NCBI GenBank assembly: GCA_030704615.1
Contig: CM060733.1
Coordinates: 47,988,001 to 48,052,000, forward strand
Direction of reading: 5' to 3'
Length of the DNA stretch: 64,000 bases
DNA from: Takakia lepidozioides
Taxonomy: Eukaryota; Plantae; Bryophyta
Shown here: positions 1-64,000 of the stretch, in pieces
Layout: every line of letters begins with the position of its first letter
How positions within the stretch are numbered: position 1 is the stretch's first letter
Position numbers and translations under genes: made by a program
Notes under the pieces: generated by a model
Database searches by the model: none
Told to the model about the DNA's origin: nothing
Seen by the model: only the letters and a program-made list of their open reading frames with translations

Positions 1-59
1 CCAGATCCGAGTATATGAGGCTCTGACTTCTCCACTTCCATTGATTTTCGAAGAATACT

Positions 60-760
60 GATTGCTAATTACAGGTGGGGAGAAAACTGAGTTGATTCTA
101 ATGAGTGCAGCTGTGATCAGCGCTTGTTCTGTTGGGAATGCCAGGGGTCTGCTCTACCTCATGTGAATGACTTCCAACAGCAAGAGGACAAGCAACACAG
201 AAGCAAACCTGCTAATCAGATGGAGAAGAGCTGGACCGCTAGAGTCTAACTCAATAGCAGCCGGCTGAAATTGTTGTTACCTGATGTCAAGATATGGAGA
301 CTGCTAGTGGCTCCTCACTGAGACTGTTCCTGGAAACTCCAAGTAGAGAAAGGAAAAGGTTTCTGAAGAGTGTTCGTAGAATTCCAGCTCTTGTGTGGCA
401 ACCATGGTCATCATTCCAGCTCTTGCAATTGCCCCCTGTGTGGGCAACCTGAAGACAATATTCATTTTCTGATTCATTGTCCTGGGTCCTCTCACCAGAG
501 AGACACCCTCTTCAAATCCATCAAAGAAATTGTCCTGAACCTCTGTTTGTCTGAGCAAAATCAAACCCCTGTCCTTCTGCAATGTGCATCCGTGAATGTG
601 AGCCCTTGCAGAACCCTGTCCGGTATGATGCCATATCTTACAATCCATTCAACAAGCCAGCACCAGATTTTTTTTATTTGGAAAAGCTATAAGAGTATGG
701 GTGAGTATGCTCCTTCTGGCAGTTCTCAATCATGAATGACCCAAATCATCTACGAAGCTA
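60..760 (+). mobile_element. Degenerate LINE ORF2 3' remnant (part of the duplicated unit)
   Basis: ORF 370-735 contains CPLCGQPEDNIHFLIHCP..RDTL, a CxxC..E..H..C motif typical of LINE ORF2 C-termini. A near-identical copy lies at ~30140-31320. Confidence 0.5.
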
Positions 761-1430
761 GCAAGGGCATGAAAGCCTCCCAGAACCTCTAAAATCTGTC
801 CCCCTACAACAAGGCCATCTTCGGGGTATTTGGAACCACCAAAAACTAGCACACGTTCAGCTTGAGGCTCTCAAACCCTAATTCTCACAGACCAGAACAT
901 CTCCCAACCAAAGTATCGTAAGATACTAAGCGATGAGAATGCACTCACAAAAACTTGTAGCGGTCACCAATGGCTCGTCACAGTAACTTTCAGAGTGGTG
1001 GTTCTTCTGTTGAGGTCGCCAGCCAGTCCGACGAAGATTGACGCTGGAAGCTTGCACATCGTCGGGTTTGTCTCTCCCCCTTATCTGGCCATCATATATG
1101 GCTCCTTGAAAGTCATAGCTCTCAAATTTGTTATGGTGGATGAGCTGTAAGTCATTTGGTTGGGTAGTGTGAAGCATATCCTCTATTTGTGGTGGACCGC
1201 ACCAAAACTGGTGAAAATCTGGAGCAGGTATTGCTTCTCTCACTGGTCGAGCCATTGTTTATAACAAATGACAATCTACTAGTCTTGGGAGCTGATGTTT
1301 TCCTTGTGTTTGCAGTTTGAATCCTGTGACGTAGCTCAGGCTACTCCATCGTGTTAAGAGTTTCTTCTTGCGATAACCTCCTTGGGTAGTTTTTTGGGTG
1401 TACATCACTAAAGAGGAGGTTAGGGCGGAG

Positions 1431-2870
1431 ATGGAGATAGCAGACATCGATGCCACTGTTGGCTCTGAAGCAAATGCAAGTGGCGAAGGGAGCCAAAACT
1501 ATCTTCAGGTTGCTTGTGCTTTGCGGGATATGCTTGATGATCTGATTGCAGGTACCCGAGAAGCTCCAGGGTTAAGAAATATCCTTCAATTTGCAGCACA
1601 ACATGTAGTCATTTCAGAAAGTGATTATCCTTCCGGCAAAACCCTTGTGGGCACTGAAACAAGGGGGTTGAAAAGTGTTGCAGTGGAGGGACAAACCACA
1701 TGTGGAGATTCCTGTTCACAACATGCAGCGCCGATGAACCCCACCACTGTCTGGAGCGGTTTGCAAGCTGAGCTGTTGCAGCTTGTCTTTGCACGTCTGC
1801 CATTGCCTCAAATCAATCGCCTTCGATGTCTTTCGCGAGAATGGCGTAGGAACATAAATGCAAGAAACTCGGACTTCAAGTTGGTATGTGCAGATGCTTA
1901 TCCAAAGTTGTTTGCACTCGTCTCAGAAGATGACGACGTGAGTGGGCTCTTCTGGGTTAGAGTCTTCGATATCCAACGTAACACATGGCATGCCTTTCAA
2001 ATCTGTTGTGGTGTCATTGATGAACGTTGTGATACAATGAGTGCGTGTGATGGAGGGTTGGTGTGTTTCGTTTGCACATCAGGGGAGAAGTGTCCCCTGC
2101 TCATTCTTGTGTGCAATCCTTTAACACAAGAGTGGGCAGCACTTCCTCTACACCGTCTGAGCATGGTCCAGCTCAAGATGGTGCAACTCATCATGAGTGA
2201 TGATAAGAAAACCTACAAAGTGTTAGTTGTAGGTCACCTCAAAAGCCGTCTGATAGCTGACTTCTTCGACTCTGGGACTGGAGAGTGGACCAGGGCAGAC
2301 TGGTCTTCGGATCTCGTTTTTGGCTATCAATACCATTGGGAGATGGTAGACGACATTCTTGACGAGACTTGCGTTGGTCCTTGTGCATATGACTGTCAAG
2401 AAGGACAACTGCTTGAGCTTAGCGACAACCCGTTACAAAGAGCATCTAAGCAAAGTTGTGCACTTGTAAAGGATCATTTGTTTGTCCTGCACGAGGAGGG
2501 ACGTGAGGACACGGAGAACCCTGGGTATTTGATACCAGAGTATTGTATCACAGAGTTCCAACGCCAAAAGGGTGCACCAAATTGGATAAAATTGAGGGAT
2601 CACATCTGTAGCGGTTTTGGGCACCCTCCATCAAGGACACGCTTCTTCATGAGGCTGAACGCATGCAAAGGTTTCCTGCTGGTGGTTGCATCCAATGATG
2701 AAGGTTATACTTCACTTGCAAGGCTTTATGACTTGTCTACTGGTAAATGGCTCACCCTTCCAAACTTGCCGGGAAATAGACAAATTGGTTACGGAGATCT
2801 GATGTGTGAACTTCAATGGGATGCCAGTCCATTCGTGACGGGAAGAATCCATTCAAGTGGGGGTGCTTAA
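1431..2870 (+). CDS. F-box protein with C-terminal kelch/FBA-like beta-propeller region, copy 1 (intact, apparently intronless)
   Basis: Open ORF with ATG at 1431 (alternative ATG at 1734). F-box motif VWSGLQAELLQLVFARLPLPQINRLRCLSREW, then SACDGGLVCF, LVCNPLTQEWAALP, YKVLVVG and YDLSTGKWLTLP, typical of plant F-box/kelch proteins. Confidence 0.85.
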   Translation: MEIADIDATVGSEANASGEGSQNYLQVACALRDMLDDLIAGTREAPGLRNILQFAAQHVVISESDYPSGKTLVGTETRGLKSVAVEGQTTCGDSCSQHAAPMNPTTVWSGLQAELLQLVFARLPLPQINRLRCLSREWRRNINARNSDFKLVCADAYPKLFALVSEDDDVSGLFWVRVFDIQRNTWHAFQICCGVIDERCDTMSACDGGLVCFVCTSGEKCPLLILVCNPLTQEWAALPLHRLSMVQLKMVQLIMSDDKKTYKVLVVGHLKSRLIADFFDSGTGEWTRADWSSDLVFGYQYHWEMVDDILDETCVGPCAYDCQEGQLLELSDNPLQRASKQSCALVKDHLFVLHEEGREDTENPGYLIPEYCITEFQRQKGAPNWIKLRDHICSGFGHPPSRTRFFMRLNACKGFLLVVASNDEGYTSLARLYDLSTGKWLTLPNLPGNRQIGYGDLMCELQWDASPFVTGRIHSSGGA

Positions 2871-2879
2871 GGACTGCAG

Positions 2880-3720
2880 GTCAGCATGCTCCAAAACAGC
2901 CGATGTGGCTGTTTGGGGTGAGTTTGGCATCCCTCTTTAAGCTCCCGACGAGATCAATTCAAGTCAGATGGTCAGCTGCAACATATGTCCAACATCAGAT
3001 ATCCTAAGTTAATCGACTCTATATCTTGGAAACAGGATCGCCCTGTCAAACAGGCTAAGTCCTGGCGGAAGAGAGTAGAAGAGATTCTCAAGGATCTGAA
3101 TCTCAATCCGCAAGTCTTGACCCTGCTGTATATATCTGACTTAGAGGCTGTAGTGTCCAAAGCCATGTCTGTTGCCAGGAAATTTTCTGATGAAAATGAA
3201 GTTAGGCAGAAAACTTCCCTGAACTTGTTTCCAGTCTGTGACATGGGGGAGGACATCATGGATGACCTCAAGGGTCTACCCACTCTCGGCACTAGACGGA
3301 AATTTAAACTCAGGCGGGAAGCCTACCTTTGAACAGCAAACAGAGTGCAATTGCAGAGAGGAAAGGGAGAGTGCAATTGCCTGTTGTGTGGGCAACCTGA
3401 AGACTATTCAATTTCTGATTCATTGTCCGGAGTTCTCTCATCAGAGAGACACTCTCCTCAAAACTATCTAGGGGATTGTGCCTGTACGTCTCTTTACCAA
3501 CTTTTGAAAGTCTCAAGGCTGAGCCAAAAGCCCAGGCCCTTTTGGGGCGTAGTTATCAAACCACACACAGCAGGTTGATGCTTGTGTGAAGGGATTTCTA
3601 GAGGATATCTGGAACACCCGGATCAATTGTTTATTCCAAGGTAAAGCTTACTACCGGCGTCAGCCCCTGACAAGGTAGGTTCTGTCCCTTTGTGTTCCGC
3701 TCAAACTGGGCGCGGGGTCA
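2880..3720 (+). mobile_element. Degenerate LINE ORF2 3' fragment
   Basis: Broken ORFs 2985-3578 with CLLCGQPED..FLIHCPEFSHQRDTL, similar to the remnants at 370-735 and ~30500-30900. Confidence 0.5.
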
Positions 3721-4359
3721 ATGGCCACAAGGCTACGGCAAACAACGTCTTTTGTGTACATTCTCTCTCTTGCCCGAAGGCTACATCAAACAATAGCTTA
3801 TGAGTACATTCTCTCTGCAACCCGGCCGTCGAGTTTGCATACGGACGAGTGCCTCTGCGCGTGCCTTAATGTCAGTAGTGGGAAAACAAGTACCCCAAAA
3901 AGGTTCCGGGAGGGTTAAGTTGCCACGGAGTCAATGGCTGTAAGTCTATGGCTAGCCAACATTCGCAGGGAATGGCCTGTGTACATTCTCTCTTGCCCCC
4001 TGTGGACGTTTTGATATCTGTTTTTTCTTGTTATCCGTTACTGTCCTCTAAGCTGTTGGGTAAGGACTTTCAATACACATATCATGTACTCGCTACAATA
4101 GCCTGACATAAGTAACTAATGGCAATCGACAATTTGGTATAGGGGCCAGGTGCAAGGTGCTTTCAGTCTTTATCGTTTCCTCCTCATCAGAGAAATGTCA
4201 GGTACTGTGTCATTTTCTGAATATGGACGTGTTCTTTCTGCTGCTTGCTTAACTGCAGGGGCAAGTGGGAAATGGGGATGCATAACCGATTTGTAGGCTA
4301 GGTCTTGACAGTTTGCCAAAGGAGCAGCAAGGAAAGAGTGTTGTGGTTCTAGCATTTTT

Positions 4360-5980
4360 CCAAATATGATCTTGTTCAAATGTTTTCTGGTTTGGGCTCT
4401 TAAGAAGCTAGGCCAGTCCCCCAGACCCGAATCAGACAACCTGAGGAGTCCGATGTTTGTGATGAGTCTTTACAAATCCAGTACCTGTCTGTTGAAATTT
4501 GCTTGCCTGGAAATGGCTCACGTCAAGGGTTCTTAAAAGCCTATGACTTGACAACCTGCACCACTATGTATGTGGATTGTCAATCAGTGGCTCCTTGTGG
4601 CCATGAGTGCGAGTGCCTTTTGTACAGTGTAAAGCACCTGCCCCAAGGGTTGGAATCTGACGGTGGGTGGGAAAATCCTGGAAATGCCTTGTAAAGCAGG
4701 TGCTTTACACTGCTGTGGAACCCAGCTGATATTCTCTTATCATTTGCTGACGTTTCTTTGAAACACTCTTCTGTTCAATCTCTTGCCCAGCCAATAACTG
4801 ATAACCAACTCTTCCTTTGCAAGTCTTGTGCTGTGGAGATCGTTGTCGGAGTTGATGCCCTCAAACTAGCAAAGGAAAATTATCAGCTGCTTGTAAGTCT
4901 GTAAAGCATGTCACCCACATTGTGGGCAAATGTAGCACCTGTAGCGCTGGCTGGTTGATTTAGCCGTTAAGACTCCTGCCACATTGCATGTGCGGTAATA
5001 GGGCTTGTTAACAAACAAGTAGGTACTTCAAAAGCTTGAGGAAATCTGCACTTATGATCATTGAAAGCGTAGAATGACTTGTTATAATTTGGGTGGCCAC
5101 ACAGGGTTGTTAGCAAACTTGTCATGACTTGGTAGCTGGAGGCGACTCTATATACATCTGTTTGTCCATGTCTCATCCTTTCCCTCCTCAGTGCTTCATG
5201 CTTGATTTTACGTGCATATTCATCTGCAAGGAATATCTATGGATGTAAATATTGGACTTTATTCTTTCTAAATACTTATATCATGCCCGTAAAACAACTT
5301 TGTTGATAACTGGATCCTGAGGCGAGCGATGTGAACTGGAGCTCCGCGTGTTGCCGTGTGAGAGTAGAAATGAAATGAAATTAAATGGTGCTTTATAACG
5401 TCCGCGGAATCATACAGCTTATGGGACAAAATGGAAGAAAACATGAGAGGTAACAAAATGAAAGCCAAGAATAAGAACTATTGTTCAAGTGATTGTCTAA
5501 AGGTGAAGGCCTCGTGCAGGTAAGCTGCCAAGCATTTCTGATCCTCATAGTGGAAGACTTCAGCGAGAGATTGGGTTCCACGGTATAAACTGTGGATTCT
5601 CCCATGGATCTCGTAGTATAGAGGGGGATAGAAGATGCAGTGTTCTTCAGTTTCAATTTCCCGGCTGCGGCCTATGCAAGCTTGGACATAGGCGGTCATC
5701 CCGTTGCAGAGCCAACGCGAGAGAGAAGAGCCAACGGTCATCTGTGCTTATCTCTCTCATTGTGATCTATGCTTAGAAGCTTCAACATTCAATCTCAGGC
5801 CATAGATCGGAAGTTGCCATTTTCCTGGGTATATTATCGAGAATGCCGAGTTTTTGCAATTAACACCACCTCCGTCCATCTACCATCTTAGGTCTGAGAT
5901 CGATGTAGCTCATGTTTGGGCGTTCAATGTGCCCCCAGCGTTCAACTCCCGTCACCACCTAGCAGGCTTCAGGTCAATCA
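4360..5980 (-). mobile_element. Highly decayed LINE-like remnants, including the target site of the Gypsy insertion
   Basis: Minus-strand fragment ETEEHCIFYPPLYYEIHGRIHSL (ORF 5478-5741) resembles the E..H.IF.CP.Y.EIR C-terminal motif of LINE ORF2. Many stops. Confidence 0.4.
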
Positions 5981-5984
5981 AAGA

Positions 5985-6070
5985 TGTCGTGCGCATATGT
6001 ATCGTTACACAACTACATCGCTGACCAAACCACACCACACATATATGCACAATAAAGTAGTCTGTCACAA
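5985..6070 (-). repeat. Split direct repeat B2 (86 bp, 3' terminus of the element)
   Basis: Matches 6430-6515 with 4 mismatches. Confidence 0.95.
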
Positions 6071-6427
6071 TGATAAACAAGCTAAAAGGACACACACTCT
6101 CAACACAAGAAATATGAAATCCATCGTTATCACTCTTTAAAAATAGAAGTCGAGCCAGGGGCATCCCAAGCTATGGGGACTCCACCCCACAACAACCTAC
6201 ACTCCTATCATAAGCACACTCAGATCTAAACGCATGAAAGAGCTCGGTCCCGCAGGCTCAACTCGAAAGAGATGAGCCGCGCGACTGCCGCTCTCGTGAA
6301 GATAAGACGGGTCAGGTGTCAAACTAAACTTGACACTTGATTTAACATCTGACCTAAATCCAAGTGTTAAATACAAATAACTAGTTTTATTCTAGCTAGT
6401 TTCACACTGTGCTTATTTAACTTGACA
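6071..6427 (-). repeat. Split direct repeat A2 (357 bp, LTR-like)
   Basis: Matches 17941-18297 with 9 mismatches (8 transitions, ~97.5% identity). Confidence 0.97.
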
Positions 6428-6429
6428 GC

Positions 6430-6515
6430 TGTCGTGCGCATACGTATCGCTACACAACTACATCGCTGTCCAAACCACACCACACATATATGCACAATAA
6501 AGTAGTCTGCCACAA
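6430..6515 (-). repeat. Split direct repeat B1 (86 bp)
   Basis: Copy of 5985-6070, joined to A2 through GACA-GC-TGTC. On the minus strand it is preceded by a short AGGGGG purine run (~6519-6524). Confidence 0.95.
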
Positions 6516-6774
6516 TCGCCCCCCTAGCTGGTGGATAGGTCCCTCTAACTCCAGATAGCTACAAGATGTAATAGCCACAGCCGTACTAAGTCCTCTATCA
6601 CTGTCTCTATTGCACTCAAACCCTATAGACCAAGAGGCCGGGTACAAGAGTAGCCCCATCGTTAGTCGCCGTCTTGCAATCTGTGAACTTGAGCTAGGAC
6701 CTCGTGTGTTCAAGGTCTCCTAGTAGCTGGGCCTTGCGTTTCTTGTTAGCCTTCCATGGTTGTATCCACTCCCA

Positions 6775-9700
6775 CTATCCAATGCAATGTGGACATAACC
6801 AATCCCCATCCGGAACCATCTCAAGAGGTGGAGTCAAGCATCCCATATGCCAACCTCTAGAGCATCGATCACACACCAGCATGGTGGCTGTCACTTTAGC
6901 AGACCCACACAACATGCACCTCAAACCTGCAGATACCACTGCCAGGTTTGGGTCAATCCTGCCATCAACATTCGGAAGGTGACATGACGCACAATTACTC
7001 ACATGGTCCTTCCAAGTTATGTCATCCCGACCCTCCAAGACCAAGACGCCTGAGGGCAAGACCTCTCGAACCCTCAAAATAACACGTCCTGCAGTCACAT
7101 CCAGGGTCTGTAGGAGCAGTCTGCTGCAGATAGACATAGTCACCAGGGTTGAATCTCCGAACCCCAGGACGATAGCCCCCACCACGTATGGTAGCATACC
7201 TCAACGTATCACGGTGTTGTGCAATGACAAGGTTCTCGAAAGCCATGGGCATAACTCTCTTGAACAACTCTGCACGCTGCTCACATGCACGTGCCCACAC
7301 GTCCGGATCGTCAAGGTTAAGAACTGTAGCAGCTTCTCTGCGAATTGATGTAGGCAAATCCGGCTCTCGGTTAAAGAGAAGAAAGTATGGTGAGAAGGAG
7401 GCAAGTGATGCTTGCTTGCTGAACGTGTAGCCCATGGCTAACCAGGGTAACTGAAGGTCCCAATCTCCTAGGTGTCCCTTCTGCAAGCCATACTTGCGTA
7501 AACCCCTCTTTACTGTCTGAACAACTCTCTCTGCCAAGCCATCGGCCTTAGGATGATCCCGAGAAGTGGTGCGGTGGTCTATCAAGGCCTTGTCACACAA
7601 CGCCTGAAACTCCCCCAAGAACTCTCTCCCTTGGTCCGTGATTACCTCAGCTGGAGCACCGAATCGGCTAAGCACACAATCCAAGAATGCATACGCAGCT
7701 CCCTCACTAGCCTTATCAGGCAATGGAACCAATTCAATCCACTTGGAGAAGTGCTCCACCATCACCAACACGTACTTGTTGTGGCGCATGGTCAGTGGCA
7801 ACGGCCCTGCGAAGTCAAGACTCCACCTGTAGCCCAATCCCATGATCGGAAGAGGGTGCAATTGTGGAGTAGGGGCGTTGAATGAAGCACGCACCCTGTC
7901 ACACACCATGCACCTAGCCACAAATTGTTGCACCTCTGTGTGCATACCACGCCACCAATACTGCCCCTGCAGTAGACTATGAGTGCGTCGCACCCCAAAA
8001 TGCCCCAACTCCTCATGGGCATGCCGCACTAACCGTGCCCGCTGGGTTGGGTGAGGCACAATCCTCACTCGACCATCCTCCCACACTCAGAGCAGGTGTG
8101 TCCCCTCCCACTTGAACCTCTTGGCTCGTTGTAGGATCCGATCCCTCTCCTTGGCAGTCACAGTGGCTGCAGTGTCTCCAGTGCGGAGGTAGTTCAACAC
8201 AACTGAATCCTCATGTATATCTTTGGCGCCACCTTACTCATTGCTGGCCTCAGGGTCCTCAGACACTTGATCTACAGTCATCCCTGTTGCAGGTCCAACC
8301 TGGCCTTCCGCTACCAAGATACACAGAAATGCAGATGCATGCCATCCGGGCACCATCTCCTCGTCCGTCTCACCATGCCACCGAGCTCCAGTGTCATCCT
8401 GCTGGCTTGTGCATGGATTGCGACTCAACCCATCTGCATTGCGATTGACCAAACCCGGTCGATGCACCACCTGAAAGTCATACTCTTGAAGGATGAGTAC
8501 CCACCGTGCAAGCTTCTCCGTAAGCTTGTCTGACTCCATCAACCACTTGAGTGGTTGGTGATCCGTGACAAGGGTGAAGAGATTGCCGTATAGATAGCAC
8601 CTGAAGTGTGCCACGGCCCACACTGCAGCTAAGCATTCTCCCTCATATGAGCTATACTTAGACTCTGCAGCATTGTTCGAGCGGCTAGCATAAGCCACTA
8701 CGAACTCTCTTCCCTCATCATCCACCTGTGTGAGCACCGCTCCAAGCCCCAGCATGCTCCAATCTGTATGCAACTGAAAATGACGCCCCCTGATAGGTCG
8801 TCTCAAGATGGGCGCCGAGGTCAACCTCGCCTTGAGCTCTTGAAAAGCTTGTTCTTGCTCATCTTCCCACTGCCACTCCTAGTCCACCTTGGTCAGCTTG
8901 GTTAGAGCCTTTGCAATGGCACTAAATCCCTTAACAAACCGTCTGTAATAGTTTGCTAACCCCATGAAAGCTCGAACTCGGCTCACATCCGTGGGGCGTG
9001 GAACCTGTGCAATGGACTCTACCTTAGTCTGTTGTACCCCCAATCCTCCAGGATATATCATGTGACCCAGATACTCAATCTGGTTGTGGAAAAACTTGCA
9101 CTTTCCCGGATGTAACTTCAATCCGTGCGTCCTCAAGCGCTCAAACACCCCCTAAAGGTGTCTCTCATGCTCCTCCACCGTAGCACTAAAGATGATGATG
9201 TCATCTATGTAGCACCGAGCAAACTCCACCCCTGCTAGAATCCTGTCCATGACTCTTTGAAACTCAGCGGGAGCGTTTTTAAGCCCAAATGGTAAGAACC
9301 GCCACTGGTATAAGCAATCCTTCCCGTGCTCATTGATCCCCCAGAATGCCGTCTTTTGCTTATCCGCCTCCTTGATCGGCAACTGGTGATATCCGGATCA
9401 TAAATCCAACGTGCTAAAGACCTTGGAATGCCCAATGGCATCAAAGATCTCCTCTGGTGTCGGCATGGCATACCTATCGGACTTGGTCTGACGATTTACA
9501 GGCCGGTAATCACCGCACATACATCTCTCCGTCCAATTGCCATAGACATCCTTCTTGGCTGGCATCACTGTGGCTGAAGCATACTCTCCACCAGAGAGCT
9601 CCACCAAACCTGCCTCCCAGAGATCTTGAGTCCTCATCTGAATCAAAGACCTCTCTATGTCACTGTATCTATAGGGTCTCCGAAAGATTGGCGTGTCAGT

Positions 9701-9910
9701 GGCCAACTCAATACGGATCTCTTGACCCTTCAGTGCTCCCAAGTCCTTCAAACTGAAGGCAAAGCAATTCCTGTAAGCCCTCAGGAACCGCCGTATACGT
9801 CGTCTCTCTCCTCCGGTGACAATGGGTCCAATGTCAGGCTCCCAATTGTCCTCCGTAACTGCAACCTTAAGTCCAGTGGGCTTAGAGGTAGAGGACGCGT
9901 CCCGTGGTTG
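6775..9910 (-). pseudogene. Gypsy pol: reverse transcriptase, RNase H, integrase and C-terminal PHD finger (in-frame stops and one frameshift near 7110)
   Basis: RT: RMC-like CMCGDYRPVN, LDL*SGYHQ, PFGLKNAPAEFQRVMD, YIDDIIIFS. RNase H: TDWS..GLGAVL, YEGECLA, TDHQPL. Integrase: H-H-C-C zinc finger plus SLDFAGP/TDQGREF/AERVVQT (DDE). PHD: CMLC..CDRC....H..C..WLCPHC. ORFs from 9751 down to 8086 share one frame. Confidence 0.95.
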
Positions 9911-12900
9911 CTATGCTGCAACCTCTTGAGCAGTACTTCCTTCCTGCTCAGTCAATGACAAGGCCTCATCCTGCCCCATCATCTCATCATTGAGAACCTC
10001 CTCATCCCGAGAAGAATCCCCAACCTTATCCATCACAGCTGCCTTGGCTGCCAACTCCCTCTGAACCTCGAGTACCTCCCACGTGTGCCATGGATGTCTA
10101 CACCCCGTGGTCATCACCGGCTCGCCCCCACTCGCTGCCTGTACCGTCTCGGTAGGCAGAGAGACTGTCAAGGGAAGTGCACTCCGCACTCTACGTTGCT
10201 CAGCCATAGCCAAGCTGATAATCCAGGTCAAGCAATTGAGATCCATTGCTTGCCCCAACACCTGACGACGTGATGCCTCAGAAAGAGAAGGCACCGTCGT
10301 GGTCCCAGTGGAAAATCCCATAGCCCGTTCTCGCTCGTCGGCATTAGGCTCCACTAACTGTTGCAACTGAGCATCCCACAGGAGGCCAGGTCCACCATCC
10401 CGAAAAGCATAGGATCCTGGGAAGCTGAGCAGTGTAGGTAATGCTGCTCGTGGTTGACCCACCCTATTGACCACTGCCAAAGGCGAACGGTCATCGTGTC
10501 TCACACGTTGAGACTGCCTCCGTGTGTCCAAAATGCTGTCCACTATGAGGTGTGTTGGCCGCTGCACCCCATCAAATGCACGCTTGAGCAGTGCGGGTGG
10601 CATCAAGTTAGTCCACCATAGCCGTGGACGATGAGCCCGTGATCCCACTGCAGCTGCATCCAACAGCACTGCTGACCCAAGCCACGACCGGACTTGATGC
10701 ACACTGGCCATCACCCTGGCCCGAGAATCGCCCATCAGTGGCACATTCTCCAAGATGTATGCTGGCGATACAGCTTGATGAAGCTGCAAGTGGCGCAAAA
10801 TCCGCACCATCTCCCAAAACAGACCCGTCCTCGAGTCTCGCAATCCATTGCCATGCCCCGCTGATGAATGCCCTTGGCAGGGCCAACCTGCCACTACCAG
10901 ATCAATGGAGCCCACCTGCTCCAAATCCGGCGCCCCCAGCAACGAAATGTCTGCTGGCAAGGCTTGTTGGTATCCACGAACTGCAGACACTGGCAACAAA
11001 GCAGGGTACTGCTGTACCAACTGAGCAACATGACGCAGTGAGACGCGTCGTGCAGTTTCATCCCTCTCCACATACAGGTAACGCCTTACCCGCACACCTG
11101 CCTGTAGCACAGCAGCCAATCCGGTGCTGATCCCGCCAAACAAGTCCAGAAGGCAAATGCCTTCATCCGGATACTGCCACACAATAGGTTTGGTATCCAA
11201 TGGTGACAATTGAGGTGGTCCTGGTGCAATACCCGCACTCCCCTCCTCTCCTGACGGTACAAAAGCCTCTACCCAGGCTTGTTGCACCCGTCGATCAGCA
11301 ACCTGCTGCAAATCCTTGCTCGTACCCCACAATGGAGTGTGAGCAACCATGGCAGGCAACTCCGCCATACCATGCATGTCATCCTGCTCTGCTGGAGGTG
11401 GCACATCTTCTACATGGGCATTGCCTTCCAGCAACTCTCCAGGCCAACTAACTGCAGCTGTAAAGGCGGCTAGTGTTGGCATCTTGCCCCGCTGGGCAGC
11501 CGCTATATCCCCAATGAATGTCACAAGGAGCTGTGCACGGCGACCATCGCCTGACTGCCATCCAGGCCTGTAGGATGCTGACTCCTCCCAAAAGTCCAGG
11601 GTGAAGCCCATGGGGTATAACACTGCCCCACCAACAAGGACATCGTAAGAGACCGCGTCTGTCACAATGGCCTTGGCTCGCATTACTGAGCCATCGATAT
11701 GATGATCCGGCTGCAGTCTAATGGCCAATGTCTGCTCTGATCCTCCCAGAGATGTCTGTATCTGGAAAGGACAAGGCTCCATATCCGCCTCCATGAGGCC
11801 CAAACCTGCAATAGCAGCTCTGCCCAACATAAGTGGCTGAGCTCCCGAGTCCAACAAGACCCGCAGTGGCCGGTACTTCTTGCCTGCCGGTCCACTCAAA
11901 GTGAAAATGTCTCCTTGGTTGTCTAACATGACAACTCCAGGTGTCACCATGGCGCGCTCAAAGGCTGGCCTAGCTGGCAGCTCCGTCAACCTGGCAACTG
12001 CAGCTTGCCAGGGCGCAGCCGTGGCAGTCTTGACCCTCAAATCCGAGGATCCCTCTGCCACTACACCTTCCACTAACTCCGCAGAAGATGAAGTGACCTC
12101 CCCACTCTCACAGAGTGTTGCTGCTAGTCTGAACACTGCAGCTGGCCTTACCCCCGGCGTCACAATCATGGTTGCCGAGAACAGTGGGGCTTGACACACA
12201 GAGGTGGCTGGCCCCAATAACACACCGGTAGCAGGTGTCAGGGCTGCACGTGTAGCTCTCCCCAATGGCATAGTAACCTCCGCCTCGGTAACAGTCGGGC
12301 GAGAACTAGGTGCCATGGTTGGCGTCGACACAGTCTCTGCCAATGTGAATGACTGAGGAAGCCTCGCCTGACGGCTTGCCTCCCCACGCTGTGGATCCAA
12401 TTCCACCTCTGCACCTCGTGGCTCAGGAACTCGTGCTGCTCCTCGAGTCACGGCTGCAGCAGACTCCACCTGCTCTAGTGGTAGTGCTGCTCCGCACATG
12501 AATCCCATGCCTCCCATATCTCCTCCCTCAGGAGCAGGAGGTGGACCATCACGCCTGGGAGCCGGTACCGCTTGAGCTATAGCCATGGCAGCAAGCCTCT
12601 GCTCTAGCTGCTGAAGCCGATTGGCCATGCCTTGGTCAACACCCTGACCTTCGCATCCTTGGCCATGTTGAGCTTGCCCTTGGCCTGCACCTCGTGCCCG
12701 ACCACCTCGTCCTCTTTGGGCTGGTCTACCTCGCCCCCGGCCACCATTGTTCCCTTGGAACTGGCCTGGGCGCAACTCAGGATGCAAATCATAACACTGG
12801 GCATCTCCATGCCCATACTTGCCACAATGCCCACACTGCAACTGTGCAGGCTGTGCTTGTGCCGGCATTTTGCCATTCTCTGGCAATCTCTCTTGACATG

Positions 12901-12972
12901 GGGTCCTCCACATGTCCAACATATCACCCCTGGTTGTTGTTGGCCTGCAAAAGACGCCACGGGCCTCTGCAC
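9911..12972 (-). CDS. Gag zinc knuckles, aspartic protease and C5 cytosine DNA methyltransferase region of the polyprotein (frameshift near 12880)
   Basis: Zinc knuckles CWTCGGPHVKRDC (ORF 12604-12972) and CGHCGKYGHGDAQC. Protease LLDSGA (~11845) and YDVLVG. MTase motifs at ~10210-11160: DLFGGI, YVERD, GWPCQGHS, ILENV, AHRPRLWW, ERERAMGF, LGQAM. Confidence 0.93.
10210..11160 (-). other. DNMT3-like C5 cytosine methyltransferase catalytic domain within the retrotransposon polyprotein
   Basis: Canonical motifs I-X in unpermuted order, with the catalytic Pro-Cys (GWPCQ, ~10875) and ENV intact. Confidence 0.93.
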
Positions 12973-13326
12973 CTGAGGTCCCCTGTAAGCTCCATGGAAC
13001 TTGGGCTGGGCAACCTTGCCCCCCTAACCACGCTGTTCTGGGCAGTCCCTTGTGTCTGTAGGCTGACAGCTGTGCCCCGTGCAGGCATGTCAAAAATTCT
13101 CCTTTCTTTTCACTCTATGTCTCAGATCTCCAGTCAGTGGAAAATGTGCAGCAAAGATATGTCATACCGAGTATCTTAAGACAGATTGTTACCAAAGCAT
13201 CTATTTGATACCAGTGTTTGAAGCCTATGGAACAAAATAGAAAGAGGTACGGTATCAAGTAGTCATCCTTGTTCATCCAAGGCTGTGCAGAATCTTGTAG
13301 TATATTTTGGTCATACTTCAGCTCCC

Positions 13327-14322
13327 CTATCTAGGGTAAATAGAATCTCTGTTGTTGCCAAATCCAATTGTAACAACTCGCTCCTCCACCATGTTGAGCT
13401 CAATCCGCTCAGCCAGCAGAAACACATCTGCTAATGTGGGTTGGGCTGCTTGTAACAGGGTTGCATCCCGCACCCTTCTCATGAGCTCCTTGTCCAAAAT
13501 TCCATACCAGAACTGGATTGTCTGAGCTTCAGTAACCCCTTGGGTCACACTTATCAAGCGCCTCATACGAGTGTAGGCCTCTCGCAAGCTCTCACTGGGT
13601 TTGCGCTGAAAGTCTTGCAAACTTCGCAGCTTCTCTGTCCGTACACCTTGGTAGTTCCTCCGCAACTCCTGGAAGAACTCCACCACCGGGTTGAATCTAG
13701 GCATATGTGTTGTAGTCGTGGCAGGAGGAGTAGTAGCACCTTTTGAACTGGTACCACCTGCAGAAGTACCGCCATTACTTGTTCCACTACTAGTGCTGGT
13801 AGTGGGAGATATTGGTACTGATGCAGCTACTGGTCGCGTCGTGCCTCGAGTAATGGAGACGTAGTCAGGTGACCAATACATCCTCCACTCCTCAATCTCT
13901 GCTTCATGTCCTCGCCTGAACTCGTGGTAATCGTTCATAGGCGGACCTTCCAAATGCTGGAACAGTCCCTTCCACGCCATGAATGGGGTGAATAGCTGTG
14001 GATTGCGCATCTGCTGCAAATCACACCAGCTGTCGAACTCCTGGATAAAGTCATCCAACTCGATTGTGCCCACAGCTCCAGAGTACCTACGAGGCCCCTT
14101 GGTAGCTCCATACATCTCCTCCATGTCGTCCCACAACAATGGCGAATGAAACTGCACACCTGTTGATGAAGCCTCCGAGTCTGTGTCTGACTCTGTACTA
14201 GTTGAGGGTGGAGGTGAAGGTGGCCTGAAACGAACACCTCGTCTGGTGAACCCACTCTCATTGCTACTGCCTGTAGCCGTACTCCCCTTAGAACCCCTGG
14301 GTAACTCCGTGATGACACTCAC
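13327..14322 (-). CDS. Gag capsid-like ORF of the Gypsy element
   Basis: 331-aa ORF upstream of the zinc knuckles. FQELRRNYQG..EKLRSLQDFQRKPSESLREAYTRMRRL resembles the retrotransposon Gag major homology region. Confidence 0.85.
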   Translation of the reverse strand: MSVITELPRGSKGSTATGSSNESGFTRRGVRFRPPSPPPSTSTESDTDSEASSTGVQFHSPLLWDDMEEMYGATKGPRRYSGAVGTIELDDFIQEFDSWCDLQQMRNPQLFTPFMAWKGLFQHLEGPPMNDYHEFRRGHEAEIEEWRMYWSPDYVSITRGTTRPVAASVPISPTTSTSSGTSNGGTSAGGTSSKGATTPPATTTTHMPRFNPVVEFFQELRRNYQGVRTEKLRSLQDFQRKPSESLREAYTRMRRLISVTQGVTEAQTIQFWYGILDKELMRRVRDATLLQAAQPTLADVFLLAERIELNMVEERVVTIGFGNNRDSIYPR

Positions 14323-14860
14323 AATGTGTACCTCCCCTACGTGACATTATAAGGCTCTATTACTAATTTTAATAGTGACACGGGTAGGCACCTGTTGCAT
14401 TTTAAGGATCATATCCCAATGGCTCAGGGCACCTGCACCTGCATCCACCGCAAGAACTCCTATGGTTGGCTGATCATCAACCCAGCCTCACCATAGAAGA
14501 AACACTGGTGGTCTTGCTGGTCATCACTCCAGCCTCACCACCGACAGCATACTCTAGGATTGACCGGTGATCAAATCCGGCCTAATCCCTATGAAAGCAA
14601 GCGCCCACACAAAACCAACATGGCGCACAGTCAAGCATGCAGGTGTTGGGGGGGATCCAAACACAAGAAATCAAAACATCAACACCCCCACACCAAAATC
14701 CAGCTGCAATGCTGATCCTGCAGAATAGCCCAGCCCAAAACCCCGGACTGACTGGCCTCCACCAAGAGAGGCTTTGGCAACTACAAGTACAAGGTAATGA
14801 AAATAGTACAGAGATGGAGGGGAAGAATAGAAGCCCGACCAAACAAGATCTAATCCTGAT

Positions 14861-15610
14861 CTATGCTATCAACTGCCAGACTTCTCTCAAAGTGCCTCGC
14901 TCTGCATGATGGTAAGGTGTAGGAGGTATATCTATGTCCAGAAACCTGTCACTAACCTTGTCCCAAGCTACAGTAGCTCGCTCTAACCAACCCTCCTCCT
15001 CTTTCTGCCAGGTAGAGACAAAGCAATACTCCCCTATCTCCCGCTCACTGAACACTAAGGAAAACAAAGGTAGGGTCTGATAGTCTCTCAACTCGAAAGC
15101 TTTGAGATGGTTGCGGGTGTCCTCATTGCGAATGAGTGCATCTCCTTCACGCACAACGAACATGTCATTGCTAATGAACCCCCGCTCGTGGTTGCTCTGT
15201 GCAGAGCGTATCCGGCTGCAACCATGTCTGATTGCACAAACTTTTGTAGCTCCTGCTCCTCTGCTCCAGTACACCATGGCCTTGTGGCTGAACACCTTGG
15301 TCCCCGGGGCTGTCTTTGGCTGTGTTCCAAGCCTAGCTTTCACCCACTTTGATATTTCACCTACAGCTGCAGAACTGCTGGCTCCAACAGAGTTCTGACT
15401 GTCCAAGGCGATATTGAGGCCCTCAACGCCAACTACAGCAGTTTATTGTCCACTACTAATGTCTGACTCCCTGTATGCAATCAACTCGTCCAACTGTTCT
15501 CCACTCAAATCAGTCTGAGTTCCTTGGGAAATATAAATCTTGTCCCCTTTGGTGCACAGGCTAAGAGAAGAGACCTGCCCTTCAATCACGTCCTCATTTC
15601 CCCCAGCCAT
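14861..15610 (-). pseudogene. Extra ORF of unknown function upstream of gag (~249 codons, one internal TAA)
   Basis: ATG at 15610 (MAGGNEDVIEG...) is in frame with ORF 14861-15406, with a single TAA at 15443-15445. Confidence 0.55.
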
Positions 15611-17940
15611 ACAAGGAGTACATCCCCAGATTTATCTCTCATGTAGACCAGAACATGTTCTAGAAACAGGATTGTGGATCTTTCATGGCACACTCACACT
15701 CTAAAAATTCCATAGATTTTTAGTAGAGTCCCAAAAACAAAAACCAGGTCTAGATAGGTAGATTTTCCCTTTCTGCAGCTATCCCCTCAAAAACTGAGTC
15801 AAACGGAGCTCATTTGACGAAGATATGACCAACCAGGCTCTTTAAACATAACACCTTTTTCTTTTCTTTCTTTTTAAAAAAAAAAAGACAAAACAAATAC
15901 AAAGAAAACTCTTTTTTTTTTCTTTTTTTTTTAAAATACTTATCTTGGTTCCCTGTTCCCTGGTTATCTACGGGTTCCCGAGGCCGTTCCCCTCCAGGTC
16001 TATGCAAAATCAAGCTGGTGCCGACAATGCTCACGTACTGAGGCACTCAGGATTGAAGACCCAAAGTGCTTCTATCTCGTCTCACCAACAGCCGACGCTA
16101 CTGCCTGCAGCAGCTCTCACACCAGCAGGGCTTGTACCTGCAGGCCCTTGTCTCAAGCGAGCCTCCAGCACACTGAATAGCGATATCGCCAGCTCCCACT
16201 CAGGCTCTAAAAAAGGTTAGGGGGGCCCTCCCCACATATGGAAATCTCCAATTCACAGATGGGGCCCCAGCTTTGGGTGGGATACCCTGCATTAGAACAA
16301 CATGCATATGACTTGGCGCTTCCCTATATCACCGATCCAAGAGATGCGACATGATTTGAAGGCTTTTCCTCACGTTCCCCCAACTCTATTTTCCATCAGT
16401 AAGGCCTGACGGGAAGGAGGGCCAACTCTTTCCACTTACACAGACATGCCAAAGGAGCAGGCCCTGACCAGCAAAAGGTTCGCCCACATACATATCCCCC
16501 TGTGTAATGTTCTCTACTCGCCGATCACCGCGTACACCAAACACGGTAGTAAGACTTGGCCAGGACTACTCAAGGTTGAACTGTTGCATCCCGCCAGAGA
16601 TGGTATCGCCTTGCTCAAAGGAAACCGCACCTTCGTTCTAGAGATGGCCTCTGGAATTCTTCATGGTCTACAAAGCAAATCCGCATACGAAGTTCTGCTT
16701 CATTTACCAGGCAACCGACGACTCCAAGCAGAGAATGCTTAGCACTAGGGGTGCGGGTCAATCATACACTCATCAAATCACAGCTCCACATTCGTAAAAC
16801 CAGTATGACTGACATCTCTGCAACACCTCAGGAGATTGTTGCTGAGAGAGACGCCGTCACATTGGTAGCAAAAAAAAAAACCTCAACTCACTGCACTCTC
16901 AAGCAACAACAGTAAACGCACTTCAAGGCATTTCTGGCAAAGACAACATCGTTCAAATTCACTTCGGCTGAGAAGACAAAGCACATCGGCTTGGCCCTCA
17001 TCACCTGCAGGAACCCGAGTATCTACACACAATGGTGCAATCGGCCATCCATTCTAGTCATTGACAAGTACATCCAGTTCGAGTTGCATATCAACAGCCT
17101 GAACGGGGCTGTTCCCCCCTGTTGCAGAGATACTCGAGCGACCGAGAGTCGCCAACATCAACCAGGCCCTTGCCGAAACTGTACAATCAATCAGCTTCAA
17201 GACGACCTCAAACCAAAAACAAGGCCACGACTCACTAATGGCAGAAATCAACAAGCGACTAGCCGCTCAGGCCATCTCCATCAAGACAAATATCAAAGAG
17301 GATTTAGTGGCCATGGAAAATAAGGTCTCAATTAGCATGGCTGCCCGGCAGGAAGGACATCACACTGACCTCCTGTCGCTCTAGTATTCCATCACCAAAA
17401 ATCTAGGTGCTAACTTAGCACTCTTCTACGAGCATGCAAATAAGGTACTTGAAAAGCTACCCCCCCCCCCCATGCAGGCTCAATCAACCCACAGGGCAAG
17501 GCGCGGCCATTATCGCAGAGAATGCACACCCAAAGGCTCACCAGCCGCTGGCTCTACTTGAACTCCCATTCACTGCTGCCCCATTCGCTGCTCTCATTCA
17601 CCGCAGCGGGCTCTATGGGGGCCCTGACATCACACCACCACCAGCTGCCATCGGCATATCCTCCACAGGCGGCGGCGCCCCTACAGTGGAAACACACCTC
17701 ACCAATGCCAACAGGAATCTGGACATACCACCATTACTCTCTCTTCTACCTATACCCCCTGAGTCCCACCATTGCGACTGAGGATGTGAAAAACTCCAGC
17801 TAGCGCCATTCTATGCTCATTACTTGAGCTGTGTACAAGACCATGACCATCTATATTATAATAGTGTTTTTAAATAAAAAAACAAAAACATCATATCTAG
17901 CTTAGCACTAGAAAACTAGATAGAGGTCATCTCTCTCGAG

Positions 17941-18297
17941 TGATAAACAAGCTAAAAGGACACACACTCTCAACACAAGAAATATGAAATCCATCGCTAT
18001 CACTCTTTAAAAATAGAAGTCGAGCCAGGGGCACCCCAAGCTATGGGGACTCCACCCCACAACAACCTATACTCCCATCATAAGCACACTCAGATCTAAA
18101 CGCATGAAGGAGCTCGGTCGCGCAGGCTCAACTCGAAAGAGATGAGCCGCGCGACTGCCGCTCTCGTGAAGATAAGACGGGTCAGGTGTCAAACTAAACT
18201 TGACACCTGATTTAACACCTGACCTAAATCCAAGTGTTAAATACAAATAACTAGCTTTATTCTAGCTAGTTTCACACTGTGCTTATTTAACTTGACA
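17941..18297 (-). repeat. Split direct repeat A1 (357 bp, 5' terminus of the element)
   Basis: Matches 6071-6427. It is not adjoined by a B copy, and no canonical tRNA primer-binding site lies directly next to it. Confidence 0.97.
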
Positions 18298-19098
18298 AAG
18301 ATCCTAAAAATGTTACTCGATCCTTAGGGCACCCTTGGACTGGCCTGGGCTTAGTGGCGTCCATCATCCCACACCTATTCAGACGGTCCTTCATAAGCTG
18401 TTTCATAAGAACAACAGCAAAACACTACACCGATTTTGGTACCAGAAGTGCCAGTTGCAAGTTCTTGGAGATGCAAACACTAGAGCTCTCTCAGGACACA
18501 AGTTGCGGTCATTCTTGGAGCAGTGCGGAACCACAATGTCAATCACACTGTTGGATAGTGAAGCTACAGAGCCAGATCCGCGTATATGAGGCTCTGTCTG
18601 ATGTTTCCCACGAATCCGAGCATATGAGGTACATGGCTGATGTATGCACTAGTTAGCAATCACTTTACACCCCACAGGTTGATTCTAGTGGTGGTCTGGT
18701 ATCTGGGTTTCGCCAACCCGGGCATCAACCCGGGTCTCTCCTAACCTAACCTACTGTTCTCTGTTCCCGTAAGCATTTGTACTACCCTGCCAGTTCTCGA
18801 GTTCCCTGGCGGTCCCCCAAACCCTAACAGGCGGTGGTTAGGGTTCTCCTTTCCCCGGCCCCTACCAGAGCTCGACTCGTTGTTGCAGGTCTTTTCGGGT
18901 ATCATGTTAAGATGCACATATAGACATTATGGATGCAGGTTTCATGTGTTTATGAGCACCTCTTTATGATCTTCATTTGCGAGACACTATGGATGCAATT
19001 GATTCAGTGTATCCTATGAGATGAGCAGGTTTAGGAAATTCCAAAAACGCCTTGATGTGAAATGCATCGCAATTCACTTGATCACCCCCTAAAAGTGC

Positions 19099-20154
19099 GC
19101 AATTCAATTGAACTAACCCTAATTTGCAGTTCAATTGAATTGTCGGCACACGATTCAATTGAATTGTCAACTCGCAATTCAATTGAATTGCTGATTACAA
19201 TTCAATTGAATTGCTGACTACAATTCAATTGAATTGTAATCTATAATTTTTAACTTATTTCTGTATATAATATATATATGTATATATTTAAATTATACAT
19301 ATATACATACACAGGTATAAGCTAAAAATACATGTTGCCTGTCTATTCTTGTTGTCCGTCTGTCAATCCTTTGCCCGTGGTAAGGCTTGAGCCCAAGATA
19401 AGCCTAAGGGAGAGTGAGAGAGGGAGAGAGAGAGAGGGGAAGTCACGAAGCGTTTGTAAAAGCGGGATTGTCTCTCTTTGTGGATGTTGGTGCCAATATA
19501 TGTACCAAACATGATACCAATGTAAGAGTATCAACGTGTAAGAGTTTGATATATTAAACTTATATAGAACACACATCCCAACTTCAACATAATACCTTTG
19601 TAAGGGTATCCAAATTTTTGATAATTCTCAAGATGAACATACTTTCTGTTTTCTTTGTCGTGGGCCAGATACTAGTGTTAGGGGACTACATGGTGATGCA
19701 GGGGAAGCCTTTCATCAATTGTCAGGTTTGATTTTGTCTGTTTTTTTCGGAGCCAACCATATTTCTTTTGCCAGTGAATCACATGAAGCTGTTGATCTGT
19801 CTCCGTTTCTGGCTCTCCCTTTCTCGCTGAGGCTGAGGCTGGTTTCACAACTCCATAATTTCCTCAAGGGCACAAGAAAGAGGGCCAGCAAGAATAGACG
19901 GGCAACATGTATTTTTAGCTTATACTCTTATATGTGTATAAATATAATTTGAATATATACATGTACATATATATTATATATTATATACAGAAATAAGTTA
20001 AAAAAATTATAGATTACAATTCAATTGAATTGTAGTCAGCAATTCAATTGAATTGCGAGTTGACAATTCAATTGAATTGCCAATTCGCAATTCAATTGAA
20101 TCGTGTGCCGACAATTCAATTGAATTGCAAATTAGGGTTAGTCAATTGAATTGC
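19099..20154. repeat. Long inverted repeat (~260-bp arms) built from palindromic CAATTCAATTGAATTG units; foldback/MITE-like
   Basis: 19099-19357 is approximately the reverse complement of 19883-20154, enclosing ~525 bp of unrelated sequence. Confidence 0.85.
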
Positions 20155-21353
20155 CCTTGCAATTCAATTGAATTGGTTTTCTTGAATATTCAAATGGCTA
20201 TTTGAATAGTTCAGATGGCCATTTCAATATTGAATTTGAATTTGAATTCCAGTACCATTTTTATTTTATTATTTTTTAATACCATATCCGAGTTCATATT
20301 TCTAGGTTATTGACATTTAGATACCAGGGCTTTACCGCTCAAAGCCGGATGTAGACCGCTCCGCAAATTGCGGTGAGGTGAGTTGGGACTTAGGCATTTT
20401 TTGCGAGTCCCCCCTCACTGTCAATGAACGGTTTTCCTCATATGTTCTCATTGCACCTCCTAATCTAAAAGTCTTAAGCGTACTGAAGCGAGGATAAGGT
20501 CTCAATACCCTCTGAAGACTGCCAACACGTCCGTCTGGATCGGCCATAATCCCTCTTTTGAACTAATGAATTAACAAGATTCTTCTTCGTCCCTGACCTC
20601 TCTCCCTTCTCTTCCCTCTACTAGGCATTCCTTCTTCTCATCTTTCATCTGGCTACTCCATCTCTACTGCTCATTAATGAGCCACATTCTTTTGGCTACG
20701 GCGCGGCTCCCCAAGACAGTTCTCTGGTAGTGTTTGCACTATGCATGTACTGCCATTTCCTAAAGGCTGCGGGGCTTTTTATGATTCTGATCTGCACTTC
20801 CAGCTAATGCCTGCAAGCATCGTCCCTCGCACTTCATGAAAGTCTGCGGAGTTGAAGCGAAACTGACCTTCACAGCTCACCCTGGCCGCTTTCCATAACG
20901 CGCTGGCCTACATTGCAGCGATGGAGTATCGGGAAGTGATCTCTCCAACCTCCTCTTTATGACTCCATTGCAGCTCGGTTCTTGTTTGCTTCCCCCCTTG
21001 TTCTGCAATTACTTGGCCACGCTGCATTTCCGGCCAACAGCGGTAGCATTAACGAACAAGTCCCGTGTAGTCACTCACAAGTTGCTGAATGCAGTCCTGG
21101 TCCTTCTCACTTTGCTAGTGTTTCGGCTGCTCATCTCTTGCTTCAATTCAATCCTTCCTAGATATCCTCACTGTGGCCTAGAGGATCTGTAGTTGTGGCT
21201 GGAGGATTTCTGGGCAAGTGTGTATACAGGCCTTTGCTGACTATCTTTTGCAGGAACCATGAATGCCAGAGGAGCATCAAGTCACCGAGGCAGCAAAGGC
21301 GGTTCTGCTCGTCGATCAGGCTCAGCTGTGGCAGTCGGCAGTGGGAGGTCAAA

Positions 21354-21944
21354 ATGGATAAAAACTACTCCACTTCCAATGGCTCAGGGGACTCAATCTT
21401 GGGCAAAGGTCCAACCCAATCGGCCGATGTACACTCCTCCAGTGAAGAGGACGTTGTGTGGGAGGATTCCATTCCACAGGAGGTGACCGACTGGCCAGTT
21501 CTAGTCTTGGACAAAGAGAAGCTCTGATCGCAGGAGCTAAAGCTCACTCAAAGGGGGATTTTGATCTACTTCCCGGGGAAAACCAGACCCAGGCTGTGGG
21601 TACGTCGCTGGATTGTTAAACATCTTGGAGCGGATGGAGGTCTTGCCCACCACTACAGCCTCTCCATGGGCAAGGGCTTCTACCTGGCCTTGTTCAGTTC
21701 CCCTGAAGAAGCAGAGACAGCTCTGAAATTTAACACTCAGCTGTCAGCTATCAAGGTCTTCCTCTTCCCTTGGACCCACGATTGGGGTCACAGGAAAGGC
21801 GTGATGTGGAAGCCAAGGGTTATTGTGATACCCTTCCTTCCGGCTACTTATCTGTCCTCTCTCCCTGAAATAGGCGCCAGCTTCGGCACCTTCATGGGCT
21901 CACTGAATGTTTTTGAGCCGATGCTTGACAACATAAGGAGTGTG
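21354..21944 (+). pseudogene. L1 ORF1 N-terminal part (DUF4283-like), one in-frame stop
   Basis: ORFs 21195-21527 and 21561 onward share a frame. The protein continues in the inverted segment from 25575 on the minus strand. Confidence 0.8.
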
Positions 21945-24900
21945 GATAATGTCTTGCCCCCAAGCGCTACAGTGGGAAGAGGCAGCCTGACTGTGCATCG
22001 CCGAGAGGATCCCCATGGATTTCCGCCAGTTAATGTTCAAACCAGAACCCAAGCAAAAAATGTGCAAGGCCTGTAGCGCACGGTCAATATTCTGTCTGGT
22101 TGAATTGTCCAGCAGTAAAGTGGTGTCATCAGCATACATGGACAGTTTTACCATTTCAGGCACAAATGTGGGCAAGTGAAGGCCCACAATGTCCTGCCTG
22201 GCTTCAAACAGGTGCCCAAGAGAGTCAGCTGCAATGAGAAAAAGGAAAGGTGCCAAGGGGCAACCCTGTCTTACTGACTTTGAAATAGGGACAGATTGGG
22301 AGATGACCCCCCCTTTGGCGATAATCTTATAAGTAGAGTTGAGCAAGGTAATAGGGCGGTAGTTAGCAACCTTATCCCTCTCCCTTTTTTTGTAGATGAG
22401 AGTGATAAGACCCTCCGAAATCTGAGAGGGCATCAACTGTTTGAGGAGGATGTCATTGGCCATATTGAGAAAGTCCTCACCCAAAGTGCCCCATAAGGCT
22501 TTGAACAATTCAGCAGGCAGACCATCCGGGCCCGGACTTTTGAGAGAAGGCAGGGCCTCCACCGCTTTCCCGAGTTCAGACACAGTAAATGGTTCTGCCA
22601 GATTGGCTTTGTCCTCAACAGACAGGGAACAAGTAATGTTCCTAAGGAGAGCGTTTCTGGCCTCCACCACCTCGGGAGTGTGATCTGTTTTTTGGAAGAG
22701 CTGCCTAAAGAAGTCAGCTGCAATGCCAGCCATCTTCTTTGGGACAGTACTTGGGAGACCAGAGCTGTCAGACAGAGAGGGGATCAAAGTAGAAGCATGA
22801 CATTGGGCCGCTTTGACGAAAAAATATCTAGACATTTTTTCCCCCTTAAGCGACCAATGGACCCCCGCCTTGACTCTAATGAATTGCTCCCTAGAATGCA
22901 GAAGTAAGGATAGGTTTTTCTTAGCAGTCTTGTAAGAGATCAGGGTTTGTGGGTCGTTCTTTCCCACTTGCATCTCAAACTGACAAACATGTAGGCGTTT
23001 GGTTAACGCTTTCTCTTTTCTGGAGGACTCTTCCGCTATTTTCCTAGACAGTTGCTGACAGTTACTTCTAAGACTCTGAAGAAAGAGGAGGGTGGGGGAG
23101 GAAAAGGGGAGGTCAGCAGAGGACCAAACCCTTTGAAGCTGGAGGATAACCTCCGGGTCTTTGAGAAGGAGGGGGTTTAACTTAAAGAAACCTCTACCCC
23201 TTACCCTAGCCCCTGGGGTGTGGAGAGAAAGGTGAACAGTAGAGTGGTCAAAGCCCGGAGCTATGGGGGCAATTGGAGATCTGACAGTCCAGTTTAACAA
23301 ATGCTCGGAGCAGTAAAATCTATCTAAGCGAGCAAGAGAGAGGTTAGGAGGCACCCTATTGTTAGACCAAGTGAACTTGTTCACCATCAGCCGGGGGGGA
23401 AGCATCCAACAGACCAACCGCCAAGCAAAGGGAATCCCAAGAATCTCTTTCAGCCACCGAGAGACCATGGACATTACCACCAAAACGGTCATTGTCAAAT
23501 TCCACCATATTAAAATCCCCGCCCATAATCCAGTGTTGAATGCCTAGACGTTGAAGCATTCTCAACCTTACCAGGGACCACAAGTCGATTTGCTCCACTT
23601 CACTGTTTGGAGCATACACATTCAGCACCCCAACATTCTCTATAGACTGACCCAGGTTCATGACAACAAGCTGAATCCTCCCCTAGACCCATATTTCATT
23701 AGATATAACATTAGGGCCCAACGAAGGAGAGATCAAGATCGCAGTCCCTCCTTTGGAATCAATGATCGTGGGGTTCCAGAAAGCAGAGTTGGAAGGCCAA
23801 ATAGAAGCACCCAGAGAAGCAATTTTTGCAGGGTCCAGTTTGTGCTCTTGAAGAAAAATTAGAGAGGATTTATTGATGAAGAGAGAGGCCCGGCGTCTGA
23901 TTCTTGCCCTTTTTAGGGCAGAGTAATCAGGCCCAATGCCTCGTATATTCCAAGAAGTTAGGGATAAATTCATGGAACAGAGGGGTTAAGGCCCGCGGTG
24001 ACAACGCGATTTGATGGCCAGGTAGGTAAAAAGCGGAATTTTGTCCTTTTGTCAGAAGGCTGCAACATATAGATCCATTGAAAGCCAGCAGGTGGGGGGA
24101 GGGCAGCTTGTAGGTTCCAGATAAAGACCTTCCTGGACTTCTTTCTCTTGCTAATGCACCCCATTTCCAAAAATTGGTTTCTGCTGTCTGTCATAACTGA
24201 TAGTCCTAACAATTGGTGATCCCAAGAAAGCAATGAAGAGAGAAAGTCAAGTGACAAGCGGGAGAACAGGGGCATCAGAGAGCCACACCAAGCAGGCTGG
24301 ATTCTAAGACCCGGAGGAAGGTGCTCAATTACCAAGGTCCAACCACGTTTCTTGTTGGCAACATCAAGAACAAAGAAAAAGAGGGGGGAGTAAGCATGAG
24401 GAATGATGCTTACCGCCGGGGGCGAGTCCACCGTCTCCTCGGGCTGCTTCATTTCTTCAAAACTGTTGTGTGCCCCGTTGGAGGAGTGCAACATGTCTGC
24501 CTCATTATATAGGACGATTTCTCTGTTATTTGGCTGGACTTCAGTGGGGATGTGGTGATCTTCCTGTGGTGCTTGAACTGCTGGACCCTTGAGCTTCTGC
24601 AGACCGGTGAGTTCAGTCACCATGCGTTGCCCTTCCTCCAGAATTAAGGAGCTGCGAGCCCAGGTGTTGGGATCATTTACCCTGCAGGACAGGCCAAATC
24701 CATCTGCCCACAAACCCTTGAGAGGTTTGACCGATAGCTGCAGGTCAATGGCATGAAAGATGGGAAGCACATGCACGACTGCCAGATTGACCAGAGCAGG
24801 ATTGTTCTCCAACATGAATTTGAGCCGTGAGGCGCAAAGTAATTTCTTTTTCATTCCCAACGCCCAAATCTTTGGCCATCGATTCTGTGACCCAGGCAGA

Positions 24901-25577
24901 GCGGAATCCTTCCCCTTCGTCCGACACACAAAAGTTTGTATAGTTGTCAAAAAAGGTGTAGACAAGAGGGGTCACACAGATAGCTGCCCTGTCACTTGTG
25001 TACGGCGAACCAGGGGCCCAGCTTGTTAGCGGTCTCCTTGAGAAAGAGTGTAGCTCGAGGAAGGAGATAGCGAGACTGGTGCTATCCAAAAGGTGCAGCT
25101 CCTCCTGTGCAAAAGGAAACGAAGCCCATTTGTCCTTTATGATTACAGGATGGAGATCGTATGGCCGATTAGGATGGAGCCACTTGGTGGAGTCCTCACT
25201 GCGTTTCCTTTTTTTGGAAGACTGACCCGGCTGGAAACCTCCTTCGTCGTGTTCCAAGGAAATAGTAACCGCTGCTGCATCAAACGAAGAGCCCGCTTTG
25301 GTATTTGACGAAAGAGGAGGTTTGGGGGCCTCAAAGTCGAGCGGCTTGGATGGTTTAGGGCAGTTGGAACGCAGGTGACCTTCTCTGTTAGAGATGAAGC
25401 AGGTTGCAGATATTAGCTCCTCTTTGATCGCTACGACGATGAAAGAATCGTCGAGAGTAGGAAGCTTGATTGAGGAACCAATGGGCTCATTCTCCGGCAT
25501 GAGGACAACTAACTTAGGGACCCCTCCATCTTTGTAGAAGTCAAAGTTAATTGGCTCAGTGAGGGTGAATCTCACAC
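21940..25577 (-). pseudogene. Inverted L1 segment: ORF1 C-terminus plus ORF2 endonuclease and RT
   Basis: Minus-strand ORFs 24745-25575, 23970-24965, 23683-23973, 23362-23661 and 21900-23498. The ORF1 stop and ORF2 start overlap as ATGA at 23970-23973. Confidence 0.9.
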
Positions 25578-25748
25578 CCTACTTGGGCACCAGATAGGTC
25601 TTAATCTGTCCCAGCAGAGCAGAATGCAGAATGTCATCTCTAGGTTAAAAATATCTCTTGCTCACTGGAGCTCATCCATGCTATCAATCGCTGATCGAGC
25701 TCTCGTGGCAAACCAAGTGCTTCTTGGCTCATGCTGGTTTTCTGCAGC

Positions 25749-27675
25749 AAGGGCAGCTCACGTGAGCGTGCTCACGCTTAATGTGGAAAACGTGAGCAGA
25801 ATCCCTAAAGCGTGAGCAGATTACTGAATGGGAGCCTACAACCGAGGGAAGAAGAGGGCCTATTGCCGTGGACAAAAACTACAATGCAGGGACGCACGCA
25901 CACCCTATCCGACGGGACAATCCAAGCTCCATGACAACCATATGGTACGAATGTGCGATGAAAAAGCAGACAGATGAATGGTTTCAGGATGAATGAAAAG
26001 TGGAAAGGATGAATGGTGGATGATTGTTGGATGAGAAATGAGCGAAATGGATGAACCATGACTTCGTTTTTGTTTCACGTAGAGCAATTCCTGAATTTCA
26101 GATTTGTCGGCTGATCTTGGCAGTATTTACTTTGAGGGAACTTGAAGGAAACTGCTGAAGTTACAAGGCAATTACATACAGGAGTAAATTTGAGTTACCT
26201 ATGGACTCTTGGGGGTGGGGCTGCAGAGGAGGGAGGAGGATAGAACATGAGAAGGGATGACAAAACAAAATTGTAGAAAAAATCCTCCAAAAACAATGAA
26301 CCCAAAAAATTGAGTCCAAAAAAATTTTAAAGGCGGTGTGTGTCCAGGTTGGGGGAGGGATTAAGGTGTCGTTAACGACATCTTAATTCCCACCTCTTGT
26401 TGCCACAAACATTTCATGGAAAATCCCAAAAAACCAAAAAATTTGAATCCAACAAAACTAAAAAGCCGACACCTGTGCCGGTCGCGGCGATTAAGGTGTC
26501 GTCAACGATATTTTAAATCTCACCAGCTGCTGCCACATGTCTTTTTCAGATTATGGCCCAAAAATGGAAAAAACAGAAATCCATCAAAACTTTAAAGGCG
26601 GTGCGTGTGCAGATCGAGGCGATTAAGGTGTCGACATCTTAATTCCCACAACCTGTTGCGATATGACACTTCATGGAAAAACCCAAAAAACCAGGAAAAA
26701 AAAAAATGAATCCAGAAAAGCTTTGAAGGCGGTGCGTATGCCGGGGGGATTAAGGTGTCGTCAACGACATCTTAATTCCCAACAAGTTTTCAAAAAAAAA
26801 AGAAACCCCGTTTTTTTTTTTTTTCCCCCCGAATGTGGCAGATTAAGGTGTCGTCAACGACATCTTAATTCCCAGTACGAGTTGGCACATGACAATTCAT
26901 GGAAAAACCAAAAACCCCAAAAAAATTCACCGAAAAAATTTCAACCCACAAAAATCTGATGGCGAACAAGCCTTGGCGGTAAGGTGGTGTGTGTGCAGGT
27001 GCTGGGGATTAAGGTGTCGTCAACGATATCTTAATTCCCAATACGAGTTGGCATATGACAATTCATGGGAAAATCAAAAACCCCAAAAAAATTCACCTAA
27101 AAAAATCTGATGGCGAACAAGCCTTGGCGGTAAGGCGGTGTGTGTGCACGTGCTGGGGATTAAGGTGTCGTCAACGACATCTTAATTCCCAGTACGTATT
27201 TGAAATTTTTATTTATAAAGCACGAGTTCACCTCTCTGCCTTTTTTAGATTTGGGTGTGAGCCTTTCTCTCAATCTTGGATACCTGGAAAAATGACAAGT
27301 AACCCCTCCTCAATCCACAAAGCAATGTGGATTCATTGTTGGCAATATACAGTGCACTTTCACAATTGATTTGCAAGCAAGACTAGCATGGTTTAAAGGA
27401 TTTCGGAGCTCGGGGGATTTCGGAGCTACTACTACAAAACAACTTTGTATTATTTCATTTATTTCATTCATCCATGTCTCATTCATCCGCCATTCATCCC
27501 TCATTCATCCCAACAACATCCATAACCGACCTTGTGATACCGGCCACTCTGCGCAGTAATAGGTCTTCTAAGTCGACTGCATCGCGGTTATAGGTAGGCA
27601 GGTCCTCAAGCGTGAGCAGATTTCTGCTCACGAAAGTTTTTGCTCGCGGGATCTGTTCACACAATAGCATCCCCC
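25749..27675. mobile_element. Non-autonomous DNA transposon (Mutator-like?) inserted in L1 ORF2
   Basis: TTCTGCAGC is duplicated at 25740-25748 and 27676-27684 (or a 7-bp CTGCAGC duplication with AAGGG...CCCTT ends). CGTGAGCA/TGCTCACG motifs and GGATGAATG/CATTCATCC tracts occur in inverted arrangement near both ends. Removing it restores CWFSAAVWDP of ORF2. Confidence 0.78.
26359..27190. repeat. Array of seven ~33-bp palindromic repeats GATTAAGGTGTCGTCAACGACATCTTAATTCCC
   Basis: Copies start near 26359, 26489, 26621 (internally deleted), 26748, 26841, 27007 and 27158. Confidence 0.9.
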
Positions 27676-29402
27676 TTCTGCAGCGGTTTGGGACCCGGGT
27701 ACCTCGATGGAGAAAGACTCTCATTCGGAACTTTATCTGGGGTGCAACCACTCAATCCCCCGTGAGGCGCGCTCTTCTCTCGTGGGAACAACTGTGTCAG
27801 CCAAAAAAAAAAGGAGGCCTTGGTATTTTGGATCCGGCAACTCAAATCAAGGCCCTTCTGGCTAAATGGATTCCTAGAGCCATTGTTCATCGTCACAACC
27901 CGTGGAGTAAGTTAATCCAGCCCTATCTGATGGCGGCCAAACCCTCCTCATCCCACCTGTGGGCTAATTCCCTTCGATGGATTGTTCAGGGGAAAAATAC
28001 TAAAGTGAACTTGGGATCTCGCCCATGGCAATCCATTTGGGCGGCTTGGCAGTCTATCAGGACTAAGCTTGTCCAAAGAAGACCAGTCTGTTATGCAGAA
28101 GCCTACCGTCAGCCCCTTTTTGGGAACAGCTTAATCAACTTAGAAAGGTTGTCCCTTCAAAAACCAGGGTGGGGTTTCTGGGAGCACTATGGCCTTACTC
28201 ATCTAGGCAGCATCTGGGAGCAGGGCAGCCTTCTTCCTGCAGCTACTGTGTCTCAAATTGTGGGCAGCAGACGTGCCATGGCCTAGTCCTCCCTTACTGC
28301 AGAAATCCCAGATTTCTTCACTTCACTGCTGAGCAACGGTGACAATGTGGAGACACCGCCAATCTGGACTGCTGCATCAAGCAATGGTGGTAACAAGGTC
28401 CTTTTGGTTCTCTCCCTCAATGGAAATATGGCTTCTGGGATTGCTTTTGTGGCAGATTATGAGGGCAACTTGCGTGTCGCGGGTTGTTTGGATGTGCAGA
28501 AGCAGCTCCTCTTCCGTATTAGAGTGCTGGATGAGAAGGGGACTGCAAACCCAACCCCGCCGCCAGGGCTGGAAATGCAATGGGCCTTGCACTCTACCTT
28601 CACTTGGTTTCTTAAGTTCCCCATGGCTGCTTTACAGTTTGACCCAGGGGAGTGGAGTTGGACAGATGACCACCACTCCCCTTTCTTTGCGTACACAGTT
28701 AAGATGGGTTATTCTCTGTTGAGGACTCCCACCTCTTTCTTATCTAGGTGGTCTGAAAAGTGGAGCCACTTGAACCTGTCAGCAGCCAACTGGGACTCGG
28801 TATGGAAAGATATCTGGAAGAAATATAGGGCAACTAAAATCTCAGCTTTCTTGTGGAAATTGGCTCATAGGATCTTACCAGTCAATGTCAAGACCTTGTT
28901 CAACAACTCCTCTTGCGGTTTATGCATGACTCAGCCGGAGCTATTATGTGTTTCCACTCTAGTTGGGATACCTTCCCATCCCCCATATCTTCTTCTCTGC
29001 TGCTCTTGAATTTCCAGCCTTCTTTTAGTCCTACTTCATGCCCAGTTTGGGCCAGTCTGAGGGCTCTAACCCTGTGGAACCTGTGGAAGGCTAGGTGTTC
29101 TCAGATGTATGAGGGAAGACCCCCTAGGGGCAGGTCTATTATGTTTAACATATATCAAGACCTGCTTACCGAGGGGAGGAAGGCTTGGGGAACCTTGTGT
29201 GCAGCTGTTTCCAGGTCTTCGGAAGAACGTGGCAGGCAGCTCATCAATAACTTTCACCAGCCCTGGGGGAAAAATGATACTCTCGGAACCATGCTTCCCA
29301 ACTTGTGATTCTATTGGAAAGTCACCACTCCAGCTCATTGGACTTTCCCTGGTGAAGGAGACGATGCGGATTTTAATTGGAGACACAAGAAGCCTCGTGT
29401 GA
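27676..29402 (+). pseudogene. L1 ORF2 C-terminal part (post-RT, zf-RVT-like)
   Basis: IRNFIWG..LLSWEQLCQPKKKGGLGILDP, KISAFLWKLAHRILPVN, CGLC, LWNLWKARC, with frameshifts and stops. Confidence 0.88.
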
Positions 29403-30133
29403 CCAAGTTCAGGACCCAGTTGAGGTTTTAGCTTGTAGTACTTGGCCCTCTTTCATCTTCTCTCCTGGCTTCCTATCATGGAGGATACAACCTCCTTGAA
29501 CTATCTGAAGTCTTCTTAATCTTCCCTGCCCGTCATCATTCTTAGGCTTGGTTTTATGTTACTTATCAGGCCTAGATTTCTAGTTCTAGTTTCTCTTTGA
29601 GACATCCCTGCTCTCCCCCACCCTTCTTTTTTCTGCTTGTAGCTCGAATGCTGTGGTTACTGGGATGTTCCCTTTCAGTGAACCTTACGGCCTCCCTTGT
29701 GGTTATTTTTTCCACCTTTTTGTGAACATTTATCTTATTTAATTTGATTAAAAGGGCCTCTGTCCCCTTTTAATTATTATTTAAAAAAAAGAAAAGAAAA
29801 AGATACCATTGCTCATATCCGGATTGATTTTTTTCAAAAACCACTCTATGCATACCAGATTCTTACTTTAAAAAATCAGGGGCTGCATTATTGGAAAACC
29901 TACCTGCCTTCAAAAAATTCAGCACGGCATACCAGGACCCTTCTGGTATTTTTAATTCAAGATACCAGACCAACACTGGTTGATTCCAGCACTGCTTCCC
30001 TCTCTCGCTGAAAAGCCTTTATAAAACTACTTGGAGGATGGACAAGCATTTTTGAAAGCTCAATTTTTGTCAATATAATTGATGTTAGTGTCACAAGATG
30101 AATGGAGGGCCAAGTTTGCTCGGACAGCAACCA

Positions 30134-33100
30134 ACTTCTCCACTTCCATTGGTTTTCAAAGAATACTACCAATTGCTGACTATAGGTGGGGAAAAAACTG
30201 AATTGATTCTAATGAGTGCAGCTGTAATCAGCGCTTGTTCTGTTGGGAATGCCATGGGCTGCTCTACCTCATGTGAATGACTTCCAACAGCAAGAGGAGA
30301 AGCAACACAGAAGCAAACCTGCTAATCAGATGGAGAAGGGCTGGACCGCTAGAGTCTAACTCAATAGCAGCCGGCTGACATTGCTGTTACCTGATGTCAA
30401 GATGTGGAGACTGTGCTAGTGGGGCTCCTCGCTGGGACTGTTCCTGGATACTCCAAGTAGAGAAAGGAAAAGGTTCCTGAAGAGTGTTGGTAGAGTTCCA
30501 GCTCTTGTGTGGCAACCATGGTCATCATTCCAGCTCTTGCAATTGCCCCTTGTGTTGGGCAACCTGAAGACATTAATATTCATTCTCTGACTCATTGTCC
30601 TGGGTCCTCTCACCAGAGAGACACCCTCTTCAAATCCATCAAGGAAATTGTGCCTGAACCTCTGTTTACCACCTTTGAAAGTCTCAAGACTGAGCCAAAA
30701 GCCCAGGCCCTTTGGGGCCTAGTTATTGGGTAAACCACACAGCAGATTGATGCTTGTGTGAAGGGATTTCTAGAGGATATCTGGAAATATTGGATCAACT
30801 CTGTTCCAAGGTGAGTCATACTACCGGCATCACCCCCTGACAATGGTAGCTTCTGTCTCTCTGTGTTCTGCTCAAACTGAGAGCGGGGTCAATGGGCACA
30901 AGGCTACGGCAAACAACGTCTTATGAGTACATTCTCTTTGCATGGAGTGGCCTGTTGTCCTTTTTCAGATGATGTGAACGATACAGAAGTCAAGATTTTG
31001 ACTCTCAGCTGTGTTGCAATTAGTTCCTGGATGAATTTCAATGCTTGGCCTAGAATCTGTGCAGGCTTATCCACCTGGACTCCACCTCCTTGTCCCTGTC
31101 CATGAAACTGAGCAAAATCAAACCCCTATCCTTCTGGAATGTGCATCCGTGAATGCGATCCCTTGCAGAACCCTGTCCGGTATGATGTCATATCTTACAA
31201 TCCATTCAACAAGCCAGCACCAGATTTTTCGATTTTTAAAGCTAGAAAATAGTATGGGTGAACATGCTCCTTTCCCCAGTTCTCAATCACGAGAACCTAA
31301 TGATCTACGAAGCTAGCAAGGGCATGAAAGCCTCCCAGAACCTCTAAAATCTGTCCCCCTACAATACAAGGGCATCTTAGGGACCACCAAAAACTAGCAC
31401 ACGTTCAGCTTGAGGCTCTCAAACCCTAATTCTCACAGACCAGAACATCCCCCAACCAAGTAACGTAAGATACTAAGCGATGAGAATGCACTCACAAAAA
31501 CTTGAAGCGGTCACCAATGGCTCGTCACAGTAACTTTCAGAGTGGTGGTTCTTCTGTTGAGGTCGCCAGCCAGTCCGACGAAGATTGACGCTGGAAAGCT
31601 TGCACATCGTCAGGTTTGTCTCTCCCCCTTATCTGGCCATCATATGTGGCTCCTTGAAAGTCGTAGCTCTCAAATTTGTTATGGTGGATGAGCTGTAAGT
31701 CATTTGGTTGGGTAGTGTGAAGCATATCCTCTATTTGTGGTGGACCGCACCAAAACTGGTGAAAATCTGGAGCAGGTATTGCTTCTCTCACTGGTCGAGC
31801 CATTGTTTATAACAAATGACAATCTACTAGTCTTGGGAGCTGATGTTTTCCTTGTGTTTGCAGTTTGAATCCTGTGATGGAGCTCAGGTGGGCCCATTGA
31901 TTGTGTTAAGAGTCTCTTCTTGCGATAACCTCCTTGGGTAGTTTTTTTGGGTGTAAATCACCAAAGAGGAGGTTAGCGCGGAGATGGAGATAGCAAACAT
32001 CGATGCCACTGTTGGCTCTGAAGCAAATGCAAGTGGCGAAGGGAGCCAAAACTATCTTCAGGTTGCTTGTGCCTTGCGGGATATGCTTGATGATCTGATT
32101 GCAGGTACCCGAGAAGCTCCAGGGATGGACCCCAGTGTATGGAGCGGTTTGCAAGAGGAGCTGTTGCAGCTTGTCTTTGCACGTCTGCCATTGCCTCAAA
32201 TCAATCGCCTTCGATGTCTTTCGCGGGAATGGCGTAGGAACATGAATGCAAGGAACTCGGACCTCAAGTTGGTATGTGCAGATGCTTATCCAAAGTTGTT
32301 TGCACTCGTCTCAGAAGATGACGACGCGGATGCGTGGGAGTCCTTCTGGGTTAAAGTCTTCGATATCCAACGTAGCACATGGCATGCCTTTCAAATCTGT
32401 TGTGGTGTCTTTGATGAACATGTTGAGCTAATGAGTGCGTGTGATGGAGGGTTGGTGTGTTTCGTTTGCATATCAGAGGAGAAGAAGAAGCCCCTGCTCA
32501 TTCTTGTGTGCAATCCGTTAACACAAGAGTGGGCAGCACTTCCTCTACACCGTCTGAGCATGGTCCAGCTCAAGATGGTGCAACTCATCATGAGTGATGA
32601 TAAGAAAACCTACAAAGTCTTAGTTGTAGGTCACCTCAAAAGCGGTCTGATAGCTGACTTCTTCGACTCTGGGACTGGAGAGTGGACCAGGGCAGACTGG
32701 TCTTCGGATCTCGTTTTTGGCTATCAATACCATTGGGAGATGGACGAAAACTTTCTCGACGGGACTTGCGTTGGTCCTTGTGCGTATGACTGTCAAGAAG
32801 GACAACTGCTTGAGCTTAGCGACAATCCGTTACAAACAGGATATAATTGAATTTGTGCACTTATTATGGATCATTTGTTTGTCCTGCACGAGGAGGGACG
32901 TGAGGACACGGAGAACCCTGGGTATTTGATACCAGAGTATTGTATTACAGAGTTCCAATGCCAAAAGGGTGCACCAAATTGGATAAAATTGAGGGATCAC
33001 AGCTGTATTGGTTTTGGGCACCCTCCATCAAGGGCACGCTACTTCATGAGGCTGTACGCATGCAAAGGTTTCCTGCTGGTAGTTGCGTCCCATGATGGAG

Positions 33101-34700
33101 GTTATCCTTCTGGACATCGGCTTGCAAGGCTTTATGACTTGTCTACTGGTAAATGGCTCACCCTTCCAAACTTGCCGGGAGGTACAGAAATTGGTTCCCA
33201 AGATTTGATGTGTGAACTTCAATGGGATGCCAGTCCATTCGTGATGAAAGACGAGTAAAGCTAGAAGTAGCCTGCAAACTCCTTGGTAGGGAGTTTCCCA
33301 CTTGGAGGCTCCACCCAGTCTTTCAGCTGGAAGCTTTGTGTGTATTGTAACATAGATACATCCAGGTTCCACAATCGGCTGCATATTGACTTTTGACATG
33401 AAATACCTGCATTGATTTCCACACAATCACTGTCTGGGCCATAAGTGACTCAGTATAGTGAAGTTTGGGATAAATTCAAAGTTGGAGCAATGTGGCTGGC
33501 CTGAGAATCCTGCACATCTGCATCAAGGTCTTCTGTTCCGAGTATCACAGATTTTGGAACAGTCACTGTGGAGGATGAGGATGGTGATGAGGGAGAGGCC
33601 ACCCCTGTAAAAGAGAGCAGAAAGCCAAGGTTGCTGTGGCTGCTGGGAAGTGCAGGGGAAGACCTGCAAAGAGAATAGCAGCCTCCGAGTCCGACGAGCA
33701 GTATAGTGGAGGTGATAGTGACAAGCCCTCCAAGCAGAGTAAAGGTTGGTCTTTTCAAGCTACAAGGGCTGTTGGCACAAATTTGAACTCTCTCTGTAGG
33801 AGATATTCACAGGTCCTATGGGTTCTCACTGTGCATGCTTTGCAGTACATTTGCATCCACAACCAGTTCTCAAAAGGTTTTTGTATCCATAAGCGTACCG
33901 TCAGTGTGCACAGAGAAGGCCAGTGGACGTCTGAATTTTCAGTCATTTGTTTTGTCTTGTCTCTCTCTCTTTCCCCACAAACTGCAAATCCACAGGGTTA
34001 GTCTCCCACGGGGTCAATGGCTGTACGGTTTTGGCAAGCCAACGTTTGGAGGGAACTGCACCGTGTCTCTTGCCCCAAGGCTACATCAAACAATGTCTTA
34101 TGAGTACATTCTCTCTGCAACCCGGCTGTCGAGTTTGCATGCGGACAACTGCCTCTGCGCGTGCCTTAATGTCAGTAGTGGGAAAACAAGTTTATACCTG
34201 CAGCTGAGATGAGGGGATAAGCTAAACCCTGGTGGGTGCAAACCCCACAAAAGGTTCCGCGAGGGTTAAGCGGCAGGTCAATGGGTGTAAGTCTACGGCA
34301 AGCCAACATTTGCAGGGAATGGCATGAGTACATTCTCTTTTGCCCCCTGTGGACGTTTTAATATCTGTTTTTTCTTGTTATCTGTTACTGTCCTCTAAGC
34401 TCTTGGGTAAGGACTTTCAATACACATATCATGTACTCGCTACAATAGCCTGACATAAGAACAGGTAACTAATGGCGATCAACAATTTGCCAGGTGCAAG
34501 GTGCTTTCAATGTTCTCGTTTCCTCCTCATCAGAGAAATGTCAGGTACTGTGTCTTTTCAGAATATGGACGCGTTCTTTCTGCTGCTTGCTTAAGTGCAC
34601 GGGCAAGTGGGAAATGGGGAGGCATAACGATTTGTAGGCTAGGTCTTGACAGTTTGCCAAAGGAGCAGCATGGAAAGAGGGTTGTTGTTCAAGCGTTTTT
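30134..34700 (+). repeat. Segmental duplicate (copy 2) of the F-box unit at ~26-4360
   Basis: Long collinear near-identity with 26-2840 and ~3750-4360. Positions 1-25 match ~18572-18596, so copy 2 begins left of the hAT insertion. Confidence 0.9.
31984..33258 (+). pseudogene. F-box protein copy 2, with an in-frame TGA at 32848-32850
   Basis: ORFs 31984-32850 and 32866-33258 share a frame and are collinear with copy 1. It lacks ~160 bp present at ~1572-1733 in copy 1. Confidence 0.88.
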
Positions 34701-36093
34701 CAGCATCTTCTGTGACACAGCACTATGGTGCAAACCTTCCCTCCCCAGACCCTCGTGTTTCTCTCCTTCATCTAGTAACCAAATTCTTGGCCAATGTGGG
34801 TTTCTGTTATAAAGACACACGACTCACCCCTTGGATGCCGTTTGGTGTTTGTATGTGGGACTCTACATAGGGGTGTTGTCCAAGGCAACCCTACAGAAGG
34901 TGCGCAGGCAGACCCCAGCAAGGCCAGACCAACTGGGACCGATGGCGGGCGGACCTAGCGGCGAGGGCGGGGAGGGCGGGCGGGGCGGGGGCCGCGGTCC
35001 GGGGGCGGGCTGGGCGGCGTGCGGGCAGGGCCGCGGGGCTGCCGACCACGATGCGCGGCTGTCAGGTGGGGGTGGGGGGGGGAGGGCGACCCCACGTCCG
35101 TGCGGGCGTGCGCGCCCTGACCCACACGCGCGACATAAACTCCCAATTATTCAAAAATGAGAGGCCCCCACTATAAGGTTTCAAAAATTCAAAAGTTTAA
35201 AAAATGTATCCCATAACCGTTTGACCCCACAGTGTATAAGGGTTAATGCAACAGTCTGTTGTACAGCCTTACACTTTCTTCCGTTCATTCCTCCGCGACG
35301 TCCCGAGAGAGAGATGAAAATGCGGAGTGGGTTTGTTGGACGGAGGTCGCTTGTGAAAATTGCGAGAAGGACGCAGGTCGAGTAATGAGCATGAGCAGTG
35401 CTGGCATCAGTTGTGCTGGGATCCTTCCTAGTGCTACATTGAACTTTCCCTTTGCACAGCTCCGGCAATGCTATCGACACGGGACAATACATTTGTTAAG
35501 GTGAGGCTATCTCCAATCAGAACATGGATTTTTCAATCTAGGGGGCCTGTGACCGAAGCTGGGATGATGATGCTCATGGCGACAGTCTCTCTTCTTAGTG
35601 AAAAAGAGATGAGACGGCTCTTGCTGTTGGAACAGTGACTAATTCCCTGCTGTAGCTGAATTCCTGGTTGCTAAACTGCGGGCTGGTGGTTTTGTCACAG
35701 AAGGGTCCAAGTTCGCCAGACTTCAGACATAAGTGTACGAAGGAGGGCCTTTGGATTTACCTGTGGTCTAACCCTCCTCCTTGGGTGAAAGCAGAGCTAG
35801 CTGCCATGGTTGCACAATTCGGTGACGGTTCTAGCGTGGATGTACACCGGGGCCAAGAGTCCAGTGGGTATTGTTTTGACGATGACTTGACAGGGTTATA
35901 AAATTCTGCAATCAGAATCAGAATCAGAAGAATTATTATGAATTCTATTGAGTTTGAGTTTGAACCCTTCAATTGTAGTAGCGGAGGAGCCTATCCTCCA
36001 GAAGCCATCTTTCTTTGGAGTATTAGGATCTTGGAGATGTCTAAGTGAGTATGAGTGTAGAGATTTGTAATTAAGGGTTTTGAGTTGTGCAGG

Positions 36094-38837
36094 ATGGCAG
36101 GGTTGAATCTGGCACAGTGGTTTGTTGGAGATCAGATGGGCAGCACGGGTAGCACCTCCACCATGACCACTGTGTTTGAAAGAGGACTAAGAGAGGGGAT
36201 CAACAAGGACTGTGTTGGGACTTGTGGGCATATAAGGACTTTATGTAAGGCTGGACAAATCAAAGCGGCGCTGCACATTTTGAACCAAACAAGAATTCAA
36301 GTAGACTCCAACACTTATGTTTGTGTCTTGCAGGAGTGCATAAAGATGAAAGACCTAGCAGTGGGAAGGCACGTTTATGCTCACATTATAAATAGTGGGT
36401 TCAAGCCAAACATTTTCCTACTCAACACCCTTGTCAACATGTATGCCAAGTGTGGGAGTGTGGTGGATGCCCGTCAAGTATTTAGCAAAATGCCTGAACG
36501 AAATTTGTTTACGTGGACTATAATGATAGCAGGGTATGCAAAGCATGGGTGTGGTTGGGACGCTTTTGAGATCTATGAGCAAATGCAACAGGAAGGGGTG
36601 ACACCAAACATGGTTACTTTTATTTCTGTTCTGAATGCTTGTGCCAGCCTAAAAGCCCTGGAAAAGGGAAAAGAGGTCCATGCTGATATCAGCAAAGTTG
36701 GAATTGTGCCAGATGTCATTCTTAACACTGCCCTTGCTGACATGTATGCCAAATGCGGGAGCATGGAGGATGCACGTCAAGTGTTCAACAATGTCTCAAC
36801 GAAATGTGGTCTCATGGAGTGCAATGATCACAGGATATGCTCAGCATGGGTGTGGTAGAGAGGCTTTCCAGATGTATGAGCAAATGCAACAGGAAGGGGT
36901 GACTCCCAACACGGTAACATTCATTTCTGTTCTCAATGCTTGTTCGAGCCTAGGAGCCCTGGAAAAGGGCAAAGTGGTCCATGCTGACATCATTAAAGCT
37001 GGAATTGCATCAGACATAAATTTGGAGACTGCCCTTGCTGACATGTATGCTAAATGTGGGAGCATAAAAGATGCAAGTCAAGTGTTTAATAGTATGGCTC
37101 AACGAGATGTGGTATCATGGAATGCTATGATGGCAGGATACGCTCAGCACAAGTGTGGTAGAGAGGCTCTCCATACCTATAAGCAAATGCAACAGGAAGG
37201 GGTAACTCCCAACAGGGTGACATTTATTTGTGTTCTCAATGCCTGTGCCAGCCTGGGAGCTCTTGAGAAGGGGAGAGAGGTCCATGCTGACATAATGAAA
37301 GCTGGAATTGTGTCATATATTAATTTGGAGAATGCCCTAGTCAACATGTATGCCAAATGCGGGAGCATGAAGGATGCTAGGCAGGTGTTTGACATTATGC
37401 CGAGACGAGATGTCGTCTCATGGAGTGCACTGATCGCAGGATATGCTCAGCATGGGTCTGGTAGGGAGGCTTACGAGATCTATGAACAAATGCAACATGA
37501 ACGAATGCCATGCAATCTAGTTACATTTATCTCTCTTCTCCATGCATGCGCTAGTTTAGGATTGCTGAAAAAGGGCAAAGAGGTCCATGGTGATATCATC
37601 AAAGCTGGAGTGGCTTCAGATATTATACTGGAGAATACCCTTGTCGACATGTACGCCAAATGTGGGAGCGTGGAGGATGCTCGTCAAGTGTTTGACAATA
37701 TGGATCAACGAGATGTGGTCTCATATAATGTTATGATTGCAGGATATGCTCATCACATGTGCAGTAGTGATGCTTTCGAAATTTATGAGCAAATGCAAGA
37801 GGAAGGGGTATGCCTGACAGAGTCACGTTCATCTGTGTTCTCAATGCATGTTCCAACATAGGCACCCTGGAGAAGGGCAAACAGGTTCATGCGGACATTG
37901 GCAAATCGGGAGTGGCATCACATATGAATTTGGAAACGGCACTTACTAACATGTACGCGAAATGCGGGAGCATGGAGGATGCACGGCAACTGTTTGAAAG
38001 TATGGATGAACGTGATGTAGTCTCATGGAGTGCGATGATTGCAGGATATGCACAGCATGGGTGTGGTGGGGAGGCTCTCAAGATCTATGTGCAAATGCGA
38101 TGGGAAGGGGTGATACCTGATAGTGAGACGTTTATTTCTGTCCTCAATGCATGTGCCAGCATAGGAGCCCTGGAAAAGGGCAAACAGGTTCATGCTGACA
38201 TCACCAAAGCTGGAATTGTGTCACATCTTGATTTAGAGAATTGCCTTGTCAATATGTATGCTAATTGTGGCAGTGTAAAGGATGCACGTCAAGTTTTTGG
38301 GAATATGGCTCAGCACGATGTAGTCTCATGGAATGTCATCATCGCAGGGTATGCTCAAAATGGGTTGGGTCTGGAGGCCCTCCAACTATTTGAACAAATG
38401 CAGAAGGCTGGAAGCCGGATGGTATTACTTTTATATCTCTTCTCTCTGCCTGTAGCCATGTGGGCCTAGTGGATGAAGGCCGTCACTTCTTTGATTCCAT
38501 GAGTCAAGACCATGGCATCACTCCTACAGGAAAGCATTTTGGCTGCATGGTGGACCTTCTTGGTCGTGCAGGGTGTCTAAATGAGGCAGAAGACCTCATT
38601 AACAGAATGCCGATTGAACCAGGTGCTTCAGTGCGGGGGGCCTTGCTTGGTGCTTGCAGAATTCATGGCAATGTGGAGGTAGCAGAACGTGCGTCAAATT
38701 GCCTGCTGGAGTTCAATCCAGGGGATGCTGGAACTTATGTGCTACTTTCAAACATCTACGCCGCAGCTGGCAGATGGGATGATAAAGCAAAGGTAACACA
38801 AATGATGGAGGACAGGGGTGTCAGAAAGGCGGTCTGA
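36094..38837 (+). pseudogene. PLS-class pentatricopeptide repeat (PPR) protein with E domain; three frameshifts, truncated within the E region
   Basis: Repeated P-L-S motifs (VVSWSAMIAGYAQHG, TFISVLNAC, LVNMYAKCGS), then HFGCMVDLLGRAG, ALLGACRIHGNV, YVLLSNIYAAAGRWDD and MEDRGVRK. Frame changes at ~36795, ~37810 and ~38410. Confidence 0.92.
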
Positions 38838-38913
38838 TAGCTGACTTCTTCGACTCTGGGACTGGAGAATGGACCAGGGCAGACTGGTCTTCGGATCTCG
38901 TTTTTGGCCTATC
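38829..38913 (+). pseudogene. F-box copy 3, first fragment (GLIADFFDSGTGEWTRADWSSDLVFG)
   Basis: Matches ~32642-32725 and abuts the PPR 3' end. Confidence 0.9.
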
Positions 38914-41889
38914 CGGCCCCTGTGAATTTTGCGCGCATTGTGCTTCAAAACCTTCCCATGTTATGCTGCCTGCTTCATACTCGTCCACCAGCCTCACCAA
39001 ACTTTCTCTGCACCCGGGCTGCCATCGGAGAGACACAACCAGTGCATCCCCAAGGTCTGCAAGAGTATCCAATGTCAGGCCCTGTTGTGTCTATTCTCTT
39101 CTCTCTTCCATTGGTTTCGAAGGAAATGTTCTATGTGCTGTATCAAAATGCTTCTTTCCAGGAGGTAACACTGGGTATTTATCATGCATTTGCTGCAGGG
39201 TTTGAGGTGCAGGTAGTTTTTCTAGCAAAGCTGCTTCCTTGGTATGCGAGTACAGAACATTGTGCCAGTGGATTGCGATTGGAATTTCTTGCTGTAGCCT
39301 TGTGGCCTAGCTCTGGCCACTAATGCATATATCTGCTATTCCCAGCGAAGATCGGGGATTGGTCAGAATGTCCTGTAAATGGTCAGTGGGGCACTCGAGA
39401 CTTCTTAAACCTATAGATGTCTTATTACACACCTTGGATGTGCGTACTTTCAGGCATATAGGCTCTGGTGTTGCTGTCAAAGAGTTGTCTGCTAGAATCA
39501 TAGACCTAAATTAGTTCTCATATGATGGAGACATCATGCCACTAGATTTTCTAATTTTGTTGATCTTGTGCAGAATGGTGCACATTGGGCTAGCAAACTC
39601 TGGGCAAAGCCAAGGAGTGAAAAGTATGAGCAATGTATAGACTGCCACAAACACTACAAACATAAGTCACATGATGAGTCATTTAGTTGCAGGCTACTCT
39701 GACTGTTGTATGGCCAAAGCGATGAGTGAGAGGTAGAGTCGAGTGCTTCATTTACTACATCTTTACTTAAGAAAGCTTCATAATGAGCCCTGTTTCATTT
39801 GCGCAAACATCATGGAGGGTATGAGTATTCTCTTACCTGTCTATGCTGTGGCTTGCTCCTAGATAAACAGGACCTGGAGAGGGAACAAATAGTTACCTTC
39901 TTGTCAATGCAAATGGTGGTCTAAATGAAATGCGAGCTGGGGTAAGTATTCAGATGTTAAGTGTCTTCATCTCATTTCGGTTCCTTTTTGCATCTATTCC
40001 TGTCTCATCTTATCAACACAGTTGGGAATGCCTAGAAGTATGAATCCTCTACTGGAGAATAGCCTAAACTATGACGATGTCCAGTTTTGAAAGTTCAGAC
40101 CACAAGCTGAAGACAAGCAAAAGTGCAATGTGCCCTACAGGAATTTCTTACTACAAAAAGAACTATGCATAAATTATATGCCACCATATAACTTAGGAGA
40201 GTAAAATATTGCTCAACCTCTCCACACTGAATGGGCTGACGGGCGTATAAGCACATTGGAGGCTACAGTAGCAACTGACCTTCGCTCGTGGGACTCTGCA
40301 GATCTGTGACATGGTTGCAATCGCAAGGCTGATGAATGCTACGCTGGTTGTTCCAACCCTGGACCATAGCTCTTTCTGGGCTGACCCCAGGTGTGCACCA
40401 ACTCCCTTTCCTGTTTTACACACCACTCTACACCACTGTTTGTCCCTAGGAGTTTTGGTTGCATTAAGTTACCAAAACTAAGCAGAGGGCACACAATCAG
40501 TGTATACAAGGGCTCTTGAAATGGAAAGATTTATGCAGCTAATAGTACAAAGCTGTCGGTTTTATGAGAAAGCGATCCAATATTGGTGTATGCAGTGAAT
40601 TCAAAGACATTTTCAATGTGGAATATTTCATCAATAGAGTCCAGGAAGATGTGCGAATTGTGGAGGCATTGCCAGCCTCTTTGGCTGGAATTGAGCCCAT
40701 GAAGAAGGCGCCAGTCTCGTGGTCCAAGGTGAGCAATCACATCAAGTTTTGAGGCAAGGATATCCGTATGTTTAGAACAGAATGAGATATGGGTAGAAGA
40801 GTCCCCATTCGCTGCTACTGTGTTCCAATTCCTGGTGAATGAGAACTTTGGCGTTGTACAAAGCTGACCAAATATGAAAAAGAAGAAGACTCTGGCTGAA
40901 ACCGGCGTAACTAAGAGCTCAATTCTCCTCGTGGCTACTGTCCCCTTTCAGTGGGCTCTATAACCAAATATGACCTTTGTTAGGATAATCGGCTGCCAAG
41001 GTACTGGTGTTGTAAGTTGTTTCGTGATTCTGAAAATTAAGGTTCTGCCTACACCAGTTGTATGGATATGCAAGCGACCTGTTCTATTCGACTCAATTGA
41101 GCATTGTAGCTCCTGTCTTTTATTTCCTATTGGCAAGTTCAACATTCATAATTCATGAGTGAGTTCAAGTTCATGAGGAAGTGGTGTCGCTAGTCAAGTT
41201 CAGTTTGTCTCTATCTGGCTCCCTTTCTTCCCCTCAGAACTTGTTCTCTCTCTATGATACAGAGATATGTGCACATGTAATGATGTGGTCTGACCAGGCA
41301 CCATACTACAAGGAGTTAGTGCCATTGCTTAAGCAGCAGAAGGTGCTGTATTTCACGCATGCCGACGCACGGTTAGCCAGCAATGATATACCTTACTCAA
41401 TTCAGCAGCTACGGGGCCGTGCCAATTATGGTGCTCTGAAGTTTGCAGAACCAATTCAAACACTTGGCCATTCTTTGGTCGAGCGCATGCATGATGGGCA
41501 CCCCTACATTGCTCTGCATCTGCGGTAAGGCTCACTTTGTCCTAATGTAGACTGATTTTTTTCCTTCCACTTCTTCATCATAAAATAATTGGGCAGCCAC
41601 TGCCACATTTGAACACCAGCCTGCACTCAGTCAATCTTCCAGCGGTTGCACCTGTTGAGTAGCTTGATTCACTCCTTCACTCCATACACAGTGAGTGCAT
41701 TCCCAGAACTGCTCTCTCTCTTATTGAACCGACTTATAAATGTGCAGATATGAGAAAGACATGTTGACACTCACTGCTGTGCTCATGGGCTTCACATCAG
41801 AGGAAGCTGAAGAGCTTCGGCAGATGCGGTACGAAGTTAAACACTGGGAAGAAAAAGAAATTGATGGAGAGGAATAAAGAAAGCAAGGG
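38914..41889 (+). pseudogene. Intron-containing 3'-truncated fragment of a plant O-fucosyltransferase family gene
   Basis: Exons LWAKPRSEKYEQC (~39590), YLLVNANGGLNEMRAG (~39890), [29 protein letters not shown] (~40302), SEFKDIF..KKAPVSWSK (~40596), YFTHADARLASN..YIALHLR (~41298-41524) and [17 protein letters not shown] (~41748). Has GT-AG introns and a stop near 41875. Confidence 0.88.
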
Positions 41890-43573
41890 GGCTATCAATA
41901 CCGTTGGGGGATGGTAGAAGACTTTCTTGCTAAGCTCATGCAGTTTTCCTTCTTGACAGTCATACGGGATTTGCGTTGGTCCTTGTGCGTATGACTGTCA
42001 AGAAGGACAACTGCTTGAGCTTAGCAACAATCCGTAGCATCTAAGCAAAGTTGTGCACTTGTAAAGGATCATTTGTTTGTCCTGCACGAGGAGGGACATG
42101 AGGACACGGAGAACCCTGGGTATTTGATACCAGAGTATTGTATTACAGAGTTCCAAAGCCAAAAGGGTGCACCAAATTGGATAAAATTGAGGGATCACAG
42201 CTGTAGCGGTTTTGGGCACCCTCCATCAAGGGCACGCTTCTTCATGAGGCTTTACCCATACAAAGGTTTCCTGCTGGTAGTTGCGTCCAATGATGAAGGT
42301 TATCCTTCTGGACATGGCTTGCGGCTTTATGACTTGTCTACTAGTAAATGGCTCACCCTTCCAAACTTGCCGGGAGATACAGAGATTGGTTCCGTAGATT
42401 TGATGTGTGAACTTCAATGCCAGTCCATTCACGACGGAAGATGAATACTTAAAAGCTAGGAGTAGCCTGCAAATTGGTAGGGAGTTTGCCACTTGGAGGC
42501 TCCACCTTTCAGCTGGAGGCTTGTGTGTATTGTATGGTCCAGATGTAAGATAGATACATCCAGGTTCGACAATCGGCTGCATATTGACTTTTGACATGAA
42601 ATCCCTGCATTGATTTCCACGCAATGACTGTCTGGCCCATAAGTGACTAAGTAAAGTAAAGTTTGGAATAGATATCAGCTCTCTTCAAAGTTGGACCAAT
42701 GTGCTGGCCCTAGAGTATCAAATTTTTTGGAACAGTCACTGTGGAGGATGAGGATGGTGATGAGGAAGAGGCCACCCCTGAAAAAGAGGGCAGAAAGCGC
42801 AAGGTTGCTGTGGCTGCTGCGAAGTGCAGGGGAAGATCTGCGAAGAGAATAGCAGCCTCCGAGTCCGACGAGGAGTATAGTGGAGATGATAGTGACGAAC
42901 CCTCCAAGCAGAGCAAAGGTTGTTTTTTTTAAAGCTACAAGGGCTGTTGGCTTAAATTTGAACTCTCTCTGTAGTAGCGGATATTCACAGGTCCTATGGG
43001 TTCTAACTGTGCATGCTTTGCACCACATTTGCATCCACAACCAGCTCTCAAAGGTTTCTGTATCCATAAGCCTATCGTCAGTGTGCACAGGGAAGGCCAA
43101 TGGACGTCTTAATTTTCAGTCATTTGTTTTGTCTTGTCCCTCTGTCTTGCCCCACAAACTCAAACTCCACAGGGTTAGTCTCCCACGGGGTCGATGGCTG
43201 TAAGGTTTTGGCAAGCAAACATTGGAACTGCACCGCCTCTCTTGCAAGGCTACATCAAATAATGTCTTATGAGTACATTCTCTCTGCTACGGGGCTGTCG
43301 AGTTTGCATGCAGACAAATACCTCTGCGCGTGCATTAATGTCAGTAGTGGGAAAGCAAGTTTATAGCTGCAGCTGAGATGAGGGGACAAGTTAAACCCTG
43401 GTGGGCAATGGCTGCAAGTCTATGGTAAGCCAACATTCGCAGGGAATGGCATGTATACATTCTCTCTTGCCTCCTGTGAACGTTTTAATCTGTTTTTTCT
43501 TGTTATCCGTTACTGTCCTCTAAGCTCTTGGGTAAGGACTTTCAATACACATATCATGTACTCGCTAGCCTGA
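41890..43573 (+). pseudogene. F-box copy 3, 3' fragment plus duplicated downstream flank
   Basis: Resumes exactly at GGCTATCAATAC. ORF 42073-42444 is collinear with the C-termini of copies 1 and 2, and the flank matches ~33260-34455. Confidence 0.9.
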
Positions 43574-44217
43574 CCAATACCAACATTTCAATTGGGTCTT
43601 AAACTATTTAACTAACAGTTAATCTTTAGCTAGGTAATCTCAAAAGGACAATCTCAATGGGAAGTTTACGACCCCTAATAACGATCTAATATGTATTACT
43701 GAGAAGCCTCATGTAAAGCCTACTGCTCACTACACATCACACCTGAGGCCTACCCTTGAAGTAAATGTGGTGAGACCACAAGTAAACGGCGAGGAGGATA
43801 CTTGTGGGCAACTGTGAAAACATCTTAGGACGCATGAAAAATCCAATCTACTCTTATTTCATCTTGTCAACAATGTTACAGAGGCTCTGCTGGCCAGCAG
43901 AAAAGACCCTAACAATTCGAGTTGGGGACCAATAGCCCAAGGTCTCCAACCTACTTCGACAATGAGAAATAACCTGAACACTAACCTGGGGTTGGAGAAG
44001 ACAAATATAACTGTCACGAGTATACTAACAAAACGGGTTTGTCCTTTGTGCATTGCAGATTAATAAGATACCAGCCACAAAGGAACATGAGAACAAGCAG
44101 ACACAAAAGAAACAAGAAAGGATTGATGGATGGATTGATACTCTCCAGACTGGCAAAATTGTGACCCTAACTCCCATGAGAGAGAGGTAGCTGTTGCAAA
44201 AGATGCTGTAAGGGAAG

Positions 44218-47200
44218 CTACACCGAAGCCAGCTTTGAGAAGGCGAGACGAACATTGTTGTTTTGCAGCTGGCTGGCATGCTTACAAACAAGGGCTTCAG
44301 TTGCTTGTTCCTCATTTTCAAAGAGGACTAGAGCCTGTTTTTTGCCATTGGACTCGAAGACCTTGGCATTGATGACGGTACCATGGGCAGAGAGGTGCGT
44401 TGTAATATCTTCCACCTGCACATCGGCTGGGAGGCTAGATACATGGATCATCTTAGTCGGTGCACAGCAGTAACGATAGTTCTTGGCAGCATTGCGGTTG
44501 AAACGGTTGAGGGGTGATGAAGAGAAGTCTGATGTGTCTGGAGAGGGGTTGATTTGTGCATGCTTGGAGAAGTTTACATCCATACGCTTCCCAAACAAGG
44601 TCACTCCCTGGCATTTTCCACACACACAAGAGGGTGAGAAAGGTCAGAGGGCTTGTTTAAATGTATGACCTGCTACGATTGACTGAACATTCAAACGGAA
44701 AAAATAGGGGAGGCACACACCTTGAGGTAATTGAATGCAAGTTCTGCTTGGAAGCCATCTCCCATCTGGATGAGAGCATGATCTGGCTTGTTGTGCAATA
44801 TCTTGATGCGCACAATGTTGCCATAGTTGGAAAACAGGTTGAAGAGTTTCTCAGCATCAATTTTCTGCAATACAGATCAACAATTTGCCTCATCAGATCC
44901 CGCACAGAAAGACAAACCCGAATGCTGGCCCTACACAACACGTGTTATCATCGAACCTTATCTACTGTCATCCATCCATGACAGCTGCTCCAATAGTATT
45001 ACTCTTCCATTTCCAAACTTCAGGCGTTTTCTGGTGACTAATGCAACTGGTAAATCTTGGCTCGAATGTCAATTTATAGGTCCTGCAAGGCAGTTCTGGT
45101 GCCAGCACTAGCTTATGGCAGCTGGGGAAACCCATGCATATGATTCATAATGCCCAGCAAACAAGTCTTCTTTGTGCATCATCACAGAGAAGCTAACTGC
45201 ATAAGTTCATATTGCCTCCACAAACAAGTTCAAAAGGAAGCTGAGTTAAGGTGACAACAAGTGCGAGTCAGCCAAAGGTTGGAGTCAAATGGTGAACATT
45301 CAAAGAGCACTCTCAAAGTCTGATGAATTGCCGAGTCTCCCATTACAGAAGCTGAGTGAAATTGCCAACAAGAGTGACTCAACAAGAGGTTGAAGTCAAA
45401 TGGTAAAACTTGGAAGAGCGGGATATAAAGTAAGATGAATCTTACGTCAGGAGAGAGATTGGAGACCAGAAGAGTGCTTCTATCATTGGTGCCTGTGATA
45501 CCAGGGGGCAGAACTCCCCCAAAAGCTGCAGCTGCTGCAGATGCTCCTCCCATTTGAACCTGACAAACATACGAACCCCATTACCCAACATACACCCACC
45601 ATGCATTTTTGCATCGGCAAGGACACAGTCATTCCCATACATAGTGAAAAAAACTGCAAGATGCGATAGATCAACAAACGAAGACGTGAAATGCCCTAAA
45701 ATAGCTCAGGAGTGTGATCGACATTGACAACTTCGCAGAAGGACCAAACCAATTGATTTCATGCAAATCATCCATCAGCGACTATACCTGATAGGAATTG
45801 AGGCCAAGCTGGGGAGGACCTCCTGACTGCTGGAAGCCTACACATCAGATGTGTGTGTGTCAGGTAAGCTAGAACCAATCCTCCTGAGAGGAGACATTGG
45901 AACCTTAACGCAATGTTGACATAGCTATGCAAGGGGACCTGAAAACATGGCATCTGAGGGAACCTGATCCAAGGCTGTATGTGCAAATTACACAGTATTG
46001 AAAGGGGTCTGTACACAGACAGAATCAACTCTAATGCCAAGACACTCCCAAACAATACAAAACTTCTGAGTCATGAGTAAAAAGCATACCAGGTCTAGGT
46101 CCACCGGGCTGCATATTGTAGAGGTTGCCACCCTCTCCAAAGAGTGAGGACTGCAGCAAGGAAACCCCCTGTTAGACGTACAGAAGGGCCACATCCCACA
46201 CAAAGTTATTGTCAGTGCGAATCACATGACATTGGGCTGTAAACACCCAAAGCTTCACAATCCATAAAATGAAACCTTGCCAACAAAATACTGAAAAAGA
46301 CTAAGTGCATACCAACAACAATACATACAGTTAGGGTTGGAGTATAAGGTACCACAGACAACAAAACAACCAACACAGACAAGTCTCAAGCTAGTATGGA
46401 AACGTACATTAGTAGCTACAAGTAAATTCAACAAATACGACCAGACACCAAAAAGAAACACAAAGAGGATGACATCCATCTTACCAAGCTACAGCCAAAT
46501 TCTAAACTCAATTCTGCTCATTCGTCCGAGCTATTACAGATAGGTAACGGCAAGGCAAACACACAAGTGACTAGAGCTGGACTAAAAAAGAGGAACATAC
46601 CATGATATTGTTGTTACCGTGATTGCCACCTGGCCGTACTTGCTCAGAAGGGAGTGTTGCATTAGTGAAGTCCCTGCAGTTTTGGAAACTTACAAAGTTA
46701 GTAATGTACATAGACCCACGTCACCACAGGACACACCTATTCATGAAACCCAAGCGAGCTTCAGCTCAATTCTGTATTGATGATGGGCCATGAACAAGGG
46801 TTTCTAAGAGCATTCCAACCTTCTTGGGACGCCTAATGAATACAAGGAAAATGATGAACTTAAGAGAATGCATGGACCTCATATGCACGCAGGAAAACAG
46901 AGAGTCTCATGAAGAAGGAACCAAATTTGAATGTCATTTCCTGTTCCCTTCACTAAGGCACAAAGTGTGAAGTATGCCAGTGAACCTTTGGCAGTCAACA
47001 CTTTGGGCCTGAAATCCAATAATAGATTGAGCCAAAGTAGCCATCACACCATTACATTTGACATTTTGCATCAAATGTTGAATAGCGACGAGCATTTGCA
47101 TCCCAAAAACCTAAATAGGATAGGAACCTTGCCACAAACATTACCTTGTCCGCTCATTGTTGTAGTTCACCTGGAGTTCCTGCAGGCTGGTAAATGATAC

Positions 47201-50008
47201 ATGAAAGAGGTAAATTAGCGTATTGGTCGAACATTCAAGGATCTGAATCCCTCACACACGTGAATATCAGAATAGTTCTTCATTAGGAGTATCACAGGCA
47301 TTTACTGTCACACAACACAGCAAGACTCAATTTGAATGATGGCAAATCCTCTTAAAAATGTACATGAACATGTAAAACCCATCTCAAAACACTGCCAACA
47401 AGAAGGGACCTCAGATGTGGGACTCACTTGGAGAACTGAATGTCTAGGGTACAGCAGCCATCGTAGATGTTCCGGCCCTGAAGAGCAAAGCAACCTGCAC
47501 GTTAGATTGACAGACCACAGTAACACAGGCTCTTCAAGAGAGATAGACATCCCATGGGCATCACTCACCTGCAGTGTGTTCCTGGCTTGTGAGGCACTCT
47601 GCTGGGATGAATACTGCAGCAATGCTTGGAGCCCTGCAAAAAACCATCACAGGATGTACTAACGACATCAAACATTAATACAGATTTCAACAGAAGAAAT
47701 GCGTACTGGAAAGCCTACCATCTTCCCACAAAATGGCAAACAGAAGAGTTATGAAATGGTTTGACAGTATTGCTTACTCTCCTTGACGTGAAAATCATGT
47801 TTTTGGAGGAGTTGGACCTTACGGGAAACTCCATGGTTTGACAAGGGCTGAAAGAAATTTCTTGGTGTCTATTTTCAACATATGTTGATTTATCAGAAAC
47901 AGACTTGCAGTCTTGTCTGCAAGACCATATGAAGGGAGAACAATATTTCAACTCCATTCCAAGGGGCAGTACTTCCTGATCAGATTGTGGTGTTCACAGA
48001 CAACCATGGTAACCAACAAAATTTGGGGGTTACTTGTTATAGGACAGTCTCAGCTGATGCAGCACTGCAAATGATGCTAGGTCAAGCCCTCTGAACCTGC
48101 ACACACCAGGGACTGACTGCTGCTAATCATATACACCACGTACAGTAGTATGGTGAGAGAAGGAACGAAGCATAGAGAGTACACACGGAAAGAGAGAGGA
48201 GAGACAAAGAAAGAAGCTGACCAGCTGACTTCTGGAAGGTGACGATCTTCTCCACAAAGCCATGAGGGGAAAACACTTGGTGCAGCACATCCACGGTGAT
48301 AGGATAGAGCGGGTTGTGAATGGTAATTAAGAGAATTCGGTTGGGCTGGAGTTCCTGAAGAAGGTCCGCAGCAGAGACGAATCCCCCCAACATGGGAGAA
48401 AAGAAAGAGAGAGACAGAAGTGAGAGAGAAGCAAGGAAGAAGGTAAGCCAAACAGAGAGGCAGAAAGAGCACCCTCCAGAAGACCAGATGAAAGACAGAC
48501 AGGGAGAACGAAAGAAGAGGTGGAATATCAGAGAACACAAACTTGCATACATTATGTTAGCAAGACTCTCACCTGTTCTGCGGGCATACGCCTTGGTTGC
48601 CCGGGCTGATCCATGGTGGTAAGTTCCTGATGAGATGAGAACTGCATGTATACATTTCTCCCCCTGCATGTACAAACATTGAAGCAAACCCACAAAGATG
48701 AGCACTAATTTGGTGTCAACAACCCCTTGACATGGGTCTTGACATGGGGGACTAACAAATAGCAGCTGCTAGTACCCTTACAAGAGAGCAGATATTGGGG
48801 ATTCCATATAGATAATTATGGAGGCAAGACTACCGGGGCATATGCTACTTGTGTGGCTGATTCTGGTTGCTGCTAGTTGAAAATTTTGTTGAGAGGTACA
48901 TGCTAGTGGGCTACTATGGGGGCCCAAATATGAATGGTTTCTCCAAGTGGTAGTAAAACATTTAAATGACTTCCATACCTATTATCTATAAAAACTGCAG
49001 TGACTAAGAGATAGACTGCAGAATGGCAAGGAGACAATAATTAATTACATCTGAATGAAAGACTAGTGGTTTGTAAGCACAAGACACAGGTAATAACATT
49101 CCAACCTTATAGGGTTATTTGATACATTTTCCACTCACACCCAACAGAATTCATGTCCATGTTCCATCAGATGTGCTGTTCAGTGACATCCCTTCCCCTA
49201 AATTCTAATGTTTTCCTTATGAAAATTCTCAAATGAACAGAAACTGCAAACCACCACAACTGGTTTTCAGTCTGCCAAGAAAACTCTCAGAGGAAGCCTC
49301 CGAATTACCGAAATTGGAGGGATGAGTTCCAGGTAGGCACACAGAGACACCCAAGGAAATTGAGGAACAGTTCCAAGCCGCACTCACCGCACACTCGGCT
49401 GTACTGTGGAGTAGTACTGCATCACGTTGATGGCAGAAGGAATATCCTGCATCTGAAGAAGAGCCTGCACCAATGCATGACCAGCTTCTGTGAAACTCTG
49501 AGCTTTTGTCTAGTCATGGTTCCAAAATGAGTGCAATGTACTCGAAATATGACATCCCCCATAACTTTAAAAACTCTTTTCTGACTGAGGCATCTCCTAC
49601 AGCTTGCAGGGTAAAATCTGGAACTATAAGGTAGCTATGGATGACAGCCAGAAATCTGACTTGATTTTTTGCTCGCAGCATGACAACTTTCTGTACGACC
49701 CCAAAGGACTGCGCAAGCTGAAGAAGATCATGCTGCAATAAGGAACAACGGATACAAGACTGTTAGATTTGTGAGCTACACATGTGCACTCTTATTTGTC
49801 GAATAACGTGTTCTGCACAGAACATCTGAATGAACTGCTTGGTTAACAGGCTAACCAACTATGCACAGAGAGATGCACAACACAGCGAGATCACATTGCA
49901 CAGAGCACAACATGATATTAAATAATGTTCTCTTCTGCTGCACTCACTTACCTCAGAAATCTCAGGACCGACATTTCGGATGTGAAGCACTTTCGATGGC
50001 TCCGTCAT
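44218..50008 (-). CDS. PTB3: Polypyrimidine tract-binding protein, PTB3-like (four RRMs, multi-exon; 5' UTR probably extends to ~51700)
   Basis: Exons MTEPSKVLHIRNVGPEISE (ATG 50008), HDLLQLAQSFGVVQKVVMLRAKNQ, PNRILLITIHNPLYPITVDVLHQVFSPHGFVEKIVTFQKSAG, GITGTNDRSTLLVSNL and NRFNRNAAKNYRYCCAPTKMIHVSSLP..RLAFSKLASV*. Confidence 0.92.
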
Positions 50009-53000
50009 CTTGAGGTTTTGGTATGCCACTGACCACACACAAATTACATACTCAGTGAAGAGGTAATTGTCCTACGTAACTGTCCTAAGATCCTACAAAG
50101 CCCTTCACCAAGTTAAATACATTAAAAGTAAGCAACTTCCAGGGTCATAGTATCAAAAAGCACATGAAGTGACCATCTTATGACATACAAACTAGAAAAA
50201 TCCAGAGGCTTATGTCACATGCAATGTGCAAGTGGATGACGAAACTCGAACAATAGTTCTTATCTCTGGCTCTGGTTTCCTGTTTTCTCTCTCATGTTTT
50301 CTTTCCATTTTGTCCCATAAGCATGGAACAAATGAAACAAAACAAGTACAGAGGTCCTGAGGGCTTATGTCATGAGCCAAGCCTTCAGCGCCTGAGGATT
50401 GGGTGCTGCTTGACACAAGAAAAAAAGACACGGAAGCAATCAGAATTCCCCAAATGGTCATACCACAGCTTGCATGTGCGAATAAGCATTAGCTTAAGCA
50501 CAAATTTACATCCAGAGAATCATGATCGCATGGAGTGTGGTTCTCAATGTGTGCTAGAAATGATAGGTTTTGCCAGCTTAATGAATTGTGGTCAACATAC
50601 TATAAAGGTGAAACACTGCATCCCCTGTGGAGAAAGAAACGGGCATTCCTCTGGAACATATCTACTTTCCCAAACCTGCCATGTGACAATCACAACAACA
50701 AAAAAGGGGACCCAATGCCATGCAAAGTTGTCCGCCAGGAATGTCGATACATAAGTGGCAACAGAACTCTTGAGTTTTTCTACTCTAAGGGCGAATCCTA
50801 TGTGAAAGGAAGGTGTATAGGGTGGCTCACTGACAGATATGGAACATTGCTCTTATGGTGGTCGTCGTGACAGACAGATTTAAGAGAAAGCGTGGAAATA
50901 CCCATTTTCACCACTGGAAAAAAAGGAGTTGGAATGCAACATTGACTGTGGTACATCCAAAACGCCAACCATAGACTAGGAAAGCTACGAAGTCAATCGA
51001 CGTGCAGGAACAGGAAGATGTCCCAGGACTGCGGGCAGCTACTTACAGAAACCAAAATTTTCGCTCTGAAAACAGTAAAACGGGAGAAGGAAAACCCGAA
51101 CTTGGAGAACTCCGTATTAAAAAAATCCTAACAAAACACACGACTATGGCAGTTTGCCCACAGCTCATTCAGAGACTCCGGGTAACTGGGTGGATTAAGA
51201 TCACCACCGCCTCTTTCCCAGCGACTTGTTTCTCTTCGACTGCAAGAAACAGATAGTCCAGTATAGAAGGAAGAGGGAAGCAAGGTGCAACTTAGCAGTC
51301 CAAGTGTACCTGAAAAACGGCGGTTGCACGAAGGTGGCCCTCGGGCACTGGCTCGTACGCTTTGGTCGCTTACGCAAATCACTTGACGCTCCAGAAGCGT
51401 GTTGCCGCAGCAAAAAAGAAACCCCAGGAATGCCACCCAAAAATAAACAAGAAGAAGAGAAGCAACAAACGAACAGAGAAAGTGCGTCGGAGCCACAGAG
51501 GCGAAAATAGACACGGACAGAAATGGAAAGAGAACCGAAGAAGCAGATTTCGAAAAAATGTAAAAGGAGAAAATACGGGGACGCAGCTAGGGAGAGAGAT
51601 GGAGAGAGGAGAGAGAGGAGGATAGAAGAGAGGAGAGGAGAGGAGAGGAAGGGAGGAACGCAGCACAACACAGCGATGGCGAGAGAGAGAGGGAAGTCTG
51701 TGCGAGAACGCAGCAGCAGCTTTGCTGTCTCCCTCATCCACGCTCAACACCGTCCGATCGGGGCTGTATCCTCCATCGGACGGTCCACACTGCAGTCTTT
51801 TGCTCGGGCGTAACGCGCTCTACAGCGAGGAACCGGTGGATTATTCCACAAACCGGCGCCCGGCCTCATTATCCTCCGGATATTACCGTGTGTACAACTG
51901 TTTTCATTGTCTGTCCTTCGGTCTGTACATGTAACTCCCAGATGTAGGCTTTACCCGGGGGGGTTCAGGCCTGCGGTGGTGAGTGCGCCCCATGGGCAAC
52001 TGTTTTCAGGTCCTCTCTTTGTGTCCAACGAAGTGAGCTTCTCGCTTTGAGGTGATTGTTTGTTTGTTTGTGTGAGAATGTGCGGCCCCACTGTCCCATC
52101 TTCGTCGCAATCAGCCACTCCCACAGCGATCGTCTCACTTTTGCGTGTACTTTGGAGGCCCATCGCCCGTTGACGCATCAACATTGCATCGCTGAGGTAG
52201 GCCCCATGGGTTGTTGGAAGATGACGCTCGAAAGCAGCTTGTTCCACGACAATCTTTGAGTCGTTTCGGTGGGTTGTCTTCTTCGCTGTGTGATCGTGGA
52301 TTGAGGAAGCTCCCATGTTTTAGTTTTATGTGAAGTATGTGTGTCCTTTCCTGGCACCAGAGTTGGAATGGAGAGTTTGAATGGGAAATTTGGTCGATTG
52401 TCAAGGAAAGAGAATGACGCCTCCAGCCACACACCACACCGTGATGTAATGATCGACAGAGCTGTGCTGTTGGTCTAGGTGGGCACTCTCCTTGCGCTAG
52501 TTCCAGCTTACAGTAGCTTAGGAATCAAGGAGAAATGTTTTGCATGCTGTCATGCAGCCATTCTCTCTGATAATACTTAGGCAACGTGGATAGTGTGATA
52601 GTTTTGTTGTACACCCTCAAGATCGCTGGAAACTTTTCGTCCACGGTTAACTTGGTTCCCATGATTCAGCCACCACGAGAAGCCTTTCAGAATGTGAGAG
52701 AGAATGTACTCATAAGACATTGTTTGCAATAGCCTTGTGGCCAGTGACCCCACGCCCAGAATGTGAGAGACACACCATGAAAGTGGACAAACTAATGGTG
52801 GTCATGGCACCCACCTCAGACTGCTTTATTGAGAGTTAGTTCAAAGAAATGGTGTGGTCGACCTCCTTGATGTTACATTAGAGACACACGATGTGTTGCA
52901 AATGAACCACCAATCATGGTGGGGCAGATTCTGGTTTGTTCACAATACTGTTGCATATCAACAAAAGAAAACTGGCAATGAGAACCAAATAGCAGCTCAA

Positions 53001-53466
53001 ATCTCGACAGTCCAAATCTTTCTAGCCAGAGGGTATTCAGAAAATTTAATGCTCTGAAGTTGCACAGGTGCTGAAGCCTTATGGCCGAAAATGACCGTGC
53101 TCACAGAATAATACATTTCTTTTTCGCTACGCCTTGGGAGAACCAGCCCAGCTGGTCACACAGCTTAGACACATCAGCTTTCCTCTACTTGGTCTGTGTT
53201 GGAAACAAGTTTGGTATTCAGAGTTGGACTTGCCCAAGTCCTCTGATATTCGGCGGGGGCAACTATCTCTGCGCGAAAGGATCTTTTCCCAGGTCCTCAC
53301 AACAATGTCTGAATTAATCTTAAACATAAGCCATCAGAAATTGCACAATTTTTTAAGAGAAATACCTCTTCCAAAAAAAAAAAAAAACCTCATGGATGGT
53401 TGTCCCTGGCAGCCTGAGAGATTGCAAAGAGTGGAAGAGAGGCAAGGGCATAGTGCAAAGCCCATC

Positions 53467-56400
53467 CTACTGCGCTTTTACCTCTTCTCTAGCCACCACA
53501 AAGTCGGGGTAGTTACGATCGTTCAGTGAATGTAGCCACATAGCCATAGTGCCATCTTTAGCTTCTGTTGATGCAATATGAGAGTAGATTACATTGCGCT
53601 TAAACTCACTGATCTCCTCTTCATGCCCCTTTTGCGACACTTCCTCGTGAGTCTCCATGAACTTAGTGTTGTAGGCTGAATAAATGCATTCATCCAAGAA
53701 AAGGCCAAGCTCAGGCGCCATTGGCACATTCACATTCGTGTCTCTGGCATGCACACACATAATGCTTTCGTTAGCACTAGATGCAGGACAACTGCATTCT
53801 TAATCAAAATTGCATGTCTGTAAATATATTCCATGGGTGATGGATTGTTCCGACAACTGTCCCTAAAGCTCTGACCACTAAACCTAGCCTGAGCGTGTTA
53901 CTGGATTGCATGGTCAATATGTTATTATATTTTCCTGGCACCCCACATTATGCCCGACTGCAGCTAGGAGGCTATAGCTTCCATTACCATTTTCACAGCT
54001 GTCTGAGAATGAGATATTCAAAAACCTCAAAAAGCTAGAAGTTGGAGACTAGAAGTTTCACAAGTGTTCACTTTCCCTTGTGGACATCAGCAAGGAAGGC
54101 ACTGCTGCAAGGCACTTGTCCCAACAGCAGTTTCTGACTCCACCATGTTTCCAGCAATGAACAGGTAGAGAGATTATGCCACATAACAATCTGCGTTATA
54201 ATTTCACAAACATTTTCAAAGGAGTGCAAATTCTCTGTACTCGTGCACCACTGCCCTCTACTTAAAAGGATATTGGTCTAGGGAGCCAAACGACAGAAAA
54301 AAATAAATGTGTAGATACCTTCTTAGAGCAGTGTCAATGATGGAGTCAGGGGCACATCCACGCATAATAGCAATAGCCATCCCAATCATTTTACGGATCT
54401 GATGCAGCATGAAGCTCTGGCCTAAGACCGTGCATCGGACAAATTGCATGCCTGCCACCTCAATAATTTCGTGTGCCTCAAAAGACAAAATATACCTCTT
54501 CGCACTTGGGTCTTCAGCCTTCATACGAGCTGTAAAGTTGTGGAAATTGTGGGTGCCCACATACTTGCCCAAAATTGAATTCATGCGTTTCAACTCTTCC
54601 TCTCCAAATGTGAATTTTGTATTCTCAGTGATCTCTTCTGAGGGAGTGTCAGCGTTGTCTTCGACATTGGTGGGATCATTGCTGTCCTCCACCGTTTCGG
54701 CAAAACTGTTGCTTGTTCCTTCCAAAGGGATGGAAACTTCTTGGTCTTTCTTGATCGGGTCGATCTCTCCTTTAGCTTGAGGGGATGCGAATAGTTGCCC
54801 TTCACTATGACCAACAATCTCCATACCTGCCTCCGTGAAAAGCTTGGGAAGAGAGTATCCTGCAAATCCATAAACTTGAATGATTTCCAGTCCAATACAA
54901 AATAGCAGCAACACAGAACTTAACCAGCTGGGCTAGTGCATCCTGTGAGGAGGTTAGAGCTTTTTAACTGACACTTACAGTCTGCCAAATTTGTTTACTC
55001 CCATTTGGTAAGGGGTGAGGCAAGCCAATGGATCAGAAGGGACAAGCTTGTCCAGGGCACATCTAAATCCAAGACGACCTACAGTACGGGCCTTGTACAC
55101 TGACCAACTTGGTTAGCAGGTCAGCCTTGCCTCTCGTTTGCTTTGCGGAAACTGTGTTCAGTTAGTATTGGTTCAGGAAATGATTCGTTATCCTGGCCTT
55201 ACCATCAGTGACGATCTGGGCACTAGTCTTTGTGACACCCTTGGCAACGTCCCCTTCAACTCCATTGGGACTGCTCCCTGACTTCTCTTCACCTTCACTC
55301 ACAACAGTGAGCAATTGCTCTGGGACAAGCCCACCAACTTGACCACTCTCCTTGCCAGAATCTGCATCTTTCTTCTCCATTGCTTTCTTTGCCCTCTCTC
55401 TCTTCTCTGCTTCTCTTTTCTCTGTCCAAGCTAAGACTGTCTCTCTGTCATGATGAGCATTTGGATCAAAAGCAAACACTGGAATAATATACTCATATCT
55501 TCGGCGATCACACATTTGCCTGGCATTGAAATTGTGTGTCGCTCGCTTGTATCCCAGGATTCGTATCTCTTTAGGCAGATGCTTATTTACCCTCTCGACA
55601 AAACCTGGGGGGTCAATTATTAACCTTCCCGAGACAACCTGGCCCACAGCGCTGACCCCTTTGTCAGTTCGCGCAGCCCGCATCCAATCCACCTTTCTCA
55701 AGTCCCCAAAATTGCACTGGGAGATAGCTTCTGCACGGAAAAGTGCCTGCTCTAAATCCCCTTCAATAGTAATCGCCCCTGGGTTTCTTTGCATGCCTTG
55801 GTAGCCAGCCCCACAATATGCGAGCAACATTGCAACTTTCCGTTTCTTGCCAGGTCGCCCTCCCCCTGGAATATTGGTGCCCTTCTCAACTTTCTTACTT
55901 GTCTCTATGGCAGGTCTGTCTTCAATCATCTCCTCCTTGTCAATACCTGCACAGATGGATCATCAAATGCAGAGATAAGCTGTTGAGGAGAAGAGAATGA
56001 TGTACTCACCATATATTGAAACCTGTGCGATAGCAGTAGTTCTGTAACAGAGATTTGCAGTCAAGATATGAAGCCCTCGTGCACATTCCTTACACATGCC
56101 AGAAGGATAGAATTAATCCTAGTTTCAGCAATGCAGGGAGTTATGAGGTGCCCTGTTTTGTGTCTCCTGAATAGTACATTTATTTGCTTTCAATACCGAT
56201 TGGCTGAAGTGGGCAACATCCTATCAACCAGAGCACTAGCACCGCACTCAGGTTTTGTTCTATGGGAGAGCCGATCAGAAGATCACATGATGGAGCACAA
56301 GCTATGCTACAAAATATTGACCACTGTGACAAAAATGCTGCATCCATCATTTTATGCTGCAGCATTTGCGCTGCAACCTCCTCCCGCATTTACTGGGAGA

Positions 56401-57077
56401 ATATACAAGAAAATAACACCCAGTGCAACAGAACACGGAGCATCATACTTCAATATTCCAACTGTAAGCTGCCAGAGTATAGTCAATGTGACTGCCACAT
56501 TACACGATCATCAAAACAAAGTGATGTCAACGCCTTAAACTCAAACATGTTGTCCAGAAAAATCATACAGGCCTGAACAAACTCAAAATCACACTGCAGC
56601 GGTCTCAAACTCAATTTAAACTGCAATACTAGACCTGAGTGTCCAAGCATGAACTTGCATACCATGTCCTGCTTCAGTCTTGATGTTCGCCTTCTCGATC
56701 GCTTCCACCCCATCTTCCAACGTGGTCTTTGATGTTGGAAGTTCCAGGCCTTTCAAAACATAAGCCTCGAGAATCCCTTCTTCGGGAGACTCTGTATTTA
56801 CAGATTTCAGAGCATTATCGGAGTCGTCGATCAAGCTGTCCCTCTCTACTCTGGCTCTTTTCTTATCTGTCTCTTCCACACCGGGGGAAGTCTCATCTTC
56901 CATTGTAAGATCACCGTCACCAAGTGTAACTTCCTCTTTCTCTGCATTCGAACATCTTGTGTTCTGTACAGCATCCTCTTCCCCTCTCTCTCGTTTCTTT
57001 AATGTAATCTCTACCTGGGCGTCTCCCTCTCTAGCGACATCCACCTCCATATCCCCTCCTTGTTTCACCATCAACAT
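53467..57077 (-). CDS. PUS1: tRNA pseudouridine synthase, TruA/PUS1 family (multi-exon)
   Basis: KVAMLLAYCGAGYQGMQRNP, catalytic RAARTDKGVSA, YVGTHNFHNFT, GQSFMLHQIRKMIG and VPMAPELGLFLDEC. The acidic N-terminal exon 56616-57077 gives an uncertain start. Confidence 0.88.
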
Positions 57078-59039
57078 TCTACAAAACCCAGAAAACCCAT
57101 AAATGGATTTGACCCTATCGACCTAACTCAGACGCATCTCTTTCTTTGATCCCTCTATGTGATGCGGGGAAAGATTCCTGACGTTGCCCATGATGGAGAT
57201 CAAAAAGATAGAATTGACTCAATTTCCAATTGATGCTGCAATTACAAAACGTGTTCTCTTTCCGTGTCCCTATGATCTTGATCTCTCCTTCGTAAACCCT
57301 ATGGATGGTAGTGAATACAGCAGCATACGAGGAATCAGAAAGCAGTTGGAAGATGGTGCTTGGTTAGTACGCTTGGCAATGCATAGATGTTAGTCTTGGG
57401 ATTGCACTCGATTTTCGAGTTTGGGTTTCATCGACTGCCACCTGCACTTCCGCCTCCTCGGTGCAAGTATAAAGAAGTTTGATGTCATTGAGAGGACTTG
57501 GATTTGATGCACGATCAAGATTGGTGTAAAATTAGTGACTGACCTTGACCTTTTTCCAAGTATTCTTTTACCATCCACAATTGTGACTTGCTTCTTCTTC
57601 CAAGATGTTGGCTAGGCGGATGAATTGCCATCTCTCTGCTCTTTCCAGAAAACTGAACAACAATTTGGTGTTACATAATCAAGGATCACCACTGACTCGG
57701 TCATGGAGTCTGGGTTCAGTCTTTGCATTGGCTGCAGGCACTTACTTGCAAGCCACTTAGTCCGTCGTTAAATGAGCAAGGGATGATGAGGTTTTATCTG
57801 CTCCAGAAGTCCTACAAAGAACAAGTCCCAGAAGTTGATGCCTGGAGCACCTCAGGACCTGCAGCTCCCTTTCCAGGCTGAAGATAGATTGAATCGTGTC
57901 CACTTTTATTCACTTACAGACCAACAGGATCGCTCGAGAGATTCATAGCAAGGAACCCAACTTGATCACGTCATTTCTATACACTAAGCCATGGCACACC
58001 ACGTTTGATGATAAAAACCTGTAACACAAAGGATAGTGAAGAAAAGACACTTTATGAGGGATGATATGTTATCACATCAGGGTGGCCTTTGGGGAAAAAA
58101 CCCAATCTTCCACCTCAGACAACAGTAGAAAGTGAAGGCGGTTCTGCACCAAAGAACTGGCTGAACTGCATCATTGCACAGTGCATAAGAGAATCATATC
58201 CAATTTATCACTGAGCAGTCCGCCATTGTTGTCTTGTATTTCCCAGATCAACTTCCTAACTTGAAATTGGGAAAAGACTACTCACAGCTGCCAAGGAGGC
58301 TCACACTCCTTGAGACCTAGCAAAGACAGGAACTAATGAACTGAGTTCGCTACCTTACTGGTTTGCACATAAGTGTTCCCTCCATTAAAAAATTGGGGTA
58401 TTGGACTAAGGAATGCCTCTATTGATTCAAGCATACCAGAGCTCTTGTGCAACTTTAGCAACTGCAAGAACTGCCAAGCTGACCCTGCACCAAGTCAAAA
58501 CGTCAGTCAAACAATCCAACCTCAACAGGATAACTACCAAACTTACTCCATGACAGAAGGGTAGTACTAAATATGAGATCAAATAATTCTGAAAGAAGCT
58601 ACATTCATGCTAATACCACTGGGATTGAAGAGCAGCATCCTCTGTTCATAATACCCTCACCTCAAGAATGGCTCTCATACCAACACAAATATATGAGAAG
58701 GTCCAAAATGAGCATGCAAATTGTACATGCAAGTTTAGAAACACATCGTTGGCAACAAATAGTGTTCAAATAGCTCGGCCCAACATATCTATGCAACCCC
58801 ACTCTATTAGTGACATACCACGTAACAAAAGGCTGGCATAGTGCATTTGCAGCTAAATGTGGGGTTTATGTCTTATAGCAGAGCCAATATAACATAAAAA
58901 AGAACATTATGAGAACTTTGTACTTCACACAAGTATCCCATTGATAAGCTTTCAACCTCCCAGCAAACACAGCATACTACTAGCATCAAGGTGCGGGAGC
59001 TGTACAAAATAGCAACGCGGAGATGTGGTAGATTGTTGC

Positions 59040-60686
59040 TCAGGTGGCCGCCGCAGCTTCAGGTGGCAAAAAGGGGTTGGGAATTTCATCAGTTCCATCT
59101 GTGGGCGCCACCAGCATCACAGCCGTTCCTCTACACACCTGCCAAGCCAAACAGATGTCTTCCTTAGCTAACAAAGAAACCTAAAATGATCACAAAAACT
59201 CTAGAATCCAAGGTATATCCTTTCACTGCTAAAAAACAATAAACATTTCACAACCTTTTATCCTCCAGCAAAGAGGGAGCCGCTTACTCGAAGGCTAGTA
59301 AAGATCGAGAACATAATTTGGGAAAGACCATATTTCTTGAGTTAAGAGAAAATACAATTCAGTTATCAAATAGCATGAAGGGGGAACTGTGAGAATGGAA
59401 GAAACAGGCTAGAAGACTCACGATTAAACCCAGAGGTCTCGTCTGGTCAGTTGTCTTCAGAGGATCATCTTGATCTACAGACAGACCCACAGTCATGCAC
59501 AACGCATTGATGTCAGCACTTCCGGGCTTGCCGAGGTATTGGGAATATGATGCAGCAAGATACAGGCACCATCTCACTCTCTCTGTGTTTCTTCTTCAGT
59601 AGCAGGAATCATTCCATGCATGGATGCACAATCACAAAGAATGGAATGTGGAAGCCTCCATCAAATTTTGTACATAGCCTGGTGTGAGTGACCACACAAA
59701 ACGCTACTCCAGACCCAACAGTCCAGCAAAAAAACCATAGGAAGAAACAAACGACAAAATGTGATTGCAGAGAGTAGGATCAAGAAGATACCCCTCAAGT
59801 TCTCAAGCGCTTCATCCAACACCAAATTCAGCAGCTGATCATAACCCTTCAACGTTCCTGTCACTGGGCACAACAGTGAGGCACACCTATGTCAACATGC
59901 CACCATCCGTTTTATCAGACACTAGTGTATACTAAAACTTATTCATTACACCTGCACCATTGCCAAAGGGAAGGGTAAAACCATGGGGAGCTCCCCTTGA
60001 CCTGGCATATAAACACCAAACAACATTTATACTCAAGTTTGGTGCAGAGCTCCACTACAAGAGGTAGAGACTGCAATGACAGTAGGCTTGCACCTTGTGA
60101 TCATTTAGCATGCGGCATTCTGAAACAATATGAACAATCTCTGCCAACAATTTTCGGAACAAACGGAACACACCTTGACGACCACCACTCAATTTCACAG
60201 ATACACCTTTGTCCACAAATTTGGACAAGTCCAGTACGGTCTCCTTTCTTCCTGACTGCAATACCCACTAGATTATCATCAGGTTTGAAACATTCTAGAA
60301 AAAAACGTGACACCCAACAAGAAAGGTAGAAGGAACCATAAACCCTTCCTCCCAGATCTCCTAAACCCCTAATTGCACTAAAAAAAAAATGATGGGGGCA
60401 TAACTGTTACTCACTTTCTAGCTATGTTCACATTTGGGGCATAACTCAGACTAACCACTCACTACGCCCAACTGAAACCAGTCGCCTGTCAAGCAAGCCT
60501 CCATCCCAAAACATCCTATGCGTAGTACGTTCTACATATGACTAAGCTGAAAATCCCACGTTAAAAAATCTCAATCAATGGCTCAGTTTCCTGCGAAACC
60601 TAAAGATGCTAAGGTGTCCGTCACAGTAGCCCCAATGCGATGCACACTCCATTTCTATAGCTGGAAAGTAGTTAGCTGTGCACCAT
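59040..60686 (-). CDS. LSM7: Sm-like protein LSM7 (multi-exon)
   Basis: Exons SGRKETVLDLSKFVDKGVSVKLSGGRQ, VTGTLKGYDQLLNLVLDEALENLR, DQDDPLKTTDQTRPLGLI and VCRGTAVMLVAPTDGTDEIPNPF. The start ATG at 60686, followed by GT, is tentative. Confidence 0.92.
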
Positions 60687-61150
60687 GTCCTACTTTCTTT
60701 GGCGCTTCGAGAAACCATGTGTCCACGAAGAAATAAGGAGAAGAGACGGTGTTATACTCGAAACAACGCAGGCAGGGAGAGGACCAAGAAGGTGTAAGAC
60801 AGCAATACCACCACAGATGGACGAAAAGATTTATAGGGAGGAAACACGTACCATTGTGAAAAATCAATGCCAGAAAAAATCACTCCCTGTGAAGTGCGAT
60901 TGAGAAAGAGAGACAGAGAGACAGAAGCGAACTTTGAGGTCAACCCTGATCACCAATATGGACGAAATGCTTCCATTCGTCCACATTTACGACGAACGAT
61001 TTTTCAAATGAAGGATAAATAAATCATCAGATTGATCGAAAGGTCATTCTGAGAAAACAATGAAACGAAAAAACACTAATCGTTCTACTATGAACGAGAA
61101 CTGATGGACGATAAGCTCCTGCAAAACATGCACACTCTACTCCCTTTCAG

Positions 61151-61152
<2 letters not shown>

Positions 61153-61194
<42 letters not shown>
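61153..61194 (+). repeat. (CT)n microsatellite in the 5' region of the HP30-like gene
   Basis: About 21 perfect CT units. Confidence 0.95.
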
Positions 61195-61197
<3 letters not shown>

Positions 61198-61232
61198 GTT
61201 GTCTCGGGTGGCTGGGGTAAAAGGAGGAGCAG

Positions 61233-63827
61233 ATGATGCAGACCAGCAAGACACCAGGCAGGAGTTCGGCGATGGTGGCGGCCAATCCTGTGCAGGTAGT
61301 GCAAGCACGGGTGAAGCAGTTAGATGCGCAAGTTAAGGCTTGGTTACGGCAGCAGAATGCGGCCGTGGAGGTGGCTGTGGTGACAGCGGGCAGCGCAGTA
61401 CAGGGGGGTGTCATTGGTGCTCTCATGGGGACCTTCACAGCGGATATGGCGTCCTCCTTGCCCACTGCTGGGCCGGGTCTTAACGCACAAACCGCGGCCT
61501 CCCTCCAGCAGGCCAAGGTATTAATCTTAGCAATCTTGTTTGGGTTATGTCATTTTGGTTACATGTGCCCTAATGGATTTATAGCTCTTTCGTCGTTCGG
61601 TGCATGGCTGTCTTCTGATCTCCTGGGATTGTGTTGTTATTTCTTGATCGATTGGTGTCCCGTCATGGCCTTCAATCCTCATACTGTGCTTGTTGCTTTT
61701 AAGTTTCTGTCGTATCCTTTTCTCTCAATTTTGTTGAGTAGGTCATCGTATTACAGACAGATTAGGGTTTTACAGCTTTCTTCATAAGCCCGGTGGTCTC
61801 TCTCTCACACGCACGCACGCACACACACAGAGATGACACTCAGAGAAATGACGTAACACCCACCGAACAGTACAATCTCAAGCTCGTCAATGAGGTTTGG
61901 GTGCTGAAGAGGCTCGAGCCTAGAAGAGATTTGCACGTAAGGTATTTCATTAGTGGGGTTTTACTTGCAGACACTGTAACAACATTAGAGGACATGTTTC
62001 GCTTTGCCCTTGAGCAGTCTCTGGCAACAACATTCAGGGACTGCAGTTAACTGCAGCCCAAGTATTTCGCATTTTGTCTTCTGAATTCTGGACTAAGCTG
62101 GACCAAAGTATGCCCTATACTGGATGAGCTTGAGCCCCAGATGGCACTCCTCTTTTGTGTCGGCCTCCCAAGTTCCCCCTCTCGAAGGAGCACCAGTTGT
62201 ATCTTTAAGTGGTGCTACTTAGTCGGGTGCATCACCCATTTGTAATCAAAGATTGTAAGCACATTGATGTCAAAGAATTTGTGAATTGAATGGATTGGGT
62301 GAAGGGCCCACTGCAGTCGGAAGACTGAAACAAGGATTCCAGCTTACATTTCCTTTCATCTGAAAAAACAGTTGTTTATGTGTATTTAGCCGACATTGGT
62401 CTGAGAAGACTATCCTATTGTGGAGGAAAGTAATGTGCTTCTGTCTACAGTTCGTGGTAGATGACCAAAACCTTGGCAGGTTGACTTCTGACTAGGGTTT
62501 CCAACTTGCAGGTATTGGCATTTTGTGTTTTGTCTACTGAAGCAGAAATAAGCATTTGCAAACTGCCAGAACTTTGGATTCCTTTGTGATGAATGAGTTG
62601 TCGTTGGGTGTTTGCAATGTTATTATCTATTTGGGGACGAAACAGAGTGGGCAGGAGGCCCAGAAGTGGCGTAGAGAGGAGATAGGTGCAGGAGAGCACA
62701 GGCTAAATAGAGGGAGGTCTGTGGCAGGCGTTTGCAGGAGGTCCCATGATGCAGGCACGCAATTTTGCAGTGATGACAGGTGTCAATGCAGGCCTTACCT
62801 GTGCAATGAAGCGCCTTCGTGGTGGTGTGGAAGATGCCCAAACAAGGTGCCCTTCTCTTTTTTGGCCACTGAAACCTCGCCCCTAATAATAAGGCCGTAC
62901 AGACATGCAGACATAGATGTTAACAAAAAATTAGTTTATGTATGAAGAAGCTCATGGTGTCAAGGGGAGGACAACATCAGGAGTGAGTCCTTGCACTGTC
63001 TGAATTTATTGGGATGGTCAAAGTTGGAAGAATAAGATGGTAACCTCGCATGGCTATCGGTAGGCAGCTCTGGCACATGTGGTGACGTGATGTGTGGGGT
63101 GCAGCATGGTAGCAGCATTTGGTTCAGGAGCAGTGTTCTCAGCAGTGAGTGGGATGGGTAGCCCTAACTTGGTCGGCAATGCTGTCACCACCGGGGTCTT
63201 CTTTGCTCTGATTCAAGTTGGCTTATACAAGGTAAGCTGTGCTTTTACATGGCAAAGCGACAAAGCAGCTTCTACCTTCTAGGGTCTTTTTGGAAAGGTT
63301 GTTAAGGTGTTTTTCCAGTTGTCAGTGACTCTTAGGCGCCTATGTTACTGTGATTAGGACCACTGCCCATGCTACTGATGGATCCCATGGTGCAAAATGA
63401 CAGACATAAGAAATTGTTTGCTGGTGCAACTGTTGTTCAGTGTCCGGTTGCATTTGATGGGACCCATGTGAATTAATGACTTCAATGTTAATGCTTTTAG
63501 GATGATAGTGACATGTTGATGTCCCCTTAAAGATGGTGGAACTCCAATAACTATCTGGTGTCTGAGAGAACTGCTTTCCCACGATCATCTGCAGCATGGA
63601 ATATGCCAGTATTCCTGAGTGCTTTGAAAAGTACCACAAAGGGGTGAAAAAGGGTTGGGTGTGGATGGGTGGAAGCAGGTGGGGCAGACCTTCTCACAAA
63701 CTCCAGTAGAGGATAAGCTATATTCTCAAGGGAGAAGCATGCTAAAGGACCTTGGTCTTCAGAAGTATGAGAAAAACTTCAAGAAGGGCTTGCTCACTGA
63801 TCCAACTCTCCCTCTCTTGAATGATAG
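61233..63827 (+). CDS. Tim17/PRAT-family organellar translocase HP30/Tric-like with SAM domain; 3' end runs beyond the window
   Basis: Exons NPVQVVQARVKQL..VEVAVVTAGSAVQGGVIGALMGTF (61233-61517), AFAGGPMMQARNFAVMTGVNAG (~62725-62846), MVAAFGSGAVFSAVSG (~63105-63231) and LGLQKYEKNFKKGLLTDPTLPLLND (~63750-63827). Confidence 0.88.
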
Positions 63828-64000
63828 GTTTGTCTCTCCTCTCTTTCCAAGGTGGCAGTGTTTGGGCTTGACAGTCTTATGTCCTCTCTCTCCCATATCC
63901 CCAGGGTCTGCAATGATATTTTTAATGATACCACCAAGTGATACTTCTCTGTATCTCCACATGTTACTCAATGCCTCATGTGTTGTGAAGCTCTTGGGAT

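Follow-up and report, generated by a model that had tools for sequence, protein, structure and literature searches.

The window, a 64-kb stretch of DNA, contains on its minus strand (18297-5985) what is very probably an inserted copy, 12,313 bp long and now dead, of a Ty3/Gypsy-type retrotransposon family with a very high copy number. The host is a bryophyte, most probably a liverwort to judge by the nearest named relatives of the element and by bryophyte-type host genes. The features of the copy are given below in the 5' to 3' direction of the element.

18298..18301, minus strand, target-site duplication, 5' copy TCTT (same four bases at 5984-5981; the fifth base is ambiguous)
17941..18297, minus strand, terminal repeat A1, 357 nt, begins with TG, 97.5% identical to A2
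14323..17940, minus strand, region between A1 and gag lacking conserved coding sequence (no Pfam match)
15406-14861, minus strand, 181-aa ORF inside this region, lacking a family match
13327..14322, minus strand, gag ORF of 331 aa (PF03732 Retrotrans_gag, weak, E 8e-4)
13092..13355, minus strand, insertion of about 264 nt, private to the window copy and skipped by contigs, which parts gag from the pol frame
12794..12835, minus strand, CCHC zinc knuckle (nucleocapsid), motif C-x2-C-x4-H-x4-C
11414..11911, minus strand, retroviral-type aspartic protease, D-S-G within LLDSGAQ at 11825-11857 (Pfam matches below cut-off)
10214..11176, minus strand, predicted DNMT3-like C5 cytosine methyltransferase (MTase), uninterrupted, motifs I-X in canonical order (PF00145)
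11120-11146, minus strand, MTase motif I, DLFGGISTG
11057-11074, minus strand, MTase motif YVERDE
10865-10888, minus strand, MTase motif GWPCQGHS with the catalytic Cys
10742-10756, minus strand, MTase motif ILENV
10604-10636, minus strand, MTase motif AHRPRLWWTNL
10313-10336, minus strand, MTase motif ERERAMGF
10238-10270, minus strand, MTase motif RRQVLGQAMDL
9905..9913, minus strand, in-frame stop with its context TAG-CAA-CCA, 100 codons past the MTase domain (TAG at 9913-9911)
8879..9910, minus strand, reverse transcriptase (RT), in the same frame as the MTase (PF00078, E 3.6e-15 on the middle piece)
8234..8824, minus strand, RNase H, ending at the stop 8236-8234 (PF17917, E 6.5e-36; PF17919, E 2e-25)
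7022..8089, minus strand, DDE integrase with H2C2 zinc finger and rve core (PF17921, E 1.1e-16; PF00665, E 4.3e-14)
6784..6918, minus strand, PHD finger at the integrase C-terminus (PF00628, E 6.2e-11)
6519..6525, minus strand, polypurine tract AGGGGGG, immediately upstream of B1
6430..6516, minus strand, repeat B1, 87 nt, TG...CA, 95.4% identical to B2
6424..6433, minus strand, 10-nt palindrome GACAGCTGTC, spanning the B1-GC-A2 junction
6071..6427, minus strand, repeat A2, 357 nt, paired with A1
5985..6071, minus strand, repeat B2, 87 nt, paired with B1, the 3' end of the element, terminating in CA
5981..5984, minus strand, target-site duplication, 3' copy TCTT, directly after the element 3' end

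The TCTT duplication, the TG...CA ends and the polypurine tract are canonical LTR traits and indicate a genuine insertion. The two ends carry unequal repeats, A alone at the 5' end and B-A-B at the 3' end. This layout (A1...B1-A2-B2) was also found in the Marchantia copies L001 and L006; in L001, the polypurine tract is at the identical place, the B1-GC-A2 junction is identical to that of the window element, and GGTT is duplicated at both ends. A1 and A2 of the window element differ at 9 of 357 nt. The palindrome GACAGCTGTC at B1-GC-A2 resembles a circle-type junction, in which the two ends of the element are joined end to end. No tRNA-type primer site was recognised downstream of A1 in the window element. 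A DIRS/PAT-like identity, with a tyrosine recombinase and no target duplication, was ruled out by the rve integrase and the TCTT duplication. When the 3.6-kb stretch from A1 to gag was compared with the copies from Marchantia and Calypogeia (tblastx, blastn), no conserved extra gene emerged, and only about 130 nt adjoining gag upstream matched.

The order in the reading frame of the family is Gag, CCHC knuckle, aspartic protease, DNMT3-like C5-MTase, TAG, RT, RNase H, DDE integrase and PHD finger. The window gag is 56-59% identical to the gag of the Marchantia and Calypogeia copies. RVT_1, RT_RNaseH, Integrase_H2C2 and rve were matched in Gypsy order and in a single frame, with the broken parts of the window copy searched individually and unrepaired. 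The protease was matched only below threshold, by three aspartyl-protease Pfam families on the same 80 residues (E 0.009-0.03, all below cut-off), and the PF13650 protease domain is present in relatives. The closest PDB relatives of the PHD finger are CHD4, PHF12, KDM5A/B PHD1, ATXR5, PHF21A, UHRF1 and AIRE, which we take to be readers of unmethylated H3K4.

An earlier note, made from the sequence, had placed a C5-MTase at 10210-11160, in essence where it was located here. The domain corresponds to residues 640-960 of a 1060-aa ORF (13093-9911, minus strand), every motif quoted in the note was located in it, and PF00145 DNA_methylase matches it with E 1.7e-12 and 47.8 bits, against a cut-off of 22. 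The further claim that the domain is DNMT3-like and unpermuted, in distinction to DRM, agrees with three rankings against known structures. In a phmmer search of the PDB, DNMT3A was matched best (4e-11), followed by DNMT3B (4.5e-8), DNMT3C (2e-7), DRM (6e-5) and HhaI (2e-4). A profile of the family gave DNMT3A (5e-23), DNMT3C (8e-21), DNMT3B (3e-20), DRM (1.6e-13) and HhaI (5e-8), and DNMT1 and CMT were absent from the PDB matches of this profile. The AlphaFold model of the domain (pLDDT 94.3) had only DNMT3A, DNMT3B and DNMT3C among its best 50 Foldseek matches (TM 0.73/0.83). The motif order is colinear with DNMT3A, and DRM chains align only in permuted form, with the N-terminal motifs of the MTase falling on the C-terminal half of DRM. 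By sequence, profile and ranking of the predicted fold, the window MTase is thus classed as DNMT3 type.

This assignment rests on the PDB sequence, profile and fold rankings, because a search of representative proteins returned no host DNMT3 or DRM enzymes among its best 150 matches, nearly all of which were long, element-type multi-domain polyproteins. A look-up in the ESM Atlas yielded generic 'C-5 methylase' clusters only. Pfam found neither PWWP nor ADD domains in the 1060-aa ORF; since PF00145 is its sole Pfam domain, the MTase is DNMT3-like, and the ORF product is not a canonical host DNMT3.

The MTase had also been described as lying in frame between protease and RT. Order and frame are as described, and the conserved TAG at 9913-9911 separates MTase from RT. 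TAG-CAA is found at the same place in Marchantia L001, L004, L005 and L006, in Calypogeia L002 and in the metagenome relative L007, whose MTase is only 54% identical and which has nevertheless conserved it. A UAG followed by CAR-YYA is a leaky stop context. The window copy, L004-L006 and L007 have TAG-CAA-CCA and L002 has TAG-CAA-TCA, while L001, with TAG-CAA-CAA, fits only partially and departs from the CAR-YYA rule. The window stop thus combines a UAG-CAR-YYA context with conservation among relatives, and this context suggests read-through. As the conserved stop splits MTase from RT, the MTase belongs to the Gag-protease product.

The MTase domain is uninterrupted and in this sense intact, as the earlier note had stated, but the element copy that carries it is dead, with an insertion, five extra stops and a frameshift. 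Gag and pol form one frame in Marchantia L001. Contigs from three runs jump from 13091 to 13355/13358, and summed contig depth drops from about 5e5 to 129 in the bin holding the insertion of about 264 nt. The five in-frame stops beyond the conserved TAG are spread across RT (9400-9398, 9154-9152 and 8881-8879), the end of RNase H (8236-8234, not present in Marchantia L001) and the region ahead of the integrase (8089-8087). The three RT stops are private to the window copy, because nearly all other copies in the DNA runs read another letter. A frameshift near 7100-7197, upstream of the C-terminal PHD finger, puts this finger out of the integrase frame in the window copy; in Marchantia L001 the two are in frame. 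Nothing 3' of the TAG can be made from the window copy, which is therefore a relic and adds nothing functional.

The family as a whole is abundant and conserved. About 49,000 contigs of one DNA run of the same organism map to the window element stretch, and 256 clusters (50% identity) give matches at E<=1e-30. The 64-kb window itself contains only one copy. Relatives were found in Marchantia, Riccia, Calypogeia and Sphagnum assemblies, the nearest named ones on chromosomes or scaffolds of 9-49 Mb of liverworts and Sphagnum. Marchantia polymorpha (L001, L004-L006), Calypogeia fissa (L002) and a Logan contig (L003) all show the colinear order gag-PR-MT-RT-RH-IN-PHD, and the MTase takes the same position in elements from Sphagnum and numerous metagenome contigs as in those from Marchantia and Calypogeia. 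In one copy from Marchantia polymorpha the frame is unbroken, and the terminal repeats are 99-100% identical. A 2.2-kb contig from one of two runs tentatively labelled RNA contains RT, the stop and the MTase end at about 98.5% identity; this is no proof of expression, and the indication of transcription of the family is weak.

In an alignment of 41 MTase domains, E143, N144 and E283 (window residue numbers) are invariant, and conservation is 90% or more at F13, G15, C100, Q101, H182, R183 and R185. The domain and its catalytic Cys and Glu are retained across family members, and the window row shows the catalytic motifs. The MTase is under purifying selection in the family. Its dN/dS (YN00; conclusions exclude dS above 1) was 0.155-0.19 for four pairs with dS 0.05-0.29 (about 0.16-0.19); the earlier note had proposed a value below 1 as a check. 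For pairs with unsaturated dS, the values were 0.10-0.20 for RT and 0.13 for the integrase. In a tree of MTase domains, the window sequence falls inside a clade of 25 tips (support 99) together with all named liverwort and Sphagnum rows, and the names in this clade are those of bryophytes only. Closterium and Chromochloris provide more distant relatives.

These data bear on several other explanations of the locus. As the window holds a single copy, one might think of a one-off event, in which a single copy captured a fragment of a host DNMT3 gene, or of an assembly chimera. The same position of the MTase in Marchantia, Calypogeia, Sphagnum and metagenome contigs, the 256 clusters and the roughly 49,000 contigs make this practically inconceivable. 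Contamination of a land-plant assembly by algal or other DNA is also extremely improbable as the origin of the contig. This kind of element was described from an alga, and there are the distant relatives in Closterium and Chromochloris. However, the element is flanked by its target duplication, the window also has a P-type PPR gene and F-box/Kelch genes with named relatives in the moss Ceratodon, the nearest relatives of the element lie on liverwort and Sphagnum chromosomes, and the MTase clade bears bryophyte names only. The earlier note's view of a land-plant rather than an algal host is borne out by the TCTT duplication, the bryophyte-type F-box and PPR genes, and the liverwort and Sphagnum relatives. 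Co-option of the 1060-aa knuckle-protease-methylase ORF as a host gene, which we regard as highly unlikely, could be suspected from the position of the five extra stops, all in RT, RNase H and integrase and none in Gag (331 codons) or the 1060-codon ORF. Stops placed at random over about 2350 codons would give such a pattern with a probability of about 0.01, but this figure is a post-hoc calculation. The ORF is cut off from gag, and neither a start nor a promoter of its own is evident. Nor is an intact MTase a recurrent feature of dead copies, since L002, L003 and L006 carry stops within the domain. Moreover, A1 and A2 are still 97.5% alike, which leaves little time for co-option.

A possible but doubtful alternative concerns the role of the MTase rather than its origin. 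The domain could be useful to the element without acting on its own cDNA, by acting in trans on host chromatin or silencing loci, by RNA methylation (compare DNMT2), or, without any catalysis, by binding nucleic acid as a component of the Gag-protease product. No DNA methylation by the Klebsormidium domain was seen in yeast, and its authors consider RNA methylation among other roles (PMC5890265). A place ahead of the stop makes the MTase Gag-linked and abundant, and this could equally fit a structural or RNA-binding role. On the other side, more than 40 diverged members have retained motifs I, IV, VI, VIII, IX and X for SAM binding and catalysis, which argues for catalysis, and the domain is closest in fold and sequence to the DNA enzymes DNMT3A/B/C, with DNMT2 (E 2e-5 with the family profile) far behind DNMT3A (5e-23).

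We favor methylation of the element's own DNA as the working of the family, a proposal that is plausible but still tentative, and in which read-through, packaging, catalytic activity, substrate and benefit to the element are all presumptive. The main translation product would stop at the conserved TAG and consist of Gag, protease and methyltransferase; occasional read-through of TAG-CAA-CCA would append RT, RNase H, integrase and PHD finger. Fusion to Gag would bring the MTase into the particle at Gag stoichiometry. In the particle or in the pre-integration complex, the MTase with SAM might then methylate cytosines of the new double-stranded cDNA, or of the fresh insertion, and the PHD finger of the integrase might steer insertion to chromatin lacking H3K4 methylation. 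A new copy would thus arrive pre-marked as silent DNA, which could lessen harm to the host or hide the cDNA from host surveillance. With identity and mechanism taken as a whole, we consider this with good confidence to be the best explanation.

A broader proposal is more speculative, and we think it rather unlikely to hold in full: Gypsy-DNMT3-PHD elements would be an old green-plant lineage, persisting in bryophytes and possibly still active in some hosts, in which an MTase encoded upstream of a leaky stop, and produced in the amounts of Gag, self-methylates the cDNA, so that copies are established pre-silenced in H3K4-unmethylated chromatin. If true, these elements would follow a self-limiting 'stealth' strategy, and liverwort genomes would owe some of their capacity for de novo methylation to transposons.

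Why a retrotransposon should carry a silencing enzyme of host type has been a standing question since 2018. The sole charophyte example showed no activity in yeast and comes from an alga with few genetic tools. Conserved and selected elements in liverworts and peat mosses bring the question into Marchantia polymorpha, a plant that can be transformed and for which there are published methylomes and knock-outs of the host methyltransferases. Sphagnum and Marchantia records named 'DNA (cytosine-5-)-methyltransferase' are transposon products, and such records inflate host DNMT gene counts.

According to its published description, KnitGypsy-Dnmt3 of Klebsormidium nitens (de Mendoza et al., 2018, Nat Commun 9:1341, PMC5890265) is an element of the same kind as that in the window. 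Both have a Gypsy-type Pol with an intronless, unpermuted DNMT3-like domain in the Pol frame, and both combine DIRS-like split direct repeats with the Gypsy domain set. In both, catalytic residues are conserved and Ka/Ks among copies is below 0.2. The kinship was judged by description, as no Klebsormidium-labelled proteins were among the relatives from our word-index and cluster searches. The two differ in host (a charophyte alga versus an embryophyte, the bryophyte studied here) and in copy number, which is low in K. nitens, as stressed by the authors (PMC5890265), and very high for the window family. The integrase PHD finger and the stop after the MTase are found in the window family and are unmentioned for KnitGypsy-Dnmt3 in the text of PMC5890265 and in the supplements consulted. 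The 2018 survey took in Physcomitrella, Selaginella and angiosperms, and left out liverworts and Sphagnum (PMC5890265). The earlier note had considered such a family undescribed in embryophytes. In this it stands, in so far as our literature search found no paper reporting such elements there; the kind itself is the published KnitGypsy-Dnmt3. What is new is therefore the host range (bryophytes, including Marchantia), and not the kind of element. The failure to detect methylation by the Klebsormidium domain in yeast was judged inconclusive by the authors, because human DNMT3B failed there too (PMC5890265).

SymbioDIRS-Dnmt3 and SymbioLINE-Dnmt of Symbiodinium are likewise retrotransposons bearing a C5 DNA methyltransferase. 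The DNMT3-like domain of SymbioDIRS-Dnmt3 lies in Pol, and in yeast this element's enzyme acts as a de novo CG methylase; the methyltransferases of the Symbiodinium elements were, according to the authors, independently acquired (PMC5890265). Their organisation is that of tyrosine recombinase elements or LINEs, whereas the window element encodes a DDE integrase and is flanked by a target duplication.

Among host enzymes, the catalytic domain of animal DNMT3A/3B/3C is the best match in sequence and fold, with colinear motifs I-X and a short target-recognition region, but identity is only about 20%, and the window MTase protein lacks PWWP and ADD domains. The sole histone-reading module of the window element is the PHD finger on the integrase, not on the MTase protein. 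Plant DRM enzymes (DRM2, tobacco DRM) belong to the same DNMT3-related clade and were the second-best group in the PDB searches, but their motifs are circularly permuted (VI-X before I-V) and those of the window MTase are not.

With tobacco mosaic virus (UAG-CAR-YYA) and murine leukaemia virus gag-pol, the window element shares an in-frame UAG between an abundant product and the polymerase. It differs from these viruses in having protease and MTase upstream of the stop, and its read-through is presumed. Finally, chromoviruses are Ty3/Gypsy elements with an integrase chromodomain, which presumably chooses insertion sites, and they share with the window element a chromatin reader fused to the C-terminus of a Gypsy integrase. 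The reader is a chromodomain in chromoviruses and a PHD finger in the window element, which combines it with a putative chromatin 'writer'.

The earlier note had placed a DNMT3-like methyltransferase inside the Pol region of a Gypsy element at 10210-11160. A C5 cytosine methyltransferase domain (hereafter methylase) is indeed found there on the minus strand (window 10214-11176), where it forms residues 640-960 of a 1060-aa ORF that also contains a CCHC knuckle and a D-S-G aspartic protease. In the Pfam search which that note had suggested, the domain exceeded the PF00145 cut-off (47.8 versus 22 bits, E 1.7e-12), and all cited motifs lie where they had been located. The element spans 12,313 bp.

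Features of the element and of the neighbouring sequence
Before A1 and again after B2, minus: target duplication TCTT
18297-17941, minus: terminal repeat A1
14323-17940, minus: A1-to-gag interval of 3.6 kb, without conserved coding sequence
14322-13327, minus: gag
13093-9911, minus: knuckle-protease-methylase ORF, 1060 aa
9913-9911, minus: TAG stop
Downstream of the TAG, minus: reverse transcriptase (RT), then RNase H, then DDE integrase, sharing the frame of the methylase ORF
6784-6918, minus: PHD finger
Between PHD finger and B1, minus: polypurine tract
6516-5985, minus: repeats B1, A2 and B2
1398-2870, plus: F-box ORF with Kelch motif, best named relatives in the moss Ceratodon (38%)
21900-23498, minus: LINE-like ORF with RVT_1 domain, retroelement remains
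28347-29009, plus: LINE-like ORF with weak zf-RVT match, retroelement remains
31984-32850, plus: F-box ORF
36085-38469, plus: P-type PPR gene divided among three overlapping ORFs, suggestive of frameshifts or a pseudogene

Among PDB chains, the methylase sequence ranked DNMT3A first (4e-11), followed by DNMT3B, DNMT3C, plant DRM (6e-5) and M.HhaI. A profile of 41 family members matched DNMT3A (5e-23), DNMT3C (8e-21) and DNMT3B (3e-20), and more weakly DRM (1.6e-13), HhaI (5e-8) and DNMT2 (2e-5); DNMT1 and chromomethylase were absent among its PDB matches. The alignment with DNMT3A is colinear, whereas the alignment with DRM is confined to the C-terminal half of the DRM chains, as expected because the DRM order is permuted. 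An AlphaFold model (mean pLDDT 94.3) had only DNMT3A, DNMT3B or DNMT3C among its best 50 Foldseek matches in the PDB, with a TM-score of 0.73 by query and up to 0.83 by target. In the alignment of 41 domains, whose window row shows the catalytic motifs and whose conserved positions are given as window residues, the glutamate and asparagine of ENV and the glutamate of ERE are invariant; conservation reaches at least 90% for the Phe and Gly of motif I, the PCQ cysteine and the HR.R residues. Loss of the catalytic Cys or Glu from the family, which would have spoken against the earlier note, is not seen. PWWP and ADD domains were not found in the protein by Pfam. Together, PDB ranking, fold and conserved motifs support the identification made in that note, that of a DNMT3-like, unpermuted domain, and its sequence predicts catalytic competence.

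Relatives with 72-76% identity were found by word-index search in Calypogeia fissa and Marchantia polymorpha, and more distant ones in Sphagnum (~57%) and in Closterium and Chromochloris (35-39%). Further relatives, from Marchantia paleacea, Riccia sorocarpa and two other Sphagnum species, came from a profile search. An exhaustive search returned 4574 clusters (50% identity) at E<=1e-3 and 256 at E<=1e-30; nearly all of the best 150 of the 4574 are long polyproteins. In a FastTree phylogeny of 203 domains, the window sequence falls into a clade of 25 tips (support 99) with every named liverwort and Sphagnum row, and the algal rows lie outside it. A 455-aa protein (P0260), labelled as coming from a metagenome-assembled genome of 'Candidatus Obscuribacterales', shares 52% identity with the window methylase and groups with the element sequences of eukaryotes; here a eukaryotic contig has probably been binned with a bacterial genome. 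In a single DNA run of this organism, about 49,000 contigs fall on 5.6 kb of the element, and the family is therefore very abundant in this genome.

Both the conserved position and the dN/dS below 1 that the earlier note had proposed to look for were observed. The order from gag to PHD finger is colinear in the Marchantia polymorpha loci L001 and L004-L006, in Calypogeia (L002) and in a Logan contig (L003), whose methylase is 92.5% identical to that of the window. When only pairs whose dS was not saturated (0.05-0.29) were considered, the methylase had a dN/dS of 0.155-0.19 (window-L003, L001-L004, L001-L006, L004-L006), similar to RT (0.10-0.20), integrase (0.13) and RNase H (~0.2). Because these values are similar, selection keeps the methylase as strongly as enzymes indispensable to the element. 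Klebsormidium copies are likewise reported to be under selection (de Mendoza et al., 2018; PMC5890265).

The earlier note had also described the methylase as lying between protease and RT in a single frame. Order and frame hold, but a conserved TAG (9913-9911) intervenes before RT. It reads TAG-CAA-CCA in the window, TAG-CAA-CCA or TAG-CAA-CAA in the Marchantia loci, and TAG-CAA-TCA in Calypogeia. A metagenome relative with only 54% identity in the methylase again has TAG-CAA-CCA, and its next gene shares the frame. In L001 (AP019869.1, 10225128-10244964) this TAG is the sole stop in a frame otherwise uninterrupted from gag to PHD. The terminal repeats of L001 are 99-100% identical and flanked by a GGTT target duplication; the insertion appears to be very young. 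Stop-codon read-through is known to follow a UAG-CAR-YYA rule, and this rule and the TAG-CAA context together point to read-through. The conserved TAG places the methylase in the abundant Gag-protease product and not in the rarer RT-integrase extension.

The termini are not two equal LTRs, but have the arrangement A1...B1-GC-A2-B2 (window 5985-6516 and 17941-18297; L001 4826-5122 and 15134-15657). There are 9 differences between A1 and A2 over 357 positions, and 4 between B1 and B2 over 87. Window and Marchantia copies have in common A1...B1-A2-B2, TG...CA ends, the polypurine tract before B1 and a palindromic B1/A2 junction, GACAGCTGTC. Since TCTT flanks the element, the insertion is real in this genome, and it is of integrase type. 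The F-box and PPR ORFs elsewhere in the window are genes of host type, in agreement with a bryophyte host. The palindrome looks like a head-to-tail joining of the right and left ends of the element, and the Marchantia copy with the same junction also has a 4-bp target duplication. The A1-to-gag interval holds an unmatched 181-aa ORF (15406-14861) and is longer than at the equivalent place in Marchantia (3.6 versus 2.7 kb); it may contain nested or lineage-specific sequence. Just beyond the 5' end of the element, short arrays of a 24-nt unit around the near-palindromic CAATTCAATTGAATTG occupy 19127-19197 and 20016-20134.

The window copy itself is dead, a relic. Past the methylase TAG it has in-frame stops at 9400, 9154, 8881, 8236 and 8089, and a frameshift separates the integrase core from the PHD finger. 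In alignments of public-run contigs to the window, the three RT stops were private to this copy, and ~264 nt that split gag from pol (13092-13355) were missing in almost all other copies. Compared with nearly all other copies in DNA runs (window 8800-14400), 18 of 25 well-supported differences were C-to-T or G-to-A (CG 4, CHG 7, CHH 7). These changes bear the signature of cytosine deamination and fit decay of methylated DNA, whichever enzyme methylated it. CpG observed/expected was 0.52 for the element, compared with 0.45 for the remainder of the window. The five extra stops are confined to RT, RNase H and integrase, and gag and the 1060-aa ORF are free of them (7022-14322, minus; post-hoc chance ~0.01). 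As stops inside the methylase do occur in other dead copies, this distribution is probably due to chance.

In the cycle that we propose, the Gag-protease-methylase product would be packaged, read-through of the TAG would yield RT and integrase, and the methylase would act on new cDNA or the fresh insertion. Such self-methylation is a tentative reading, which we hold to be possible. The methylase might instead act in trans, use RNA as substrate or have a structural or other role, which we hold to be somewhat less likely. Such a role would agree with the lack of activity of the Klebsormidium domain in yeast, a result that its authors judged inconclusive as human DNMT3B failed too (PMC5890265). 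For the PHD finger, the nearest solved relatives are those of CHD4, PHF12, KDM5A/B (PHD1), ATXR5, PHF21A, UHRF1 and AIRE. PHD fingers of these proteins read unmodified H3K4 or H3R2, and this likeness suggests that the finger may steer insertion to chromatin that lacks H3K4 methylation. The logic would parallel that of the ADD domain in animal DNMT3.

Among the papers that we found, Gypsy elements with DNMT3 are described only in the 2018 paper (PMC5890265), to which later papers refer as 'streptophytes (Gypsy-DNMT3)'. The embryophytes of its survey were Physcomitrella, Selaginella and angiosperms, with no liverwort and no Sphagnum. In line with the earlier note, which knew of no described land-plant family, searches of the literature outside subscription journals yielded no report from Marchantia, liverworts or Sphagnum; a prior mention in those journals is possible. 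The interest lies at the level of the family, a transposon-borne DNMT3 in land plants, of which the genetic model Marchantia polymorpha bears an apparently young, uninterrupted copy. KnitGypsy-Dnmt3 of Klebsormidium nitens is reported to combine DIRS-like repeats with Gypsy domains (PMC5890265), and this shared peculiarity of the termini is the strongest available link to it; database searches returned no Klebsormidium sequence. The window element is of the kind already known from KnitGypsy-Dnmt3, and extends its host range to land plants.
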